This document shows positions 1 through 64,000 of a DNA stretch of 64,000 nucleotides, piece by piece. The stretch lies in assembly GCA_000004985.1 (NCBI GenBank), contig GG738851.1; one strand, 5' to 3'. The DNA comes from Naegleria gruberi. Its lineage: Eukaryota. The position numbers were made by a program, and so were the translations under genes. Each line of letters opens with the position of its first letter. Within the stretch, counting starts at the first letter, position 1. The notes below the pieces were generated by a model. That model was given only the letters and a program-made list of their open reading frames with translations. It was not told the origin of the DNA and made no database searches.

Positions 1-257
1 AATTTTTGATATAAATGATTGCACAACTTTCAAAGAACTGAACAATTGGTATATAAAGTGAGAAAAGACACTTTAACAACCAGTGAATTGACATTACTTT
101 TAAGTTTTTTCCCAAATGATGAAAAATTATATTCAAAATTTGTAACATTTATTACAATCTTCGTCATCAATCTGTACAATACAGACAATTCCTTGAGGAT
201 AGTAAAATGTTTTCCTATAGAGCCGCACCTATTACTGATGATATTCAAAATATAAAT

Positions 258-624
258 ATGGAATGGGGAACTAATCATGAAGATAATGCATTGGCATGGA
301 GAAAAATAATGACTTGGAATCTTTAGATTATTTGAATGAAAATTTTAACATCAATTTACCTCTACCTTTAGGAGCTTTCCTGACGCTATTCTCTATGAAG
401 AAATTGTTCCAAACAAACAATGCATTTTAAGAGGTTTAAATGAAATGAAATCCTGTGTTGAAATCAAATGTTCTTCTCCTTTTATTTTAAACAAAGATGG
501 TTCTTTTGCATATAGACATCAAATACGATATTATTATATTCCACAAATTCAACTTCAAATGCACCTAACACAGAATGATTCTTGCTTAATGGTTAATTAT
601 ACACCAACAGCAGGATGTTCTTGA
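258..624 (+). pseudogene. Remnant of a YqaJ-like (lambda-exonuclease / PD-(D/E)XK) viral-type recombination exonuclease, broken by an in-frame TAG and a frameshift
   Basis: 258-323 translates to MEWGTNHEDNALAWRKIMTWNL, which fits the YqaJ G-x3-E-x2-A-x3-Y motif, then hits TAG. A second frame, 381-624, gives PDAILYEEIVPNKQCILRGLNEMKSCVEIKCSSPF...YYYIPQIQLQMHLTQNDSCLMVNY, matching the SPDG...EIKCP and Y-x-Q-x-Q-x-Q motifs. There is no GT in the gap, so splicing cannot join the two frames. Confidence 0.45.
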
Positions 625-755
625 TGATATTTTACATGATATTTTCCAATTATTATCAATCTTGATTAATTTACTTTATCCATATGTGGTGCATCAAATA
701 TATTATCACTATCTTTATTGTTTGAATTTATTGAAGTGGAGTCATAACTAACGTT

Positions 756-2679
756 TTATTTGTCTGTCTTTTGCACAATAATTGGAGTACCTACTTGTAC
801 AACTACAAAGGCATGGATTGGTTTTGTAGAAAATTTCTTATTCTCCTTCAACAATTTAACATAATCACTAAGTTGTGTTTTTGCTTTTTCAACAACATGA
901 CTAACTATTTTCATTTCCTCCTTATCTGTTCCAAAGAGATATGTTTCATTTAATGGTAGATTAAGTAATTCATTTTCGAATAATTCAGAAAGTCCTTCAT
1001 TAATTCTTTCAACAGTTTTGGGACGTTTCCATTTTCCACTCAATACATCAAACATAGTTCTCCTATATTGCTCTATCAATATCTTTGATTTCGATTTAGT
1101 TCTCTGTTTTAAAACATATTTCAATTGTTTATCATTCCAGGTTAAACCATTAGGACTAATTCTTTTAAGTTCAAATATTATCACATCTTTATCACTTTCC
1201 AATATTATATCAGTTCTTTTATCAAAATCATTATCTACTTTTTGATTCTCACTGAAATGTTGTTCATTGATTCCACTTTCTGTTTTAACTTGGAAATAAG
1301 AGTTTCCATGTTTATAGTAAGCTTGTAAAACACAATAAATTGCATGTTGAAGTGCTCCCTCTGAAAAAGAATTATCATAATGGATATACCTTTCTCCAAT
1401 AATATTTTCCAATATCTTTTTTACAATGTCCACAGAAGGATGTTTGTAACGTAATATCATGTCATTTTGAGTTAGTGAAACAATATTTTCCAGTTCATAA
1501 AAATATTGTTTTTGTGCTATTTCATTGGGAATTAATAATGTTTTACAGAATGAATTATCTTCTTCTGAAAATGTAAGCATTCCATGGTAATACATGAAGG
1601 ATAATGTATTATCCCATACTTGTTTTACACTTAACTCAGTCGTTGGTGGTTCTATAATCTCACGAAGTTTGAAAGAACTAACAATGGAAGTATTAACTTG
1701 AACAAAATTTGTGGCTAAAAGTTGTTGAATGATAGGAGTAGAAACTGAAGTTGTTGCAAGAGTAGCAAAAACATTCTCACTAATTTTTGTGTTATTATCT
1801 ATCATATTGATGAGAGGAATATCTTTACCTTCCATAACATCTGATCTGAATTGATTATTACTCAAAAGCTTATCCATAAAATACATTGACAGAGTGGGAT
1901 TGAAGAGGGGTTGAGATGATCCTGGAAAATGATAACCTTTATAGAATCTTTTCATTATTGAGATTGCATTATTATTCTGATGATCATTTAAAATACCTAT
2001 ATTATTCAAGGCCAGTCTCAAATCACTTTCAGTGAAACCAACTAAATCACCAAACATTTCCCAATCTGCTTTTTCCTTTCAACATTGCTGTTACCAAGTT
2101 ATCAAATGACACAAGAGCATCGGATGAAATAATTTGTTGAATATTACCTTCCATATTATGAATGGTTAAAAATCTTGTGATATCCGAATTGATTTTGTTG
2201 AATAACGCTTGTTTGATATCTTCAGGAGAACCACTAACATCAATTGAAAAATGTGTATGATTCTCAGGTTTGCCAATCCACAAACCACCAAACAATTCAT
2301 CAAATTGATCTTTCTTGTTAATATCATAATATGACGTCAACATTGATAATAACAATGACTTTCCCCATCTCGGGGGACGAACAAAGAATAATTGTTTACC
2401 ACTACTTTCCAACAAAGGAATCAAATGAGTCTTATCAACATAGAATTGTTTGCTTCTTCTGATGGACGCAAAGTCTGCTTCACCATACGGAAAATAGGGA
2501 ACAGTAACATCAATTAGATTGTTATTTAAATTTAGAATTGTTGAAAATTGTCTGAGTTGATGGTTAGTGAATATAGACGGAGTAGTACAAGGTTGATGAT
2601 TGAATTTTATATTGTTGATGAGTTGGTGATCACGGATAAAATTTAGATGTGATGAAAAGGATGTTTTATGAGGAGTATG
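756..2679 (-). CDS. AAA-ATPase-like (PF09820) plus PDDEXK_9/DUF1703 PD-(D/E)XK nuclease-family protein. The frame is broken by a 1-nt shift in an A5 run and no in-frame ATG is present, so this is a possible pseudogene or a sequencing error.
   Basis: The N-terminal frame reads ...NLIDVTVPYFPYGEADFASIRRSKQFYVDKTHLIPLLESSGKQLFFVRPPRWGKSLLLSMLTSYY, with the YVDKT and FxxRPRRFGKSL signatures. Two ORFs, 2047-2424 and 756-2057, overlap. Removing one A from the run at 2070-2074 gives a continuous ...AMLKGKADWEMFGDLVGFTESD. Upstream, the frame runs to a TAA at 2680-2682 with no ATG. Confidence 0.6.
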
Positions 2680-3209
2680 TTAAAAAAAAATTTGTTTTGC
2701 GGAGCAAACAAGGCGTGTGTTGCGCATTTTTTTCAACAATGTACCAAAGGTACTGTGGGCAAACTCGTTAAATATTTGCATCGATGTGCAAATCTGTCAA
2801 GTCGACACAAACCACCTTCCGAGGCAATGGATTCCTACGAGATTTACCAGGCAGCAGTAACTGTCCTGGGTTTACATTGGGAGTGGAGAGTAAGGTAAAT
2901 GGATGCTCACTATCTGATTCTTTCTATATTATTACTTGTTCTTGAATTGTAAGAATTTTTTAGGCCAAAAGCAATTTCAATTACACAAACGACTTGTTTT
3001 AAGTACTCCATTGTTCTTTTCTTTTTTGATTATTAAAAAAATCGATTGATCCATATTTAATTAGTATTTAAAGTGTCTGAATTGAATTAGCAGCAGAACT
3101 CAAGCGTGGATGGATTGAAGGGAAGGAAAAGCTAAAAATATTTCTACTAGTTTTAATAAAAAAATTGTACAGTCTGATCCTGTGTTTGCTGTGGTAATAG
3201 GAGGAAACA

Positions 3210-6200
3210 ATGTCTAACTTTATTAGAAGGTTTTTGCTCAATTCTGGAGGTGGTGATGGAGAAAATCAAAATCAAAATACATCATCAGATAATACCACAC
3301 CATCAAATGATAGTAATACTACAACCAATAACACAACTACTCAACCTACACTTCCAACAACAACACCAACAACACAAACAAATCAAAGCCCTAGTAATGT
3401 TGACAGTAATGCTGGATTGTCTGCAGATGAAATCCGTTTGAGGAGATTAAATAGGCTTGGGGGCACAGTCACTCCAATTACAACACCTATCAAGACTTCT
3501 TCACCTCCTAAATCTAATGCTATGGATACACGAGATGATTTTGTACCACCATCAAAAACTCTCACTCCTATTAGTACTCCAAAGGCTACAACTCCAACAT
3601 CAGCAAAATCACCATCAAGTAATCTAAACAAAATGGATACATCCGATGGTACGTATTTTTCAAATTTATTTTAAATTTTACACTGATCAATTTATTACAA
3701 AATTGAAATCAGATATTATCAAGAAGAATTTGAGTTTGGAGGAAAGATTTGTTCATGATACAATTTCCAAGATTTTCAGAGTCACTTTGACTCCAAGTAA
3801 GGATAGTACTTTGTACTACTTGAAAGACTATGCATCTGAATTATCTAACTCACAATTTACTGAAAATGATGTGGAATCTATTTTGATTGAACGTATTTCT
3901 AAAGGAGGCTTCGAACATAGTGGTTCAAAAACTATTTTCTCCTTCTTGATGGAATGCTTTGAACGATCAGAAAGAGAATTAGACAATAAGAAAAAGGAAG
4001 AACAAATCAAAGTCATCAAAAATATCAAGGAAATTATTACTTCATATTGTGGTATTGTTTTGACAGATCCAGATATGTTCGATCAACCAGAGCATATTTC
4101 TAGACAAGGGTCTTTACAACTTGTTGATTATGTTTGTGGAGATATTCCAGGCACATTCCTTCAAGATTTTGTCACAAGATTTGCTGATTCTCCAAAAACT
4201 TTGGAAACAATCTTTGCTCCCGTCTTCAATGATATTTCAACTAGATTTTTGAAAATTACACTTGTTGATGACTATTCTCCATATATTTATGGATTTAAGC
4301 GACTCACTGCTTTGAGAGAACTTTCTATTGTACTTGTAAATCATCCACTCTTTTTACCAAGAAGAAAGAATGGTAATTCTGTCGAATTTGAAACTATTTT
4401 GGGACCTCTTTTCAAAATTACTGCCTATTACGATCAACCAAAAGTTGGTGAACAATACTTTAGAAATGATATTGAGAGATTGACAAATCAAGATGTTGCT
4501 AACATCAAAGATCAAATCAGATCCAAGATTAATATGTACCATACATCATTACAGCAAATTTTCATGAATCTTTTGAAACCAAAAGAAACCAGAGACAAAA
4601 CAATTGAATGGTTATCACTGAGTGTGGACTATAATTCAGCAAGAGCAAAAATGCAAGCAGATCCTCATGTTATCTCAACGGAAGGCTTTATGACAAACTT
4701 GTGTGCTATATTATTGAAGCTTTCCCAACCATTTACTAAAATTGAAGATAGCAAGATACCTGCTACTGCCAAAATTCAAGTTGACTATCCTATGATGAAT
4801 AAGGATGTAAACTTCAAATCAGATGCAAGATTTAATATGGCAGAAAAAGAATCTGAAGAGTACTACAAAACCAAACCTAACACAGATTTTAGTTTTGTAA
4901 GCTCGTGCTTCTTCCTTACATATAGAGCCCTTCACCTTGGCTATTTAGTTACACAGGAAAAGTATCAAAACGCCATAAAAAGACTGCAAGATGTTCAAAG
5001 ACATTATGGTGCAACTCCAAGTCCAGAAGTAAGAAAAGAAATTGATTTATATTACATTATCAGATGGACAGCTGAAACTCATCTTTTCGATCAAAATTTA
5101 CTTGAGGCAATGCTAGATTATTATAGATTCTGTAGCATATGGCTTATAAAGTTGGCAAATCCTACGAATACCGCCAATTATCCTTTGACTCCTCTTGTAG
5201 CAGGTAACACTCACACTACATTCCCTTCTGAGCCTTCAAAGGACTTGGCTGCCATGCCAGAATTCTTCCTAGAAGATATAGTGACATGTTTCACTTTCTT
5301 ATTGAGATACAAGCCTGAATCCTTATCTAGTACTGTTCTTACCGAGACATTCGACATGTTTGCTATGTTCCTCTATCATTCAAAATATGTGAAAAACAGA
5401 TATTTGTTGGCAAAACTACCAGAATTATATTGTGCTATGCTTCCTGCTGGATCAAATGATTTTATTCCACCAATTCTTGTTGAATATTTACCAAACCACA
5501 AATTCTCTCAACTTAGCCTTACCTCAGGTTTGCTGAAATTATATATTGATATTGAACATGAGAGCTCGTTCTATGAAAAATTCAACTACCGTTATTATAT
5601 CTCTTTGCTTTTGAAGAGCTTATGGAATAGTACTCCTTACAAGACTTCATTCATTCAAATCACAAATAAGACGGATGACACAAGCTTTATGAAATTCTTC
5701 AACTTGTTGCTTAACGATGCCATTTACTTATTGGACGAAAGTTTGAAAGATCTTCAAAAAATCAAAGAAATTCAAACTGTTATGGACACTCCAACTGAAT
5801 GGAATGCATTAACACAACAAGAAAAAACTGACAAAACCACAGCTCTTGCACAATATGAGCGTATGGTCAAATCATACATGCTTTTAGCTAATGAAACTGT
5901 TCATATGTTAAGCTACCTTTCTAAAGATATTCCAAAACCTTTCCTTCGTCCTGAGATGATTGACAGAGTTGCTTCTATGCTTAATTACTTCCTTGTAGAG
6001 TTGGCTGGACCTAAGTGCCAAAACTTGAAGGTTAAAGATCCTGAGAAATATTCATTTAGTGCAAAGTACCTATTGACTGAAATTACTGATACTTACATCC
6101 ACTTCTCTCCATTTGATGAATTTGCTACTGCAGTTGCCAAAGATGAACGATCATTCAAAGCAGACGTATTCGAAAGAGTTGTTGCTATTTTGAGAAAAAT

Positions 6201-6525
6201 AGGTAAAACTGAGGATTACGTAAAGAAATTCGATTCATTTGCTTTAAAGGCATTGGAGGAGGCAAAGAAGTTAATTGACCTAGATGTGGATTACAGTGAT
6301 GCACCAGATGAATTTTTGGATCCTCTTACCTATACCATTATGGAAGATCCAGTTCTTTTACCTGTATCTAAGATTTACATTGATAGGGCAACTATTGAAA
6401 GACATTTACTCAATGATCCAAAAGATCCTTTTAATCGTTCTCCTCTCTCTGTAGACATGTTAGTTCCAGCTCCAGAATTCAAGAAACAAATTATGGAATG
6501 GAAAGCATCCAAAAGAAAACATTAA
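3210..6525 (+). CDS. Ubiquitin conjugation factor E4 / UFD2 (U-box E4 ligase). CDS join(3210..3648,3713..6525).
   Basis: The C-terminus has a U-box: [43 protein letters not shown]. The core is about 900 aa, preceded by a T/N-rich N-terminus. The intron is GTACGT...AG at 3649-3712 (64 nt) and joins ...MDTSD to [11 protein letters not shown] in frame. Confidence 0.85.
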
Positions 6526-6645
6526 TTTATTAAATCAAATATGTAAATAAAAAAAAGCAATTCCTTTATTCCATCAAATAATTATTAAATGGTTTAAATG
6601 GTTTAAACTGATTCCTTTTGTAAAGCTATTTGAACTTTAAAAAAA

Positions 6646-7465
6646 ATGTCATTCTATGAACTTGCCATTGAATTTGCAACTGAAAAACATAAAGGCCAAT
6701 TCCGAAAGGGAGGTGTAATTCCTTATGTTGAGCATCCGAAGGTTTGTAATTTTAATTGCAATAATATATTCTGATAATGTGTTTAGAGAGTTGCAAACAC
6801 TATCAAGGAATTGTTTGAAAAATATCATGATGATCAATATATTAAAACAATAAAAGATCAACAAGCAGATATTGTTAGCAATGGAAAGATTATTTCCGTT
6901 TATGAATCAATTATTTGTGCTGGTGTTTTACATGACACATTGTAAGTAGAGTTATTTATGAATAATGAATCAGCTCATAATTTACAGAGAAGATACTGAT
7001 ACGACTTTTGAGGAAATACTAGATGATTTTGGCTATACCACAGCTTACATTGTTAAAGAATGTACAAATGATGATAAGAAGGTTGCATCTTTGGCAACTG
7101 AAAAGTTTGAACTCTTCAAAAGTAAGAGTCTTGATGAAAATTGCAATTCCTTGTTAGTAAATGTTCTTCAAAATGAAATTGACGAAGTTTCAGAACAAGT
7201 GATGAAGAAGAGATTAGGAAGAAGTTATTATTTCATTGAAAAATTGAATACCATGAGTTTGGAAGCAGCCTTTGTAAAACTTGCAGATCGTTTAGATAAC
7301 ATTTCAGATATTAATGAGATGGCATCTAAATCAAAACCAAAAGGAGGTGATTTCACAATAGAGTACAAATCTGAAACCAATTTTGTAATGAAATCCATTA
7401 ATTTGGATAGATTTACTCCACTTCATAGAGAATTAATTAGTGCTATCAGTGAAATTGTTAAATAA
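6646..7465 (+). CDS. MESH1/HDDC3-like HD-domain (p)ppGpp hydrolase (RelA/SpoT hydrolase family). CDS join(6646..6741,6787..6941,6988..7465).
   Basis: Motifs HKGQFRKGGVIPYVEHPK, VLHDTLEDTDTTFEEIL and KLADRLDNI match the Mesh1/SpoT HD domain. Two introns: GTTTGT..AG (45 nt) and GTAAGT..AG (46 nt). Confidence 0.8.
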
Positions 7466-7470
7466 ATAAA

Positions 7471-9266
7471 TTATTGTTTGTTTATTTGTTTTTTCAAACT
7501 TGAAATAATAGATTCAACCTTTTCGTACTTTGAAGAGGAAATATTATGTAAAGAGCTTACTAATTGAGCGTAGGCATTAAAGTTACCTTGAGCAAATAAG
7601 GTATCAGTCATTCTCAAGTACGTAAATCCAGAAATTGCCTTTCCATTTGAGAAAGATTGATTGATAATTTGAGAGTTAGCTTGATAATTTCCTTCAATGT
7701 CAAGTGCATTTTCACCACCATATTCAAGACCATACTTCCAAGCAGTGGCTCTAGTTTGTGCTACTAATTCTTGTGGTCCACAAGCACAGTTACTTGGCTG
7801 TTCATTGTCTATCATTTCCATGCAAGTAAATTCAAAATCAATGTCATATTGAGCAAACATTTGTGAAATAGCTCCATATCCATCATTGAAAGCATTATTG
7901 TAATAACCAGCAGTAAGTTCAGCAGCATGGCTAGAAGAGAAGAACCACCAATGGATGCCTGCAATTTTACCAGCAATTCTGATATTCTTACCAAAGATAT
8001 TTCTTGCTCTTGATAAAATGTTTGCACCATGTTGAATGAGTTGTCCAGAATACCATGACAAGAAGAATTTGCCATATGGTGAATCATAATTGTCAGCAGT
8101 ATTTTCACTAAAGAATCCAGTTTGATATGGGAATGAATTATAGTATCCAGCATCATCTGGACCAGCATAACCCCAATCAGCATGACCAACCTGTGAGGCC
8201 GATTGTGACAAGTTTCTCAACATGTATTTATCATAACTAAAAATTATTGAACTATTCAATGCAAAAAAACTTACCATTGGAATGCTCCAACACCTGGGAA
8301 TGTCCACAAATTATTTTGTAATTGATAAGATGGGTATCTCATTTCACCTGCAGGTCCAAGGCCAATCTCAATAACTTCAATGACTCCACTACTAATGAAA
8401 GGAGACATTGTTTGCATAAAAGAGCTCATGTAGTCACTATACATATCAACAGCTGTTCTATTCTTTCCTGGAGTACCTGATGGGAATATTGCTACATTAT
8501 CAACACCAAGTGAAAGATATTCTCTGTCACGATGGCCATTTTGATCTGTGTAGAAAATGTCTGGATTATTCTGACCCACTTGAAGAACCCATTTTGGAAG
8601 TGGAATATAAGCAGCATCTCCAACATTAGTACCACATTGATGGAAGGACATGACAGGTTCAACTTTTAATCCCAGTTGTTGGCACATGGTAAATAATTGA
8701 GTATAAGCTGTGAAATTATAAACTTTAGGTGCTAACCCCTCTACTATGCCCCACCAAACATCTATCATAATTCTAATAGATACATTCAAAATTTTCAATT
8801 GTTTGAATTTCCAAATTATCCAACATTCAAATGAACGAAGATTTGAAATATTTAGAAAATTGTCAAAATTTGGGAAAGGAGTTTTGACCACCACCACAAC
8901 AGTTGCAATAAACCATGCAATTGAGGACCAATGTGTGTTAGAATATTGAAATCACAAAAGAGAAAAAACCTACCCATCCGTACCAACTTGTTTAACTTGT
9001 TTCAGATTATTGTAAATCTTTGTCGGATTGTTTAGGGTGCCATCATTATTCACTGTATCCAGTGGCATCATGATATAGACTGGAACATAGGAGCCACCAG
9101 TAGTAGTACTTGTGGATTTTGCTTCTTTACTATTAGTAGACAATCTTATTTTACAATATACAGACTTGTTGAATAACAAGAAACTTATTAGAACAATAAG
9201 AACAATCAGTAAACTGCTAGTAGCAGTAGCAGATCGTGAATGTGTTGCTGAAAATTGACGATTCAT
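7471..9266 (-). CDS. Beta-amylase (glycoside hydrolase family 14) with an N-terminal signal anchor. CDS complement(join(7471..8236,8275..8772,8974..9266)).
   Basis: Motifs VPVYIMMPLDTV, VGTDG|IMIDVWWGIVEG, MSFHQCGTNVGD, GPAGEMRYPSYQ, FQ|CYDKYM, WGYAGPDDAGYYNS and HAAELTAGYYN. Introns are 201 nt (GTAGGT..AG) and 38 nt (GTAAGT..AG). The ATG at 9266 is followed by a hydrophobic stretch, LLIVLIVLISFLLF. Confidence 0.85.
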
Positions 9267-9801
9267 CCTTTGATTATTGTACAAATATTATTTAAATTAT
9301 AATAATTATATGATGATGATGATGATGTTATCGGATCTCTTTACAATGATAGTAGACTACAGTTAAATATCTCGCGCAGTAGATAATGATCTGATGAGCC
9401 AAATAGTAGTAGTATTAGTAGTAGAGAGAAATAGGTCTAGTTTTCAAATCACACACAGAATTTGATCAAGTCTTTGAATATTATTATCGACTTGTTGATG
9501 AGTTTGAGTGTGATGATGGAAGAAGAGGTGCAGGGTAAATTGTCGTCGCAGTTTTCGTGCCTTTTTTTCAAAGCCTTTAAACGTCTAAGATTTTTCATAC
9601 TCCGAAAGTTTTTTTGTAAACAAGTGTTCAGTTAAAAGTGAAAGGCTTGGTTTGTGAAATGAGTGATCATGAAGGTTCTGTTGGATGTTTAGAATCATTT
9701 CAATGTGTGATAATGTGAAATTTTCAAGTGTGTGAATTAATAATCAATAATTTTCATATTGATTGGATTTTCCAAATGTTTTAATTTCAAAAATTAAAAA
9801 A

Positions 9802-10212
9802 ATGTTCAAACAAACATCGCTTTTAAGAAATATTATCAAGTCTTCAACATCATCATGCAATCCAATGATGATGATCGGAAATTATAGAACATCATTGATA
9901 AATCGTTCTTATCACTCTTCCGTATCATTGTTTGCAGAAATGAAGAGAACAGAAAAGGATTTGGCACAAATTTTGGAAAATAACTTTGTTGATGGAGAAA
10001 ACAAGCCAATTATTAGAGTAAATGATATTTCGGGTGGATGTGGAGCAATGTTTGATATTCTTGTTGTTTCCAATAAATTTGAAGGACAATCTCTTGTCAA
10101 ACAACACAAGATGGTGATGGAAATTTTAAAGAAGGATATTCAATCAATGCACGGATTAACAATTAATACAAAGACACCAAAACAATATGAAGATATTATC
10201 AAGAAGAAGTAA
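9802..10212 (+). CDS. BolA-like protein, probably mitochondrial
   Basis: BolA signature VNDISGGCGAMFDILVVSNKFEGQSLVKQHKMVMEIL...HGLTI. The first ATG is at 9802. The ORF-track start at 9763 is a TTG. Confidence 0.75.
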   Translation: MFKQTSLLRNIIKSSTSSCNPMMMIGNYRTSLINRSYHSSVSLFAEMKRTEKDLAQILENNFVDGENKPIIRVNDISGGCGAMFDILVVSNKFEGQSLVKQHKMVMEILKKDIQSMHGLTINTKTPKQYEDIIKKK

Positions 10213-10541
10213 ATTTGTAAATTTTGTAAATTCTCAATACTACTTTCATTTTGGAATAATAATTATTCAATTTCAATCTTGGTTCATTAGTTAAATGGGA
10301 AATTAATAATTTAATATATTAATTATTTAAAAAATCATCGGAATAATTCCAAATATTTAATTCTATTCATTCTCTATTATTCACTACAATAAAAATTGAA
10401 ACACAGTGGAAACACAATAGTGGTGGCTATTTTCAATCAACTTGTTCACAACAATTCGTTTTTCGCCTTTTTTGAATGGCATGATTTTTGGCCGCCTCTT
10501 CAAGAAGATGGCGAAATATCAAACAACAACAACAGAAGAAA

Positions 10542-11715
10542 ATGCAAACAAGTCTTGTTAATAAATCACTGAGAGTTGCAAGAGCAGCAACAGGAAGAGC
10601 ATCATGTTGCTCCTTATTGAATAATAACAGTAGTGGAATTGTAATGATGATGATGATGAATCGATTGGTGCAACAAGGAAATCATAGAGACTTTTCAAAA
10701 CTCTCACAAATTGTTCATTCTTCATTGTCATCTTCGGAACCAGAAATGAAAATTACACAAGAACAATTGAAAGCTGCTTTGGAGAGAAAAAAGTTGGAAC
10801 AAGAACAAAGAATTGCACATAATAAGAAACAAGAAAAGGAAAGAAGAAAGGAAAGGAATAGAGAATTCTTCAAATGGGTTGGATTGTTTAGTGCCTTGTT
10901 CTTTGGTATTATGGTTTATCACTTGGCTTGGTTGGTAAGTTTTTTAACAGAGTGAGGGTTGACTGATTTTATTGAAATAGTGGGCTCCAGAAATTGAAGG
11001 TGCATTGAAAGATTCATTGATTTACTATTTCAGAGATAGTAAGACTCTTACACAACTCTTTTTGAGTGTTTTTGATGAAAGTAAAAAGTTAACACATAGA
11101 ACTCATTTGGAAAATGTGATGGCTACTTTGAGAACGAGTATTAGAGTTGCTAATTCAGGCACTTTTATTCAAGAGTTTGGAACGTTGCAAACTTGTAAAT
11201 GTTTATTGGAATTGGTTAGTACCAATCAATTGACTGAAACTATTGGACAAATTTATCAACAAAAAGTCAATGAGGAAGAAAATGATCTCTCTAAATTGGC
11301 TTTCGTTACTTTGAATTCATTCCTTAAACATTTGACACATCATCCAGAGATTATTAATAATATTAGCTATTTAGTTTTAAATGGAAAAGAGGAGAATTTG
11401 GAAATGTTTATTGTAGATTCTACAGCAAAGAAAGTGGCAAATATTAATTTTGATATTCTTGAAGTTTTACTTTCAAATTGTCAAACATCACTCAAATCCA
11501 AATCAAACACTGATAATATTGAACTCATAGAAAAGAACGAGCCTTACATGGAATTCATACAATTGTTATTTTCAAACTCTAATTTCATTAATGTTTTAGA
11601 AAAATCTCCATATTCTAGTGTGGTTAACACAAAGTTACAATCATGGTCTATTTCAAATGAAAGAGAAAAGAAATTCCTTGCCAATAAGATATCATCCTTC
11701 ATCAACTCAAAATAA
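10542..11715 (+). CDS. Hypothetical protein with an N-terminal presequence-like region, a coiled coil and one transmembrane helix. Likely join(10542..10934,10981..11715).
   Basis: The first in-frame ATG is 10542 (MQTSLVNKSLRVARAATGRAS). A TM helix GLFSALFFGIMVYHLAWL lies just before a GTAAGT donor at 10935. An acceptor AG at 10979-80 joins in frame to WAPEIEGALKDSLIYYFRDSK..., which is the ORF at 11005-11715. Confidence 0.5.
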
Positions 11716-11732
11716 ATTTATCAAACATTCGG

Positions 11733-14487
11733 TTAACATTGAATTTTAATGTTGGGAATCTTAGTGAGATCAACTTGTGAAAAGTCTACAGTTGATCTTG
11801 TTGAATTCCACAAGCATAATGAATCCAAAATAGTTTCTACAGATTTCAATGGATTTTCAATAAATATACAATCTGGAGTGTGCAAATATTTAAGCCCAAA
11901 ATGCTTATTCAAACAATTGCCCAATTGATCATCCTTAATACACGTGCTTCCTACATTGAGATAGGTCAATAAAGGGCAGTCAATGTTAAATGATTCAATG
12001 TTGGATCCAAAAATTGATATTGAAGAAAGTGTTTTGTTTCTGATCACCACTGCAAGAGGTTCAGTATTGCAGATGTATTTCATTGATAGGTGAACAAGAG
12101 ATCCCAAATTTTCAAAATCAACCTTTACATCAGATCTATCCATTACTAGATGAGTCAAATTAGGAAGTCTTGGTAGGATTTTTACAATTTTACATCCTGA
12201 AATATCTAAATATTGGATTGATTGTGGAAGTGTTAACTCTGGAATAACTCTTTCAACAGAAAGGCAGAGATGCGTTATTAAATGTAAGTGTTCAAACTGA
12301 TCTAGGTTGTCATTTCCACTCAATTTAAGCTTTCTTAATGAGGTGTGTAATTTAGGTGAATCAATATTGGATCCTGAAATATCTAAATCTGTGATAGAGC
12401 TATAACACTCAAACATTCCTATAATGCCACAATTAATAATGTGAAGTTTTTTGAGAGATGAGTTTGGATATCTAGAAGTTATTTTCAACTTTTTACAATT
12501 ATAAATTATCAAACTCTCCAAATTAGGTCCCTTGAAAAACCAATTTGTCTTGATTGTTGGACATAAAAATGTAGATGGAGATATAACCACCAGAGTTTTC
12601 AGGTTGGATTTGACTTTTGTAGTCAGGGCTTTGATACATCTGACTGCCTCTCCTTTCAGGGTAATAGTCTGTAAATTCTTGAATTCATTCAAAAACTTGG
12701 TAAAGAAATTCCTATCAAAAAGTAGTGGAATTGTGATGGATTTCTTCTCGAATAAGCATTCTCTGAATTGTCTGTTAACAGATGAAATTGTTGGATAATG
12801 TCGAGTTTCTATATATTCAATAATTTTTCCAACAAGTTCGTTCGGTAAATCAAACCTATAAGCTTGCTTTACAATATTGCTACTTGCTTTTCTTCGTTTT
12901 AACATGTCAAAATAATTGGTGTTTGGCATTTTAGACATTTCAGAAACAATTATTTCTCTACGAATATTCTTATCAAAATCGCAAGTAATTGGATTCTCTG
13001 GATCTTGAATAGAGAAAATTGCAGATGATAATCCATACCTTGACATCTCTTTCAAATCATCTAGTTTATAAAAGCCAAGTTTAGCAGGTGGACCAATAGT
13101 ATCTACACTCTGATAAAGGTTGGTTGTCATTCCAAATGAAAATAATGATTTGTCATGGTTAACAGCTCCAAAACTACATATTTGCGTTGTTTCACTATTT
13201 TTAGGTTTGATTTGAAATAACTCTCTTGATTGTTTTAAATTTACAACTTTGCAAGTATTGCATCCTGTTATAAATAAATAATTATTATCAATTATATCAA
13301 CACTATTTACAGGATATACATGGTTTTGAGGGTAGCCTGATGGACTTTTAAATATTGAAAGATATTCATTGGATTCAAAATGAAAATTGACCAAATTATG
13401 TAAAATAATTTGACCTCCAGTTGTTCCCAAAATTATGCCTCTCTCTGGATCGTTTTTGAAATTAACTGTTGTAATAAATCCAAAGACGCCAATAATTTCA
13501 GCTGAATAGATCTCCTTATCTCTTGTCATATCATATATTTTAACAGTTTTACCACTACAAGTAGCCATAAATGGAAAATTAATATCGAATACAGATGCAT
13601 TATGCATTGGCAAAGTGACTCCTTCATGAATGTTTCTGATATCATACGATATAAAAGCTGATCCATCGAATGGGTTTGATATAATAGTATTCAGGGAATG
13701 GCAATATTTGATTTTTCCAGGACGGAGGGTCTTATCACCACCACAGATGTCATTATTACAAGTCTGTTTTACAAAATCAATAGAATGAATTTTTCCATCT
13801 ATTGTACTACTATATACAACGTTATTTGCATCCATTACTGAATTAATTACTGGTAAAGAATGATTAAAATTGGCCAATTCCAAATTATTTTCATCCATTT
13901 TTCCAAGAAATGTCTTTAATTATTTGTCAACAAGTTTAAATAATCTAAAAACACTTACCATACCATTCCAAGATGAAAGACAAAATAAATGTCTGTCATT
14001 GAGTGAATAAGTATGACTTGTAATACCTTCTTTCACAATAGGATTAATCTCGAATTCTAAATGATTGGCTTTGTACGAATGATGCAAAGGAATTTGTTTT
14101 GGAAAACCATAAATTGAAGAATCATTCGTAGAGACAAACTCCAAACTTGTTACTTTCAAAACACTTTAAATGTAAATATGAATAAAAGATTAATTCCTAC
14201 CTCTTGTTCGATTGATCAAACATGGAATAACCCGATAACAATCGGATACAATCCTTGTATTTTAAACGAGTACTCATATTGGATTGAATAACAATCGGTA
14301 AACAATAAATACTATCACTAACTGTAGCAAAAATATGAACCCGATCTTTAGATAAAATTGGATAATCAATTACTTGAACAATTGGATGGTCAATTAAATC
14401 AAATGGAATATTGGAGGCAATTTGATCGCATATTTTAGAACACCAACCAGAGGATAGACGGACCGATGACGATTCTTGTTGCGACAT
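11733..14487 (-). CDS. WD40-like beta-propeller, then F-box, then leucine-rich-repeat protein. CDS complement(join(11733..13913,13959..14163,14201..14487)).
   Basis: The N-terminus has WD-like repeats, for example ATCSGKTVKIYDM. The central F-box is LPNELVGKIIEYIETRHYPTISSVNRQFRE. The C-terminus has LRRs. Two introns, GTAGGA..AG (37 nt) and GTAAGT..AG (45 nt), keep the frame. Confidence 0.7.
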
Positions 14488-14546
14488 TTTTTTTTCTAAT
14501 ATTTTCGAACTTTTGTAAAATATTTTAATCTTTAATATTATTGATT

Positions 14547-15434
14547 TTATATTATTCTTGGGATTACAGTTATTAAAAGTAGCATAAATACAAAGGAAAT
14601 TAAAACAACCACGATGAAGGTAATTTGTGAATAGAGATAGGTCTTGGCAAGTGAAATTTGTTGATTCAAATCAGTTTGAGCTCTATCCAGTGATGATTTG
14701 CTCTTCTCCAATATTACACTCTTTCTCTTTATGGAATCTACATCTGATTTGATAAATTCATTCACTTGTTGAGCTTTTTCTTTCAACATGGATGTTAATT
14801 TGGAAAGTTCTTCCTTGGTTTTTTCCTGTTCTTTCTGTTGAGTATCGACCTCTTCCTGTTCATTGGCTTGTAAATCATCATCTTCATTCAATTCTCCAAA
14901 TTCATCCAAAAGTGATGATTCTTGATTTTTCTGTTCAATTAAATGTTTTTGAATATTGGATACAATCTTTGAAAGTGAATCAGTTTCAGGCAGAGAAGGT
15001 AACTCTACATATTTAAATTGTTTCTTTGATTGATATAGTTTTTGAATTCTTTCATTCACTAAATTAAATTCCTCCTCCACTTGATTATAAGCATCCACTC
15101 CATAGGCTTTGATGAATGGATTTTCAATATGAATTAATAAATCCCTTGCATCAGAACAAAACGTTAATAACTTTTGCAATTGCAAAACATTTTCAAAACT
15201 CTCCATTCCTTCCTTTATGTGTTCAAACAGCCTTCTGAAATTTACAATTTTCCTAAAATCTTGATCCGAAATAATATTGGTATGGTCTTCCAGGCAATCT
15301 ACAATATTATTATTATTTAAAAGAGAAGAATTATTGGTAGTACTATTATTTAGACTCAGGAAGAAATTATTTGGATCGGAAGATTGATGATCATTATCGT
15401 CATTCACTAACAAGCCTTTCTTGAGTAGAAACAT
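14547..15434 (-). CDS. Tail-anchored coiled-coil protein, possibly SNARE-like (Sec20/Use1/syntaxin-18 class)
   Basis: 295-aa ORF. It has poly-N, long coiled coils and a C-terminal TM, ITFIVVVLISFVFMLLLITVIPRII, preceded by LDRAQTDLNQQISLAKTYLYSQ. Confidence 0.45.
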   Translation of the reverse strand: MFLLKKGLLVNDDNDHQSSDPNNFFLSLNNSTTNNSSLLNNNNIVDCLEDHTNIISDQDFRKIVNFRRLFEHIKEGMESFENVLQLQKLLTFCSDARDLLIHIENPFIKAYGVDAYNQVEEEFNLVNERIQKLYQSKKQFKYVELPSLPETDSLSKIVSNIQKHLIEQKNQESSLLDEFGELNEDDDLQANEQEEVDTQQKEQEKTKEELSKLTSMLKEKAQQVNEFIKSDVDSIKRKSVILEKSKSSLDRAQTDLNQQISLAKTYLYSQITFIVVVLISFVFMLLLITVIPRII

Positions 15435-15586
15435 TTTTTTAATTTTAGATTTGCCATGTCATCTTAATTTTTATAATAGTATCTTTCAATAAGTATTGAA
15501 AGTTAATATTAATGTAATGTTATAATATTTATTATTACTTTAAATGTTAAAGTATTTAAATATTTAAAGTTTGAATTTTTAAAAAA

Positions 15587-16309
15587 ATGTTAAAACAATC
15601 TATTCTTTCATCGAGGAGACTTTTGTCATCAGGAACTTTTAATTATTTCCGTACCAGTTTAAATAATAACAATTTTCTGTCTGTGATCGCTAATCACAAA
15701 GGCTTGGATCATCAATTTTCTTCATGTTTATTCGCAAAACAATCATTAAATTCAAATCAATCTAGTAGTAATAATAGTAATAATACAACAACATCGGAAT
15801 CATCAAAAACTGAAGAAGAACTTAGACAAGAAATAGCAGAAGAAGAACGTAAAATTAAAGAATTGGAAAAACAATTATATTCTGAAAAACAAGCCATGTC
15901 AATGATTTTCAAAGCCTCTGGATCTTCGTTCGGATTTAAACGACGTTCCGATGACGGTGATGCAAATAATCCAAATATTCCTCAATTAAGTCCAGAAGAA
16001 TCATTAAAGGCTAGAGTATTAGGTTATAAATTAGCATCACTCGCACTTGTCTATGGAACATTATTGAATGTTGCCGCTGCTATTATCTTTATTTTGATTT
16101 GTTACTTTGTTTTCGATATTAAAACTGTTTTGGATTTGAAAAATGTGATTAGAAGGATAATAAGAGGCAAAGATTATCAACATGCAGATGAAAATTTAAC
16201 ACCAGAACAACGAGTTGAAAAGATGACACAATTATTCAAATCAACAATTGTTAAACAAAATGAAATTAAGGATTCAGAAAAGGAAGATAAGTCTGAGAAT
16301 CAAAATTAA
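15587..16309 (+). CDS. Hypothetical mitochondrial-type membrane protein (presequence, coiled coil, one TM)
   Basis: The N-terminus MLKQSILSSRRLLSSGTFNYFRTS is presequence-like. The TM is LASLALVYGTLLNVAAAIIFILICYFVF. Confidence 0.5.
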   Translation: MLKQSILSSRRLLSSGTFNYFRTSLNNNNFLSVIANHKGLDHQFSSCLFAKQSLNSNQSSSNNSNNTTTSESSKTEEELRQEIAEEERKIKELEKQLYSEKQAMSMIFKASGSSFGFKRRSDDGDANNPNIPQLSPEESLKARVLGYKLASLALVYGTLLNVAAAIIFILICYFVFDIKTVLDLKNVIRRIIRGKDYQHADENLTPEQRVEKMTQLFKSTIVKQNEIKDSEKEDKSENQN

Positions 16310-16580
16310 CAATATAATCTTGTTTCAATTGACTGTCAACAAGTACAAATGTTGGTTGTCCATAGTTCAAAATTTACTACGGTGATTTTTTTTATAAATG
16401 GCCCTTTGACTTACCATTCTAAAACATTTGTCACTAATCAAATTGCCAAAAAGTAAAGTTTGAGCAAAAATCATCCGGTTGATTATCACTTCATATCGTG
16501 CTGGCCAGCAACATGTATCATTCATAGGATTTTGCCTTCATAACGAATCAATCCCATTAGTTTATGAGAAACAAAGAAAA

Positions 16581-17852
16581 ATGGCAACAACACCTCAACA
16601 ACAATTTACCAACAACACCAACACGACATCCATATTTTCCCTAAGCAATAACCAACAACAGCAACAACCACTCCACAATCAGCAGCAACAATTCCACAGC
16701 AGCACAAATCACAACAACATGCAAATAATGAATCATGTGAATGAAAACTCCAACAATGGCAACAAACCAACAACTCCTCAAACCATTTTCAATCATAATG
16801 CAATGAATGGTGTTTCGTCTGTTGTTACTCCTCCTCAACAACAACAACAACAACACCATACAGTTTTGCAACATCGAGTGATTAACATGTCATCCAACAC
16901 AACCAATAATTCCACTCAACAACAAACTCCTGTTATCTTTACTGGTGGTGGCAAGGGAAGTAACATGTTGCTGAATGCAAATACCTTGAATCAACAACCA
17001 GGTACAAACCTGATTCAAAACATTCAATCGTCATCATCTTCTACACAACTCATGAAGGAAGAATCTATGGAAGAATTATTGGTTGAAGGATTGGAAAGAT
17101 ATAAAACATTTGGTGACTTACTCAAACAACAACAGCTACCAAATAATAATCAGAGAATGAATGTGGTGATGAATCAATTAGTTTCGAATATTGACATGCA
17201 CAATCTTCAACAAGATGTTGCTAAACAACAAACAAATTCTCCAATTGTGGATGTGGATTCGATTGTTTATTCATTAACTAATCATTTACAATCTTCGAAT
17301 ATTGGTTTGGTCAATCCTCAACAATTTCAATCCTCCTCACCAAATGCTTCCCACCAATCATTAATGAATCAAAACATTCCTGCAACCACCATTACCACTT
17401 CTTCCTCCGTTTTGAAAGCAAATAATTCCCAACTTTCGAATAATATTGCATCCAATTCTTCAACTTTTTCTAACGTGATTAATCTTTCCAACTTTAATGA
17501 CAACAATTCATCACAATTCATTTCTAACAATTCAAATGAAAGCTCCAGTGCTTCTTCTACCACAAACTTTCTTAGTTTATTAACATCCAATACAGTTTCG
17601 AATAGCAATAATACTATTGTAAACTCCTCAAATACAATTCAACAACAACCTCAACCTTCAACTTCAACAAGTGAAATGCCAGCCCCTAAAAAGAGAAAAT
17701 CAAAAGATAACACAAATAAGGAAACCAAAAGAAAGAAGAATGATGTTCCATATTCTTCCATTCTTTCTTTTCAATCAGGAAATTCAAAGGCGAAAAAAGG
17801 AGTTCAATTTCATAATTATGATCCAAACCAAGATTATCAAACAGAGAATTAA
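16581..17852 (+). CDS. Q/N-rich low-complexity protein with a C-terminal basic region that looks like a nuclear localisation signal
   Basis: ATG at 16581 (MATTPQQQFTNN...). Poly-Q/N tracts. C-terminal PAPKKRKSKDNTNKETKRKKND. Confidence 0.5.
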   Translation: MATTPQQQFTNNTNTTSIFSLSNNQQQQQPLHNQQQQFHSSTNHNNMQIMNHVNENSNNGNKPTTPQTIFNHNAMNGVSSVVTPPQQQQQQHHTVLQHRVINMSSNTTNNSTQQQTPVIFTGGGKGSNMLLNANTLNQQPGTNLIQNIQSSSSSTQLMKEESMEELLVEGLERYKTFGDLLKQQQLPNNNQRMNVVMNQLVSNIDMHNLQQDVAKQQTNSPIVDVDSIVYSLTNHLQSSNIGLVNPQQFQSSSPNASHQSLMNQNIPATTITTSSSVLKANNSQLSNNIASNSSTFSNVINLSNFNDNNSSQFISNNSNESSSASSTTNFLSLLTSNTVSNSNNTIVNSSNTIQQQPQPSTSTSEMPAPKKRKSKDNTNKETKRKKNDVPYSSILSFQSGNSKAKKGVQFHNYDPNQDYQTEN

Positions 17853-18060
17853 CAATTTTTGAGATTAAAATCAGGTATAAAACTTGATTTTGGGAATTCA
17901 AACTAAAGTTTCTTTTTGATTAAATTATTCGAAACGTTTCTTTCAGACAAAATTGATCACATTGTAACAATACAAATGATTACAAATGATAGTGAACAGT
18001 TAGGGCTTCTTTTATTTACATTTCTAATAATATTTACAAAAACTGATCATTCGAAACACT

Positions 18061-18270
18061 TTAATGCTTCTCCTTTTCTCTTTCTTCTCTTTCTCTCTTC
18101 AACATTTCCTGAAAGAATGGAGTATCAAATGCACCACATGATATTCCAATTCTTCCCGTTGACAAATCACCTCCATAGGTAGCCAAATGTGAACAAGATG
18201 GTTTCACTGTGGATGTTGTTGAAGTATTGATAGCAGCAGAAGTTGGGTTGTTACTAGTTGATGAATTCAT
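18061..18270 (-). CDS. Small ORF (69 aa), S/T-rich with an acidic C-terminus. Uncertain.
   Basis: ATG at 18270. The ORF MNSSTSNNPTSAAINTSTTS...REREEREKEKH has no recognisable domain. Confidence 0.25.
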   Translation of the reverse strand: MNSSTSNNPTSAAINTSTTSTVKPSCSHLATYGGDLSTGRIGISCGAFDTPFFQEMLKREREEREKEKH

Positions 18271-18809
18271 GATATTTTAATTGAATGTTTTGTTTTGATC
18301 TTTTTGTTCTGGATTTGTTTTATTTCTAATTTTAAGTGCACAGTTCAATGAATGCAAAATGAAAATGTTCAAATTGAACCTCAATTTCAAAAAATTAATA
18401 ATGAACAGTTTACAAAAGCCAATTCAAGCTCTTGGCGTCAATCCAATTGTTTCTTCTCAAAATCTAATTTTTAAAAAAGGTTTGAATACCAGGTTTGAGA
18501 AAATGGTGGAGAACACAACGATAATGGTTTTCTTGTTGTTTGCTTAATGTCATCTACCAGTTCTTGCAACTGATGTTCAACTGATTCATGTATAAATTTC
18601 TATGAGGATGAGCAACAAACAAGCACTGAGTTACTCAATTATTACATAACATGAACCAGGTTTGTGTCCAGAAACAAAAATCAGTTCATTGAAAGAATTT
18701 CTTTACATACGAACTATTTGCTAAAAATACACTCCAAAAACAAGTATAAAAAGTGAGGAAGTGCTTTGAATTCAAGAAAAACAATAAGAAAAACAAAACA
18801 ACAAACACA

Positions 18810-19265
18810 ATGCAATTATTTGTCAAGACACTCACTGGTAAAACCATCACATTGGAAGTTGAATCTAATGATTCAATTGAAAACGTCAAGTCAAAGATTC
18901 AAGATAAGGAAGGAATTCCACCAGAACAACAAAGACTCATCTATGCAGGTAAACAATTGGAAGATGGCAGAACTATTAATGATTATAACATTCAAAAAGA
19001 CTCCACACTTCATTTGGTATTGAGATTGAGAGGAGGAATGCAACTTTTTGTAAAAACCTTAACTGGAAAGACAATTACTATTGAAATGGAATCAAATGAT
19101 ACTGTTGAGAATATGAAACAAAAGATATTTGATAAGGAAGGTATTCCTTCAGATCAACAACGATTGATTTATGCAGGAAAACAATTAGAAGATGGCAGAA
19201 CAATTAGTGATTACAATCTTCAAAAGGATTCAACTGTACATTTAGTATTGAGATTGAGAGGAGGT
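18810..19265 (+). repeat. 2 x 228-bp tandem ubiquitin-coding units, roughly 75-80% identical at the nucleotide level
   Basis: Direct repeat seen in the sequence at 18810-19037 and 19038-19265. Confidence 0.7.
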
Positions 19266-19271
19266 TGTTAA
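18810..19271 (+). CDS. Tandem di-ubiquitin-like protein: two divergent ubiquitin units ending RLRGG-C
   Basis: Unit 1 is [76 protein letters not shown], about 88% identical to canonical ubiquitin. Unit 2 is [77 protein letters not shown], about 80% identical. Confidence 0.8.
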
Positions 19272-20000
19272 TCATAATATTATGAGAATGAACCATTGAA
19301 AATAAATCTTGTATTATATCCCACTTGTTCAGAATTTTTATTGGATAGTCAATTTGTTTTACTCTTTGTTATTAGATCTGAAAATATTTAATAGGATTCT
19401 CAGAGAAGATTTCATTAACAATTAAGTTGGTATTCATAATTTTGAAACCCTTAAAAGAATTTGTCTCCGTAAATAGTGCTCAATGTTTAGTTATCAATAA
19501 GAGAATGTCAAATGTTGTTTGAAATGAAAAACATCAACCAGTGCTCTCAAAAAGGTTAGAATCAGAATACTGCTGGTTGTTCTCATTCTAAAATGTTATG
19601 AGATTGAGATTTGGAAGTTTGCTTCCCAATATCATTCAATATTTTGCAATCACTAAAATTTCTTATATCTTAGCCAATTCAAATTTGAATAAAACCATTT
19701 GAACTCTATCAATAGACCAACTCTCTTCTCAATTATTAACAATGTTCATTCCACTACATGAACTCTTGTTCTTCCTCCACCACATGCTATCAAACTCGCT
19801 CTTACAAAAAAACCCATAAAACGAAATCCATCATAAAAATAAATTCTTTTTTCCAGAGCAAAAAAAATCGTAAAATTTCTTTTTGCAAAACCGGCACAAC
19901 GAATCTTTTGTGTGTCGTCATCCACTTCCTCTCCTCTCTAAAAAGAATCCTGAATAATTATTATTATTATCAGTAGTATTAGCATTAGTAGTATCGGAAA

Positions 20001-23000
20001 ATGCAAACCATTGTAGATATTGTCAAACCAAAACTCGATACAAGAGAGTATAAAGTCTTGAAATTGGTGAATGAATTGGAAGTCTTATTGGTGAGTGATA
20101 GTGAATCACAAACATCTGCAGCTGCTATGGATGTTAAAGTTGGACACTTTTCCGATCCTGCTGATTTTCCTGGAGTAAGTTATTATGAGATTCGGAGCCT
20201 TTTTAAAGTTATATAGTTGGCTCACTTTTGTGAACATATGTGTTTTTTAGGTTCATCTAAATATCCACAAGAAGGAGAATATCAAGAATTTATTAAAAAG
20301 AATGGAGGAAGTACAAATGCAGGCACTTCTACAGAAACAACAGGATTTTACTTTTCTGTTCAAAGTGGACAATTGGAAAAGGCATTGGATATGTTTGCAC
20401 AATTTTTCATTGCACCATCTTTTACTGAAAGTGCAACTGGAAGAGAAATTCTTGCTGTGGACAGTGAACATAAGAAAAATTTGAATGAAGATCATTGGAG
20501 ACAATATCAAATTTTAAAATCTAATTCAAATTCTCAACATCCATTTTCAAAATTCGCAACAGGTTGTGTGGAAACTTTGGATACTACACCTAAGGAAAGA
20601 AATATGAATGTTAGGGATGCCTTGATGGAATTCCATTCAAAGTATTACTCTAGTAATCAAATGAAACTTTGTATTCTTGGAAATCAACCAATTTCACAAC
20701 TTGAAGAATGGGCTGTCACCAAATTTAGTGAAATCAAGAACATGGGTTCACAAACCCATCACTTTTATCCTAAAGATGTTAAGCCATTCGAAAAGGAACA
20801 AATTTCAAAGTTTATCAGAACCAAGACCATTTCCGATATTACAGAATTACTAGTTTTATTCCCAATTACAATGAAATCTGATCATGTTGAGGGAAGAAAT
20901 ATGATTTACAAGTACAAACCTGACAAGTATATCACCCATTTACTTGGCCATGAAGGAAAGGGGTCATTGTTTTCATACCTGAAAAAACTTGGATGGAGTA
21001 GTAGTTTATCTGCTGGTCCTTTCCTTAGAGTTGGAGGAGTTCATCAAGAAATTGACTCCTTTACATCATTCACTCTTTACTCTGTTACTATAGAATTAAC
21101 ATCAGAAGGTGAATCGCATATCAAAGAAATTGTAGAAAAGCTCTTTGAGTTCATTGATTTGGTAAGAAGTCAACCAGTTCAAAAATGGGTATTTGACGAA
21201 ATTACTCATTTGGCTGAAATTGGATTGCAAAATCTTGAATTCCCAAGTGCAATGCAATGCGCAAGTGATTTGTCTCAAAATTTGACCAAGTATTTGCCAA
21301 AAGATGTTATTTCTGGAGCTCATCTCATTGAATACAATGAAGTTGCAATCATTGAATTCATGCAACAACTCAAGGCCAATAACTTTAACATTTATTATCA
21401 AAAGAATAGCTTTGATGATACTAATTTCCTTGAAGAAAAGTGGTATGGAACCAAGTACAGTGTAGAACATATTGAAAAAGATTGGATTGAACACCTCTCC
21501 AATGTTAAACACGTAACACCTGAATTGGATTTCCCACCAAGAAATCCATTCATTCCTGAAGATTTATCAATCAAGGGTGTTATTGACCAAGCAGAAAATA
21601 GTCAACCTCCTGTTCTCATTACTGATGATTCTAAAATCAAAACTTGGTTCAAACAAGATAATTATTTCGGAACTCCTCGTGGTAGTTTAATTTACAATAT
21701 TATTCTTCCTCAAACTAAAGCAGATCCAAGAACTGTTATTCAAGCAGAATTATTTGCAGAACTTGTTATGGATTATTTGAATGAAGAAGCTTATTTGGCT
21801 CAAGTTGCAGGAATTCAATATACCATCTCATTCAATCCAAATGGTATTAACGTTATTGTAATTGGTTTTAATGACAAACTCTTGCAAGTTAATAACAAGG
21901 TTTTGCAAACTATGGTTGACTGTGCTGATAAGAAACTTCTTTCTGAACAAAGATTTAATGTAATTATGGAGCTTCTTTCTAGAAACTACAAGAATTTCCC
22001 ATTCTCTCAACCATATGAACACGCCATGATTGAAAGTATTAGATTCATGTATCAAAGAAAATTCTGTGCTCTTGATTACATTCAAGTTGTTGACTCTATC
22101 ACTTTTGAAAGTTTCTATAATTTTGTTCAAATGTGGATGACAACATTGAGAGTTGAATTGTTAGTTCATGGTAACTTTACAAAGGAAGAAGCAGAAATAA
22201 TTTCAATGGAAACTGAAAATATTCTTTACAAAAATAGAAGTACCACAGTTAGTGTACCACTTCCATGTCAAGAAAATAGAGAATATGTTGTTCAACTGCC
22301 AGCTGGTACTGATATTCTAGTTCCAGTTTTAAGTTATAATCCATCAAATCCAAATCATGGTCTTGAAATTGTTTACCAACTAGGTTTAAGAAGTTTTGAA
22401 TTAGATACTGTAAGTTGAATGATATTTATTAATTTTATTAACTCTACCAAGTTGGCTGAATTATTTAATCAAATTGTTTCTACACCATACTATAGTTATT
22501 TGCGTACTGAAAAGCAATTGGGTTATATTGTTCACTCTAGAGTTAGATTTGATCATAACGTTTGCTCGTTCAGTTGCATTTTACAATCACCAACCTATGA
22601 TCCAAAGCACATTCTCACAGAAAATGATACATTTATGGAAAGCTTTGGAGAAATTTTGGCTGCAATCACAGAACAAGATCTTCAAGAAATTATCAATTCC
22701 TTAATTACAAAGATAATGGAAAAGGAAAAGAAGATGAAAATTGAATCAGCCAGATTAATGACTGAAATCTCAAATCAACAATACAAGTTTGATAGAAGAG
22801 AAAGAAAAGTTGAAACTCTTAAGAAATTTACAAAGCAACACCTTATTGATTTGTATAATGATTATTTGATTCCTAGTGGATCAAAATTCAAGAGAGCTTC
22901 ATTCCTTCTCTTTGCTAGTTCTGATGCTAAATCATATGAAAATGTTGCAACATTCAAAGATGAAAGAAAATCCATTCTCGTTTCAGATAGATTCAATTTC

Positions 23001-23042
23001 AAAAATTCTCTTCCTCTTTTCCCAACTTTGACTGATTATTAA
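20001..23042 (+). CDS. Insulin-degrading-enzyme-like M16A (pitrilysin-family) zinc metalloprotease. CDS join(20001..20174,20217..22409,22452..23042).
   Basis: The inverted zinc motif GLAHFCEHMCFLGSSKYP (HxxEH) forms only after splicing a 42-nt GTAAGT intron. A second 42-nt intron joins ...ELDT to LAELFNQIVSTPYYSYLRTEKQLGYIVHS. Confidence 0.85.
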
Positions 23043-23248
23043 ATTATTTTTTAAATTGTTAATAATTTGTTATTTAATATTTTTATTTTTTGAAACATCA
23101 GGAACTTTGTATATTTGTGTATCAGTGAGAGGAGTGGATATTGGCTGGGATAATTTGTTGTGGATGGCGGGAAATATATTCATCGGAAGAAGGTAAATAG
23201 TAGTGGTACATTTGTGGTGAATTACAAATTCGTGTTGTGCATTGTGGA

Positions 23249-24142
23249 TTATTTTCCATTTTCATTTCTCTTCTTTAAAATATATCGTGTTATGTGGGAT
23301 TTTGTTATCTTTCTGTTTACATTTCTTACAGGTTTAAGTAATGATTCCAATCTATAATTCTGAATCAAAAAATGTGGACTTAGTGATAAATCTTCAAGAA
23401 GTGTTTGATATGCTTCCTTATTTCCTTTACAAATATCATTTAACAATACAGGGTGAACGTGTTGACTTAAAAACTTCTTTCTTTCTGGAATTGATCTATC
23501 AAATACTTGATCAAATGATGTGGCTTCTGGAGGGGGTAAAAGTACTGATTTTTTCTTCTTTGGTGTTTTTTGTTTTGACTTAGGTGAAGTTATTTTTCTT
23601 CTATTATCATTCTCTTCGGAATAATTATTGGAAATTAAATTTACATTACTACTACTAGGATCAGAAGGAAATTCACCAATTATAGGTTGAATTTTAGTTT
23701 CCCAACATTGATCACAACAAATATTCTTTGCTTGTCTTTGTTTTTTAAGATAGTCTAGGTGTTTATCGGAAACCATAAAGCTCAAATTACTAGGTAGTCT
23801 TTTAATTTGATCTGTTGCAACAAGAAAACCATTTGGATGTCCCTTTTCATTTTCGCACAAACAACATAATTTTCTAACAAGACCATCTGATGATTTTTTC
23901 TTCCTTTCAGTAGGTACTGCTGTAACTTGATTATTTGTACTACTACTACCACTAGAATTTATACCACCAATAGAATTACTAGATTTATCACTTGATGATG
24001 GTGATGGTAGCTGTGGAATTGACATTGAATCCGGGATATCAAATGTTGGTGTAGCAGCATTTAAAACATATATTATATCATCAGGGTCAAAGGGTGGTAA
24101 AACCATATTCATGTTGTGGCCTGTTGGTTGTAAGTAAGACAT
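23249..24142 (-). CDS. Hypothetical S/P-rich protein with Cys-rich motifs
   Basis: 297-aa ORF from the ATG at 24142. It contains LCCLCENEKGHPNGF...CCDQCWE. No family recognised. Confidence 0.45.
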   Translation of the reverse strand: MSYLQPTGHNMNMVLPPFDPDDIIYVLNAATPTFDIPDSMSIPQLPSPSSSDKSSNSIGGINSSGSSSTNNQVTAVPTERKKKSSDGLVRKLCCLCENEKGHPNGFLVATDQIKRLPSNLSFMVSDKHLDYLKKQRQAKNICCDQCWETKIQPIIGEFPSDPSSSNVNLISNNYSEENDNRRKITSPKSKQKTPKKKKSVLLPPPEATSFDQVFDRSIPERKKFLSQHVHPVLLNDICKGNKEAYQTLLEDLSLSPHFLIQNYRLESLLKPVRNVNRKITKSHITRYILKKRNENGK

Positions 24143-24399
24143 TTTTTAATGATGATGATGATGAATTTTTTCAGTTCAACTGCTGATGCTGCAATTGTGT
24201 TTTTTAGTGTGGTGTTGTTGTTGTTGATGTTGAAAGAACTTTTTTTTCTAGAATTTTACAGCCTTTTTAAAAGCATTCTAATAGGACCATCAATAAGAGA
24301 GACAATCACCATAAATATCCAAGCATTTCATCATGGAACAAGTATCATGAAGAATAGATAATACAATAACAAAACATGTAATCATTATGAATCATATTG

Positions 24400-24620
24400 T
24401 CAGGTTGCAGTCTCAGTTATCCATCAGCTTTAAATGTGATTTTTAATGATGATGATGAATAATGTGGATCCGACATGGATATCTTCATCATGATGATGAA
24501 TTATTTAGTAATCCACATTTTCTTCATCATGATAATGATCATTAAAGCACTTGGACTTGCTCTAACTGTTGCAATTTCTTGGTGGCAGGTGTATCAAGCC
24601 TTGAAACTGATTACATTCTC
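24400..24620 (-). pseudogene. Degraded 3' fragment (last ~30 codons plus 3' flank) of a paralogue of the gene at 28235-28867
   Basis: About 200 bp at 24405-24600 aligns at ~75% with 28150-28330. Copy 1 encodes ...EIATVRASPSAL then a frameshifted NDHYHDEENVDY*. The intact copy reads EIPTVRANPGAVNDHHHDEENGDYYYYK*. The upstream coding part is absent. Confidence 0.5.
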
Positions 24621-24677
24621 CAACTAATTAGTATTATTTCAAGTTGATAAACACTTGAAAAGAGAATATATCATACT

Positions 24678-27533
24678 TTATTCAAAATGTTTCAATTTAC
24701 AAACCTTCCACCATTTCCACATTTTGAGATTGGATGGTTGTCTAGCTTTGGATTTCCTTTTCATTAAAACCACAACTAATATGACAATAAGGATAATTAT
24801 GAGTGCAAGAATTGAAACCACAACTATTGGAACAACCACAGCAGCTGCAATGGCCCCACCACTCATTAATTCTTCCTTTGCAAAATCATTTCTTCCCTCA
24901 GAGGTTGATGGGATTGAAACTACTATAGTTCTAGAAGGATTCGAATACTTATGAATAGAAATTGGAGAAGTAGTTTGAACGGAATCACTGATTATTGTTT
25001 GATTTTTGAAAATTAGATATGATAATGCAGTCAGTTTTCCAACTGTAACTCCGATAGGAATACTTGTTGTAAAGTTTGATGAAAGCAATGGAAACTGATG
25101 GAATGACAAAAATTGATCATCAATATAGTAAGCAATAACTAATTCGATCTGCTCACTGGAATTGAAGTAGCCCAAGAAGTTGTCTTGTACAATACTGAAG
25201 GAAAGCGATGAAGTGATAAATTGAACATAGTCAACCGAAGCATTGAATTGCAACAACATGGAAGAATTAGTGAGATATCTGTACTGACACTGTTCTCCCA
25301 CAATGCCTTTCATACATTTGCAAGTGTTGAAATTTTCACATTCTCCCTGGGAATTGCAAACTGTTGAATCGTTAGATAACTTATCGAAACAAAAGGTCAC
25401 ATTACATGATTCTCCCATCCACTTTGAAATATTGTTGCACTTGCAAGTATCGAATGATAGACAAGTACCATTTCCTTCATTACAAACATGTGTGGAGTAT
25501 TGTTCAATTCCAAAACATGTGGTAAATTCACAATTCTTTCCAGAATATCCTTCATTACATTTACATTCGTCTACATCTATGCATTTACCATTTTGAGAAC
25601 AAACTGATGAGTGGTTATGTAGTATTTCTTTACATTTGAATAGCTGACAATTCTCTCCAAAATAACCCTCCACTTCTCTGCACGAACATTGATTTGGGGC
25701 AAGGCAATTACCTCTTGAAGAACAAACTTGTGAGGAATTCTTCTTAATTCCAAAACAATCAAACATTTCACATTGATCTCCATAATAACCATCATGACAT
25801 GTGCAATTATTAGCAGAAGCACATCTACCATGAGAAGAGCAAACTGAGCTATTATCAAATTTGACTCCAAAGCAATCGAAACTTTCACATTGATTTCCAT
25901 AATAAGCACTGTTGATACATGAGCAATTGTTTGGTGAGGTACATACACCTCTTGAGGAGCAAACAGATGAAGAATTCTTCTTAATTCCAAAACAATCATA
26001 CATTTCACATTGATTTCCATAATAACCATCATGACATGTGCAATTATTGGCGGAAGCACATCTACCATGAGAAGAGCAAACTGAACTATTATCAAATTTG
26101 ACTCCAAAGCAATCGAAATTTTGACAGCTGACTCCATAATATCCTTTCATGCAGGTGCAATTATTTGGAGATGCACAACTTCCACGTGAAGAGCAAACAG
26201 ATGAGGAATTCTTCTCTACACCAAAACAAGCATGCATTTCACATCGATTTCCATAATATCCACCACTACATGAGCAATAGTTTGGTGAGGTACATACACC
26301 TCTTGAAGAGCAAACAGATGAAGAATTCTTCTTAATTCCATAACATTCATACATTTCACATTGATTTCCATAGTAGCCCTCCTCACAAGTGCAATTATTT
26401 CTGGATGAGCATTGCCCATGAGCAGAACAAACATTTGACTGATTTGAAGGAATGTTATAACATTCAAATGAGTTACAATAAGCTCCATGATAACCACTCC
26501 AACATTCACAAGTGTGTGTTGATACATTGAAAGAAGAGAATCGATCACAAAATGGAATAAGCTTTCGAATCTCAGATTGGGTTGCAAAAATGATTTCTCC
26601 ATTAGTGGGACATATTGAGATACTTGAAGGTCCATATATTCTCCCCAATGTAGCAAGAGAACCATCACCACTAGTTCCAGAAGTACCAGTTCCTGCCACT
26701 GTTGTTATAATACCATCCTTTGACACTCTTCTAATTCTGTGATTATTGACATCAGCAATGAAAACAACACCTGTTGGCAGGACATCTAAACCAGCAGGAG
26801 TATATAGCTGTGCATTGACTGCCAAACCACCATCACCACTAAAACCTAGAGTACCAGTGCCAGCAATAGTTGTAACTATTCCATCCTTATCAATCTTTCG
26901 AATTCTATGATTGAATGCATCTGCAAAGTAGATTGATCCAATTGCAGCAGTGATACCTCTTGGAGATGTAATTTTACAATCTTTAGCAAGCGAGCCATCG
27001 CCACCATAACCATAAGATGCTCCAGCAATGCGAACATTGGTTCCATTCTTGAATATTTGCTTGATTGAGTAGTCAGTACCAACCAACACATCATCAGTTT
27101 CACTCATTGTCAAGCTCACTGGAGAGAATGCTGAACCGTATGTTGAAATTATACCATTCTTGTCGACCTTTCTAACAATATTATTGATATTTTCAGTGAA
27201 GAATGTATCACCATCCTTGCTGAATCCAAGACCCATTGGTGAATTAAGTTTAGCATTGATTGCAAGACCACCATCACCTGAATATCCTCTAGAATTAAAT
27301 TGTCCTGCCAACCCAACAGATGTACCATTTGGATACTGGACAAACACATAGCTTTTTACTGTGTGTGCAACGTAGATTTCTCCACCTGAACCACAATGAG
27401 CATAGTATGATTGTTGAATACCACTAATAGGTGTGGCAAGTTTGTACTGAGGGTCATAACATGTGACCACATGTGATACACAATGCACAACTAGAAGGCA
27501 TATTAAGATGAATGAGAGTGTGTAGCCTTGCAT
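24678..27533 (-). CDS. Type I membrane protein: signal peptide, NHL-repeat beta-propeller, about 14 tenascin-type EGF-like repeats, one C-terminal TM
   Basis: The ATG at 27533 starts MQGYTLSFILICLLVVHCVS. NHL motifs include HRIRKIDKDGIVTTIAGTGTLGFSGDGGLA and HRIRRVSKDGIITTVAGTG. The EGF units look like CSSRGVCTSPNNCSC..YYGNQCE..DCFG. The TM is AIAAAVVVPIVVVSILALIIILIVILVVVLMKRK. Confidence 0.8.
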   Translation of the reverse strand: MQGYTLSFILICLLVVHCVSHVVTCYDPQYKLATPISGIQQSYYAHCGSGGEIYVAHTVKSYVFVQYPNGTSVGLAGQFNSRGYSGDGGLAINAKLNSPMGLGFSKDGDTFFTENINNIVRKVDKNGIISTYGSAFSPVSLTMSETDDVLVGTDYSIKQIFKNGTNVRIAGASYGYGGDGSLAKDCKITSPRGITAAIGSIYFADAFNHRIRKIDKDGIVTTIAGTGTLGFSGDGGLAVNAQLYTPAGLDVLPTGVVFIADVNNHRIRRVSKDGIITTVAGTGTSGTSGDGSLATLGRIYGPSSISICPTNGEIIFATQSEIRKLIPFCDRFSSFNVSTHTCECWSGYHGAYCNSFECYNIPSNQSNVCSAHGQCSSRNNCTCEEGYYGNQCEMYECYGIKKNSSSVCSSRGVCTSPNYCSCSGGYYGNRCEMHACFGVEKNSSSVCSSRGSCASPNNCTCMKGYYGVSCQNFDCFGVKFDNSSVCSSHGRCASANNCTCHDGYYGNQCEMYDCFGIKKNSSSVCSSRGVCTSPNNCSCINSAYYGNQCESFDCFGVKFDNSSVCSSHGRCASANNCTCHDGYYGDQCEMFDCFGIKKNSSQVCSSRGNCLAPNQCSCREVEGYFGENCQLFKCKEILHNHSSVCSQNGKCIDVDECKCNEGYSGKNCEFTTCFGIEQYSTHVCNEGNGTCLSFDTCKCNNISKWMGESCNVTFCFDKLSNDSTVCNSQGECENFNTCKCMKGIVGEQCQYRYLTNSSMLLQFNASVDYVQFITSSLSFSIVQDNFLGYFNSSEQIELVIAYYIDDQFLSFHQFPLLSSNFTTSIPIGVTVGKLTALSYLIFKNQTIISDSVQTTSPISIHKYSNPSRTIVVSIPSTSEGRNDFAKEELMSGGAIAAAVVVPIVVVSILALIIILIVILVVVLMKRKSKARQPSNLKMWKWWKVCKLKHFE
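25500..26460 (-). repeat. Internal tandem array of ~117-bp (39-aa EGF) units. Adjacent ~237-bp blocks are over 90% identical.
   Basis: The motif aattcttcttaattcc recurs at 25736, 25973 and 26324, and a variant at 26207. The blocks 25736-25972 and 25973-26206 are nearly identical. Confidence 0.75.
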
Positions 27534-28234
27534 TTTGTTTTTTTCAATTTTTTAACACAATTTGACTCTTGGTGTGAATAAATCGTACTTTCATACTAAT
27601 ACTAACTGCGCTCTGATGACAGAAGATATTACTGTACACCAACAAATTTCAGTGATAAAACATGATAAGACTAACGTGTCATAGGTTGGTTTTAACAATT
27701 GTCATGCTGAATTAGTGTATTGGATCCAATTACAATCCATACATGGCTGTACGAAAGATAATTCGATTACAAAGTTATAACATTAAAAGGAAGAATTTTG
27801 GATTTCTCCTCGGTTTCAGTGACTATCCAACAAGATTGAGATAAACCCAAATTTCAAGTTATGGATTTTCCATGTTTTGATTCCAGAGTTTGCACTTTAA
27901 GACAATAGTATGGTTGTAAAGTTAAATTGATTTGTTTGACATCTCATATGTCCTCAAGTTACTGTAAGTTACAAACAACAATCCAAGGAGATTGATGCCA
28001 AAAGTTGAGAAATTGTTATTGGCAACCTAAACTGTCCCTTGTTTCCTTCAATTTTTCTCCTCTAACATTCGTTCCAATCCAGGTAATAATAACAAGCAAA
28101 GCAATAATAAGATATTAAATCATAATACAATTTTTATTGAGATCAAGTTATCGTCCCATTATCCATCACTTTAAATGTTTTAATGTGATGATGAATAATG
28201 TTCACTCCAACATTGTCATCATTGTTGTGATGAA

Positions 28235-28867
28235 TTACTTATAGTAATAATAATCTCCATTTTCTTCATCGTGATGATGATCATTCACAGCACCTGGATT
28301 TGCTCTAACTGTTGGAATTTCTGGATCGGATGTTGTTGATTGTGATTTACATGTTTGAATGAGAATGTATGATTCCAAAAAGCTTTCAACTCCAGTTCTC
28401 TTTTCCTTCTCAATATCAAATATTGTGATTACATCCAATCCCTTTGGATGAAAGATGATAGAATTTGCGTTAGCGATTAGTCTTTCAATATCATACTTGA
28501 TTTTATCTGTTTCCTTAACTGCCTTTCTTTGAGTTAGCAAATTATTAACTAGATACCACACACCAAATACCACTAACCACAGTCCTAATGTTAAAATACT
28601 TAATATAATATGCACAATTGTAATATATTTAATGAGAGGACTTGGTGTTAATCTCCTCTTCAGGGACTTGATAAGCTTATTCACCTCGCCAACAAAGTTT
28701 TCATATGTAGCCCTTTCTATATCATATTGTTCCAATAATTTAGGGTAAATATCATTATAGTTTTCCGAGTAAGGATTGAAATTACAGTGCCACAGAGAGG
28801 AGGAATCGAAATGACCATGCATCATAATGATTGTACTACTTTTTTTTCTAAGGTTAAACTTATTCAT
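28235..28867 (-). CDS. Small membrane protein (one TM) with an acidic His-rich C-terminus. Hypothetical.
   Basis: ATG at 28867 (MNKFNLRKK...). The ORF-track start at 28876 is a GTG. TM is YITIVHIILSILTLGLWLVVFGVWYLV. C-terminus is NDHHHDEENGDYYYYK. Confidence 0.5.
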   Translation of the reverse strand: MNKFNLRKKSSTIIMMHGHFDSSSLWHCNFNPYSENYNDIYPKLLEQYDIERATYENFVGEVNKLIKSLKRRLTPSPLIKYITIVHIILSILTLGLWLVVFGVWYLVNNLLTQRKAVKETDKIKYDIERLIANANSIIFHPKGLDVITIFDIEKEKRTGVESFLESYILIQTCKSQSTTSDPEIPTVRANPGAVNDHHHDEENGDYYYYK

Positions 28868-29099
28868 TATCAGCACACTCGCACAATTGTTGCGTGTGAA
28901 ATCGTGCTCTCAACGTTGAACTCTTGTGAAATATCCAGTTTGATTGTCGCGTCAATGTGCTACTACCTACTATTCCACATCAGGCTGATGTTGATACAAA
29001 GGAAAACCTCAGTAAAATATGCTATCTACATAATTCCCTTCCTAACAATCCGATTAAACGCAAGAATCTTACAACTGGACTTCAAATAGACTCTACACT

Positions 29100-29891
29100 T
29101 TAAATTAAATTGTGGAGGGAATCAATTAATTGCTGAATGTTTTCTCCCGATTGTGCACTCAGTTCAATAAGTTCAAGATGTTTACAACTTTCCTTAATAT
29201 GATTGAATTGGATAAAGTGTTCGAACAATTGAGTGCTGAAAATACAAGGAGCATCTCTGGAGTATTGTTAATTTTCTCATTTCCTTAAATCAATGAAATC
29301 TTACCTCTTATTCAAAACGACAATGAAATTCTTTTGATCTTTGAGTTTTGCCAATAAATTCAACAATTCAATACATGAAGCTGATAATTGCATTGAATTG
29401 GAAGCATCAATCACAAACTTTTACTTGATTCAGCACCATAAAGATCATTTAAACTTACTACAATAACTTTACACTCCTCAAAGTAACGATGCCAAGTAAG
29501 AATGATTCCTCCTCCAACTTCTCTAATCTTGATCTTCTTAGCCTTTTTCTTTCCAGATCCAATTATTAACTCCTCCAAATTCACTCCATTCGTTGGTAGG
29601 CCATCATAAAACACTAATAATTCACTATTGGTGATCACATCTAATTATTATTAAATTATTATTGAAATATATTAATAAATGATAATATTATTCGGAATTG
29701 TATTATTTTCAAAATCAAACTCCTAAGTAAGTAACAATATAATCCAATTATTATATAAACCTACTCTTCATTTGTTTAATGAGAAAACTCTTTCCACTTC
29801 CTTGCAAACCCAACATTAATACATCCACTCCATTATTATTAGAAGATGAAACAATTCCTCCACTATTACTCCTTGCCAAATTATTGCTCAT
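29100..29891 (-). CDS. Divergent Arf/Arl-family small GTPase, 185 aa. CDS complement(join(29100..29235,29305..29417,29459..29639,29765..29891)).
   Basis: P-loop VDVLMLGLQGSGKSF. Switch II and interswitch IKIREVGGGIILTWHRYF, compared with Arf WDVGGQ..LWRHYF. KVIV|FVIDASNS compared with IFVVDSND. G4 is FIVVLNK|S. G5 is ELSAQSGENIQQL. Introns are 125, 41 and 69 nt. No N-terminal Gly2. Confidence 0.65.
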
Positions 29892-30169
29892 ATTATAATC
29901 ACTCGGATATGAAAACAAATCTTCTCTATTATTGTTATTTCAACTTTTTTATAATTATTTCTTCCCGCCAACAATTTTAAAAATACATACGAATTGTAAA
30001 TTACTAAATTAATTTGAAAATAATTTAAAAATTAAATATAATTAAATAGTACTTGGTTTTGAATTTTGGGATAACGATAGGTAATGGGGCGTAAATGGAA
30101 GTGAACAGTTAAAACTTGCCACGTCCACGCTTCACTTGTCAATTCATCTTGTATTAATCTTTAAAAAAA

Positions 30170-32008
30170 ATGTTTAATTCGAAACTGGCAAGATGGGGAG
30201 GTCTTGTTATTTGTCTTTTAGTTTTGGGAGGAATTTTAATGAATTCCAGTCATATATTAAAGAAGAAACCATTTGGTTTATTAGGAGGTTCGAATACTTC
30301 TAATACGAAAGTAACGACAAATAATCCGACAACAACAACACCAACACCAACAACTCCTACAACAACACCAACATCAAATAACAACATTGAAGATACAGTT
30401 GAAATTTCCCGATTGGAATTGGAAGAATTAAAGATCAGTGCACAATCGTGTAAAGTTCTGAAACATTTTTCAATTGTTTTAATTGATACTGGAGGCGAGG
30501 TACATAAGAAAATTAGACAATTGGTTGGTTCAATCCATCGTTATCATGAATATGAATTATTAATTTATATTTATGGATTGGATCTTGATGAAGCTGCCAA
30601 AGGTGAAATTCATATTTGGAGAAATGTTGAATATTGGGATATTAGAAGTATTTATCAAGTTTCTACTAATGTTGATAGAACTGAGAAGATTATTGCAGAA
30701 TATTGGAAACCTGTGATATTTAAACATAGTGTTGAACGTTTGGGAAAGTTTGTTTACATTCAACCAGGTTATTATCTTTCACAAAAGTTGGAAGTTGATG
30801 CCATTGATGAATATTTGGAAAGACATGGCAGTTTTTATGCATCGCCTGAGTGTAAGGATGCATTGTCTAGTGAGAAATATCTGGCCATTGCTTCAACTTT
30901 TGATGTCGCCATGCATGGTATTCAATTCAATTCTTATGCCTATAAGAATATTTATACACCATTGTATGATTGTGCTAGAGCTCATTGTTCTCAAATTCAA
31001 ATGAAGGATTTGGATGCTGATAAGTTTATTTCTCTATCAGATGATTTGAAATTATCTGTTTTCTGTCAGGATATCACAAAGATTACCAAGTCATTAGTTA
31101 GTACACCACCTGGAGAGAGTGCTTGTTACATTATTAATAGAGAAGATTTTATACTTTCTGGAACTCAATTACCAGGTAGCCCACAAAAGTCATGGCTTGC
31201 CTTTACACCTTCAAAGGATGACAATGGAATCATCAAACAACCAGATGATAAGAGAATTCATGTTGCATTGGGTATACCAACAACTTCAAAGGGACACAAC
31301 CATGTAACTGAAAACCCACTGTTCAAAGTCTTGTTACCATCTCTCAAAAACACAATAGGAAAGAAGGGAACTGAGGAAGGCGACAAGTATGTTTACAAAC
31401 TCTATTTGGCTATTGATCGTGGTGATCCAGTTTACGATAAACCTGAAAATCAAAAGCAATTCAAAGAGTTAGTGAACAGTATGATGAGTGAGTACAATTT
31501 CCACTTCCAAATCATTAGGGTTATCAACTCATATGGTTGGGTTCCAATGCTTTGGAATACAGTTTTCCATCATTCTATTGATGATGGTGCCGATTACTTT
31601 TATCAACTTAATGATGATGTTAGGTTTATTACTCCTGGCTGGACTCAGACACTTATTGATAGACTGGCCAAAAATCCTGTCAGATCTAATTTTGGTGTTA
31701 CAGGACCAACTGATGAAGGAAACAGATCAATATTAACACAAGCTTTCGTCCATCGTACCCACCACAAGATATTCGGCTATTTCTATCCATATGTCTTTAA
31801 GAATTGGTTCAGTGACGACTGGATTTCACTAGTTTACAGAGATTATCATTCATACTTTAAGGATCCTCATCAACCAATGGTTCACAATCAACAAACATTT
31901 GGTACTAGATACGATGTTTGTAATGCTAATGGTAGAGAAAACTTGAATAAGGTTCTTCAATCATCTAAGATCAAAATTAAGGAATATTTGGAATCACACA
32001 AAGAGTAA
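30170..32008 (+). CDS. Type II membrane protein, probably a Golgi glycosyltransferase (DxD-containing). Family uncertain.
   Basis: N-terminal signal anchor LVICLLVLGGILM, then a poly-T/P stalk, then a ~450-aa globular domain with LNDDVRFITPGW. Confidence 0.4.
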   Translation: MFNSKLARWGGLVICLLVLGGILMNSSHILKKKPFGLLGGSNTSNTKVTTNNPTTTTPTPTTPTTTPTSNNNIEDTVEISRLELEELKISAQSCKVLKHFSIVLIDTGGEVHKKIRQLVGSIHRYHEYELLIYIYGLDLDEAAKGEIHIWRNVEYWDIRSIYQVSTNVDRTEKIIAEYWKPVIFKHSVERLGKFVYIQPGYYLSQKLEVDAIDEYLERHGSFYASPECKDALSSEKYLAIASTFDVAMHGIQFNSYAYKNIYTPLYDCARAHCSQIQMKDLDADKFISLSDDLKLSVFCQDITKITKSLVSTPPGESACYIINREDFILSGTQLPGSPQKSWLAFTPSKDDNGIIKQPDDKRIHVALGIPTTSKGHNHVTENPLFKVLLPSLKNTIGKKGTEEGDKYVYKLYLAIDRGDPVYDKPENQKQFKELVNSMMSEYNFHFQIIRVINSYGWVPMLWNTVFHHSIDDGADYFYQLNDDVRFITPGWTQTLIDRLAKNPVRSNFGVTGPTDEGNRSILTQAFVHRTHHKIFGYFYPYVFKNWFSDDWISLVYRDYHSYFKDPHQPMVHNQQTFGTRYDVCNANGRENLNKVLQSSKIKIKEYLESHKE

Positions 32009-32138
32009 AAGAGTAAATATATTGAAATTTTTAAGTAGAGAGGTGTAAACCAATGACTGCCTTGGTATTTGTTCGTGTCCTATACTTCTATGGAATAATT
32101 CTTATATTGTTGAAGAGTGAAATATTAAGGTAAAGAAT

Positions 32139-32256
32139 GGCTACGGCCATATCACGATGAATGCACTTCATCCCGTCCGATTTGAAAAGTTAAGCATCGT
32201 CGAGCCACATCAGTACTGAGGTTGGAGACAACTTGGGAACCTGTGGTGCTGTAGTC
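32139..32256 (+). rRNA. 5S ribosomal RNA
   Basis: GGCTACGGCCATATCACG...CATCCCGTCCGATTTG...AAGTTAAGCATCG...GTACTGAGGTTGGAGACAACTTGGGAACCTGTGGTGCTGTAGTC. The 5' and 3' ends pair to form helix I. Confidence 0.9.
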
Positions 32257-32263
32257 TTTTTTT
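32257..32263 (+). terminator. Pol III T-run terminator (TTTTTTT) of the 5S gene
   Basis: Seven T residues directly follow the 5S 3' end. Confidence 0.7.
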
Positions 32264-32345
32264 GCAAGGAAAAACAAGAATCATACATTTTTGTTTGTAA
32301 ACCTCAACAAAATCAATAGTAACTTCAACTTAGAAAACAAAAAAA

Positions 32346-33353
32346 ATGGAACGCAACCACAGCAAGGATATTCGTAAAGATCCTTCTCCATTATTCGATT
32401 TAAAACTTGAGGCTTCTCCCACTCATTCCCTCATGGTTCATAGAAGAATAGTCTGTAACAAGTCGAAACTCTTAAATATGTTACTATTGAGAGAACAAGA
32501 ACTGGTTGGCCCGAATGAAATTGTTCATACTCTCCGTATTCAACTTCCAATTGAAGATGGTGAAGAGAATGAAGAGTCTCTGATAGAGGAATTAGTTAAA
32601 TACTTTGATCAATGCATTGATTTAATGTACGATCAAAATATTGAGATGAGTACTCATGTTGTGAGAATGGCAATGTTTTTAATGATGGATGCAGATAGAG
32701 TCTTAAAGCGTTGGGCAAAGGGGCTATCTGAAACTCTTAATTCTTCCGATTTGCAATTAATTAAGGGGTTGATTGATGATGAAAGTATTGGTTATTCTAA
32801 CAAGACTATTAGGTGTTTAATTTCATACTATGGAAATCAAATCACTAAGGAATGCAGTATTCCTCAACAAGTTCTTGATGAATTAATTATTTATGGTGAT
32901 TTTCATTCAACCGAAAAGCTTAATGAAGAAGTTGTGGGGTTTTCTCGTAATAGAGATTCTGTAAAAGTTATTCGTTCTGAATTTGTTAATATTGGATTGG
33001 TTTCTAGAGGAGGATATCAAAAATTCAGTGCTTTCGGTGTTGATTGGTTATTGAAACGATTCAATCTGAGTTTTAATGAAGAATTGTTAAAGATTTATGT
33101 TGATGACGATTTTGAGATTTCAGAAACATTGGTTTCTCCTTTGAATATTAGAGTTTACTTTATTTTGTACAGCAAGTATGAACGTGTTTGTGTGGACTTG
33201 AGTAATATTGAACAAATTGAATCTATAGAAAAATATAAGGCGTCCTATCAGGCAAAACATTATTCCAGAAACGGTATGTGCACTTGTTTTGAAAATTTAA
33301 AGGGGTGTGCTAAAGTTTCAGTATATTTAGAAGAGATTGATGATAATGAATAA
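32346..33353 (+). CDS. Hypothetical protein, 335 aa
   Basis: Clean ORF with an A-run before the ATG. No domain recognised. An N-terminal BTB-like region is possible. Confidence 0.45.
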   Translation: MERNHSKDIRKDPSPLFDLKLEASPTHSLMVHRRIVCNKSKLLNMLLLREQELVGPNEIVHTLRIQLPIEDGEENEESLIEELVKYFDQCIDLMYDQNIEMSTHVVRMAMFLMMDADRVLKRWAKGLSETLNSSDLQLIKGLIDDESIGYSNKTIRCLISYYGNQITKECSIPQQVLDELIIYGDFHSTEKLNEEVVGFSRNRDSVKVIRSEFVNIGLVSRGGYQKFSAFGVDWLLKRFNLSFNEELLKIYVDDDFEISETLVSPLNIRVYFILYSKYERVCVDLSNIEQIESIEKYKASYQAKHYSRNGMCTCFENLKGCAKVSVYLEEIDDNE

Positions 33354-33575
33354 ATCCTATTATTAATAGTTAATAAAGGGTTGTTCTAAAAAGAAAAAAA
33401 ACTCAAATAACAATAAAGTTAATATCTAGGAAATTGAATATTAAAGATATGGCACCTTAAACATCCGTGTTCGAATCTAGAAGAGAAATCTGAACAAATT
33501 CGGCAACACCAATAAATGTGAATTTATGAAAAATAGAATAGATTCAAAATTTACACTGGCCACAATATGTGTTTC

Positions 33576-34235
33576 TTATAATTTTGAAATAAGCCCATAC
33601 ATATACCATGTTATTGGGTTTTGAACAACTGAAATCACATCCTTGTCCTTCTTCAGCTCGGTGCTAGCATACTCCAGAGCTCCAATTTTATTTTTAATGG
33701 CCCTCAGCACAACCTGTTTATCATTTCTCATGTTAACACTGGCGAATTCCAGAGCTAAGCCGTTATTTTTAACAGCATTCAACACAATTTCTTTATCGTT
33801 TCTAAATTTATCACTGAGATGTCTCAGAGTCAAGCCATTTCCATCAACCATGAATGAAAGAAACTCTTTGTCTTTCCAAAATTTCAATTTGTTAACCATG
33901 ATTTCAAGAAATTCGTAATCTTCTTCACATACTCCTTGTTGGTAATTCTCTTCTGTTATTCTTTTCCATATTTCTGTAGCTTCTGATTCAGAAATATGGA
34001 AAGACAAGTAATTCCCCAGAAATAGTCCCAAATATCGTTTAATTTGCCTCCTGTCTCTTATCAGATCAATCTTCCAACAAATGTACTGGATAGGAATGGT
34101 GTAGTAGGAATTCATAATCTCTTCCATAGTTGTGTCACCCCGCATCTTGGATTGCAGAGAGGCAGAGGAGAATGAAATATCTACTAGTATGATGACTTGT
34201 GAATCTGGAAAACCATGAGAATAATGAAATGTCAT
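33576..34235 (-). CDS. DUF4116 repeat-containing protein
   Basis: The C-terminal half has tandem ~25-aa repeats: DKEIVLNAVKNNGLALEFASVNMRNDKQVVLRAIKNKIGALEYASTELKKDKDVISVV. This fits the V-L-x-A-V-x-x-N-G-x-A-L-x-Y-A DUF4116 pattern. Confidence 0.6.
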   Translation of the reverse strand: MTFHYSHGFPDSQVIILVDISFSSASLQSKMRGDTTMEEIMNSYYTIPIQYICWKIDLIRDRRQIKRYLGLFLGNYLSFHISESEATEIWKRITEENYQQGVCEEDYEFLEIMVNKLKFWKDKEFLSFMVDGNGLTLRHLSDKFRNDKEIVLNAVKNNGLALEFASVNMRNDKQVVLRAIKNKIGALEYASTELKKDKDVISVVQNPITWYMYGLISKL

Positions 34236-34865
34236 TTTTTTTCGTTAAATGGAAGATTCGAAAAGAGTTTTACTGAGAATATATTTAACAGTGAGAATTT
34301 TGTAAGGTGATATTCCTCCTATGGAAGATTACTATCACTAAAGTACTTAATTCAACTTGTTCACGAATCTTGTTTGAAGTAATTCCAGAGATCAAGATCT
34401 GAGTGATGTATAGTTCATTATGAAAGTGTTGCTACTCTCGTTAGTTTGTTATTTGGTAGTAATTATAATCGACATTGTGTCAGACTGTATTTAGCAATCT
34501 CAATGTTATAAATATTGTCAAAATATTCATATCCACAATATAGCAAGATGGTTGCCATCAGAGTTTGCAAAAGCAAAATGAAGAAATACTCAAAGGTGCT
34601 AAAGCTTGAAAGGAATGGAAATATATCCCATTTTACCTATTTCGTTGAATAAAAAGTCTTCATCCACAGAATACTTTACATACTTCATATCTGCTATCTC
34701 CACTTTAGACAATATTTCAGTAATTTCACTCCTTAAGAACTTATTCACACATTATTTCACTCTTAACACAAGTTTATCCACAAAGAATGAGAACTAAGAA
34801 AGTGGAGAAAACCACGCGAGTGATTCCTCATCCAAAAGAATACAATACCCAACACAAGCTTGTGT

Positions 34866-35905
34866 TCTCAGTGACGTTTCATTTCACTAATGAATTTGCC
34901 CTTCTACATCAATTTCATTGTTAGAAATATTAAGTGATGTTAATTGTTTCATTTCACTTATGAATTTGGCTCCTTCATCACTAATTCTATTGTAAGAAAT
35001 ATTAAGTGATGTTAATTGTTTCATTTCGCTAATATATTTGGCTCCTTCTATACCAATTTCATTTTCAGAAATATTAAGTGATGTTAATTGTTTCATTTCA
35101 CTTATGAATTTAGCTCCTTCATCACCAATTCTATTGTAAGAAATATTAAGTGATGTTAATTGTTTCATTTCACTTATGAATTTGGTTCCTTCATCACCAA
35201 TTTCGATTTCCAGAAATATTTAGTGATGTTAATTGTTTCATTTCACAATGTATTTGGCTCCTTCATCACAAATTCGATTGTTAGAAATATCAAGTGATGT
35301 TAATTGCTTCATTTCACTTATAAATTTGGCTCCTCGATCACCAGTTATATTGTAAGAAATATTAAGTGATGTCAATTGTTTCATTTCGCTTATGAATTTG
35401 GCTCCTCGATCACCAATTTCATTGTAATTGATATTAAGTGATGTTAATTGTTTCATTTCACTTATGAATTTGGCTCCTTCTATGCCAATTTCATTGTTAG
35501 AAATATCAAGTAATGTTAATTGTTTCATTTCACTTATGAATTTGGCTCCTTCTATGCCAATGAGATTGTAATAAATATTAAGTAATGTTAATTGTTTCAT
35601 TTCACTTATGAATTTGGCTCCTTCTATGCCAATGAGAGTGTAATAAATATTAAGTGATGTTAATTGTTTCATTTCACTGATATATTTGGCTCCTTCATCA
35701 CCAATTCTATTGCCACGAATATCAAGTGATGTTAATTGTTTCATTTCACTTATGAATTTGGCTCCTTCATCACCAATTTCATTTTCACGAATATTTAGTG
35801 ATGTCAATTGTTTCATTTCACTGATATATTTGGCTCCTTCATCACCAATTCGATTGCCACGAATATTTAGTGATGTTAATTGTTTCATTTCAGTTACTAA
35901 TTCGA
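34866..35905 (-). repeat. 72-bp tandem repeat array, about 14 copies, 85-100% identical
   Basis: The plus-strand unit gaaatattaagtgatgttaattgtttcatttcacttatgaatttggctccttcatcaccaatt repeats head to tail. Confidence 0.85.
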
Positions 35906-36266
35906 GTTCTTCTATGGCTTCCAGCAAATTTGTTGAAAATTTAACATTAACAATACTATTCATAAATTGGCTTTTCATACATAATTCAACTCGTTTCTCT
36001 GTAATTTTGTTTTTAAATTGAATAACAAGTTTTGAACGTTCCTTGATCACATTAAAGAATTGTTTTGAAATCAAAGTACAATTATTTAAAATAAACCACG
36101 AATCATCAAGCATTGAAATTATTTCAAAACAAATATCATCAGAAAATATTTCTTGTGTGTCGAGTTTCACAAACTTTTTTGCTTTCTCTTCCATAAAATT
36201 ATTATTATTGAATATTTCCTCCGAATTAATGAATTGATGATTTTCCTCTCTGTTTCGTTTGCTCAT
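34887..36266 (-). CDS. F-box plus ribonuclease-inhibitor-type LRR protein built from near-identical 24-aa repeats. The frame is broken by 1-nt deletions, so this is a possible pseudogene or an assembly error.
   Basis: N-terminal F-box-like IFSDDICFEIISMLDDSWFILNNCTLISKQFFNVI. Then come 14 or more repeats of EMKQLTSLNI(S/R)xNxIGDEGAKFIS. The ORFs 35238-36266 and 34887-35168 are separated by a unit at 35201-35230 where one nucleotide is lost and a stop appears. A second 1-nt loss is near 34890. Confidence 0.6.
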
Positions 36267-36460
36267 TTTTTAAATTAGTATTTTGGACTAACATGCTTTC
36301 AATTAATCTGCTTGCCTGTTTAGTTTGAATTTTTGGTTTTACTGTATTCTGCTTAAGCCTACCTTTCCAGTGCACTTTATGATGTTTGGGAATTTTAATA
36401 ATAGAATTTACAAAATTTCCAAATTAGATTGGTCAGACATTCAATTTATTTACATAATTT

Positions 36461-38258
36461 TTACCTTAGATTTACAATATTTTCCTTTCCTTCAGGATGA
36501 AGAATTGTTGGGAGTTTCTTTGTTATCTTTACACCAATAGTTGCTTGTTGAGGAATGTTTTCCAAAATATTTTGTGAGTTGGCTTGTTGAAGAGGTTTTC
36601 GTTTAACAGGAATAACTCTGAAAGAAATATCCCCTTTCTTTCCTTCTTCAGGCTCAACAATTGAAGTTGGAGAAGTTGGAGATGGTTGTTGTCCTGAAAC
36701 TGATTCAGTAGCCATATTTGGTGAGCTAATGGCTCTCTTAATTGTTTCTTCGCTTTGGACAATTTGTAAGAGTTGTGAATTTTGTTGTTGAATGGATTTT
36801 CTCAGAGACTCGTTCTCATCTTTGAGTTTAATCACCAATTGCTCTAGCTCTTCCTTTTCCTTCTTTAATTTTTCTCCTTGATCTGTTGAGAGTTTAGCAA
36901 TTGCCTTATTGTGTTGCTGAACTAAGAGTTCATGTTCCTTTGAAGCACCTGCCAAGTCCACTGACAATCTGATTCTCTTTCCTTCATTCATCATTTGGTT
37001 ATGTTCAAGAGACTTAATTTTAAGGAATAATTCTTGGTTTTGATCAATCAATTTGGCTGTTTTTAGCTCGAGAGAGGATTGTTCTTTCACATAGTGATAT
37101 TCTTTGTTCTTGAGCTTAAATAATTGCTTTTTAAGCTTCTTATATTTCTCCTCTCTTAATTGTTGGTTTTCAAGAAGCTCTGTTATCTTGGTTTCAAATC
37201 TTTGTTTTTCAAAAGATCTTTCCTGTGAAATAACTCTCAATACAGCAAGTTCTTGGTTAAGACTCTTGATTTCCTCACACAGCATGTCCTTTTGCTTTGA
37301 TAGAATGTCCACTTTTGCCTTGAGCTCCTTACTCTCCTCTCTTGTTCCTTCTGGATCCAGAGTAAGTTCAATTTGGTACATTTCCAATTTTCTTTTAAGT
37401 TCATCCATTTCCTTCTTATTGATATAAGATTGAGTGTCGACAGATTGATGAACTGCTACTGCCTTCTCCAACAATGATGAAAAATGTTCCTTAACAGCTT
37501 TCATTTCTTTGATGGCATCCATAATTTCAGTGTTTACCACTGGTGTGCTTGGAGTGGTAACAGTTGGCAATTCCTTTGTAAGCCTAGAAAGTTCATTAAT
37601 CTTGGAAAGAGCTTCGGTATACTTTAAGTGCATTTCTCTCATGGTGTTTTTTAAAGAAATCTCTCTTTCGATGTGGCTTTCTATTTGCTTTTCCTTCTTA
37701 CAAACCATCACTTCAAGCTTTTTAAGTTCTTCTCTGTATTCTTCTACTGCAAAATCATTGGTTTGCTTTTTTTCTGTTATTTGGTTTTCCTTCAATGAAA
37801 TCATCACCATGGCTTGTTTCAACTCACTTTGATATTGAAGAGAAATCTTTTCCACATTTTGTAATAGCTCAGTCTTTGTTGAGGAAAGCTCTCTTCTCAA
37901 GTTCTCGAGGTCACTGGATTTTTCTTGCAAGCAATCCATAGCATGTTTCTTTTTCAATTTCATGTTCTTGACCTTTTTTACTAATCCATCGTTCTCCTGA
38001 CAACTAGCATTCAATTCTGAAAGTAAGTGCTCCTTATGAAATAAGTAAAATTATAAATAATTTGAAACTACTTACATTATCCTTTGATAATTTCTCAATG
38101 ATTTGATCCTTTGTTTGAATAGTCCCAATAAATTCCTTAATTTTTTTTGCGTGCTCTCCCAAATGTTTTGCTGAAATGGAGAGACCTTCTCGTTTAAGCA
38201 TCTCTATTTGTCCTTTATGAGATTTGATTGATTGTCCTTGTAATGCACAAAAGACCAT
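36461..38258 (-). CDS. Long coiled-coil protein. CDS complement(join(36461..38032,38076..38258)). It is probably the 3' part of one gene with 38342-39049.
   Basis: The ATG at 38258 starts MVFCALQGQSIK...DQIIEKLSKDN. A 43-nt GTAAGT intron follows, then EHLLSELNASCQENDG and about 500 aa of heptad-rich sequence. Confidence 0.55.
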
Positions 38259-39049
38259 AAATAAAAATAATAGTTTTTGGCTATTATAATTTTCCTTTTG
38301 AATCTGTAAAGGTAAATAAAAATTCTCATTCTAATACTCACCTCTTTTTTGATTGTCTCTTCAAGAAAATTCTCATTGTTATGTATAATTTCGTCTAAGA
38401 ATGGCATTACCTTAGCAGACACAAAGTTCGAAAATCTTCTTTTCGACTCAAAGTTTCCAGTTCCATAACTATCTTGGAACAATTTGATAATCTCTTCTGA
38501 ACTTAATTTTGAAATATCGTAACAGGAGCCCACGAAAAAGTCTTCAATGCTTCCCAAAGAGTCTCCCTCAAGGAATTGGCTCAAATTTTCACAAGTGGTA
38601 AGAAAACTCTCAATCATCTCGGCACTGTTGTTGCTCTTCAATGAACCATTCTTTGAAACACATGTTTGTTGCACGATTGGGGATTGTGTTGGACCGGCAA
38701 TATGTGTTTCCTCTTCTTGATGTTGTTCTTCATCTAATTGTTGTTCGTCAAAGTTTGCAGGATTTGAAATAAAGGAAAATAAGGATTCATCTATTGTAGA
38801 CATATCGATTTTAGATTTTTGTACATTAGGATCTAGGTTGCTATCATCCTCAAGGAATGAAGCCAAATTATTATTTGTTGGTTCCGGAACTCCATCATCA
38901 CTTGAAAATGGACTTATATCAGTGGAATGTGCTCCTTGTTTAAAATAACTGTTTAACCCTTTTGATGCACTTCCCTTACTGGCTGATGATTGTGGCGTTA
39001 CCTTCTCTTCTTTAGGGGATAGATGAAATGAGTGGAAGATGTCATTCAT
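38204..39049 (-). CDS. Hypothetical acidic S-rich protein, likely the N-terminal exon(s) of the downstream coiled-coil gene
   Basis: The ATG at 39049 starts MNDIFHSFHLSPKEEK. A GTGAGT donor at 38341 follows ...EETIKKE. Acceptors at 38304 or 38295 join in frame to the ORF that contains the ATG at 38258. The unspliced tail of this ORF translates as AT-rich junk. Confidence 0.5.
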   Translation of the reverse strand: MNDIFHSFHLSPKEEKVTPQSSASKGSASKGLNSYFKQGAHSTDISPFSSDDGVPEPTNNNLASFLEDDSNLDPNVQKSKIDMSTIDESLFSFISNPANFDEQQLDEEQHQEEETHIAGPTQSPIVQQTCVSKNGSLKSNNSAEMIESFLTTCENLSQFLEGDSLGSIEDFFVGSCYDISKLSSEEIIKLFQDSYGTGNFESKRRFSNFVSAKVMPFLDEIIHNNENFLEETIKKEVSIRMRIFIYLYRFKRKIIIAKNYYFYLWSFVHYKDNQSNLIKDK

Positions 39050-39181
39050 TTTTTTTCTAAGATTTTAAAACACATAACGGAATGATGGCGCGAGATGTTT
39101 TCCCTCCAAAATCCCTTGTTGCTGTTGTTGGCTGATGAGGTTGAATGAAATGAAAAAATTTTAAGAATTGATACAAAGTAT

Positions 39182-40565
39182 TTATTTCAAATTGAACATG
39201 GAAAGGTATTGAGCATCACTCTCATAAGTGACTTGTGGTAGGGGAAGTTTAGAACTTGCTGGGCTCCATGTACCTCTCAGAGATGGAAGTCTTTGGGCTG
39301 CATTTTGAGATCCAATTGTATTGTCAAAACGAATATATACCATACCATTTGTGTCTTGATTATCTAGAAAAATGTGTAGAATATTTCCAAAACTCTTACA
39401 TGCTTTTCTTATACTATCTTCCACAACTTTTAATTGATCACTTTGAAAATTGTTAAAGAGCTTAAAAATTGAAAACTTACACTGATGGGTCAAACATGTG
39501 ACTCACTGAAATATTTTGAGATAATGATCCTCTTACGTCAGTAGAAATGAGAGTGTTAAATCTCTCTGCATAAATATTTGAAGATGGTTTTTGAGAATAA
39601 TTATTGTTGTTATAATTTGGTTTTTCTTCCTCATAATCGTCTTGATTGTCAGTTCTTTTTTCAGCCTCATTTTCACTATAAAAACCAACCTTTAAATTTG
39701 GATATTTTGAAGAAAAAGACAGTCCATTCAATTTGGAAACTGCTTTTCTTGCACCTTCAAATCTTTGAAACGTAATAATTGCTACACCATTAAAGTTTCC
39801 AGCATCATCATTTTTCATATCAATCTTTCCAATATATCCAAATGCACCAAATAATTGAACTAAATCTGATCTATTAAAAATTGTTGGTACATTACCGGCG
39901 TAAACTTTTGTTTGACCTTGATAATAGTTATCATTAGAATATTTGTCATTGTGTTCATTGTAATCTCTCTTATTCCTCTTTTTTTCCTCAGCTTGTTTTA
40001 CAGTGATAGGAAAACCCCTCACATAGCTTCCATTTAATGCTAAAGCAGGTGTAACAGAAGTAATATCATTAAAAATCACATACGCACATCCTTTTGGTTG
40101 ATTTTTCATGCTAACTTCCAAGTAATTTGTCAAATTATTATTTGCCAACAAATCCTTGATGTCTTGTTCTATTGCATTACTTGGTAATGTTGAAATATAT
40201 ACAGTTTTATCCCTATATTCGTCCTCATAGTTGTTATAATTGTCATAACCGTAATTTCTATTGTAGTGATAAGAATTATCATACTGTGATGAATAAGATC
40301 TATTATAATCCGAATGTTCACTTCTATGTGATGAAGATGATTCTACATTTCCATCCCTATTATCATAATATTTTCTTCTTTTATACTCATCATCATTGTA
40401 TGAATCACGAGAATTTTCATAATTCCTAGAAGAGCCAGAATTATATTGATTAGGATAGGAACGATTACTGCTATTATAATCCCTCTTTCTTTTGTCTCCA
40501 CCATCATTCTCCCATCCATCGTATTTTCTGTAGGCTCTATCATCGTGTTGTGAGTATCGGGACAT
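39182..40565 (-). CDS. RBM39/CAPER-alpha-like splicing factor: RS/RD-like N-terminus, two RRMs and a C-terminal UHM. CDS complement(join(39182..39440,39481..40565)).
   Basis: RRM1 is TVYISTLPSNAIEQDIKDLL...CAYVIFND. RRM2 is KVYAGNVPTIFNRSDLVQLFGAFGYIGKIDMKNDDAGNFNGVAIITFQ. The UHM is LSQNISVSHMFDPSV|DQLKVVEDSIRKACKSFGNILHIFLDNQDTNGMVYIRF. One 40-nt GTAAGT intron. Confidence 0.75.
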
Positions 40566-40905
40566 TTTTTTGAATAATTATTAATAGAAATTAATTTTGA
40601 TTAAATAATAATTTATTGTTACAATTATTATTATTTCAATTTGTTTCTTATTATTTACAGAATGTTTCGTTATTATTATTTGGCTTGCACACGTCTTGAT
40701 ATTATTATTTAAATATGATGAACAAATATTAATCCTCATCGCTCTGCAAGTTAGGCTTTTTTCAATATTGTTATTATTATTTCAAAAACTTACAAATCCA
40801 AGATCAACCAACGAGTTAGTAATAGAAGGAGAACTGAATGGTTGTTGGGAATAAATCTCTCCATATCTTTCTCTCTAAATTAAATTATTATTCAAATTAA
40901 TTCAT

Positions 40906-41295
40906 TTAGAAACATACTGTTGATTCATCAACTTCCTTTGCTTGAATATCTTTATATTTAGAAGTTTGTTGTTTTGGAGAAATGTGTATAAATCCTGTTG
41001 GCAATGAATCCTCAAATTCAAAATTTGATTCAATTGTCTTTTTCTTACTCGGTAATTTGGGTGGAAGCTTGTTAATTAGACTTGTTGTGTCCTCTTTCGG
41101 AGGCTTCAATTGTTTACTATTATTATTGCTATGCTTTCTACTAGAGGTATTTTTAAAACTCTTTCCACTACTACTGCTACTACTGATCGACGATTGACTA
41201 TCATCATTCAAATCCATCGATGGCTCCTTTCCGAAAAGAAAATATTCCAATGCAATCTTATTCATTGCTTCCTTGAGCGATTTGTCTCTTTCCAT
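40906..41295 (-). CDS. Hypothetical S-rich protein. It may continue through downstream introns.
   Basis: The ATG at 41295 starts MERDKSLKEAMNKIALEYFLFGKEP. The gene is divergent from the gene at 41364, about 70 bp away. Confidence 0.35.
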   Translation of the reverse strand: MERDKSLKEAMNKIALEYFLFGKEPSMDLNDDSQSSISSSSSSGKSFKNTSSRKHSNNNSKQLKPPKEDTTSLINKLPPKLPSKKKTIESNFEFEDSLPTGFIHISPKQQTSKYKDIQAKEVDESTVCF

Positions 41296-41363
41296 TTTTT
41301 CCTGTGATGAGTCGAACTCTACAATTTTCCAAGCCTTTAAAGTTTTTATCAACACAAGAAAAA

Positions 41364-42887
41364 ATGTCCAACAAACCAATTGACTCTCATCAAGCGAATG
41401 AGGAGAAGAAACGAAAACGATCGGACGTTGCCACTACAAAAAACAAGAAGGATGATCAAAAGAAATTCATCAATAGTATTTCGAGAATATTTTTGCATAC
41501 AGAAACTGAATTGTTTGCCAAGAAGGTAAAGGAAGATGAAAATAAGGATAAATTGTTGGAAGCCATCAAGGAGTTTTTAACAAAAATTAAAAGTCCAGAC
41601 ATGGTTAGGGAAACAATTACAGAAATTGGAAAGATTTTTACTAAAGAAAAATGGGAAAATCATTTTTATATGAATGTTATTAGAAAACTAAGGGAAGATC
41701 CTTCCGATGCCTCAAAAAGAGTTTTAAAATTGATTATTTCTGAACAATCAAATAGATTTGAATCTCTTAAAGGACTTTTTCAGTTTGTCAATAATATTAT
41801 GATTCTGAAAGAACAAGAAAATTTTCAAGTTTCGGCATCAATTTTTTTGGAAATGTTGAAAGTTAACTATTCACATGTTAACTGGTTACTTATTGGTATT
41901 AATGCATTGATAAATTGCTATAATTATGAAATGAATGTGGATGCATTGAAAACTCTGGAAAACATTTTGAATGATTATATAGATATTTGGACTTTTTACA
42001 TTTCTACACCATCAGAAAAACGAAGATTTCAACAATACAAATCAATGATGCCAAAAAAAAGCCTTGATGAAATCAGAACAACCATCATGAATGTTGTTTA
42101 TCCAGGCCAAGAGAAAAAAGAAGTCATACTCATAGAAGAATCAAAATTCAAGATTAGGAAGAAGAAATTGAGAAAGACCACCATAAAAATAAGAAATTCA
42201 TTAGCATTTGAGGTTCATAAAGTGAAAGTTGGATTACATTTAACAAAGCATTTAATGAGAAACTTTGTCACAAATAGATCTAGTAAGGAAAGAAATCACA
42301 TTTTAGCAAAAGTGAACTCTTGCAAGTATGAATTTTATGTAAAATTTGAATCAGTTAAAATGGTGGATATTATGAAAAAGGCTGGATTGAGAGAGGTAAT
42401 TTGTGATCAAATAGTTCAAAATGGATCTAAAAAACAGGAGCCAATAAGAGTCAAAGTTGATTATAAGAATAATCCTGAGCTAGTGGAAGAGAATGGAAAT
42501 TTTTGGATCATGAAAACAATAGATTTGCCCTTCAGATTTACATCTTGCAATTGCACTGTTGAAATTCCTGAGATTGGATACACTCAGGAAGTGGTTGAAT
42601 TATTTGATTTGACCACCAAGATGGAATATCAAATAGATGAATTGCCAAATTTCAGATTCTATGAAAGGACAGGAATGAAGAAAAGAATCAAACCTCTGAA
42701 AGAGAATGTTTTCGATACTGACTTTGGATATTTGGATGGAAATTACTACGCTTATCAAGTCACTCCCTCACTTCCATCCTCATCAACAAATAATAAGCTA
42801 CCTATTCGAGTAATTTTAGAAGGTAGACCAATGAGTAAACTAATAGTAGAAACAAAAATCAAACCAATGAAAAACATTGAGAAATAA
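41364..42887 (+). CDS. Hypothetical protein, 507 aa
   Basis: The ATG at 41364 starts MSNKPIDSHQANEEKKRKR. Long clean ORF. No domain recognised. Confidence 0.5.
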   Translation: MSNKPIDSHQANEEKKRKRSDVATTKNKKDDQKKFINSISRIFLHTETELFAKKVKEDENKDKLLEAIKEFLTKIKSPDMVRETITEIGKIFTKEKWENHFYMNVIRKLREDPSDASKRVLKLIISEQSNRFESLKGLFQFVNNIMILKEQENFQVSASIFLEMLKVNYSHVNWLLIGINALINCYNYEMNVDALKTLENILNDYIDIWTFYISTPSEKRRFQQYKSMMPKKSLDEIRTTIMNVVYPGQEKKEVILIEESKFKIRKKKLRKTTIKIRNSLAFEVHKVKVGLHLTKHLMRNFVTNRSSKERNHILAKVNSCKYEFYVKFESVKMVDIMKKAGLREVICDQIVQNGSKKQEPIRVKVDYKNNPELVEENGNFWIMKTIDLPFRFTSCNCTVEIPEIGYTQEVVELFDLTTKMEYQIDELPNFRFYERTGMKKRIKPLKENVFDTDFGYLDGNYYAYQVTPSLPSSSTNNKLPIRVILEGRPMSKLIVETKIKPMKNIEK

Positions 42888-42912
42888 TGTGAAATAAATT
42901 AATTTATGAAAT

Positions 42913-43920
42913 TTAACCAACAACCTTGTTCAAGACATATCCAATACCTAAAACAGCAGCAGCAGTCAAAGCATATTCAGCAACAGTCCAACCAACACCT
43001 GGTTCCGAAGAAGCAGAAGTAGTAGCTGCTGGACGTGGTTTACCAAACATGTTATGAAGATCCATTCCCATCTTTTGAGCAAGAGCTTCTTCATCTTCTT
43101 CATTAATATCCTCAAAATCGTCATCATTATCTTCTTCCTTATCATTACCAATACCTCCAGAAACAACACCACCAGCATTCAATTGTTTGAGAATATTCAT
43201 CAAATCAGCAGCTGATTGTTCATTATCATCCTCATCTTCTTCGTCATCACCTTGGAGATTAATTGGATTTCCTTGAGCATTGGCCAAAGAACCTGCTGTT
43301 TGGAAATCTTCAATTTCCTCTTCTTCATCCTTCTTATCATCTGTGGTTTCTGTTTCTTCTTGTGTAGATCCAACACTTCCAAGAGTATTAGCAAGAACAG
43401 ATTCTAACAAAGCATCAACATCCTTTGGTTGTGTATTTTCATCTGTTGTGGTTTCGTCAGTAGTAGTAATAGTTTCTTCGACTGGTGTAGTAGTGGTTTC
43501 TTGTTGTTGAGCATCGGATGATGTTGGTTGCTCTTCATTAAGTTGATTTTCGGTATTAGTTGTTTCTATCGATGATGATGCTGGTTCTTCAACTTTTTCT
43601 TGAACAACAGAAGATGATGTATTTTCCTCAGTAACTACTGGAGTTTCAACTTGAGTGGTTGTTTCTTCGGTGGTGGTAGTAGTTTGTTCTTCAACAACAA
43701 CAACAACAGGTTCTTCAACTTGAGTTTCTTCAACAACTGATGTAGTGGTAGTTGTTTCTTCAACAATGGTAGCTTCTTGAGTTGTGGTTGGTTCTTCAGT
43801 AGTAGTAGTTTCTTCGACTGGTGTAGTTGTGGTTTCCTCCTCTTGCACTGGTGTTTGTTCTTGTTGTTCAACAACTTGTGTTGTTTCCTCTTGTGTTGTG
43901 GTTGGTTCTTCGGCAGTCAT
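42913..43920 (-). CDS. Highly acidic T/E/Q-rich tail-anchored protein
   Basis: Repeated TTTT..EE.. blocks, then DDDFEDINEEDEEALAQKMGMDLHNMFGKP, and a C-terminal TM WTVAEYALTAAAVLGIGYVLNKVVG. Confidence 0.5.
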   Translation of the reverse strand: MTAEEPTTTQEETTQVVEQQEQTPVQEEETTTTPVEETTTTEEPTTTQEATIVEETTTTTSVVEETQVEEPVVVVVEEQTTTTTEETTTQVETPVVTEENTSSSVVQEKVEEPASSSIETTNTENQLNEEQPTSSDAQQQETTTTPVEETITTTDETTTDENTQPKDVDALLESVLANTLGSVGSTQEETETTDDKKDEEEEIEDFQTAGSLANAQGNPINLQGDDEEDEDDNEQSAADLMNILKQLNAGGVVSGGIGNDKEEDNDDDFEDINEEDEEALAQKMGMDLHNMFGKPRPAATTSASSEPGVGWTVAEYALTAAAVLGIGYVLNKVVG

Positions 43921-44147
43921 TTTTTGTGATTCAAAAAAGCCTTTTTATTGTGCAAATTGATTGAGCCAAAATGATTGTAAGAAGATGGCAGCATCTTGGC
44001 TTGGAATAAAAAGTGTCGATTTTAGTCTGAATCCATTCAATATCGTTATCATTGGAAAATTGGAGAAGAAAATTGATATTTATTTTCTCTTATTGTGATG
44101 AGCATGATCTTTGATGCTAATTAAAATTTTAATCACAGAATAAAAAA

Positions 44148-44438
44148 ATGCAAAGACAACAAACACAAGGAGCACCACAAACAAATCCTTCATCCTCTTC
44201 GGAACAAACTTATACAAAGTGTTTGGAAGATGTGGAAATTGGATATTCTACTCTATTGAAAAATATATCAAATGTAATAAGAGATCAGAATGTTAGTGAG
44301 TCTAGCTTGGAGGAATTAAAAAAGAATTTTGAAAATTTTGAGAACAATTGTGACAATATGTACCTCTACTTAACAAATGTCAAACAGGATGTCATTACTT
44401 CCATGATTAAAAAACAATCATCAGGATCAAATAATTAA
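44148..44438 (+). CDS. Small coiled-coil protein, 96 aa. Hypothetical.
   Basis: ORF with an A-run before the ATG. No confident family. Confidence 0.4.
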   Translation: MQRQQTQGAPQTNPSSSSEQTYTKCLEDVEIGYSTLLKNISNVIRDQNVSESSLEELKKNFENFENNCDNMYLYLTNVKQDVITSMIKKQSSGSNN

Positions 44439-44813
44439 TTATTACATCTATTTCATTATTGATCATTTAATTGTTTTCGGAAGGATTCAATAGGATTCTA
44501 CTTGTAAATAATAATATTAAATTATTGAATGCTGTTGATATCATCCAACTAGAAAATTTCAATGTAAAATTGTTGTCCATTGATTGCCAAGAACAAGAAT
44601 AAATGGACTCTTTTTTGAAAGACCTGATGATTTGATAAATGGTTTGAATGAAAACCTTTTGTTCCTTCCTCAATAACTTGAAGAAATGTAAAGAGCATCA
44701 ACAAACATTGAGTTCCTTACTTTCCCGCTATTTTTGGTTGTTGGTTGTCTGAAAACAAATTATCTACAGTTACATGTTGATGCAAAATTTTATTATTAAA
44801 AAGGATCTAAAAA

Positions 44814-45866
44814 ATGTCTACATTGAGTACAAAGTATGTGCCTCACCGACTCAGACCTGAAAATATTATTAAAACTGAGGCAAGAGAGGCAACACTTCCA
44901 TCAAATCAAGAACATTTAAAGGTTGCTCTCTATGCTAGTTCAGTCTGTGTTGGAGAACCAGAAAGAACACCAGCAAATTTTGATACAACAAAGGGAGATG
45001 ATTTTGATAAAACTGGAAAGGAATTGATGAGGACTGCATTAGAAAGAAAGGAAGTTGTAGATCTGGAAAAACTTAATAGTGAAGCTTATTTGCATGATTT
45101 GAGAGGTGTTCATTTTGATGTTGGTCACGAACCTCATAAACCACACTTGAAAACACTTGCTCAAGCCTCATTTACAAAACCATCGGATGCTGTGCTCAAT
45201 GAAAATAAGAAGAATATCATTACAAGTGAGCAAGGATATATTATTGGAAAATCATCAATTGTGAAACATATTCCAGAGGATTGGAAGAATTGTCTCAAAA
45301 CTAATGTTCAAGATGATTTTGTCACTCCATCCGAACAAATGGAAAAGAATTTGGAACTAGGAAAGCAATCCGTTCCTAGAAGTAGACCAATAAGAGAGCA
45401 ATCCTCTGTTCTTTCCACAAAGACAATTCCTTCAGAACAATCTATTCATGATATCAGACAAGAAAATGAAGCTGATGCTGATAGAATTATTGAAGATATG
45501 AGAACTTGTCACTATTGCAATAATAAGGACAAGGAGCTTGCCAAAGATACCGAGTTTAATTCAAATTATGGAGAGAAGAATATGAATGATCTCCGATATA
45601 CATTTACAGTAAAGAAGAATGAGAGTAAGGTAGTGATGGGATATGATCCTCAGGAAGAAATTGAAAACAAGTACAATACTACATACAAGAATACCATTCA
45701 TCAAACAACCAATTCCATTAGTCACTCTGTAGAAAGATCCAAGATGGAAAAGAAGAAACGTGATGACATTCGTGACTTTATGAGAAAGAGTTCAATAGAA
45801 TTTGGAAATGAGAAACCTCCAATCTCTTCCACCACTCAACTCGATTATAGACCTGTAAAGTTTTAA
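44814..45866 (+). CDS. Hypothetical protein, 350 aa
   Basis: Clean ORF: MSTLSTKYVPHRLRPENI...LDYRPVKF. Confidence 0.45.
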   Translation: MSTLSTKYVPHRLRPENIIKTEAREATLPSNQEHLKVALYASSVCVGEPERTPANFDTTKGDDFDKTGKELMRTALERKEVVDLEKLNSEAYLHDLRGVHFDVGHEPHKPHLKTLAQASFTKPSDAVLNENKKNIITSEQGYIIGKSSIVKHIPEDWKNCLKTNVQDDFVTPSEQMEKNLELGKQSVPRSRPIREQSSVLSTKTIPSEQSIHDIRQENEADADRIIEDMRTCHYCNNKDKELAKDTEFNSNYGEKNMNDLRYTFTVKKNESKVVMGYDPQEEIENKYNTTYKNTIHQTTNSISHSVERSKMEKKKRDDIRDFMRKSSIEFGNEKPPISSTTQLDYRPVKF

Positions 45867-45980
45867 CAACATTATAACACACTCATTGTAAAATAATAAA
45901 TATGCAAACCACATCCAAAACCAATCATCAAGATTACCGAACCCAATTATGGCCACCCACTTTCATCAATCAAACTCAAA

Positions 45981-47447
45981 ATGAAAAGAAAAACAACACA
46001 CCACTATGTTGACAGAGATTACCGCCCATCAGCAGCTGCAAAGAAGATTAAACTCAGAGACGAAGAGCGGCCCAAGAGAACCAGTGCCATTATAGCCAAT
46101 AACATTATTTCCAAACAGGCCTTCATTCCACGATTAAAGGGAGATGATTTACCAGAGATTGATCTATCGTATGTTGAAATGGTTTCAAAGATTGGATTTG
46201 CACCACCATCACCACCCTCACCACCACCAGTTGAATATGAAAATGAAGAGGAGGAGGAGGAACAAGAAGTAGAAGAATTGAATGATTGTAAACCACCATC
46301 AATTGTGGAAACGAAATTAATGAATAATAACAATCAAAAAACACAAAATATTATCGCCTTCATCAAGAATGCAAAAATTAAACAAGAACAATTGCAAACA
46401 GTGAAGAAATTGGAAGAAATTCAAGAAATTAACGAGAAACAAGAGGAAGAATTGATGAAAATTAATGAAGAAATGAAAGAATTGAATGAAAAGGATTTAT
46501 TCATCATTCAACTCTTTCAAAATATTGAAAGGGAATACGAGGAAAAGATTAAAATATTAACAGAGAAATGTTTCTTATTGGAATGTAAATGTAATCAATT
46601 GATGATGGTAAATGAAAGAGAGGAAAAAGTTGATGAGGAGTGTGAAAAAATTGTAGAACTGGATCCAATTTATGAATTTGGAGGATTGTCTCCTCCATCA
46701 CCTCCTATTTTGGAAACTCCAATTATTATTGAACTGACACCACCTTCTCCTCCATCACCTCAACAAATTAGAAATAGTCTACAGGAGAGGGAAGAGGAAG
46801 GAATTTCTAATGAATCAGATCAGATGACTCCACTCTCTCAGGAAACACAATATCAGGAAGAAAATGAAGACGATTCAACATCTGATACTACTACTCAAAC
46901 ACCTCAAAAGAGAAGAGCTGGAATGATATTGGAAGATCCAATGGAAATGCACATTAATTCATCACCATCTCTGAGTGATACTTCGAGTGAGGTTGATTTT
47001 GCTTGGTTATTTGAACAACAATTGATGCCACCACCGTCATCTCCATTCAGTAGCTCACCGACATTGAGTACTTCGAGTGCTAATGATCTGGCATCTGATT
47101 CCATTAGTAATGGAAGCACAAGCAGCGGTCCAAGAAGAAGCTCAAGAAGAGGAGAAAAGAGACAGAAAATTGAATCAGTTTTGAATCGTTTGAGAACAGA
47201 AATGAAAGTCTCTGTATTACTGCCTAATTTAATATTGAATGAATATGTTAATAGTGAAATTGCAAAGAGTGAATCTCTTGAACAGAGTACACCTCAAAGG
47301 AATAGTGCAAAGAGATCTTCTCTATTATCATCAGAGCATGTTTACACAGATAGAAAGCTGAAACTGAAAGACAAGTCATATGTGAGGACTAATTATTCAT
47401 ATAGAGGCCTTGAACTACCTGAAAATTTAATATTCTTTTGTAAATAG
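45981..47447 (+). CDS. Hypothetical Pro/Glu/Ser-rich coiled-coil protein
   Basis: PPSPPSPPP tracts, E-rich coiled coil, and an S-rich C-terminus. Confidence 0.45.
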   Translation: MKRKTTHHYVDRDYRPSAAAKKIKLRDEERPKRTSAIIANNIISKQAFIPRLKGDDLPEIDLSYVEMVSKIGFAPPSPPSPPPVEYENEEEEEEQEVEELNDCKPPSIVETKLMNNNNQKTQNIIAFIKNAKIKQEQLQTVKKLEEIQEINEKQEEELMKINEEMKELNEKDLFIIQLFQNIEREYEEKIKILTEKCFLLECKCNQLMMVNEREEKVDEECEKIVELDPIYEFGGLSPPSPPILETPIIIELTPPSPPSPQQIRNSLQEREEEGISNESDQMTPLSQETQYQEENEDDSTSDTTTQTPQKRRAGMILEDPMEMHINSSPSLSDTSSEVDFAWLFEQQLMPPPSSPFSSSPTLSTSSANDLASDSISNGSTSSGPRRSSRRGEKRQKIESVLNRLRTEMKVSVLLPNLILNEYVNSEIAKSESLEQSTPQRNSAKRSSLLSSEHVYTDRKLKLKDKSYVRTNYSYRGLELPENLIFFCK

Positions 47448-47616
47448 TAAGTTATTGAACTAGAGGAATAATATGCTGATGAATATTTAAAGTTTACAAT
47501 TTGATGGAGAATATTCACATGAAAAATTTGGACTCACAAACATTCGTTTCAATGTTATTGACCTCATCAATGACGAGAGGAAGAAATATCGTTTCCTAAA
47601 GTCTAACCACGATGGT

Positions 47617-47898
47617 ATGATCATTGGCGATTGTACAGAGGGTTTGATTGTCGTGAAAATTGAGGAGTGTGAAACAAACATGGAAAGTAGAGTAATCTCC
47701 AAGCTTAATAATGTACTTCTCTCAAAACAAGCATCAAAAAGGAAACGTTTGATTAGAGAATTCTGTTTTGGTTCTCATTCATTGGCAATGGTATTTGACT
47801 TTGATTTTCCAATTTATATTCTGAGAGATGAGAAGAGGAATAATGTATCTGGTCCTTATTCTCTCCTGGAAATGGTCAGCGAATGTAAAATAGAATAA
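47617..47898 (+). CDS. Small ORF, 93 aa. Uncertain.
   Basis: It overlaps an antisense ORF at 47487-47702. Coding potential is weak. Confidence 0.25.
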   Translation: MIIGDCTEGLIVVKIEECETNMESRVISKLNNVLLSKQASKRKRLIREFCFGSHSLAMVFDFDFPIYILRDEKRNNVSGPYSLLEMVSECKIE

Positions 47899-48085
47899 TT
47901 TATGGATTGAAATATGTCAAACAGAATAATTTATGAATATTAAACACTAATATTCATATTTAGCATATTCCTTGGTTTACAATTAATTTTGGAGATTACA
48001 CGATTTTAGTGAATGAGTGTTGTGAGTTTAAACATTCTTTACTTTAAGATCATTATTACAAGCTTTTTTTAGGATGATATTTACA

Positions 48086-50259
48086 TTATTTCTTGAGGAA
48101 TCTTCTCTTGGTACGTTTCTTTGTTGGCACGACATCAGATTCTTCAGTTTCAATAGTGACTTCTTCCTCTTCAACTTTGGTCTTCTTATTTGGAGATTCA
48201 ACTTTGGACCTCTCGTCTTCCTTAAGGTCGTGTTTTCTCTTCAAATCACTAGATTCTGCAACATTGAGCTGCAAGGCGTCTTCCTTAGATTGTTTAGAGT
48301 GCTTAGATGAAAACATGGCAGAAAACTTGGATAATATCGATGATGATTCCTTCTTTTCCTCCTGTTGTGCTTGAATGAGTTGGGCTGTCTTTTCTTTGAG
48401 TACTCGGATATATTCTCTTTGTTTTTCTGTTTTGGATTCACTTTCTTGTAATTTGGCACGAAGAGTTTCAATTTCTTTTTTAGCAAGTTCGTAAATATTT
48501 CTCTTTTCTTGTTCGTATCTATCAATGGTTCCTCTCTTATCTGACTCGTATTGCTGAGTTCTAGAATAGAAAGTCTTTTCAATAGTATCTCTTTCTTTAC
48601 GAGCAGATTGTAATTGTTCGTTTGCTGCTTCTAGTTCAAGTTTCAATTTTTCAGAAATTAGTGAACCGTTTTCAGTTTCAGATTTGAGTGCTTCATACTT
48701 TTCCTTATATTCATCTCTTTCAATTTGGAGTTTACCAATAATTAAATTTTGATCTTCAAGTTTAGATTGGAATGTAGCAAGCTTATTCTTATAGTATTCC
48801 TTGTGTGTGATGGCTTGTTCATATTTTTGGAAATAGAGTTGAGTTTCCTTTCTGGCAACATCAATTTTGTTTTGGAGTTGCAGTTTAATTGTCATGGATT
48901 CTTCCCTTGCAGCATTGTCACGCATTTGAAGTGAAAATTCGGCTTCTCTTAAAACTTGTTCTCTAATTTTGAATTCATCTTCTTGTCTTGCAATTTTCTC
49001 AGCTTTCAGTGCATTAATACAATTTTGAACAATATTGAATTCTTCTGGGTTTTCAGATGGTGCTACAGGTTTGCTTACTGTTCTACCATCTTCCAGATCT
49101 ATTGTTTTAACACCCATCAAGTTAGCAGAAACAATCATTGTCTGGTAGGATTCAAAGACTCTGGCGAGAAGTCTTGAGACAGTAAAGATGGCAAATACTT
49201 TACATCCACCCTGTGCAAGATCTCTCAGTACTAACTTATTAAGATCACTACGTCCGATTTGACTATTTCTGACCTGAGTTGTTTTACCACTAATCTCTGC
49301 AATTGTATGAGTTAATTGAAACAAACTAGTGTTAATGAATATAGTTTCAGCAGTTTGCTCCTTTGCAGCAGCAACGTTGGGATTGGTAACATCCTTAATC
49401 TTTTCTGAACCAGCAAGATCTGCCACTGTAATTCTATTTAATAACTCGAGAGACATAGCACCATTATTTACAACCTTTCTTCCAAGATTAATATAAAAGA
49501 TGGCATGAGAACGAGAAGAGTCAGAGTTGAGTTTTGTGCTTCTAATTTTACGCTTACTCGTTCCATATGAAATTAAATTGAATGCATCCTTGACATTAGT
49601 TATTTCTACATCTAGCATTCCTTCGACAGCTGTTGCAGTGATGGTAACTTTTCCTTTGTGATTGTTAGATTTGGTGCTCGTTGTTGACCTAACACTACAA
49701 GTAGAATATGTGGAAAGCATAGAATCTCTAGGACCTTTTTTACAATGGTCATAATCTTCCAACAAGTCTACAACTATACTAGAATTATGATGTCCAGAAC
49801 TTGCATTCTCAATAAAATTGACATAAATACACAAGTCTGGATCTTCCTTTCTTCTAATTTCCAATTCAGCTAAAATATCATTCAACAATCTCAAAATAAC
49901 ACCATGTTCTTCACTTCCCTTATTTTCATCAAAATTACCAATCATTGTATAGGTTTTACCTTTGAAAAGTTTCGTTTTTAAAGTTAATACTTTACACACT
50001 TACCTGTACCAGTGGCACCAAAAGCAAAGACCAATGATTTAACACAGTTGAAAATGTTGGTAACACATGCTGCAGCTGTGGCTTGATAAATTTGTTCCTG
50101 AGTGGTAGTCTCATCAAAAACCTCATTGAATGGAAATAGTCTATTAACTGTACCCTTCTCTAATCGGAGTGATTGTTTATCAATCATTTCCAGAGGGCTC
50201 GGTTGATCGGATGGAAGATTTTCAGGCCTCAAACGAGCAAACATTTGAACACTATCCAT
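48086..50259 (-). CDS. Kinesin-like motor protein with a long C-terminal coiled coil. CDS complement(join(48086..49959,50004..50259)).
   Basis: The P-loop GATGTG|KTYTM forms across a 44-nt GTAAGT intron. Other motifs are SSRSHAIF and VADLAGSEK. The neck and switch region is divergent. About 330 aa of heptads follow. Confidence 0.8.
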
Positions 50260-50589
50260 TTTCTGGATAAGTTTTGGTTTTACTACGCTCCTATTATAAT
50301 AATATTATCAATGGTAAATTAATTGTGATGACAATGACGATGAAGATAATTACAATCGAAGGAAGAAGAAAATAGAGTGAATACTAACGGATCGTAATGT
50401 GTACTACTTACTTGGGTGTGTAGGCTTGCACTGGCTGAGTCTTGCGAGGTGTTGCCAACAGCAAGGAATAATCGAGCATTGATTCGTTCATTTTTTTTTA
50501 AATTGATTTTTGAAACTGAAAAATTTGGCGCCAACTGACTTTTGAAAAAAACATAAATACTTGTTTGATCAATAAAATAAACATTTAGT

Positions 50590-52172
50590 TTAGTTATTGG
50601 TAGTGGTGTCGACATTTCTTTTGAGCTCTTCCAATTTAGCCCTCTTTCTATCGGTAATGTCTTTTGAAGGTGCCCATTTTGTTGTTTCCACAAGATAATT
50701 CCACTTTTCTTCAATCTCGTTCTGTGTAATATTCTTCTTCCACAACATTTCTTGTATATCCAAATCTTGCCATGGAGGAAACACACTAATACAATCGCAT
50801 CCATACTTTACAGTGTTGGTATTAAGATTTAGTGTTGGCTCTGTAGGAATTTCAGTGGTTGGCTCCAATGGTTTGTCAGCGGCAATATCATTCGAAATAC
50901 CAATTGTCTCCTCATTAATTCGAGACTCAAGTTTACAAAGTGGGAACATATTGCCTGACTTTGCCAATTTGTCTAAAAACTTTAAACCAGTAACACTTTC
51001 CAATTCTTGAAGTGAAATGGAATATTTGGTCAATAGATCTGTTTTTTCAAGTTCTGTATTTGGTACAAGGAATGCTTGAGCATAATATTCAGGTTGATTA
51101 TCTACATGTTTTTCAGCAATAATAATTCTGAACAAGTGTGTTGGAACTGCCACTTGATGCTTGCCAACAACAAGATGTTTCATGATACCTTTTGGAGTCT
51201 GTAACCTTCCATTCACCTCCTTTCTCTCGAACATTTCAGGAATCATTGCTGGACCTGCAATAACGTGAACCGAATCAAAATCATAGGCCAATGATCTTGT
51301 AAATCTTTCCATTCTCAACCAATATCCAGCATTATTCTTGAAATCCTGTGGAACAATGTTATGAATGAGAAGGTGAGTATTATTCATTGAGGTTTGATCG
51401 AAAAAATTGAAATCTCCACAATTTACCAAATGTCCTCTTGAATATCCACTTCCCAAATAATCCTGATTATCTATTTTCACAAAATATTAGTATATTAAAT
51501 AAATCAAGTGCACATACTTGGATTAAAATCTGTGAAATTATCATAGAATGAACCTTTAGTAAATCTTGAGAATTTTCTGTCAGCTGTTACCTTCATGCCA
51601 TCATGTAAATGTGGAATCGACCAGGCAACATACAGTGGTATCCTCATTCTACTATCAGAAACTGAAATAAAATGTGAAAATAAGTGAAGAGCTCCAGCAT
51701 GAGTCGGAATTCCAAATCCATCAAAAGTTTTAAATAATTTGATAGTATCCTCTCTATTCTCCTCTGTATCATCACTCAACAAGTGAATATTATATTTTGG
51801 CCAATGAATAGAATCATCACTCTTACTCTCCAAATATTGATAAATTTCCTCAAGTGTTGTGACCTTTTTCTTTTCATTTGTTTCGATTGTACTTGTTGTA
51901 TTATTTTCTTCCTTTTGATCTGTTGATGAAATTTCCTGTTTTTCCAAAGATTCTACTCTCTGATCAACACCAGCATTAACTTGTGGAGATGAAATTTCTT
52001 GTTGCAAAGGTGAAGAAGGAGGCTTTAAATTTGTTGCTGTTGTTATAATTGGATCCGATCTTGTTGATATTGTTGGTGAAGGCCTTTTAACCTCCTGATG
52101 ACGATAACCAAAGTAATAACCAGCCCCGAGAGAACATGTACTCGTGAATAGCAAGGCACCAAATCTTTTCAT
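50590..52172 (-). CDS. Endonuclease G-like DNA/RNA non-specific nuclease (His-Me finger), probably mitochondrial. CDS complement(join(50590..51470,51518..52172)).
   Basis: MKRFGALLFTS presequence. A 47-nt GTATGT intron precedes the catalytic GSGYSRGHLVNCGDFNF (the DRGH-type motif). Confidence 0.75.
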
Positions 52173-52772
52173 TTTTTTTGATTTTAATATTTGATTTATA
52201 TTACTTTACAATAAATTCTTTTGAAGATGTATTTCGTAATATTAGAACTTTAATAACTTTGTAAAGGATTCGAATATTTAATTAAAAAAATGTCTGAACT
52301 GAGTGTAACTTTCCACCTCGTGGATTTCTCCAACTTTCGAATTCACTTCAAAGGTTATTGAGAGCAAAGACAAGATCCTAATGTTCAATTCTTTGAATTC
52401 TGTTGAAAGTGGAACGACCAAAGAAATTTATATTAGTTGCTTGTTGATGATGATCATGATGAAATTTTTTTACTTTCCAATTTTAATCAAGAAGAGAATG
52501 AAATTTACAAAGTTACCAAGTTGTCTCTAGGAAAGCTGTTAAAAACTGGTTCGAAAGAAATGGAAGAGTTTGATTTGGGAGAAAGAATTGAAGGTTTTTG
52601 ATTCATCTGGATTGCTCTTTACAATAATGGATGTTGAAAAAGATATCTAATGATTTTGGACAAATTCAATGACATGATAATATTTGTGGATTGGAACAAT
52701 GTTGACACGCCTTTATTTAGAACACAAACCATTATTTTACACAATTCTTAAAGTATTTCACATTGAACGTAA

Positions 52773-52845
52773 GCTGGCGTAGCTCAGTCGGTAGAGCGTT
52801 GGTCTAATAAGCCATTGGTCGCCGGTTCGATCCCGTCCGTCAGCA
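52773..52845 (+). tRNA. tRNA-Ile (anticodon AAU)
   Basis: Cloverleaf: acceptor GCTGGCG/CGTCAGC with one G-U pair, D-arm GCTC AGTCGGTA GAGC, anticodon loop CT-AAT-AA, T-loop TTCGATC. It closely resembles eukaryotic tRNA-Ile-AAT. There are two non-Watson-Crick positions, 27-43 and 50-64. Confidence 0.8.
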
Positions 52846-52924
52846 GAAATTTTATGTTATCTTCAAATGATTTTTAAGATGATATTGTGTATTATATTAC
52901 TGGCTTACACTTCAATTTGAGTAT

Positions 52925-52947
52925 TTTAATAATTCGGTTCGATCCCG
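52925..52947 (+). promoter_or_regulatory. Dictyostelid-type 'external B box': a copy of the tRNA T-arm and acceptor 3' half, about 80 bp downstream
   Basis: CGGTTCGATCCCGTCCGTCAGCA repeats tRNA positions 51-73 exactly. The 5' half of the tRNA is absent. Confidence 0.6.
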
Positions 52948-53112
52948 TCCGTCAGCAAATGTTTTAGGTTATCTAATAAGTTTTAATTGATGTAAGGAAA
53001 AAAACAACATCAAAACAAATGATGTGTCCATCATTAACAAGTAAATTATTTAAGCTGTTAGTGAATGATGTTTTTAATATCTTTCAATAACAAACAAATA
53101 GAATTAATCAAC

Positions 53113-53547
53113 ATGAGCACTCTATACTCTAAGAGAAGAACCTACAGCTGTATGAAAAATCTGAATGAGGAATCCCTCTCTGATTTGGATCATCTAGTTC
53201 TCCTTAATAATTATCTTCAACATTCCGATAAAGAACAAGTGAATGGTTCTAAAAAGAGAAAGTTGACTAGCAATAACAGATATATTCCAAACAAAGTAAT
53301 CATTAAAGAGGAAGAAAAAGAAACTGAAGATTCTACTTATTCACTTACATCTATTCAATTGAATCCTGATTTTTGTGAAGAGATAGAGCTGAGAATGAAA
53401 GCATTGAGTTCCAGAATGGATGAAACTCTCAAGAAACAAGAGGTATATTTGGAAAAGTATGCCAGCAAACAAGTTATCCAAAAGAAAGAAGCAGCAGATG
53501 ATTGGAAAGAAGCTCTTTGTAAAATATATTTCCCTTCCACTGAATAA
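53113..53547 (+). CDS. Hypothetical protein, 144 aa
   Basis: The ATG at 53113 starts MSTLYSKRRTYS. K/E-rich. Confidence 0.4.
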   Translation: MSTLYSKRRTYSCMKNLNEESLSDLDHLVLLNNYLQHSDKEQVNGSKKRKLTSNNRYIPNKVIIKEEEKETEDSTYSLTSIQLNPDFCEEIELRMKALSSRMDETLKKQEVYLEKYASKQVIQKKEAADDWKEALCKIYFPSTE

Positions 53548-53907
53548 ATTACACAATTTATTGGATGCCTATAATAATTTCGTTGGAATCTCTTCTTTCA
53601 TATCTGAATGTGTCTCATTCAAACATCTGCCCATTTGTATTGAATGGTATGTAATACGTGCAAGAGTTTTCATACTAGTCGTTACAAGAACTGTACTTGG
53701 AACATTTCTAATTACCTCAAAAAAAAAGAAACGTTTGTGGTGAACCTTGTAAACCTCTTAAAAATGAATGGACACACCTGAGAGAAAATTAAAACAATTC
53801 AAAAAAACAATAAGTGAAAATGTCAAGTAAAGGACTTCCATCAGATTTGAACGAATACTTTTGAAAAGGACAATGTTATTCAAGAAAAAGCCAAACAATT
53901 AGCTACA

Positions 53908-54642
53908 ATGATGAAACAATCTAAACATATTGTAATGTATACAGGTGCAGGAATTTCAACAAGTGCAAAGATACCTGATTATCGTGGACCTAAAGGTGTT
54001 TGGACATTGAGAGAATTGAATAGAGAAAAGGAAATTCAATATTTTGATATTGAGCAAGCATTGCCAGCATTTGGACATTATGCAATTACACATTTGGTAA
54101 AGAAAGGATATGTAAAGTTTGTTGTTTCAACAAATTTGGATGGTTTACATCGTAGATCTGGAATGGGAGCTGATAAACTTGCAGAATTGCATGGTAACTC
54201 ATATAAGGAATCATGCTTCAAGTGTGGAAAGGAATATTTGAGAGGTTTTGACACATACAAGACTGTTAAAGATTATAGAACTCATATTACTGGTAGAAAG
54301 TGTTCATGTGGAGGAGATTTGAAAGATACAATTATTCATTTCGGTGAAAATCTTCCAGAGAAGGATTTGCTTCAATCTGTAGCTCATTCTAAAGCAGCTG
54401 ATCTTGCAATTGTTTTGGGAACTTCAATGAAAGTTTCTCCTGCATGTAATTTGCCATTGAAATGTCTTGAGAAGGGAGGAAAGATGTGTATTGTGAATTT
54501 ACAAAAGACAGATTATGACTCCAAGTCAGAATTGAGAGTTTTTTCCAAAACAGACGAATTTTTAAAACTTGTTCTTGAATATTTAGGTGAATTAGATAAT
54601 GTGGATACTTCATATGATGCTCTCTCCTCAAATTGGAATTAA
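53908..54642 (+). CDS. Sir2-family NAD-dependent deacylase, class IV (SIRT6/7-like)
   Basis: Motifs GAGISTSAKIPDYRGPKGVWT, VVSTNLDGLHRRSG, ELHGNSYKESCFKCGKEY and CSCGG (the zinc tetrad). Confidence 0.85.
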   Translation: MMKQSKHIVMYTGAGISTSAKIPDYRGPKGVWTLRELNREKEIQYFDIEQALPAFGHYAITHLVKKGYVKFVVSTNLDGLHRRSGMGADKLAELHGNSYKESCFKCGKEYLRGFDTYKTVKDYRTHITGRKCSCGGDLKDTIIHFGENLPEKDLLQSVAHSKAADLAIVLGTSMKVSPACNLPLKCLEKGGKMCIVNLQKTDYDSKSELRVFSKTDEFLKLVLEYLGELDNVDTSYDALSSNWN

Positions 54643-54857
54643 CTCATTGTGTAAATAAATTGTAAATATGAAAATTGTGAAATTTTTGAGTTTCTTCAAT
54701 TTTTCTCCAGACAATTATAAAAGATAATGAGATCATAATCCTTTACAAAATAAAGTAGACAACGATACTATGTTGTGGATGGTTCACTCATTTTTTCTCT
54801 CAATGAAAGTAGAAAACAGATTACAATATCTAGTTGCTAATTTTAAAACACAAAAAA

Positions 54858-55693
54858 ATGAGTGAACCATCCACAACACAGATTCTCGACAATTCTTCAT
54901 CGGAAAACCCTGTTTTTGTATTCATGTTTGATTTTGATCATACGCTTGTGGATGAAAACACTGACACTTTTGTATTTCAAGATTTGAAACCAGAAATGAT
55001 GACTGATTTGAAAAATTGGAGACATTCGGGATTGTCTTGGACAAATGTGATGAGGTAAATTTAAATTTAATTGTTTTTACTTGAAATTAAATTAGAAAAG
55101 TGTTTGAAAAGCTATTGTCAACATGTACAGTACAACAAGTCACTGAATGGATGGAAAAGTGTCCAATTAGTGAAAAGACAGTTGAGTTTTTGAAGGAAAT
55201 TAACAAATGTGGGCATGAAATTAATATTATTTCTGATTCGAATATGTTTTTTATCTCAACAATTTTGGAGAAACATCAGATTAGAGAATGCATTTCAAAT
55301 ATTCATACAAATACTACATTAGTTGACCAACAAAAGAATACCATTGATATTACAGAATATTCTGTTGCATTCAACAAACCACATACTTGTGAAACATGCC
55401 CTGAAAATATGTGTAAGGGAGAAATTGTTAAGGAAATTATGAATTATCATCTCTCACCTCATCCACACCACACTCCAAATATCCAATTCATCTATTGTGG
55501 CGATGGAAAGAATGATTTTTGTGCATGTAAACAATTGAGGTCGATTGACCTTGCACTTCCAAGAAAGGATTTCACATTAGAAAAGGTTATTGAATCACGT
55601 CCAACAGAAGTATCCTGTCAAATCAAACTTTGGAATAGTTTTGAACATTTGAATGAAATTATTCTTGAACAATTGAAGGAAAAATCTCAATAA
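54858..55693 (+). CDS. PHOSPHO1/PHOSPHO2-like HAD-superfamily phosphatase. CDS join(54858..55054,55096..55693).
   Basis: Motif I is FMFDFDHTLVDENTD. The C-terminus has YCGDGKNDFCA. The intron is 41 nt (GTAAAT..AG). Confidence 0.75.
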
Positions 55694-55995
55694 TTCTAAC
55701 ATTATAAATTCAATTATTCATTCTCAAGTATCCCATTACTGTTATTACTCCACAGATTCTCAACGCTCCGCCATTCTCCAAAGTGAAACACACTTTACAA
55801 CAACTCATGACTTGACCCCTTGCCAATTAACAACATCAACCACCAGGTTAGTTGTTTCCACTAAACCAAATCATCCAAACGCACTCCTTTCTGCAATGTG
55901 GAGTGATTTTTGTGAATTTTCATCATTTCCACACTTTCTTATTGGCCTTTTAAATTGTTTTCATCATCACGACCAAACAAATAAAACTGAAAAAA

Positions 55996-57495
55996 ATGCA
56001 ATTTCATAAAAATCTTGCCCGTACATTGATTTCAGCCACTGCCAAGAAGGCAGCAACAACATCGGCACGTAGAGGAGGTGTTTCAATGATGGTGGCTTCT
56101 GGTACTATTAATTCATCTTCATGTAATAAGAAGGTTAATTTTGGATCGACTTTGGTGCATCAATCGGGTGTTGTTACTTCATCAATTAAAAATTATCATA
56201 CCACAAATTCTAACAAGAAGGTTGTTCCTTTCTTGTTGGCAGATATTGGTGAAGGTATTACAAAGGTTGAAGTTGTTAAATGGTTTATTAAAGAAGGAGA
56301 CCACATTGAACAATTCCAAAATGTTGCTGAAGTGATGAGCGACAAGGCAAATGTTGAAATTAGTAGTCGTTTTGATGGTATTGTTAAGAAGTTGTGTTAC
56401 AAGGTTGGTGACATTGCCAATGTTGGTGCTCCATTGATTGAAATTGAAGTTGCTGATTCTACTGCCTCTCCAACAGCTAGTACTCCATCATCAACAAGCA
56501 CAACAGAAACTAAAACAACAACAACAACTTCTTCATCTACTAGTTGTTCTTCATCAGATCTTGCTGAAGCATCATTCGGAAAGACTTTAACAACACCAGC
56601 TGTGAGAAGAATTGCTCGTGAAAATAATATTGATTTAACAAAGGTACAAGCTACTGGAAGAAATGGTAGAGTTTTGAAGGAAGATGTCTTGTCTTATTTG
56701 GAAAATCCAACTAAACATACTGAAAAACAATCGGAAAAGGTTGCTGCTGTTCCAGAACAAACTACTACTGCAGCTCCATCTACACCAGTTGTTGGTGATC
56801 GTAGAGAACCTGTCAGAGGACTTATGCGTACCATGATTAAGACTATGAATGCTGCTACTAAAGTTCCACACTTTGGATACAAGGATGAAGTTTATGTAGA
56901 TAATTTGATGACTCTTAGAAATCATTTGAAGAAGACAGCCGAAAGACAAGGTGTCAAATTGAGCTATATGCCATTTATTATTAAGGCTGTTTCTTTAGCT
57001 CTCAAGGAATATCCAGTTTTGAACTCTTCTCTCTCTGAAGACGAAAGTGAAATTATTTACAAGGGTGAACATAATATTGGTGTTGCTATGGATACACCAA
57101 ATGGTTTGTTGGTTCCAAACATCAAGTCTGTCCAAAATAAGTCTATACTCGAGATTGCTGCTGAATTGAATCGTCTTCAAGAATTGGGCAAGCAAGGAAA
57201 GCTTGGTTCTAATGATTTGAGAGGTGGTACTTTCACATTGTCAAACATTGGTACTATTGGTGGTACTTATGCTGATCCAATTCTTTCAATTCCTGAAGTT
57301 TGCATTGGTGCTATTGGTATGATTAAGAAGACTGCCACTTTTGATTCACACAATAATGTTGTTCCAAAACACATTATGTACATGAGTTGGGCTGCTGATC
57401 ACCGTGTTGTTGATGGTGCTACCATGGCCAGATTCTCTAACGTGTGGAAGGAATATTTGGAAAATCCAGACAATTTCATTGTTGCCCTTAAATAA
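55996..57495 (+). CDS. Lipoamide acyltransferase (E2) of the branched-chain alpha-keto acid dehydrogenase complex (DBT-like), with a mitochondrial presequence
   Basis: The lipoyl domain ADIGEGITKVEVVKWFIKEGDHIEQFQNVAEVMSDKANVEISS closely matches DBT. The E3-binding region is PAVRRIARENNIDLTKVQATGRNGRVLKEDV. The catalytic region has DHRVVDGA. Confidence 0.85.
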   Translation: MQFHKNLARTLISATAKKAATTSARRGGVSMMVASGTINSSSCNKKVNFGSTLVHQSGVVTSSIKNYHTTNSNKKVVPFLLADIGEGITKVEVVKWFIKEGDHIEQFQNVAEVMSDKANVEISSRFDGIVKKLCYKVGDIANVGAPLIEIEVADSTASPTASTPSSTSTTETKTTTTTSSSTSCSSSDLAEASFGKTLTTPAVRRIARENNIDLTKVQATGRNGRVLKEDVLSYLENPTKHTEKQSEKVAAVPEQTTTAAPSTPVVGDRREPVRGLMRTMIKTMNAATKVPHFGYKDEVYVDNLMTLRNHLKKTAERQGVKLSYMPFIIKAVSLALKEYPVLNSSLSEDESEIIYKGEHNIGVAMDTPNGLLVPNIKSVQNKSILEIAAELNRLQELGKQGKLGSNDLRGGTFTLSNIGTIGGTYADPILSIPEVCIGAIGMIKKTATFDSHNNVVPKHIMYMSWAADHRVVDGATMARFSNVWKEYLENPDNFIVALK

Positions 57496-57603
57496 ATGAG
57501 TTTATCAATTTTGATCAAATTCATAAGATGAGAATTTAGTGAGTCAATCGAGTTGGTTTCGTTATAACGCTAAAATTAGATTTACATTTTAAATTTGAAA
57601 AAA

Positions 57604-59109
57604 ATGAAAAAAGATCCTCTATTAGATCTGAAGGAAGAGGAATGGAGTTATGTAGCTCACAACATGCTGGATACCTATTCTTTCTGTCATATCATTTCGT
57701 ACATGCCCTATTTCTATCAATCAAAATATAAAAGATTAAACAAGTTTACTTTGAAATGGGTCGAATATCAACAGAAATATACCATTGTTCAGAGAATAAT
57801 CAAGAAAGTTAGACCTCATTACTATGAAAACTTTGAAAGCAACAACTTGGTGAATGAACAAAGTGTGTTAATTGATCTTGATGATTTGAAATTTGTAGAA
57901 AAACAAGATTTTGAGAAATTGGAATTTAAGAATTATTTGGAAGATCCCGAAATGTTAGAGAAAATGATCAAACAGTTATATTATTTGGATGATTATAGAT
58001 GGTTATTGTATTGGAATAATGTTGGAGATAAATTTTTCGATCAAGAAACAGTTTATGATCCTAAAATGCTGTTTGATAGGAAATATTCAGAGAATTATGA
58101 ATTGGAAGGAACTCAATCGTTGGTTTCGAGAAAGTTCTTGAACAATTTTTCAATGTGTTTCACAATTATTGGACTGAAAGATATGAAAACCCCACTTAAA
58201 CATTATTTAAAGCGATTGAATAGTATTGGAGTGGTTGCAGCTGAGTTTCTATTTTGTGATTATAAATTATTGAATGAATATAATCCAAAAAGATTTTATG
58301 ACATGGCTACACCCTATTTCACAAATTGTTTTTTGAGCCTTACAAAGTATCCTCCTACTGGCAATGAACATGAAAGCGCAAAAAGCTCAAAAGTTACCAA
58401 CTTTATCCCAGCAAAGTCCAACATCAAGTCCATAAAGAGAGCTAGAAAGTATCTGATAGAGTGTGCAAATGTTCATGGTGTACATGCCTCACTAATACCA
58501 AGAGGTGAACTATTTACATACTCTTTATTCGATAAGGAAACTAAAACCAAGTTGAATTGGGAGCAAGTCAAATCTATTTATGAGAATTCAATTCTATCTA
58601 TTTCTGAAAAGTTTACAAATCCTGCCCTCAAGAAGGAAATGGATATTACTCAATATCTATTCGAACCAATTTTGGATAAAGCAAGAAAGACCTATCTTTC
58701 AGAAAAGAGTGAAAATGGATTTTTGAAATCACTAAATCAATTCCAACTTGATCCAGAAGTAAAGGAAAATAAGGATCGTTTAGAATATATTCTGAAATTG
58801 GTTGATGATGATTGTTTCCAAAGATTGTGCAATAGGTCTAAATCTCTTCCACAAATGGTTAAATCCCTTGATTTTGAAACCAAAACCAAATTCCAAAAAT
58901 TCCATCTCCACACAACTCTCCAAATCAAAAAGTTCAAATTGGAAAGCTTTAAACTATACAGTTGGGAAATTGACTTTTTAAATTCATCACTCACATTCAC
59001 ACCATCCAAAAAAGAATCAATTATTGTAGACCCTCCAAAGAATCAATCAAGCACTCAAAAGAAAAAGAAATATACCAAAATTGTGGTAGAAGATAAAGAA
59101 TTTCAATAA
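57604..59109 (+). CDS. Hypothetical protein, 501 aa
   Basis: ATG at 57604. Long clean ORF. No domain recognised. Confidence 0.45.
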   Translation: MKKDPLLDLKEEEWSYVAHNMLDTYSFCHIISYMPYFYQSKYKRLNKFTLKWVEYQQKYTIVQRIIKKVRPHYYENFESNNLVNEQSVLIDLDDLKFVEKQDFEKLEFKNYLEDPEMLEKMIKQLYYLDDYRWLLYWNNVGDKFFDQETVYDPKMLFDRKYSENYELEGTQSLVSRKFLNNFSMCFTIIGLKDMKTPLKHYLKRLNSIGVVAAEFLFCDYKLLNEYNPKRFYDMATPYFTNCFLSLTKYPPTGNEHESAKSSKVTNFIPAKSNIKSIKRARKYLIECANVHGVHASLIPRGELFTYSLFDKETKTKLNWEQVKSIYENSILSISEKFTNPALKKEMDITQYLFEPILDKARKTYLSEKSENGFLKSLNQFQLDPEVKENKDRLEYILKLVDDDCFQRLCNRSKSLPQMVKSLDFETKTKFQKFHLHTTLQIKKFKLESFKLYSWEIDFLNSSLTFTPSKKESIIVDPPKNQSSTQKKKKYTKIVVEDKEFQ

Positions 59110-59335
59110 ATCTACTAGGTAGGTCAACAAGCATCCCTCCAATTTAAATTATTTCAATCCCACACATAAAGAATTATCTCTTAAAGAATATGAAATGTAT
59201 GAGATAATAAAGTCGGATGAAATGAGGAACAAATGTCATTCGGATTAAATGAAGAGAGGAAGAAATGCAAGAATTAAAACGCCACAATTTCAAAAAACAT
59301 AAACAGATTTGTCCCTTGATTGTGAAAAAAAATTG

Positions 59336-60222
59336 ATGATGAATAATCTCAATCGATTGAAAGTCCTTAAAACTATTGTGGGAAGAGAAGTTTCTGAAGG
59401 TGCAGGAATTAAAGTTTGTAGAACCATTGGAGGACAATCTGTTTCCTATCATGATCCATTTCTATTACTCGATGAAGCTAAAATACCAAATCCTAAAAAT
59501 GGATTTCCAGAACATCCACATAAGGGATTTGAAGCTATTTCTTATATTTTGAATGGCAATTCCAAACATAAAGATAGTTTAGGTAAAAGTGGGTTTCTTT
59601 CTTCAGGTGATGCTTTATGGATGACTGGTAGGTTTAATATAACTTTACAATTTAAAACAATGTAAAAGCTGGTCGAGGTATAAGACATGAAGAAACTCCT
59701 ATTGGAAATGGTCCTTTACATGCATTCCAAATATGGGTTAATTTAAGTGCTAAAGATAAATTAATTGAACCATACAGCCAAGTTTTAAAATCAAGTGAAA
59801 ATCCAAAAAAGCAAATTTCTGAACATGTTCACTTGACACTTTTAGCTGGTAAAAGTATTTCACATGATTTAACTAGTTCTGTACTTTTAAAAACTCCAGT
59901 TTTAGTTAGTCATGTCAAAATCAGCAAGAAGAATGAAAAACTCACAGAAACAATTCCAAAAGGATTTCAAGGTTTAGTTTATTTATTTGCAGGTGATGCA
60001 ACAATTGAAAATCAACAATTTGTTGAAAAATCTGCAATTTTATTTGAAGAAACAAGTGAAGATTCTCTATTAGAAATTGATTCAACCTCAGATCAAGTTC
60101 AATTCTTAATTTTATCAGGAAAACCAATTAAGGAGCCAATTGCAAGACATGGACCATTCGTTATGAATACAAAAGAGGAAATTATGCAAGCTTTTCAGGA
60201 TTATCATTCTGGATTGTTTTAA
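59336..60222 (+). CDS. Pirin (bicupin). CDS join(59336..59627,59669..60222).
   Basis: Motifs GFPEHPHKGFEAISYILNG and WMTG|AGRGIRHEE, joined by a 41-nt GTAGGT intron. Also PLHAFQIWVNL. Confidence 0.85.
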
Positions 60223-60298
60223 ATAAACATGACTCTCTCTTAACATAACTAACACCTTAGAGAGATGAGAGAAGTAAAAAACGACCACCTTAAAAAAA

Positions 60299-61054
60299 AT
60301 GACTCAAGAGAAGGAACCTCAACTACTTATTGAGAACGATAGTTTTGGCTGTGACAGAGCAGCAACCATACATTTTAGAGTAAATGGCGTGAATGCTATC
60401 CCAGAAATGTATGACTATGTCAAGAGTGAGATTATTGTTGATAATTACTTCCAGATGGAACCAATATGCACTATTGCACACGGAGATTGGCCCAAAACAA
60501 GGGTTTCAATTTCCAACGATTCTACCAATTCTTCTTTCATTTACAAAGGTAAAGTGGGAAAAGAGGAATTCGGCTCTAATTATGAACTAATTCAACACAT
60601 CCTCCAAATTAAAAACCATGAGCCATCCCTTGATCAAGGGATTAGCCAGGAGTTCTTTACTACTACAACAACTCTTCGTCACATTTTCAAACACAAACAA
60701 GATGATGTAGAATTACATATATGTGTTTTGAAATTAGGTCAAGATATGTATTATAACTTTGGAAAGATCAGAAAAACAGGTAAAATTGAAGACAGCAAAT
60801 TCATTTTGCTTGAGCACTTGAAGAAATTGACTGTTGTAGATGATATGTTTGTCATGGACCCAGTTAACACTCCTGTAATCCAAAAGATGTTACACGAGAT
60901 GAATCCTTTACTAGAATCTATTGACAGCTATAAATTGCACCCAATTGATAATAAGTATGCCAGCTCAATGTCTGGCACAGTTATTAGCCCATCTATTGAG
61001 AACACAGAGCTGGCGAAATTAATGCACACTTTCAAATACATGGACTATGAATAA
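60299..61054 (+). CDS. Hypothetical protein, 251 aa
   Basis: Clean ORF with an A-run before the ATG. Confidence 0.45.
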   Translation: MTQEKEPQLLIENDSFGCDRAATIHFRVNGVNAIPEMYDYVKSEIIVDNYFQMEPICTIAHGDWPKTRVSISNDSTNSSFIYKGKVGKEEFGSNYELIQHILQIKNHEPSLDQGISQEFFTTTTTLRHIFKHKQDDVELHICVLKLGQDMYYNFGKIRKTGKIEDSKFILLEHLKKLTVVDDMFVMDPVNTPVIQKMLHEMNPLLESIDSYKLHPIDNKYASSMSGTVISPSIENTELAKLMHTFKYMDYE

Positions 61055-61181
61055 ATCATCAGGTTGAAGGAAAATCTAACACAAATGATTTTGACCAAAT
61101 TCCATGAATTGACTCCAAGTTTAAATGAATTGTTGAAATTCCTTTAACTAATTTCATTCATCATTAAATTTAATTAAAAAA

Positions 61182-61850
61182 ATGAGTTTAGCCAATCGAG
61201 TGATGATGGATGAATTGATAGAAGAACACGAAGGAGAATCAATTATTATTAAATTGGATCATCACTTCGGATCATCAATATTAACCAACTTTTACCGATC
61301 CATTCCCAAAAACAATAGTAAATTAATTAATGATCAACAATTTCTTCAATTATTCAAAGGTAAAGAATTGAATACATTCAAAACTCCACAATTACTCTAC
61401 AGAGCAAGTAGAGATGGGTTTTCTTCAGAAAGCTTTCACAAAAAATGTGACGACCAATTTAAAGTTGTGATTATTGTAAAGTCCAAGGCTGGAGATTTAT
61501 TTGGAGGATTTACAACGCAAAATTTAAGACGAGATGGACCAACTGTACATGTTAGAGATGAACAATTATTTACTTTCAGATTTCAGAATGACAAGTTTTA
61601 CACTTTCAGATTACAACCAACCTTACTTAATTATGTGTTGCATAGATATAATGATACCCACTTGTTTGCATTTGGGTATTGCTTTTGGGTGTGCTCTGAT
61701 GCCAATATCCAAACTGCATCTGGTTCACACCAAGCTGAAAACTTCATTCTGGAGGAATGCAAATTGCCAATAGGATCACCATACTTTTTTAGTCAAAGTA
61801 CTCTAGGTACTCTAGTGGAAGATTTAGAAGTTCACAAAATCACAGACTAG
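61182..61850 (+). CDS. TLDc-domain protein
   Basis: LLYRASRDGFSSESFHKKCDDQFKVVIIVKSKAGDLFGGFT is the TLDc signature. Confidence 0.7.
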   Translation: MSLANRVMMDELIEEHEGESIIIKLDHHFGSSILTNFYRSIPKNNSKLINDQQFLQLFKGKELNTFKTPQLLYRASRDGFSSESFHKKCDDQFKVVIIVKSKAGDLFGGFTTQNLRRDGPTVHVRDEQLFTFRFQNDKFYTFRLQPTLLNYVLHRYNDTHLFAFGYCFWVCSDANIQTASGSHQAENFILEECKLPIGSPYFFSQSTLGTLVEDLEVHKITD

Positions 61851-61997
61851 AGAAATACTGAAATTTACTGGAAATCCATCCTGTCACCATATGGTTAGTT
61901 GCAATATTGAATAATTGACCAGACATTACTTAAAGTCCTAACTGCTGATTCTTAAGCCTCTATAATAAAGATTGTGGTTCATATGAAAATGGAAAAA

Positions 61998-62115
61998 GAC
62001 TACAGCACCACAGGTTCCCAAGTTGTCTCCAACCTCAGTACTGATGTGGCTCGACGATGCTTAACTTCTCAAATCGGACGGGATGAGGTGCATTCATCGT
62101 GATATGGCCGTAGCC
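61998..62115 (-). rRNA. 5S ribosomal RNA, second copy, inverted
   Basis: It is the reverse complement of the 32139-32256 copy with two substitutions, U to C and A to G. A T5 run follows on the coding strand. Confidence 0.9.
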
Positions 62116-62508
62116 ATTCATTTTATTAAAATGTGAAACATAAATCAGATTCTCACAACTCTTTGCTGGTAAAATATTATAGATTGTTGGAAAACTTTAG
62201 AAGTGAAACAATGAGATGAATAGTAGCCATCCATACTCTCAAAAATCATTCCTTATTAATTGAAATACATTAAATTTTGTTTCTAAAATACGAATTTCTA
62301 TTGTTTTAGTTCAAGAGGAGTTGACCAATCAATCTACAACATAACTTAAATCAATAACAAATCTTTATCTGAATTGCGAAATAGTTCAAAATTTCAAGCT
62401 TTCATTGTCTCTTCCTCTCATCATTTTAGTAACCAACGAGAGAGGGTTTTGAAGTATCAAGTCGAAGGAAATAAATTGTTTGCATTGTTTTGAATGGTAT
62501 CAGGTGAA

Positions 62509-62961
62509 TTAGATTCCGCATTCCTTTTCAAATTCCTTAACATCAAACTTGGTCTTGGTAGAAGCATACTTGATAGCCTTTTCAACTTGTTGGGAATTTT
62601 TGAGCTTTCCCTTGGCAATATAGGTTGCAACGGTCTTTCTATTGGCACTAGTTTCTGGCAAGGTGGATTGAATTAGCTTGACCAATAATGGACCACATTG
62701 ATAGTTGAATTGTGGTGATGTGATTTCCAATGGAATTTGTACTTCATTGACAAGTGTGATGAATTTAGCAGAAAGACTCTTGCTCTTGGTTAAATTGAGA
62801 ATATCCTTCTTGGTCAAGCCTACGATGGCCATTACTTTTTCTTGGTCCATTTTGATCAAATTGAAATTTTTAGTTGGTTGTTTTTTTTGTTGAATATTAT
62901 TTGATGAATAAATAACATGGTCTTTTTGATGACCAAACTTGGATTTTGTTCCAGTTTCCAT
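62509..62961 (-). CDS. Stand-alone protein that resembles the first N-terminal helical subdomain of eukaryotic glutaminyl-tRNA synthetase (YqeY/GatB-like fold)
   Basis: ...KSLSAKFITLVNEV...CGPLLVKLIQSTLPETSANRKTVATYIAKGKLKNSQQVEKAIKYA...KFDVKEFEKECGI* parallels human QARS ...[37 protein letters not shown]...TVDFERECGV. A stop follows directly. There is no downstream catalytic domain, because the 5S gene lies 400 bp away. Confidence 0.5.
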   Translation of the reverse strand: METGTKSKFGHQKDHVIYSSNNIQQKKQPTKNFNLIKMDQEKVMAIVGLTKKDILNLTKSKSLSAKFITLVNEVQIPLEITSPQFNYQCGPLLVKLIQSTLPETSANRKTVATYIAKGKLKNSQQVEKAIKYASTKTKFDVKEFEKECGI

Positions 62962-63212
62962 TTCAATACAGTGCACCAGTGTTGTAAACTTGAATCTTTA
63001 AACTTCCATTAAATTTTTAGTCAATTCATTGTAGTTAATACTAAACGCCTTGATGGAAGGTTCAATGGAGACGAGCACATCAGTGTGAAAGAGTTAAAAT
63101 CCTTTATTCTTTCCTTCAAACAAGCAGACGAATCTTTACATACAAATTTCGAATTAAGAGTAGACAACATGGGTGTGAGCTAAAAAGTAAATAGCAATAC
63201 CATTGTTAATAC

Positions 63213-63932
63213 TTATTCCTCCTTTAATAAAAATTTTCCAAGCAACGCATGAAGTTTTTGAGCTGCTCTTGCCTTTTCTTCCTTTGAGGAGAATAAATCA
63301 TCCAAATTCCTTGTTGAAATAAGAGTTTCCAATGTGGTCAAATGCTCTGTAAAGGTAAGATTATGATCTGAAACAAATCTTACTTGCTTCTTCTTTTCCA
63401 TTCTTTCACTTGTTGGTTCAATTGGTTGATGAGGTCTAATGGGGCTCTTCTTTAGTATTGGCGTAATGGCTACATTATTCATATTTGGGGAGCTATGTTT
63501 TTGTGCACTGGTTTGAGTTATCTGAGTTTCATCATCTTCTATACTGGTTTTTTCTGGTGTTGACTCTCCCACTGATGTTAATTGGACATCAGGTTTTTCA
63601 ATCTTGACCTGATTTTCAGGAGCTGTAAAAGTTATAGAGCACGACGAGGATGAATTGGATTGTTTTGGGGTACATCCAGATTCCAACTTGCTGAATAAAT
63701 CTTCTACAGATGAACTATTTTCCTTCTCTTCCTCTTTCATTATTGGAGATAATTCCAAAGCTCTATTAAAATCAGGAGTGATAAGGTTAATCACTCTTTC
63801 ACCATTCTCTTTTTTAGGAGTAATTGGAATATCTTTGATATCTATCATGGAACTGTCATTCAGCAGGTTATTTGGTGCAAGATTATTATTAACGACAACT
63901 GGAGCAGAAACAATATCGCTAATATTAAGCAA
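63213..63932 (-). CDS. Hypothetical acidic S/T/P-rich protein
   Basis: 239-aa ORF. The protein may be longer through upstream exons beyond the window. Confidence 0.4.
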   Translation of the reverse strand: MLNISDIVSAPVVVNNNLAPNNLLNDSSMIDIKDIPITPKKENGERVINLITPDFNRALELSPIMKEEEKENSSSVEDLFSKLESGCTPKQSNSSSSCSITFTAPENQVKIEKPDVQLTSVGESTPEKTSIEDDETQITQTSAQKHSSPNMNNVAITPILKKSPIRPHQPIEPTSERMEKKKQVRFVSDHNLTFTEHLTTLETLISTRNLDDLFSSKEEKARAAQKLHALLGKFLLKEE

Positions 63933-64000
63933 ATTATTTACAGTTTCCTTCTTGACCTTTACCTCAACCTCTTCATCACTATCATCAATGGATAGAAGTG

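What the first reader, a model, noticed from the sequence alone, without database searches (positions are those of the whole stretch)
258..2679. Two adjacent, apparently decaying bacterial or phage-type nuclease genes (YqaJ-like exonuclease and AAA-ATPase-like/PDDEXK_9) at the window edge
Both encoded families, the YqaJ/lambda-exonuclease recombination nuclease and the PF09820 plus PF08011 'predicted AAA-ATPase' PD-(D/E)XK protein, are typical of bacteria, phages and large DNA viruses. They are rare in eukaryotic nuclear genomes. Here they sit side by side on opposite strands. Both are disrupted: the YqaJ frame has an in-frame TAG and a frameshift, and the PDDEXK_9 gene has a 1-nt shift in an A5 run and no start codon. 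Their codon usage is host-like AT-rich. This fits an old horizontal transfer, a viral insertion or mobile-element cargo that is now being eroded. Alternatively one or both lesions are sequencing errors and the genes are functional foreign nucleases.
Basis: partly seen in the sequence, partly recalled or inferred. Interest (0 to 1): 0.65.

Follow-up and report, generated by a model that had tools for sequence, protein, structure and literature searches.

The report
Two dead nuclease genes in Naegleria
At the edge of this Naegleria gruberi window lie two unrelated, inactivated nuclease genes: a broken fragment of a virus-type lambda-exonuclease (YqaJ) gene, and a disabled copy of an ATPase-nuclease family that is otherwise intact in Naegleria. 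This is ordinary gene decay, with a small hint of past viral DNA uptake.

Summary
The window is Naegleria gruberi (Heterolobosea), not an amoebozoan.

YqaJ relic (+ strand, nt 16-624):
- It reads through frames 1, 3, 2 and 1, with an in-frame TAG at 324-326.
- It lacks the last ~84 residues. Its first ~64 residues would lie beyond the window edge.
- Its only detectable relatives are uncultured proteins on gene-dense, ORFan-rich contigs that look like large DNA viruses.
- No Naegleria protein matched.

ATPase-nuclease gene (- strand, 2727-756):
- It belongs to the DUF1703 architecture: a Cdc6/Orc1-like AAA+ module plus a C-terminal PD-(D/E)XK domain.
- Naegleria and Willaertia keep intact members, including an N. 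gruberi paralogue and a non-syntenic N. lovaniensis closest homologue.
- The start codon exists but is followed by TAA at codon 16.
- The supposed 1-nt frameshift is the scar of an ~83-codon deletion that removed Walker B. A further 11 codons are deleted.

Nothing links the two genes to one insertion. Interest is low to moderate.

The parts
16..132 (+). YqaJ relic, segment 1 (frame 1): 'QRTEQLVYKVRKDTLTTSELTLLLSFFP', the N-terminal helix region of the YqaJ domain.
   Evidence: A profile built from six metagenomic homologues matches its positions 65-103 here. The same segment aligns in A2.
246..299 (+). YqaJ relic, segment 2 (frame 3): 'QNINMEWGTNHEDNALAW', the conserved WG.xHE.xA motif.
   Evidence: Family profile positions 151-168, i-Evalue 2.6e-6. 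Frame 3 is open over 123-323.
324..326 (+). In-frame TAG that ends the frame-3 segment of the YqaJ relic.
   Evidence: Translations. There is no GT dinucleotide in 296-376, so splicing cannot remove it.
327..375 (+). Bridging stretch readable only in frame 2 ('LESLDYLNENFNINLPLPLGA'). It leads into the (A)SPD motif, so frame changes are needed on both sides.
   Evidence: Frame map. It aligns with '...LPIGASPDG' of the homologues.
376..624 (+). YqaJ relic, segment 3 (frame 1), the catalytic core. It holds D at 382-384 (F-P-D-A), E-I-K at 460-468 and 'YYYIPQIQLQMHLT...YTPTAG', then a TGA stop at 622-624. The C-terminal ~84 family residues are absent.
   Evidence: Family profile positions 203-283 of 367, score 75 bits, i-Evalue 3e-25. 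Pfam YqaJ 23.4 bits. phmmer hits P0124 and P0127 and related proteins.
625..755 (.). 131-nt spacer between the two convergent relics. It is too short to hold the missing ~250 nt of the YqaJ 3' end.
   Evidence: No significant match to family profile positions 284-367 in any frame.
756..2060 (-). 3' part of the DUF1703-type pseudogene: a 433-codon open frame from the ATG at 2057, with its stop at 758-756. It holds the helical middle region and the PD-(D/E)XK domain, with E at 1280-1278, D at 1211-1209 and E-L-K at 1172-1164. GenBank annotates only its last 376 codons as 'predicted protein'.
   Evidence: tblastn places P0002 residues 317-740 on window 2060-762 at 69% identity. P0001 is 100% identical. 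hhalign against the bacterial family.
2060..2062 (-). Deletion junction and frame change. About 83 codons are missing here, equivalent to N. lovaniensis residues 234-316: Walker B LMVLIDEYD, the sensor-1 region and the start of AAA+ domain 2.
   Evidence: The two tblastn HSPs abut at 2062 (frame -3) and 2060 (frame -1). Alignment A1. Pfam PF09820 coverage is 1-119/201 here, against 1-199/201 in P0002 and P0005. tblastx shows a gap over L001 10700-10948.
2062..2679 (-). 5' part of the pseudogene: a presequence-like region plus the first half of the AAA+ domain, with Walker A 'RPPRWGKS' at 2379-2356. It also carries an in-frame deletion of 11 codons after 'KPENHT'.
   Evidence: Pfam PF09820, E 2e-24. 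A1 shows the 11-residue gap. tblastn.
2680..2682 (-). Premature in-frame TAA at codon 16, at the end of a T9 run on the coding strand.
   Evidence: Translation 'AKQIFF*HTPHK'. ORF 2680..2781 ends here. The only upstream GT donor does not give an in-frame splice (reading).
2683..2727 (-). The original first 15 codons, with the ATG at 2727-2725 ('MRNTRLVCSAKQIFF'). They are homologous to the 'MRKTKQLASCL' and 'MRKSNLFVACL' starts of the N. lovaniensis and N. fowleri proteins.
   Evidence: Alignment A1, columns 1-25. ORF list.

Best explanation
These are two independent pseudogenes lying tail to tail in the Naegleria gruberi nuclear genome.

(1) The YqaJ relic (nt 16-624, + strand).
- It is the remains of a lambda-exonuclease/YqaJ-type gene. 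In phages and large DNA viruses this enzyme resects the 5' strand of double-stranded DNA ends for recombination-dependent replication.
- The codons for the catalytic Asp and Glu-x-Lys are still readable.
- The frame is broken at least three times and contains a TAG, and the C-terminal quarter is gone. It cannot make an enzyme.
- Its only detectable relatives are uncultured proteins on compact, intron-free, ORFan-rich contigs, and no Naegleria proteome has an intact homologue. The most likely source (inferred) is DNA of a large eukaryotic virus, or a virus-like element, that entered the N. gruberi lineage and decayed.

(2) The ATPase-nuclease pseudogene (nt 2727-756, - strand).
- It is an inactivated paralogue of a DUF1703-type family: a Cdc6/Orc1-like AAA+ ATPase fused to a C-terminal PD-(D/E)XK nuclease.
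- The family is of bacterial type but is resident and multi-copy in Naegleria and Willaertia. There it carries an added N-terminal extension that resembles a mitochondrial presequence.
- This copy was disabled by a nonsense codon at codon 16, an 11-codon deletion, and an out-of-frame deletion of ~83 codons that removed Walker B.
- Few other lesions are present, the surviving frames are long, and dN/dS against the N. lovaniensis homologue is about 0.3. Inactivation therefore looks fairly recent (inferred).

The adjacency of the two genes is best read as coincidence, or as one relic having been truncated when the other arrived.
For: Host identity:
- P0001 is 100% identical and named 'predicted protein [Naegleria gruberi]'.

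YqaJ relic:
- Pfam matches.
- The family profile matches three segments in frames 1, 3 and 1, with the best E 3e-25.
- A full HMMER scan of 1.84 billion representatives finds only metagenomic homologues, at 44-56% identity over 60-80 residues.
- The word-based search of 5.8 billion clusters, which includes the Naegleria proteomes, finds nothing.
- The family profile hits lambda exonuclease 1avq (E 6e-11) and mimivirus R354.
- The homologues sit on contigs with about 90% coding density and mostly ORFans, plus ankyrin, Ulp1-like C48 protease and ABC transporter genes.
- YqaJ-like recombinase is listed as an ancestral gene of nucleocytoplasmic large DNA viruses (PMC3620924). It also occurs in polinton-like viruses and in Yaravirus.

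ATPase-nuclease gene:
- Homologues were found, and A1 shows all the lesions.
- tblastn HSP coordinates and Pfam half-coverage.
- hhalign against the bacterial PF09820+PF08011 family gives probability 100%, E 8e-83, over 553 columns.
- In the NJ tree the window copy is sister to N. lovaniensis P0002, inside a eukaryotic cluster.
- The AF2 model of P0002 has Cdc6 (1fnn) as its top PDB match, and residues 1-84 are disordered.
- dN/dS is 0.27-0.34.

Independence of the two genes:
- No flank synteny and no YqaJ near the N. lovaniensis gene.
- No locus carries both families.
- No repeats frame the region.
Against: - The viral nature of the YqaJ homologue contigs is inferred from gene density and content only. 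No capsid, packaging ATPase or polymerase gene was seen on them.
- A scan of IMG/VR found no relative.
- Fold matches to cultured-virus proteins are all at 20% identity or less and mix phage with giant-virus proteins.
- The Mimiviridae promoter motif is not enriched on these contigs.
- The sequence upstream of window position 1 could not be obtained, so a larger viral insertion there is not excluded.
- Adjacency of two rare nuclease families could still reflect a common history.
- Expression of the 433-codon 3' ORF was not tested.
- The NJ tree has no support values, and the dN/dS estimate is a rough Nei-Gojobori calculation with dS of 0.7-1.0.
Confidence: 0.78

Rival explanations
1. Both genes arrived together as cargo of one viral or mobile-element insertion that is now eroding. 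On this view the window edge cuts through a larger foreign island.
For: - Two nuclease families typical of bacteria, phages and viruses lie 131 nt apart, tail to tail.
- The ATPase-nuclease gene is not syntenic with its N. lovaniensis closest homologue, so it has moved or its neighbourhood has changed.
- In another eukaryote (L006) this family sits in tandem and fragmentary copies next to LTR retrotransposons.
- The sequence upstream of position 1 is unknown.
Against: - The ATPase-nuclease gene nests inside a Naegleria/Willaertia clade, with N. lovaniensis P0002 as its sister. It also shares the family's host-type N-terminal extension. It is therefore a resident paralogue, not a recent import.
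- None of the fetched loci carries both families.
- The genes on the other side are ordinary host genes, starting with a spliced UFD2/E4-like gene at 3210.
- No terminal inverted or direct repeats were found.
- There is no compositional break.
Confidence: 0.1
2. The lesions are sequencing or assembly errors, or are removed by splicing, and one or both genes are functional foreign nucleases.
For: - Two of the lesions touch homopolymer runs: T9 next to the TAA at 2680-2682, and A5 near 2070.
- A GT..AG pair at 142-197 (56 nt) could in principle join frame 1 to frame 3 in the YqaJ relic (reading).
- Long frames stay open in an AT-rich genome (433 and 206 codons).
Against: - The ATPase-nuclease gene lacks about 250 nt that all seven homologues have, including Walker B, and another 11 codons. 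A base-calling error cannot do that.
- The TAA cannot be spliced out in frame.
- The YqaJ TAG and the frame 3 to 2 to 1 changes lie in a stretch with no GT dinucleotide (296-376). The segment lengths are already shorter than in the homologues, so there is no room for introns.
- The YqaJ C-terminal ~84 residues are simply absent.
- The database protein for this locus is only the 3' 376 codons.
Confidence: 0.04
3. The 3' ORF of the ATPase-nuclease gene (433 codons from ATG 2057, or the annotated 376) is still expressed as a stand-alone PD-(D/E)XK protein. It would lack the ATPase and the targeting sequence, making it a truncated but retained gene rather than a pure pseudogene.
For: - The frame is open for 433 codons in a genome of about 30% GC.
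- The nuclease motifs E, D, ExK and Q are intact.
- dN/dS is 0.27 over this part.
- GenBank holds a protein record for it.
Against: - No homologue in any species has this truncated architecture. The one 442-aa Willaertia entry (P0010) was not examined.
- The low dN/dS is equally expected from a long shared history under selection followed by recent inactivation.
- No promoter or expression evidence was available.
- The internal ATG has no conserved counterpart in the family.
Confidence: 0.12
4. The YqaJ relic comes from bacterial or phage DNA, or from a cellular eukaryotic gene or transposon family, rather than from a large eukaryotic DNA virus.
For: - The top fold matches of the homologue model include many phage YqaJ proteins.
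- PHROGs assigns the homologues to RecE-like/YqaJ phage exonuclease families.
- IMG/VR holds no relative.
- No viral hallmark gene was found on the homologue contigs.
- One homologue (L016) comes from an NCBI assembly of unknown nature.
Against: - The homologues are 365-435 aa, against about 200-230 aa for phage enzymes, and carry extra N- and C-terminal regions.
- They have an AT-rich, K/N-rich style.
- Their neighbours include ankyrin-repeat, Ulp1-like and eukaryote-type ABC transporter genes, packed at about 90% density on both strands without introns.
- The neighbours have no PHROG matches at all, apart from one weak tape-measure hit.
Confidence: 0.25

Closest known systems
Lambda exonuclease / YqaJ-like viral recombinase family (Pfam PF09588; PDB 1avq; mimivirus R354, PDB 5yet)
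   Same: - The relic matches the Pfam model above threshold.
- It still encodes the PD-(D/E)XK catalytic Asp and Glu-x-Lys, and the 'YYxPQxQxQ' helix.
- The profile of its subfamily hits lambda exonuclease at E 6e-11 and R354 at E 2e-7.
   Different: - It is not an intact gene. It has at least three frame changes and a TAG, and about 84 C-terminal residues are missing. About 64 N-terminal residues fall outside the window.
- Its subfamily is longer (365-435 aa) than the phage enzymes. It has a conserved N-terminal 'G..PN..WK.L' motif and a C-terminal helical extension.
- The subfamily has no cultured or named member among the proteins retrieved.
DUF1703 proteins (PF09820 AAA-ATPase_like + PF08011 PDDEXK_9; Knizewski et al. 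2007, PMC1913061; expansions in Cardinium, Rickettsia and Simkania, PMC6387759)
   Same: - The four-part architecture aligns end to end with the bacterial family (hhalign probability 100%).
- It has the atypical Walker A R-P-x-R-x-G-K-S and, in intact homologues, Walker B D-E-Y-D.
- It has nuclease motifs I-IV (E, D, ExK, Q).
- Its AAA+ fold is of the Cdc6/Orc1 type, as predicted in 2007.
   Different: - It is a eukaryotic clade (Naegleria, Willaertia, Amoeboaphelidium and unidentified eukaryote-like contigs) that clusters apart from the bacterial sequences.
- Pfam PF08011 no longer detects its nuclease domain.
- It has a 23-80 aa basic, acid-poor N-terminal extension that bacteria lack.
- The window copy has also lost Walker B and the second half of the AAA+ domain, and it carries a stop at codon 16.
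Giant endogenous viral elements (GEVEs) and smaller viral gene relics in protist genomes
   Same: It is a decayed gene of a family that is ancestral in Nucleocytoviricota. It sits in a protist nuclear genome, and the host has no intact homologue.
   Different: - It is a single ~600-bp relic, not a cluster of viral hallmark genes.
- The neighbours inside the window are host genes.
- The viral identity of its closest relatives is unproven.
- Published work states that endogenised viral genomes have not been seen in Naegleria (PMC11043551), and found no enrichment of viral-origin genes in the methylated gene fraction of N. gruberi (PMC12344493).

Membership tests
YqaJ / lambda-exonuclease (PF09588) | Match to the Pfam model at or above the gathering score | tested here: met
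   The unstitched ORF 349-621 scores 23.4 bits against GA 22. The stitched translation scores 28.4 bits over profile positions 49-148 of 150.
YqaJ / lambda-exonuclease (PF09588) | PD-(D/E)XK catalytic residues (Asp; Glu-x-Lys) at the conserved positions | tested here: met
   D at nt 382-384 aligns with the '(A)SPD' motif. E-I-K at nt 460-468 aligns with the invariant E.KC column of the homologues.
YqaJ / lambda-exonuclease (PF09588) | One continuous reading frame covering the whole domain (a gene that can make the enzyme) | tested here: not met
   The homology runs through frames 1, 3, 2 and 1, with a TAG at 324-326. Family profile positions 284-367 are absent.
YqaJ / lambda-exonuclease (PF09588) | 5'-3' exonuclease activity on dsDNA ends; toroidal oligomer | not testable with these tools
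   This needs biochemistry. It is irrelevant for a broken gene.
DUF1703 (PF09820 + PF08011) | [quoted passage not shown] | tested here: met
   PF09820 E 2e-24. 'RPPRWGKS' lies at nt 2379-2356.
DUF1703 (PF09820 + PF08011) | Walker B (D-E-Y-D) and the complete AAA+ domains 1 and 2 | tested here: not met
   Deleted in the window copy: Pfam covers only profile positions 1-119 of 201, and P0002 residues 234-316 are missing. Present in all intact homologues as 'LIDEYD'.
DUF1703 (PF09820 + PF08011) | C-terminal PD-(D/E)XK domain (PF08011) with motifs I-IV | tested here: inconclusive
   Pfam PF08011 gives no hit for the window copy and only E 0.012 for paralogue P0005. The family profile does align through the bacterial nuclease domain (hhalign probability 100%), and E, D, E-L-K and Q are present.
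DUF1703 (PF09820 + PF08011) | Intact open reading frame from the family's start codon | tested here: not met
   TAA at codon 16 (2682-2680) and a frame change at 2060-2062.
Endogenous giant-virus element (GEVE) | Cluster of several viral hallmark or virus-best-hit genes in one region | tested here: not met
   Inside the window only the one YqaJ relic qualifies. The next genes are of host type: UFD2/E4-like, Use1, M16 peptidase and kinesin. The region upstream of position 1 could not be read.
Endogenous giant-virus element (GEVE) | Closest relatives are demonstrably viral | tested here: inconclusive
   The relatives lie on dense, ORFan-rich contigs. They lack hallmark genes, are absent from IMG/VR, and are at most 20% identical to cultured-virus proteins.
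Known anti-phage defence systems (PADLOC models; PF09820 also occurs in RADAR RdrA, PARIS and Old-tin) | Match to a PADLOC protein model | tested here: not met
   No PADLOC hit for P0002, P0005, bacterial P0083, the window's 3' ORF or the YqaJ homologue P0136.

The most novel reading that the evidence does not exclude
The YqaJ relic may be the visible edge of a larger endogenised large-DNA-virus or polinton-like element that continues upstream of window position 1 in the N. gruberi scaffold. That would be the first documented viral endogenisation in Naegleria, where the literature says none has been observed (PMC11043551). It would also give a host for an uncultured viral lineage known so far only from metagenomic contigs (P0124, P0127, P0128, P0130, P0136).
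Probability: 0.12. Interest if true: 0.55.

Novelty: new member of a known kind. Interest (0 to 1): 0.3.

Why it matters
Mostly it tidies the annotation. The GenBank 'predicted protein' at this locus is the tail of a pseudogene, and an unannotated YqaJ pseudogene lies next to it.

Two modest points go further:
- A virus-type recombination nuclease relic with no host homologue is a small piece of evidence that foreign, probably viral, DNA has entered the Naegleria germline. Viral endogenisation has been reported as unobserved in this genus.
- Working out the pseudogene exposed a eukaryotic clade of DUF1703 ATPase-nucleases with what looks like a mitochondrial presequence. It is intact in Naegleria (including pathogenic N. 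fowleri) and Willaertia, and its function is unknown and testable.

Tried and rejected
- **Splicing rescue of the lesions.** Rejected for the YqaJ TAG and the second and third frame changes: there is no GT in 296-376 and no spare length. Also rejected for the TAA at 2680-2682, because the only upstream donor gives an out-of-frame product. A 56-nt GT..AG at 142-197 could explain the first YqaJ frame change but has a poor GAG acceptor and does not save the gene (reading).
- **Synteny with N. lovaniensis.** tblastx of window 1-12000 against 22 kb around P0002 matches only the gene itself.
- **Co-occurrence of the two families.** None found in any of the fetched loci.
- **Repeats and transposon termini.** The only self-match of 1-3200 within the window is to itself. 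Only short, chance-level direct and inverted repeats were found.
- **Word-based protein searches for the YqaJ relic and its family profile.** These returned nothing new.
- **Collection scans with the YqaJ family.** The IMG/VR scan gave no relative. The metagenome scan gave six loci, mostly more distant GC-rich homologues.
- **Identity of the neighbours of the YqaJ homologues.** Pfam, PHROGs and PDB sequence searches gave nothing significant. The Mimiviridae AAAATTGA promoter motif is not enriched.
- **Phage tblastn.** Only E 0.8 hits to Stx-phage exonucleases.
- **Defence systems.** No PADLOC hits.
- **Non-coding RNA.** Rfam and tRNA scans of 1-3400 and 1-8000 found nothing, including in the GC-richer stretch 2700-2900.
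- **Reading the scaffold upstream of position 1.** The N. gruberi genome appears not to be in that index.
- **The afdb50 fold library** was unavailable.
Full report
**Organism and setting**

The conceptual product of the minus-strand gene finds a 100% identical 376-aa 'predicted protein [Naegleria gruberi]' on a 693,645-bp contig. The window is therefore nuclear DNA of the heterolobosean N. gruberi, not of an amoebozoan. GC content is 29-37% throughout, with no break at the finding. GC3 of both relics is 0.16-0.28, at or just below the range of 18 long ORFs of the window (0.26 +/- 0.04). The next gene on the far side is a host-type UFD2/E4-like gene with a 64-nt GT..AG intron at 3649-3712.

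**The ATPase-nuclease gene (minus strand, 2727-756)**

Pfam finds PF09820 (E 2e-24) in the reading 2679-2062. It covers only profile positions 1-119 of 201, whereas the intact homologues P0002 and P0005 are covered over 1-199.

Homologues:
- N. lovaniensis P0002, 744 aa, 65% identity.
- N. fowleri P0003, 670 aa.
- The N. gruberi paralogue NAEGRDRAFT_78045 (P0005), 705 aa.
- Two further N. lovaniensis paralogues.
- Two Willaertia magna proteins.

Alignment A1 and tblastn show exactly what is wrong with the window copy:
- The family's start is present (ATG 2727-2725, 'MRNTRLVCSAKQIFF') but runs into TAA at 2682-2680.
- Eleven codons are missing after 'KPENHT'.
- P0002 residues 16-233 map to 2637-2062 in frame -3, and residues 317-740 map to 2060-762 in frame -1.
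- So 83 codons are deleted, including Walker B 'LMVLIDEYD', and the frame changes at the junction.

'No start codon' is in fact a nonsense codon at codon 16. Splicing cannot repair either lesion. Sequence is missing rather than extra, and the only GT upstream of the TAA gives an out-of-frame join.

**What the family is**

- The heterolobosean proteins align end to end with bacterial PF09820+PF08011 proteins (hhalign probability 100%, E 8e-83, 553 columns).
- The alignment includes the C-terminal nuclease domain, even though Pfam's PF08011 model does not detect that domain in the window copy or in P0002 and gives only E 0.012 for P0005.
- The motifs that define DUF1703 (Knizewski et al. 2007, PMC1913061) are present: Walker A R-P-x-R-x-G-K-S, Walker B DEYD, and nuclease motifs E, D, ExK and Q. 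The window copy keeps Walker A (2379-2356) and the nuclease motifs (E 1280-1278, D 1211-1209, E-L-K 1172-1164).
- An AlphaFold model of P0002 (pLDDT 70) has archaeal Cdc6 (1fnn) and Orc proteins as its best PDB matches. This agrees with the 2007 prediction.
- No PADLOC defence model matches.
- In a rough NJ tree, the eukaryotic sequences cluster apart from the bacterial ones. They comprise Naegleria, Willaertia, Amoeboaphelidium, a EukProt transcript and several eukaryote-like metagenomic contigs. The window copy is sister to N. lovaniensis P0002.

The family is thus a long-resident, multi-copy host family of bacterial type, and only this copy is dying.

Evidence on timing:
- dN/dS against P0002 is 0.27 for the 3' part and 0.34 for the 5' part.
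- Frames of 433 and 206 codons are still open.
- Both fit fairly recent inactivation. They do not exclude expression of a truncated 3' product, which I rate at about 0.12.

**The YqaJ relic (plus strand)**

- Pfam YqaJ matches the unstitched ORF 349-621 at 23.4 bits, against a gathering score of 22.
- The word-based search of 5.8 billion clusters found nothing.
- The full HMMER scan of 1.84 billion representatives found a small set of 365-435 aa proteins, all metagenomic: P0124, P0127, P0128, P0130, P0132 and P0136, at 44-56% identity over 60-80 residues.
- A profile of these proteins matches the window in three pieces:
  - nt 16-132, frame 1, profile positions 65-103.
  - nt 246-299, frame 3, positions 151-168.
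  - nt 376-624, frame 1, positions 203-283 of 367, E 3e-25.
- Frame 3 ends at TAG 324-326. Only frame 2 is open across 327-375, and frame 1 reopens at 349.
- Nothing matches profile positions 284-367. Only 131 nt remain before the stop codon of the neighbouring gene, so the 3' end is truncated.
- Positions 1-64 would lie upstream of the window.
- The catalytic D (382-384) and E-I-K (460-468) are still readable.
- The subfamily profile hits lambda exonuclease (1avq, E 6e-11) and mimivirus R354 (5yet). Membership of the family is therefore secure, but the gene is dead.

**Where the YqaJ relic came from**

Its homologues lie on short contigs with the following features:
- About 90% coding density, genes on both strands and no introns.
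- Mostly ORFans, with paralogous ~200-aa ORFs.
- On the longest contig, ankyrin-repeat, Ulp1-like C48 protease and ABC transporter genes.

This is the look of large DNA viruses of eukaryotes. YqaJ-like recombinase is an ancestral gene of nucleocytoplasmic large DNA viruses (PMC3620924). It also occurs in polinton-like viruses and in Yaravirus.

However, the viral identity is not proven:
- No hallmark gene was found on these contigs.
- IMG/VR holds no relative.
- The Mimiviridae promoter motif is not enriched.
- Fold matches to cultured-virus proteins are a phage and giant-virus mix at 20% identity or less.

I therefore put about 0.6 on a eukaryotic-virus or virus-like source for the relic, and about 0.25 on other sources.

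**Are the two genes one insertion?**

- The N. lovaniensis locus shares only the ATPase-nuclease gene with the window, with no flank synteny and no YqaJ.
- No fetched locus holds both families.
- There are no framing repeats and no compositional step.
- The ATPase-nuclease gene carries the host family's N-terminal extension.

The simplest reading is two separate histories. Possibly the arrival or rearrangement of one clipped the 3' end of the other. A shared island extending beyond the window edge cannot be excluded, because the N. gruberi scaffold could not be reached with the tools.

**Verdict**

Both objects are new members of known kinds, namely pseudogenes of the YqaJ and DUF1703 families. 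Interest is low to moderate. The only potentially notable angle is that published work says endogenised viral genomes have not been seen in Naegleria (PMC11043551), and this relic may be a small counter-example or the edge of one.

Noticed in passing
Homologues P0002, P0003, P0005, P0007-P0009, P0011, P0014 and P0019; in the window, nt 2727-2500 (- strand): Most eukaryotic members checked in the DUF1703-type clade have a 23-80 aa N-terminal extension before the conserved 'FPYG', where bacterial homologues have 3 aa. P0012 and P0018 are exceptions. The extension is basic (5-13 K/R), nearly free of acidic residues and S/T-rich. It ends in 'IR(K/S/R)FST' or 'RRFLST', which looks like a mitochondrial presequence with an R-2/R-3 processing site. 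It is disordered in the AF2 model (residues 1-84). This suggests an organelle-targeted ATPase-nuclease in Naegleria, including N. fowleri. No targeting predictor was run.
   Followed up: partly
L007:3931-5685(-) and L015:5640-7166(-): In two independent metagenomic contigs the YqaJ homologue is followed, convergently and within a few bases, by a homologous 509-585 aa ORFan (23% identity over 483 aa, E 2e-29) with a K/E-rich tail. It has no Pfam, PHROG or PDB sequence match. It may be a conserved partner of this YqaJ subfamily, for example an annealing or DNA-binding protein.
   Followed up: partly
L006:6587-11981 (ENA ERZ25069580, 227-kb contig): An unidentified eukaryote carries three tandem or fragmentary copies of the same ATPase-nuclease family, on both strands, right next to Ty3/gypsy-type LTR retrotransposon ORFs (RVT_1, RNase H, rve). 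So the family also duplicates and decays outside Heterolobosea.
   Followed up: no
window 2044-2060 vs 2282-2298: A 17-nt imperfect direct repeat (AAATCACCAAACATTTC / AAACCACCAAACAATTC) has one copy ending exactly at the 83-codon deletion junction. This could be chance, or a trace of microhomology-mediated deletion.
   Followed up: no
window 756-2637 vs L001:10046-12232: Synonymous divergence between the N. gruberi pseudogene and its closest N. lovaniensis homologue is only about 0.7-1.0, and their flanks share no synteny. Whether this pair is truly orthologous, or the gene moved or was exchanged, was not resolved.
   Followed up: no
window 2700-2900: A stretch noticeably richer in G+C than its surroundings lies between the pseudogene's start and the UFD2-like gene. 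It gave no Rfam or tRNA match, and its nature is unknown.
   Followed up: partly
window 3210-6525 (+): This is a U-box / UFD2 (E4)-like gene with a low-complexity T/N/S/P-rich N-terminus and one 64-nt intron (GTACGT...CAG, 3649-3712) in phase 1. The family was identified by eye only and was not run against Pfam.
   Followed up: partly
window 24678-27533 (-): A 951-aa ORF has many EGF repeats and NHL repeats that hit teneurin-type EGF/NHL Pfam models (EGF_2 E 1e-39, TEN_NHL E 1e-16). This is an animal-like extracellular architecture in a heterolobosean.
   Followed up: no
L005 (ENA ERZ929261, 7.5-kb contig): An environmental metagenome contains a Naegleria whose orthologue of NAEGRDRAFT_78045 is 94.6% identical to the N. 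gruberi protein. That sample could supply a close-relative copy of the locus studied here.
   Followed up: no

What the first reader, a model, noticed from the sequence alone, without database searches (positions are those of the whole stretch)
32139..32263. Two dispersed chromosomal 5S rRNA genes in inverted orientation, about 30 kb apart, embedded among protein-coding genes
The copies at 32139-32256 (+) and 61998-62115 (-) differ at only two positions and each ends in a T-run. They are single-copy units inside a protein-coding neighbourhood, not a tandem 5S array. In the model dictyostelid D. discoideum the 5S gene is carried on the extrachromosomal rDNA palindrome. So this window comes from a different organism, or it shows a dispersed 5S organisation. 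The two copies share a short upstream GAATGG and their near-identity suggests gene conversion. A tRNA-like Pol III context can also attract retroelements, but none is present here.
Basis: partly seen in the sequence, partly recalled or inferred. Interest (0 to 1): 0.5.

Follow-up and report, generated by a model that had tools for sequence, protein, structure and literature searches.

The report
Two scattered Naegleria 5S rRNA genes
These are two ordinary, intact 5S ribosomal RNA genes in the nuclear genome of the amoeboflagellate Naegleria gruberi, a species already reported to carry about 279 such genes scattered among its protein-coding genes, so the finding is real but already known.

Summary
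Rfam RF00001 matches full length at 32139-32257 (+) (103.8 bits) and 61997-62115 (-) (105.4 bits). Each gene ends in a T-run, sits among protein-coding genes, and the two differ at two positions.

The dictyostelid framing is wrong. Two window ORFs are 100% identical to Naegleria gruberi proteins. In Naegleria the 18S-5.8S-28S genes are on an extrachromosomal circular plasmid that is not reported to carry a 5S gene. Xin et al. 2012 (PMC3369914) catalogued 279 putative 5S genes on 117 N. gruberi scaffolds. The median gap between neighbours is about 34 kb. One listed pair on scaffold_7 is 29,854 nt apart, against 29,858 nt here, so these two genes are probably already in that table.

New details are minor:
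- The two differences are base-pairing partners (U29-A48 versus C29-G48), a compensatory change in helix III. C-G is the state in all 12 full-length related environmental 5S genes that were found.
- Similarity between the copies stops 4 nt upstream and at the T-run, so there is no larger duplicated unit.
- No tRNA fusion, retroelement or significant target-site duplication is present.
- No 5S gene lies in the N. lovaniensis or N. fowleri DNA fetched around this region.

Verdict: already known, low interest.

The parts
32139..32257 (+). 5S rRNA gene, copy A (119 nt), carrying the derived U29-A48 pair in helix III
   Evidence: RF00001 at 103.8 bits, model positions 1-120, not truncated. The minimum-free-energy fold gives the canonical three-arm structure at -39.5 kcal/mol.
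32257..32263 (+). T7 run, a presumed RNA polymerase III terminator of copy A
   Evidence: Read directly from the sequence. Its function is inferred from general knowledge of Pol III termination.
32188..32195 (+). Box A-like element of the internal control region of copy A (gene positions 50-57, AGTTAAGC)
   Evidence: Exact match to the box A consensus quoted by Xin et al. 2012, at the canonical position +50.
32218..32235 (+). Box C-like element of copy A (gene positions 80-97, GAGGTTGGAGACAACTTG)
   Evidence: Best match in the gene to the box C consensus, with 2 mismatches, at the canonical position +80.
32122..32128 (+). Upstream A/T-rich element ATATTAA at -17..-11 of copy A, a possible TATA-like element
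   Evidence: Copy B has ATTTTAA at the same offset. With only two copies, conservation cannot be tested. Xin et al. report a TATA box upstream of N. gruberi 5S genes.
32167..32167 (+). Variant position 29 of copy A (T; copy B has C)
   Evidence: It pairs with position 48.
32186..32186 (+). Variant position 48 of copy A (A; copy B has G)
   Evidence: In the 10-sequence alignment, pair 29-48 is C-G in 9 sequences and U-A in 1.
61997..62115 (-). 5S rRNA gene, copy B (119 nt), carrying the consensus C29-G48 pair
   Evidence: RF00001 at 105.4 bits, model positions 1-120, not truncated. It differs at 1 nt from the environmental Naegleria-like 5S gene L007.
61993..61997 (-). T5 run, a presumed RNA polymerase III terminator of copy B
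   Evidence: Read directly from the sequence.
62126..62132 (-). Upstream A/T-rich element ATTTTAA at -17..-11 of copy B
32009..36460 (.). A 4.4-kb segment present in N. gruberi but absent from the collinear N. lovaniensis block. It holds 5S copy A, a 335-aa ORF, a DUF4116 ORF and an LRR ORF.
   Evidence: tblastn synteny map. The orthologue of 36461-38014 directly follows the orthologue of 30170-32008 in L001. No bounding repeats were found.

Best explanation
Both loci are functional nuclear 5S rRNA genes of Naegleria gruberi. They are two members of its large, scattered 5S gene family of about 279 copies. This family is separate from the 18S-5.8S-28S genes, which are carried on an extrachromosomal plasmid in Naegleria.

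Each copy is most likely an autonomous RNA polymerase III unit. A type-1 internal control region (box A at +50, box C at +80) would recruit TFIIIC and TFIIIB, possibly helped by an A/T-rich element about 11-17 nt upstream. Transcription would stop at the T-run that directly follows the gene.

The near-identity of the two copies is maintained mainly by purifying selection on the RNA. The only two differences are a compensatory C-G to U-A exchange in helix III.

Shown here: the identity and intactness of the genes, the organism, the scattered context and the compensatory pair. Inferred: transcription, the promoter elements and the mode of homogenisation.
For: - Full-length RF00001 matches lie far above the gathering score.
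- The canonical fold is predicted for both copies.
- The structure is supported by covariation in an alignment with 8 related environmental 5S genes: 19 of 39 pairs keep pairing through double changes.
- The two inter-copy differences are partners 29-48. The chance that two random sites are partners is about 0.005.
- Box A matches exactly at +50 and box C matches with 2 mismatches at +80.
- T7 and T5 runs follow the genes.
- ORFs 3646-6525 and 55996-57495 are 100% identical to N. gruberi proteins.
- Xin et al. 2012 report 279 N. gruberi 5S genes that are not linked to the rDNA, with an internal control region, a TATA box, TFIIIB and TFIIIC present.
- Their Table S1 gives 117 scaffolds and a median neighbour gap of 33.9 kb. 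It contains a unique pair 29,854 nt apart on scaffold_7.
Against: - No expression data were available, so activity of these two particular copies is not shown.
- Xin et al. found no TFIIIA homologue in N. gruberi, so the classical route of TFIIIA binding to box C is uncertain in this organism.
- Box C deviates from the vertebrate consensus at 2 positions.
- The upstream element rests on two copies only.
- The mapping to Table S1 is off by 4 nt in spacing and could not be checked against the scaffold sequence.
Confidence: 0.9

Rival explanations
1. The copies are kept alike by ectopic gene conversion between dispersed 5S genes (concerted evolution).
For: The genes are 98.3% identical while the flanks are unalignable right up to -4 and the T-run. 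Sharp homology boundaries of this kind are also what short conversion tracts would leave.
Against: A 5S gene from an environmental Naegleria-like contig (L007) differs from copy B at only 1 of 119 positions. Selection alone therefore keeps this RNA almost invariant. The two differences that do exist are a compensatory pair, which is a signature of selection on structure rather than of homogenisation. Two copies cannot separate the models.
Confidence: 0.25
2. The 5S copies were spread by RNA-mediated retroposition or by a mobile element or SINE that carries a 5S-derived promoter. They would then be recent insertions rather than stable genes.
For: The homologous unit is essentially the transcript. 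Copy A lies at the edge of a 4.4-kb segment absent from the collinear N. lovaniensis block. Copy B lies beyond a synteny break. No 5S gene lies in the 43 kb of N. lovaniensis or 21.5 kb of N. fowleri DNA fetched around this region.
Against: Neither copy has an A-rich tail or a 3' extension. The longest upstream/downstream shared k-mers are 6 and 5 nt, as found at 18% and 49% of random window positions. No repeats bound the 4.4-kb segment. No reverse-transcriptase or transposase domain occurs in any scanned ORF. Both copies are full length and score like bona fide 5S genes.
Confidence: 0.08
3. One or both copies are non-functional pseudogenes or assembly artefacts.
For: Xin et al.'s list of 279 includes short and low-similarity entries, so the family does contain degenerate members. 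Expression was not tested here.
Against: Both copies are full length and score above 100 bits. They have intact terminators. The only divergence preserves a base pair. The flanks are unique and protein-coding. The upstream side of copy A is collinear with N. lovaniensis, which argues against a chimeric assembly.
Confidence: 0.05
4. The genes are expressed as dicistronic tRNA-5S units, a TFIIIA-independent route as in Yarrowia lipolytica. This would fit the reported lack of TFIIIA in N. gruberi.
For: No TFIIIA homologue was found in N. gruberi by Xin et al.. Dicistronic tRNA-5S genes exist in Yarrowia (PMC2566860, listed).
Against: ARAGORN and Rfam find only one tRNA in the window, tRNA-Ile at 52773-52845, which is 9 kb from copy B and 20 kb from copy A. 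The sequence immediately upstream of both copies is A/T-rich spacer.
Confidence: 0.01

Closest known systems
The Naegleria gruberi nuclear 5S rRNA gene family (Xin et al. 2012, PLoS One 7:e36878, Table S1)
   Same: The organism is the same. The gene length of about 117-119 nt, the internal control region, the T-run and the lack of linkage to rDNA all match. The spacing of 29,858 nt matches the unique listed pair at scaffold_7 384142/413996, which is 29,854 nt apart. No other listed copy falls within the span a 64-kb window would cover, consistent with the two copies found here.
   Different: Nothing substantive differs. That paper's Table 1 labels the arrangement 'tandem'. Its own coordinates, and this window, show scattered single genes: the median gap is 33.9 kb and only 1 of 162 gaps is under 1 kb. 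The compensatory U29-A48 variant is not described in the parts of that paper I read.
Scattered 5S genes of Neurospora crassa, Schizosaccharomyces pombe and Acanthamoeba castellanii (reviewed by Haeusler & Engelke 2006, PMC1635290)
   Same: These are also single 5S units with unique flanks, dispersed among Pol II genes and unlinked to the large rDNA.
   Different: They belong to a different eukaryotic supergroup. In those organisms the large rDNA is chromosomal (from my own knowledge), whereas in Naegleria it is on an extrachromosomal plasmid.
Dictyostelium discoideum 5S genes on the extrachromosomal rDNA palindrome
   Same: In both organisms the large rRNA genes are extrachromosomal.
   Different: In Dictyostelium the 5S gene lies within the rDNA element. 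Here the 5S genes are chromosomal and scattered. The window is not from a dictyostelid.
Yarrowia lipolytica scattered and tRNA-5S dicistronic genes (PMC2566860)
   Same: The 5S genes are scattered outside the rDNA.
   Different: No tRNA is fused or adjacent to either copy here.

Membership tests
Eukaryotic 5S rRNA gene (Rfam RF00001) | A covariance-model score above the gathering threshold over the full model | tested here: met
   Scores are 103.8 and 105.4 bits against a gathering score of 38, over model positions 1-120 and untruncated.
Eukaryotic 5S rRNA gene (Rfam RF00001) | A three-arm secondary structure (helices I-V) supported by covariation | tested here: met
   The minimum-free-energy folds are canonical. 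RNAalifold on 10 sequences shows 19 of 39 pairs with compensatory changes, including pair 29-48 between the two window copies.
Eukaryotic 5S rRNA gene (Rfam RF00001) | A Pol III type-1 internal control region (box A near +50, box C near +80) | tested here: met
   Box A is an exact match at +50. Box C is the best match at +80, with 2 mismatches. Function was not tested.
Eukaryotic 5S rRNA gene (Rfam RF00001) | A run of four or more T directly after the gene, acting as Pol III terminator | tested here: met
   T7 follows copy A and T5 follows copy B.
Eukaryotic 5S rRNA gene (Rfam RF00001) | Transcription and incorporation into ribosomes | not testable with these tools
   No expression data were accessible.
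Scattered (dispersed) 5S organisation | Single gene units with unrelated flanks among protein-coding genes | tested here: met
   The flank alignment loses similarity at -4 and after the T-run. The neighbouring ORFs have Pfam domains or orthologues in other Naegleria species.
Scattered (dispersed) 5S organisation | No linkage to the 18S-5.8S-28S unit | tested here: met
   The window has no SSU, LSU or 5.8S match. Naegleria rDNA plasmids are reported to carry single copies of the 18S, 5.8S and 28S genes.
Scattered (dispersed) 5S organisation | A genome-wide scattered distribution | not tested
   The genome was not available to the tools. This rests on the literature table: 279 entries on 117 scaffolds with a median gap of 33.9 kb.
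Tandem 5S rDNA array | Head-to-tail repeats of gene plus spacer | tested here: not met
   There are only two copies. They are 29.9 kb apart, in opposite orientation, and share no spacer.
5S on an extrachromosomal rDNA element (Dictyostelium type) | A 5S gene adjacent to 17S/26S genes on a palindromic or circular rDNA element | tested here: not met
   No large rRNA genes are present. About 45 ORFs of 150 aa or more fill the window, which is collinear with a 656-kb N. lovaniensis contig.
5S-derived retroposon, SINE or retro-pseudogene | Target-site duplications, an A-rich or element-specific 3' tail, or truncation | tested here: not met
   Shared flank k-mers of 6 and 5 nt are no better than at random positions. 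Both copies are full length. No tail is present.
Dicistronic tRNA-5S gene (Yarrowia type) | A tRNA gene immediately upstream on the same strand | tested here: not met
   The only tRNA in the window lies at 52773-52845.

The most novel reading that the evidence does not exclude
5S gene positions may turn over quickly between Naegleria species. Copy A sits at the edge of a 4.4-kb N. gruberi-specific segment, copy B lies beyond a synteny break, and no 5S gene lies in the N. lovaniensis or N. fowleri DNA fetched around this region. If this held genome-wide, scattered 5S genes would be gained and lost together with lineage-specific DNA. They would follow a birth-and-death family model, or mark rearrangement breakpoints, and would not be ancient fixed loci. 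Intragenomic structural variants such as U29-A48 would then be segregating among the copies.
Probability: 0.2. Interest if true: 0.3.

Novelty: already known. Interest (0 to 1): 0.1.

Why it matters
It matters little beyond correct annotation. The finding places the window in Naegleria gruberi. It also illustrates a known peculiarity of this organism: the large rRNA genes sit on a multicopy plasmid, while the 5S genes are scattered singly through a compact nuclear genome.

Two small points are useful:
- The published summary label of 'tandem' for N. gruberi 5S genes does not fit that paper's own coordinates or this window.
- Paralogous 5S copies can differ by a clean compensatory base-pair exchange, which is a handy marker for asking which copies are expressed.

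Tried and rejected
- Dictyostelid origin. Rejected: the best protein hits are Naegleria and Willaertia, and two ORFs are 100% identical to N. gruberi proteins.
- A larger duplicated unit. Rejected by aligning 300 nt of flank on each side.
- Extra or degenerate 5S copies in the window. None were found with blastn at word size 7.
- A positionally conserved 5S gene in relatives. No RF00001 hit was found in N. lovaniensis L001 plus L017 (43 kb), N. fowleri L018 (21.5 kb) or Willaertia L002 (22 kb).
- A mobile element carrying copy A. No bounding direct or inverted repeats were found; the only strong repeat is the 72-nt LRR coding period.
- Target-site duplications. They were no better than chance.
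- tRNA-5S fusion. No adjacent tRNA is present.
- Retrieving the N. gruberi scaffold to fix coordinates. The exact-protein look-ups found nothing on record for N. gruberi proteins.
- Scans of viral and prokaryotic genome collections for the 5S helix III motif found nothing.
- One literature search returned nothing on Naegleria.

Full report
**Observation**

A gathering-threshold Rfam scan of the whole window gives three hits. Two are 5S_rRNA (RF00001): 32139-32257 (+) at 103.8 bits (E 1.2e-21) and 61997-62115 (-) at 105.4 bits (E 4.4e-22). The third is a tRNA at 52773-52845, which ARAGORN calls tRNA-Ile(AAU). Both 5S matches cover model positions 1-120 without truncation.

The genes are 119 nt long and differ at exactly two positions, 29 (T in copy A, C in copy B) and 48 (A versus G). 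Copy A is followed by T7 (32257-32263). Copy B is followed by T5 (61997-61993 on the minus strand). A low-stringency blastn of the gene against the window finds no further copies or fragments.

**The two differences are one compensatory base-pair exchange**

Positions 29 and 48 pair with each other in three analyses: the Rfam consensus structure, the minimum-free-energy fold of each copy and an RNAalifold consensus of ten related sequences. Copy A has U-A and copy B has C-G.

With 34 pairs in the model, the chance that two random sites among 119 are partners is about 0.005. All 12 full-length related environmental 5S genes found (see below) carry C29 and G48. The search pattern allowed either A or G at position 48. 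Copy A therefore carries the derived state. This indicates selection on RNA structure in both copies.

**No larger duplicated unit**

I aligned each gene with 300 nt of flank on both sides. Beyond these points the flanks do not align.

Both copies have an A/T-rich heptamer at -17..-11 (ATATTAA in copy A, ATTTTAA in copy B). With two copies this cannot be tested for conservation.

Inside the gene, the box A consensus matches exactly at +50. The best box C match, with 2 mismatches, is at +80. These are the canonical positions of a Pol III type-1 internal promoter.

**Organism**

The first protein search, with ORF 30170-32008, returned Naegleria lovaniensis (65% identity) and Willaertia magna (63%) as the named hits. 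ORF 3646-6525 (Ufd2/U-box) is 100% identical to 'ubiquitin-protein ligase [Naegleria gruberi]'. ORF 55996-57495 is 100% identical over 100% of its length to the N. gruberi branched-chain transacylase E2. Both proteins are on a 693,645-bp contig. The window's G+C content of about 32% fits. The window is N. gruberi nuclear DNA, not dictyostelid.

**Context**

Copy A lies in a 337-bp intergenic gap. It starts 130 nt after the stop codon of ORF 30170-32008 and ends 88 nt before the ATG of ORF 32346-33353 (82 nt if counted from the end of the T-run). Copy B lies between the 3' ends of a TLDc-domain ORF (61182-61850, +) and an ORF with a GlnRS N-terminal-like domain (62509-62976, -).

Forty ORFs of 150 aa or more were scanned against Pfam. 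They carry ordinary eukaryotic domains or none, and none has a reverse-transcriptase, integrase or transposase domain. The window has no SSU, LSU or 5.8S rRNA match.

**What is already known**

Naegleria rRNA genes (18S, 5.8S, 28S) are carried on an extrachromosomal circular plasmid. The plasmids described in PMC12482156 encode single copies of those three genes, and no 5S gene is mentioned.

Xin et al. 2012 (PMC3369914) searched the N. gruberi genome and reported the following:
- 279 putative 5S genes, not located with the rDNA units;
- an internal control region, a TATA box and T-run terminators;
- TFIIIB and TFIIIC present, but no detectable TFIIIA.

I transcribed their Table S1 and analysed it. 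It has 279 entries on 117 scaffolds. The median gap between neighbouring copies on a scaffold is 33.9 kb, and only one of 162 gaps is under 1 kb. The 29.9-kb spacing seen here is therefore typical.

Exactly one pair in the whole table has a spacing within 100 nt of 29,858: scaffold_7 384142-384259 and 413996-414112, which are 29,854 nt apart. No other listed copy lies within the span that a 64-kb window around them would cover. These are very probably the two genes of this finding. The 4-nt discrepancy is compatible with different BLAST hit boundaries, but I could not check it against the scaffold.

That paper's summary table labels the N. gruberi arrangement 'tandem'. This does not fit its own coordinates or this window.

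Scattered 5S genes are also classical in Neurospora crassa, S. pombe and Acanthamoeba castellanii, whereas D. discoideum has its 5S gene within the rDNA repeat (Haeusler & Engelke 2006, PMC1635290).

**Comparison with relatives**

The N. lovaniensis contig PYSW02000020.1 was fetched as two adjacent loci, L001 and L017, about 43 kb in total. tblastn of the window's ORFs shows the following:
- Window 20217-32008 and 36461-47447 are collinear with L001.
- The orthologue of 36461-38014 follows the orthologue of 30170-32008 directly.
- Window 32009-36460 therefore has no counterpart there. This segment holds 5S copy A, a 335-aa ORF, a DUF4116 ORF and an LRR ORF.
- Synteny is lost after the E2 gene (55996-57495) in both N. 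lovaniensis and N. fowleri, so copy B lies outside the conserved block.

No 5S or tRNA gene was found in L001, L017, N. fowleri L018 or Willaertia L002. No 5S gene therefore lies in the N. lovaniensis or N. fowleri DNA fetched around this region. At a density of roughly one copy per 150 kb, however, absence from these stretches is weak evidence on its own.

The 4.4-kb segment has no bounding repeats. Its one strong repeat, of 72-nt period, is the coding repeat of the LRR ORF.

**Related 5S genes from metagenomes**

A scan for the helix III motif found 14 contigs, each with one 5S gene and unique flanks. L007 differs from copy B at 1 of 119 positions and from copy A at 3, so it comes from N. 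gruberi or a close relative. The others are about 75-85% identical to the window copies and vary among themselves through compensatory changes.

Because the RNA is almost invariant even outside this genome, the near-identity of the two window copies does not require gene conversion. Two copies cannot exclude it either.

**Rivals tested**

- Retroposition, SINE or pseudogene origin. There is no tail and no truncation. The flanking shared k-mers of 6 and 5 nt occur at 18% and 49% of random positions.
- A tRNA-5S dicistron. No adjacent tRNA is present.
- An rDNA or extrachromosomal element. This is excluded by the gene content and the synteny.
- An assembly chimera. This is unlikely, because the upstream side of copy A is collinear with N. 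lovaniensis.

**Verdict**

Its taxonomic frame is wrong, and so is its implication of novelty. These are two ordinary members of the already catalogued scattered 5S gene family of Naegleria gruberi.

The minor new details are the compensatory U29-A48 variant, the exact extent of homology, and the lack of positional conservation in N. lovaniensis and N. fowleri. Interest is low.

Noticed in passing
window 52773-52845 (+): A tRNA-Ile(AAU) gene (Rfam 59.9 bits; ARAGORN) lies between ORFs 51504-52172 and 53065-53547. These two ORFs have no tblastn match, and no tRNA gene was found, in the N. lovaniensis and N. fowleri loci fetched around the E2 orthologue.
   Followed up: partly
window 30170-32008 (+): An intact 612-aa ORF is 63-68% identical to N. 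lovaniensis, Willaertia and environmental proteins, yet it has no N. gruberi protein among its hits. Other window ORFs hit N. gruberi proteins at 100%. This may be a gene missing from the N. gruberi annotation.
   Followed up: partly
window 32009-36460: A 4.4-kb segment is absent from the otherwise collinear N. lovaniensis block. It holds 5S copy A, a 335-aa ORF with no Pfam match, a DUF4116 ORF (33576-34235, -) and an LRR_6 ORF (35238-36266, -). No bounding repeats were found.
   Followed up: partly
window 34756-35991: Fourteen overlapping copies of a 72-nt period repeat correspond to the 24-aa leucine-rich repeats of ORF 35238-36266. The repeat extends about 480 nt beyond the ORF's stop (toward lower coordinates), so the gene model may be longer or contain an intron.
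   Followed up: no
window 7471-8897 (-): A glycosyl hydrolase family 14 (beta-amylase) domain is split over two overlapping ORFs, 8271-8897 (profile positions 31-180) and 7471-8307 (profile positions 183-395). This points to a short intron or a frameshift.
   Followed up: no
Literature: Xin et al. 2012 (PMC3369914), Table 1 versus Table S1: The paper's summary table scores N. gruberi 5S genes as 'tandem arrangement: Y'. Its own coordinate list gives 279 entries on 117 scaffolds with a median neighbour gap of 33.9 kb, and only one gap is under 1 kb.
   Followed up: yes
L003-L006, L008-L012, L014, L015 (metagenome contigs VFQM/VFQO): Eleven contigs from two related metagenome assemblies, ten with a full-length gene, carry a 5S gene about 75-85% identical to the Naegleria gene. 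Each has one copy with unique flanks. Several sequence variants differ by compensatory pairs in helix II. This looks like another organism with scattered 5S genes, but its identity was not determined.
   Followed up: no
window 18753-19271 (+): A polyubiquitin-like ORF has two or more ubiquitin repeats. A polyubiquitin gene also occurs near the end of the N. lovaniensis and N. fowleri loci, but in a different relative position.
   Followed up: no

Follow-up and report, generated by a model that had tools for sequence, protein, structure and literature searches.

The 64-kb stretch of Naegleria gruberi DNA analysed in this study (64,000 nucleotides, hereafter the window) carries on its minus strand a coding sequence for a stand-alone N1 (helical) subdomain of glutaminyl-tRNA synthetase (GlnRS). 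This coding sequence (62509..62850) comprises 113 codons (62850..62512) followed by a TAA stop codon (62511..62509) and corresponds to XP_002681225.1, whereas the complete open frame on the minus strand spans 62509..62976. Translation from ATG 62850 gives the annotated 113-aa product, and translation from ATG 62961 gives the 150-aa form considered in an earlier sequence-only reading of this DNA. The product ends in ...DVKEFEKECGI, directly followed by TAA. The last 113 codons of the open reading frame (ORF) are 100% identical to the N. gruberi "predicted protein" XP_002681225.1 / EFC48481.1 (NAEGRDRAFT_78510, UniProt D2V4A2), located on a 693,645-bp scaffold.

The open in-frame extension 5' of the homologous ATG (62851..62976, minus strand) comprises 37 codons when counted from ATG 62961 and 42 codons when counted from GTG 62976, and may reflect an alternative start or 5' UTR. 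The proximal 33 nt of this extension (62851-62883) are homologous (blastn) to the 5' leader of the GlnRS gene from another Naegleria species (Naegleria sp. L005). The extension as a whole (62851-62976) encodes a lysine- and histidine-rich, and hence basic, peptide, and the 150-aa form has a net charge of +12. This stretch might serve as an alternative N-terminus, perhaps one with a targeting function, or be no more than leader sequence. As estimated from the base composition of the window, a frame open over these 37-42 upstream codons is expected by chance with a probability of ~4%.

On its 3' side, the ORF is followed by a 393-bp spacer (62116..62508, minus strand), in which translation showed all three frames to be closed by stops, and then by a 5S rRNA gene (61997..62115, minus strand; Rfam RF00001, 105.4 bits), which lies on the same strand as the ORF and is a neighbor only. 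The ORF and the 5S gene face a convergent gene (61182-61850, plus strand), which encodes a 222-aa protein, TLDc-like by eye. The other immediate neighbor is a Ser/Asn-rich low-complexity ORF (63213-64000, minus strand), which runs past the end of the window. The window also contains a second 5S rRNA gene (32139-32257, plus strand) and a tRNA-Ile(AAU) gene (52773-52845, plus strand), the latter unrelated to the ORF. The genes around the ORF are ordinary host genes, including those encoding a sirtuin, an E2 acyltransferase, a pirin, and the TLDc-like protein.

Family membership and predicted fold

The N-terminal domain (NTD) of GlnRS is composed of the N1 helical bundle (yeast residues 1-110), a conserved G112-V-G114 hinge, and the small N2 tail (yeast residues 119-178) (PMC3333875; PMC4838373). 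N1 resembles the helical domain of GatB, and N2 resembles the tail domain of GatB and YqeY, which in GatB is one of the tRNA-contacting domains (PMC3333875).

In Pfam searches, the ORF matched PF04558 (GlnRS "non-specific RNA binding region part 1") with E=3e-19, covering profile positions 6-111 of 162. The score reached 70-71 bits, compared with a gathering cut-off of 28.6, and the segment scanned alone gave 71.1 bits, a value inside the range of 70.9-102.7 bits obtained for the same segment excised from genuine GlnRS proteins. A direct phmmer search of the ORF against PDB gave a marginal result (E about 0.3), and profile and fold comparisons were needed. The AF2 model matches both 3TL4 and 4YE6, the predicted fold being a seven- or eight-helix bundle superposable on yeast Gln4(1-110) or human N1. 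These results confirm the earlier proposal of a stand-alone homolog of the GlnRS N-terminal subdomain, including its similarity at the profile level.

Missing from the ORF are the G-V-G hinge beyond its first glycine and the N2 tail, that is, the rest of PF04558 (profile positions 112-162) and PF04557. The ORF also shows no match to PF02637 or PF09424 and contains no tail domain. The label "YqeY-like" used in the sequence-only reading is therefore misplaced, as it is just the YqeY-like tail subdomain, together with the hinge, that the ORF does not have. No match to the class I catalytic core (PF00749, HIGH/KMSKS) or to the anticodon-binding domains (PF03950, PF20974) was found anywhere in the 64-kb window. 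When full-length GlnRS proteins, including that of N. gruberi itself, were used as tblastn queries, they gave no other match in the 64 kb and all alignments ended at codon 62512; the earlier statement that no catalytic domain follows the ORF thus holds for the downstream DNA and for the whole window. In the spacer (62116..62508), nothing resembling the remainder of the GlnRS NTD is left, the best Smith-Waterman score being 31 as compared with a mean of 31.1 for 300 shuffles. By this comparison, an apparent tblastn extension past the stop codon to 62428 was dismissed as a chance similarity.

By sequence and predicted fold, the ORF belongs to the PF04558/N1 family but is neither a GlnRS nor a complete GlnRS NTD; nor is it a YqeY/GatB_Yqey protein. 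It corresponds exactly to one autonomous folding unit (N1).

Origin from the Naegleria GlnRS gene

Using a full-length heterolobosean GlnRS as query, we retrieved the GlnRS proteins of N. gruberi (P0137), N. fowleri (P0136), and a third Naegleria species represented in a metagenome (P0139/L005). The N. gruberi enzyme, which the sequence-only reading had suggested should be located elsewhere in the genome, is encoded on another scaffold (174,974 bp), comprises 771 aa, and possesses PF04558, catalytic, and anticodon-binding domains, with its own complete N1 and NTD. Since N. gruberi keeps this complete enzyme, the ORF represents an additional copy rather than one part of an enzyme encoded in two pieces.

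The N1 encoded by the ORF shares 60.4% identity with that of Naegleria sp. L005, 51.8% with that of N. gruberi P0137, and 50.0% with that of N. fowleri, the three Naegleria enzymes being 67-69% identical to one another in this subdomain. Identity to a virus-like GlnRS copy is 46.7% (46% in the library search), and identity to other heteroloboseans (metatranscriptome GlnRS of the P0003 clade) and Dictyostelium is at most 36%. The ORF and Naegleria GlnRS also have in common a Naegleria-type segment, IPLE..S..FNY.CGPL. In neighbor-joining (NJ) analysis, the ORF fell within the Naegleria clade in 100% of bootstrap replicates, with an exact position that varied between sister to L005 (47%) and basal to all Naegleria GlnRS (39%). 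Homology is also found at the DNA level, where blastn aligned window positions 62883..62512 with L005 positions 1782..2150, that is, from 33 nt 5' of ATG 62850 to the last codon, after which the homology ends. The two Naegleria GlnRS genes retrieved as DNA, that of N. fowleri (L007 3001-5301) and that of Naegleria sp. (L005 1818-4133), are intronless, and therefore no exon boundary exists at the hinge in Naegleria.

Judging from protein identity, the NJ tree, and DNA homology, it is close to certain that the ORF is a partial duplicate of the 5' end of a Naegleria GlnRS gene, which bears out the earlier suggestion of a fragment left by duplication. The same sequence comparisons show that the duplication took place in the Naegleria lineage, at about the time when the sampled species radiated or earlier, and that the ORF was not copied recently from the GlnRS gene that N. 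gruberi has today. A DNA segment comprising at least ~33 nt of the 5' leader and codons 1-113 of the intronless cytosolic GlnRS gene was copied to a new locus among host genes. Broken off in the middle of the G-V-G hinge and closed by TAA, this copy encodes the N1 bundle alone, with no N2, linker, or catalytic core. As supported statistically, it has evolved 3-4 times faster than the parental domain but still under purifying selection, keeping its frame intact and changing from acidic to strongly basic.

No ortholog of the ORF was seen among the annotated proteins of other Naegleria proteomes or in the protein libraries and metagenomes scanned, and a scan of IMG/VR for relatives of the ORF or for its context returned no match. 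Exact look-ups of the 113-, 150-, and 155-aa products in indexed assemblies, including transcriptome-derived ones, gave no match, and the N. gruberi GlnRS likewise gave none.

GlnRS fragments from other eukaryotes (P0006, P0008, and P0009) break off directly after the CGVG hinge, which points to an intron placed precisely between N1 and N2 in these lineages, unlike in the intronless Naegleria GlnRS. The annotated GlnRS models of Acrasis kona (P0143, 660 aa) and Willaertia magna (P0151, 527 aa) are without PF04558 (N1 or the whole NTD). The domain may truly have been lost, or the models may be truncated or miss a 5' exon, which bears on the dispensability of N1 in heteroloboseans.

Selective constraint and alternative explanations

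A truncated duplicate may be a non-functional relic, that is, a pseudogene fragment that has stayed open by luck, in which case the gene model would represent a dead piece of GlnRS. The ORF has properties that agree with such a fate: it is truncated exactly where function should need more, it has neither an ortholog nor an exact product match in the collections listed above, and its protein sequence has changed 3-4 times as fast as the parental domain. An unconstrained fragment would, however, be expected to show omega of about 1 and/or a disrupted frame, and neither was found. Compared with the L005 gene by the Nei-Gojobori method, the ORF gave dN of 0.32, dS of 1.05, and dN/dS of 0.31; GlnRS-GlnRS comparisons performed in the same way are saturated at synonymous sites. 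The comparison of dN/dS with GlnRS advocated in the sequence-only reading was thereby achieved in part, with the gene from Naegleria sp. as the partner in place of N. gruberi's own GlnRS.

In a Goldman-Yang-type branch model fitted by maximum likelihood to six taxon sets/topologies, well-behaved fits gave omega of 0.21-0.28 for the ORF branch and 0.075-0.09 for the background (parental domain). Omega=1 on the ORF branch was rejected in all six configurations (p = 0.0001-0.024), in tests which rest on ~110 codons with near-saturated synonymous sites. Equality of the ORF and background omega values was rejected in one of the six only, the cleanest three-taxon set (p = 0.02). In three of the six, dS lay at its bound, rendering the omega point estimates unreliable, and from these the likelihood-ratio result alone was used. 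If the copy split before the Naegleria radiation (39% bootstrap), part of the ORF branch predates the duplication, which would lower omega.

The integrity of the frame is also difficult to reconcile with a relic. In neutral simulations started from parental sequences and continued to 50-64% amino-acid identity, the 113 codons stayed free of stops in only 1.0-3.6% of runs, with indels uncounted, and the length differences between the ORF and the parental genes are all in frame. The Pfam score equals that of genuine N1 domains, and 48 of the 63 columns invariant among the three Naegleria enzymes are kept in the ORF, most of the 15 changes being conservative (I/V, L/M, L/I, A/S). The net charge of the ORF product is +7 (pI 9.5), as compared with -1/-2 (pI 5.2-5.9) in parental N1, and GC content is not lowered; this acidic-to-basic shift could result partly from a G-to-A mutation bias. 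Taken together, omega, the neutral simulations, the in-frame indels, the retained columns, and the charge shift favor relaxed but real purifying selection, under which the ORF is most likely a retained small protein. The independent small protein considered as one option in the sequence-only reading has thus gained signs of retention as a gene, and we lean towards a partial duplicate of Naegleria GlnRS kept as a retained, presumably expressed small protein. We regard the relic as a serious but less probable reading of the same locus.

Acquisition from a giant virus was also considered, in which a Naegleria-infecting mimivirid carrying a GlnRS of host origin would have deposited a fragment of it in the host's DNA. 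The best non-self match in the 50%-representative library (P0002, 46% identity), the 5' part of a GlnRS, is encoded on a 12.7-kb contig with 27% GC and tightly packed genes (an intein-containing helicase, RFC, an HD protein, HSP70, and GlnRS), and giant viruses of Naegleria with host-derived genes have been documented (PMC11043551). This origin was rejected once the Naegleria GlnRS proteins had been compared, and we consider it very improbable: the ORF shares 50-60% identity with each of the three cellular Naegleria proteins and 46.7% with the viral copy, which joins N. gruberi GlnRS in 82% of bootstrap replicates and the ORF in only 6.7%. The GC3 of the ORF (0.43) is like that of host genes, as compared with 0.18 in the virus-like copy; the flanking genes, too, belong to the host, and endogenized giant-virus DNA in Naegleria is unreported (PMC11043551).

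A Logan contig (SRR23300978; L001 1-11202) with 27% GC carries tightly packed genes encoding an intein-containing helicase, an RFC small subunit, an HD protein, HSP70, and GlnRS, and appears to derive from a mimivirid giant virus of a Naegleria-like host. Its GlnRS (10001-11197) is 68% identical in N1 and about 85% identical in the core to N. gruberi GlnRS, with which it groups (82% bootstrap), and was acquired from an N. gruberi-like lineage. In place of the Glu codon (GAA) of its relatives, it has an in-frame TAA at 10865-10867, which may reflect a nonsense mutation, a site of read-through, or an error in the assembly.

The sequence-only reading had raised a possible link of the fragment to insertion of the 5S unit, and the position of the 5S gene, 393 bp 3' of the ORF and on the same strand, invites the idea that a GlnRS copy, longer at first, was cut short when a mobile 5S rRNA unit inserted. 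When the two 5S genes of the window were aligned, however, they differed at 2 positions and were similar only across the 119 nt of the gene and a few bases next to it, no flanking unit being shared. Because their flanks are unrelated, the two copies are dispersed single genes and not parts of a repeated unit, and because they share only the 5S sequence, nothing ties 5S insertion to the truncation. GlnRS homology ends at the stop codon, 393 bp short of the 5S gene, with no trace of GlnRS between or beyond. Truncation by a 5S unit is thus hardly credible, and in this genome, where 5S genes are dispersed, the ORF seems to lie beside one by coincidence. Also very improbable is a first exon of a longer gene spliced across the 5S gene, or a split enzyme with N1 supplied in trans to an N1-less GlnRS: although the P0006 and P0008 gene-call fragments suggest an intron after the GVG hinge in other eukaryotes, Naegleria GlnRS genes are intronless, no GT splice donor is present at the ORF end, the window contains a 5S gene and a convergent TLDc-like gene downstream but no catalytic-domain match, and N. 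gruberi P0137 has its own N1.

Possible function and relation to known systems

As a retained gene, the ORF would encode a basic helical protein of ~13 kDa. This product cannot charge tRNA because it is without a catalytic core, and any action would have to be exerted through binding. Most plausible would be weak non-specific RNA/tRNA binding, for which the net charge of +7 (pI 9.5) is indirect evidence, or docking on GlnRS or other translation components, which the protein would assist or modulate in trans. The tRNA-binding role envisaged in the sequence-only reading is doubtful, since the hinge and tail, which are important for tRNA affinity in yeast Gln4, where hinge mutations lower the affinity for tRNA(Gln), are missing from the ORF (PMC3333875). 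More speculatively, the ORF might represent a new functional module released from GlnRS and re-tuned from acidic to basic, serving as a trans-acting RNA/tRNA(Gln)-binding cofactor or GlnRS modulator, a possibility that we put forward tentatively and consider rather unlikely.

Compared with the N1 of GlnRS (PF04558; yeast Gln4 1-110, PDB 3TL4; human QARS N1, PDB 4YE6), the ORF product differs in being free-standing, without N2, linker, catalytic, and anticodon-binding domains. It is also strongly basic and evolves 3-4 times faster, whereas the parental Naegleria N1 is slightly acidic. Bacterial YqeY, which belongs with GatB's helical domain and tail domain (PF02637 / PF09424), provides a precedent for a free-standing relative of the tRNA(Gln)-recognition module. 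tRNA-binding proteins of the Arc1p/Trbp111/EMAPII type and the YbaK, AlaX, and ProX editing domains are, like the ORF, aminoacyl-tRNA synthetase-associated modules that occur as separate small proteins. They differ from it in their unrelated folds (OB-fold, editing), demonstrated activities, and wide phylogenetic distribution, in contrast to the single species in which the ORF was seen. By analogy, Arc1p/Trbp111, YbaK, AlaX, and YqeY are possibly the nearest functional counterparts, as accessory RNA/tRNA binders. The ORF also resembles partial gene duplicates and young lineage-specific genes, having a 5' fragment of the parent at an unlinked locus, a new stop at the breakpoint, and faster evolution. 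Most partial duplicates decay, however, whereas the ORF keeps an intact frame and omega below 1.

In the searchable literature, we found no description of a free-standing GlnRS N-terminal domain or N1 derivative. The ORF is a new architectural variant of a known domain family, already present in databases as an uncharacterized predicted protein with this Pfam domain; as a lineage-specific curiosity of modest weight, it does not amount to a novel type of system. Our view of Gln-tRNA synthesis stays as it was, because N. gruberi has a normal full-length GlnRS. If not expressed, the ORF would be a well-preserved gene fragment; if expressed, it would offer a natural minimal N1 module for probing the subdomain's own role, and a neat small-scale example of a gene born of partial duplication. 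In eukaryotes, tRNA synthetases are well known to have acquired appended domains. Should the ORF indeed be a module released from GlnRS, it would represent domain shedding, the reverse of this usual accretion, and a natural experiment in which N1 folds and acts without hinge and tail.
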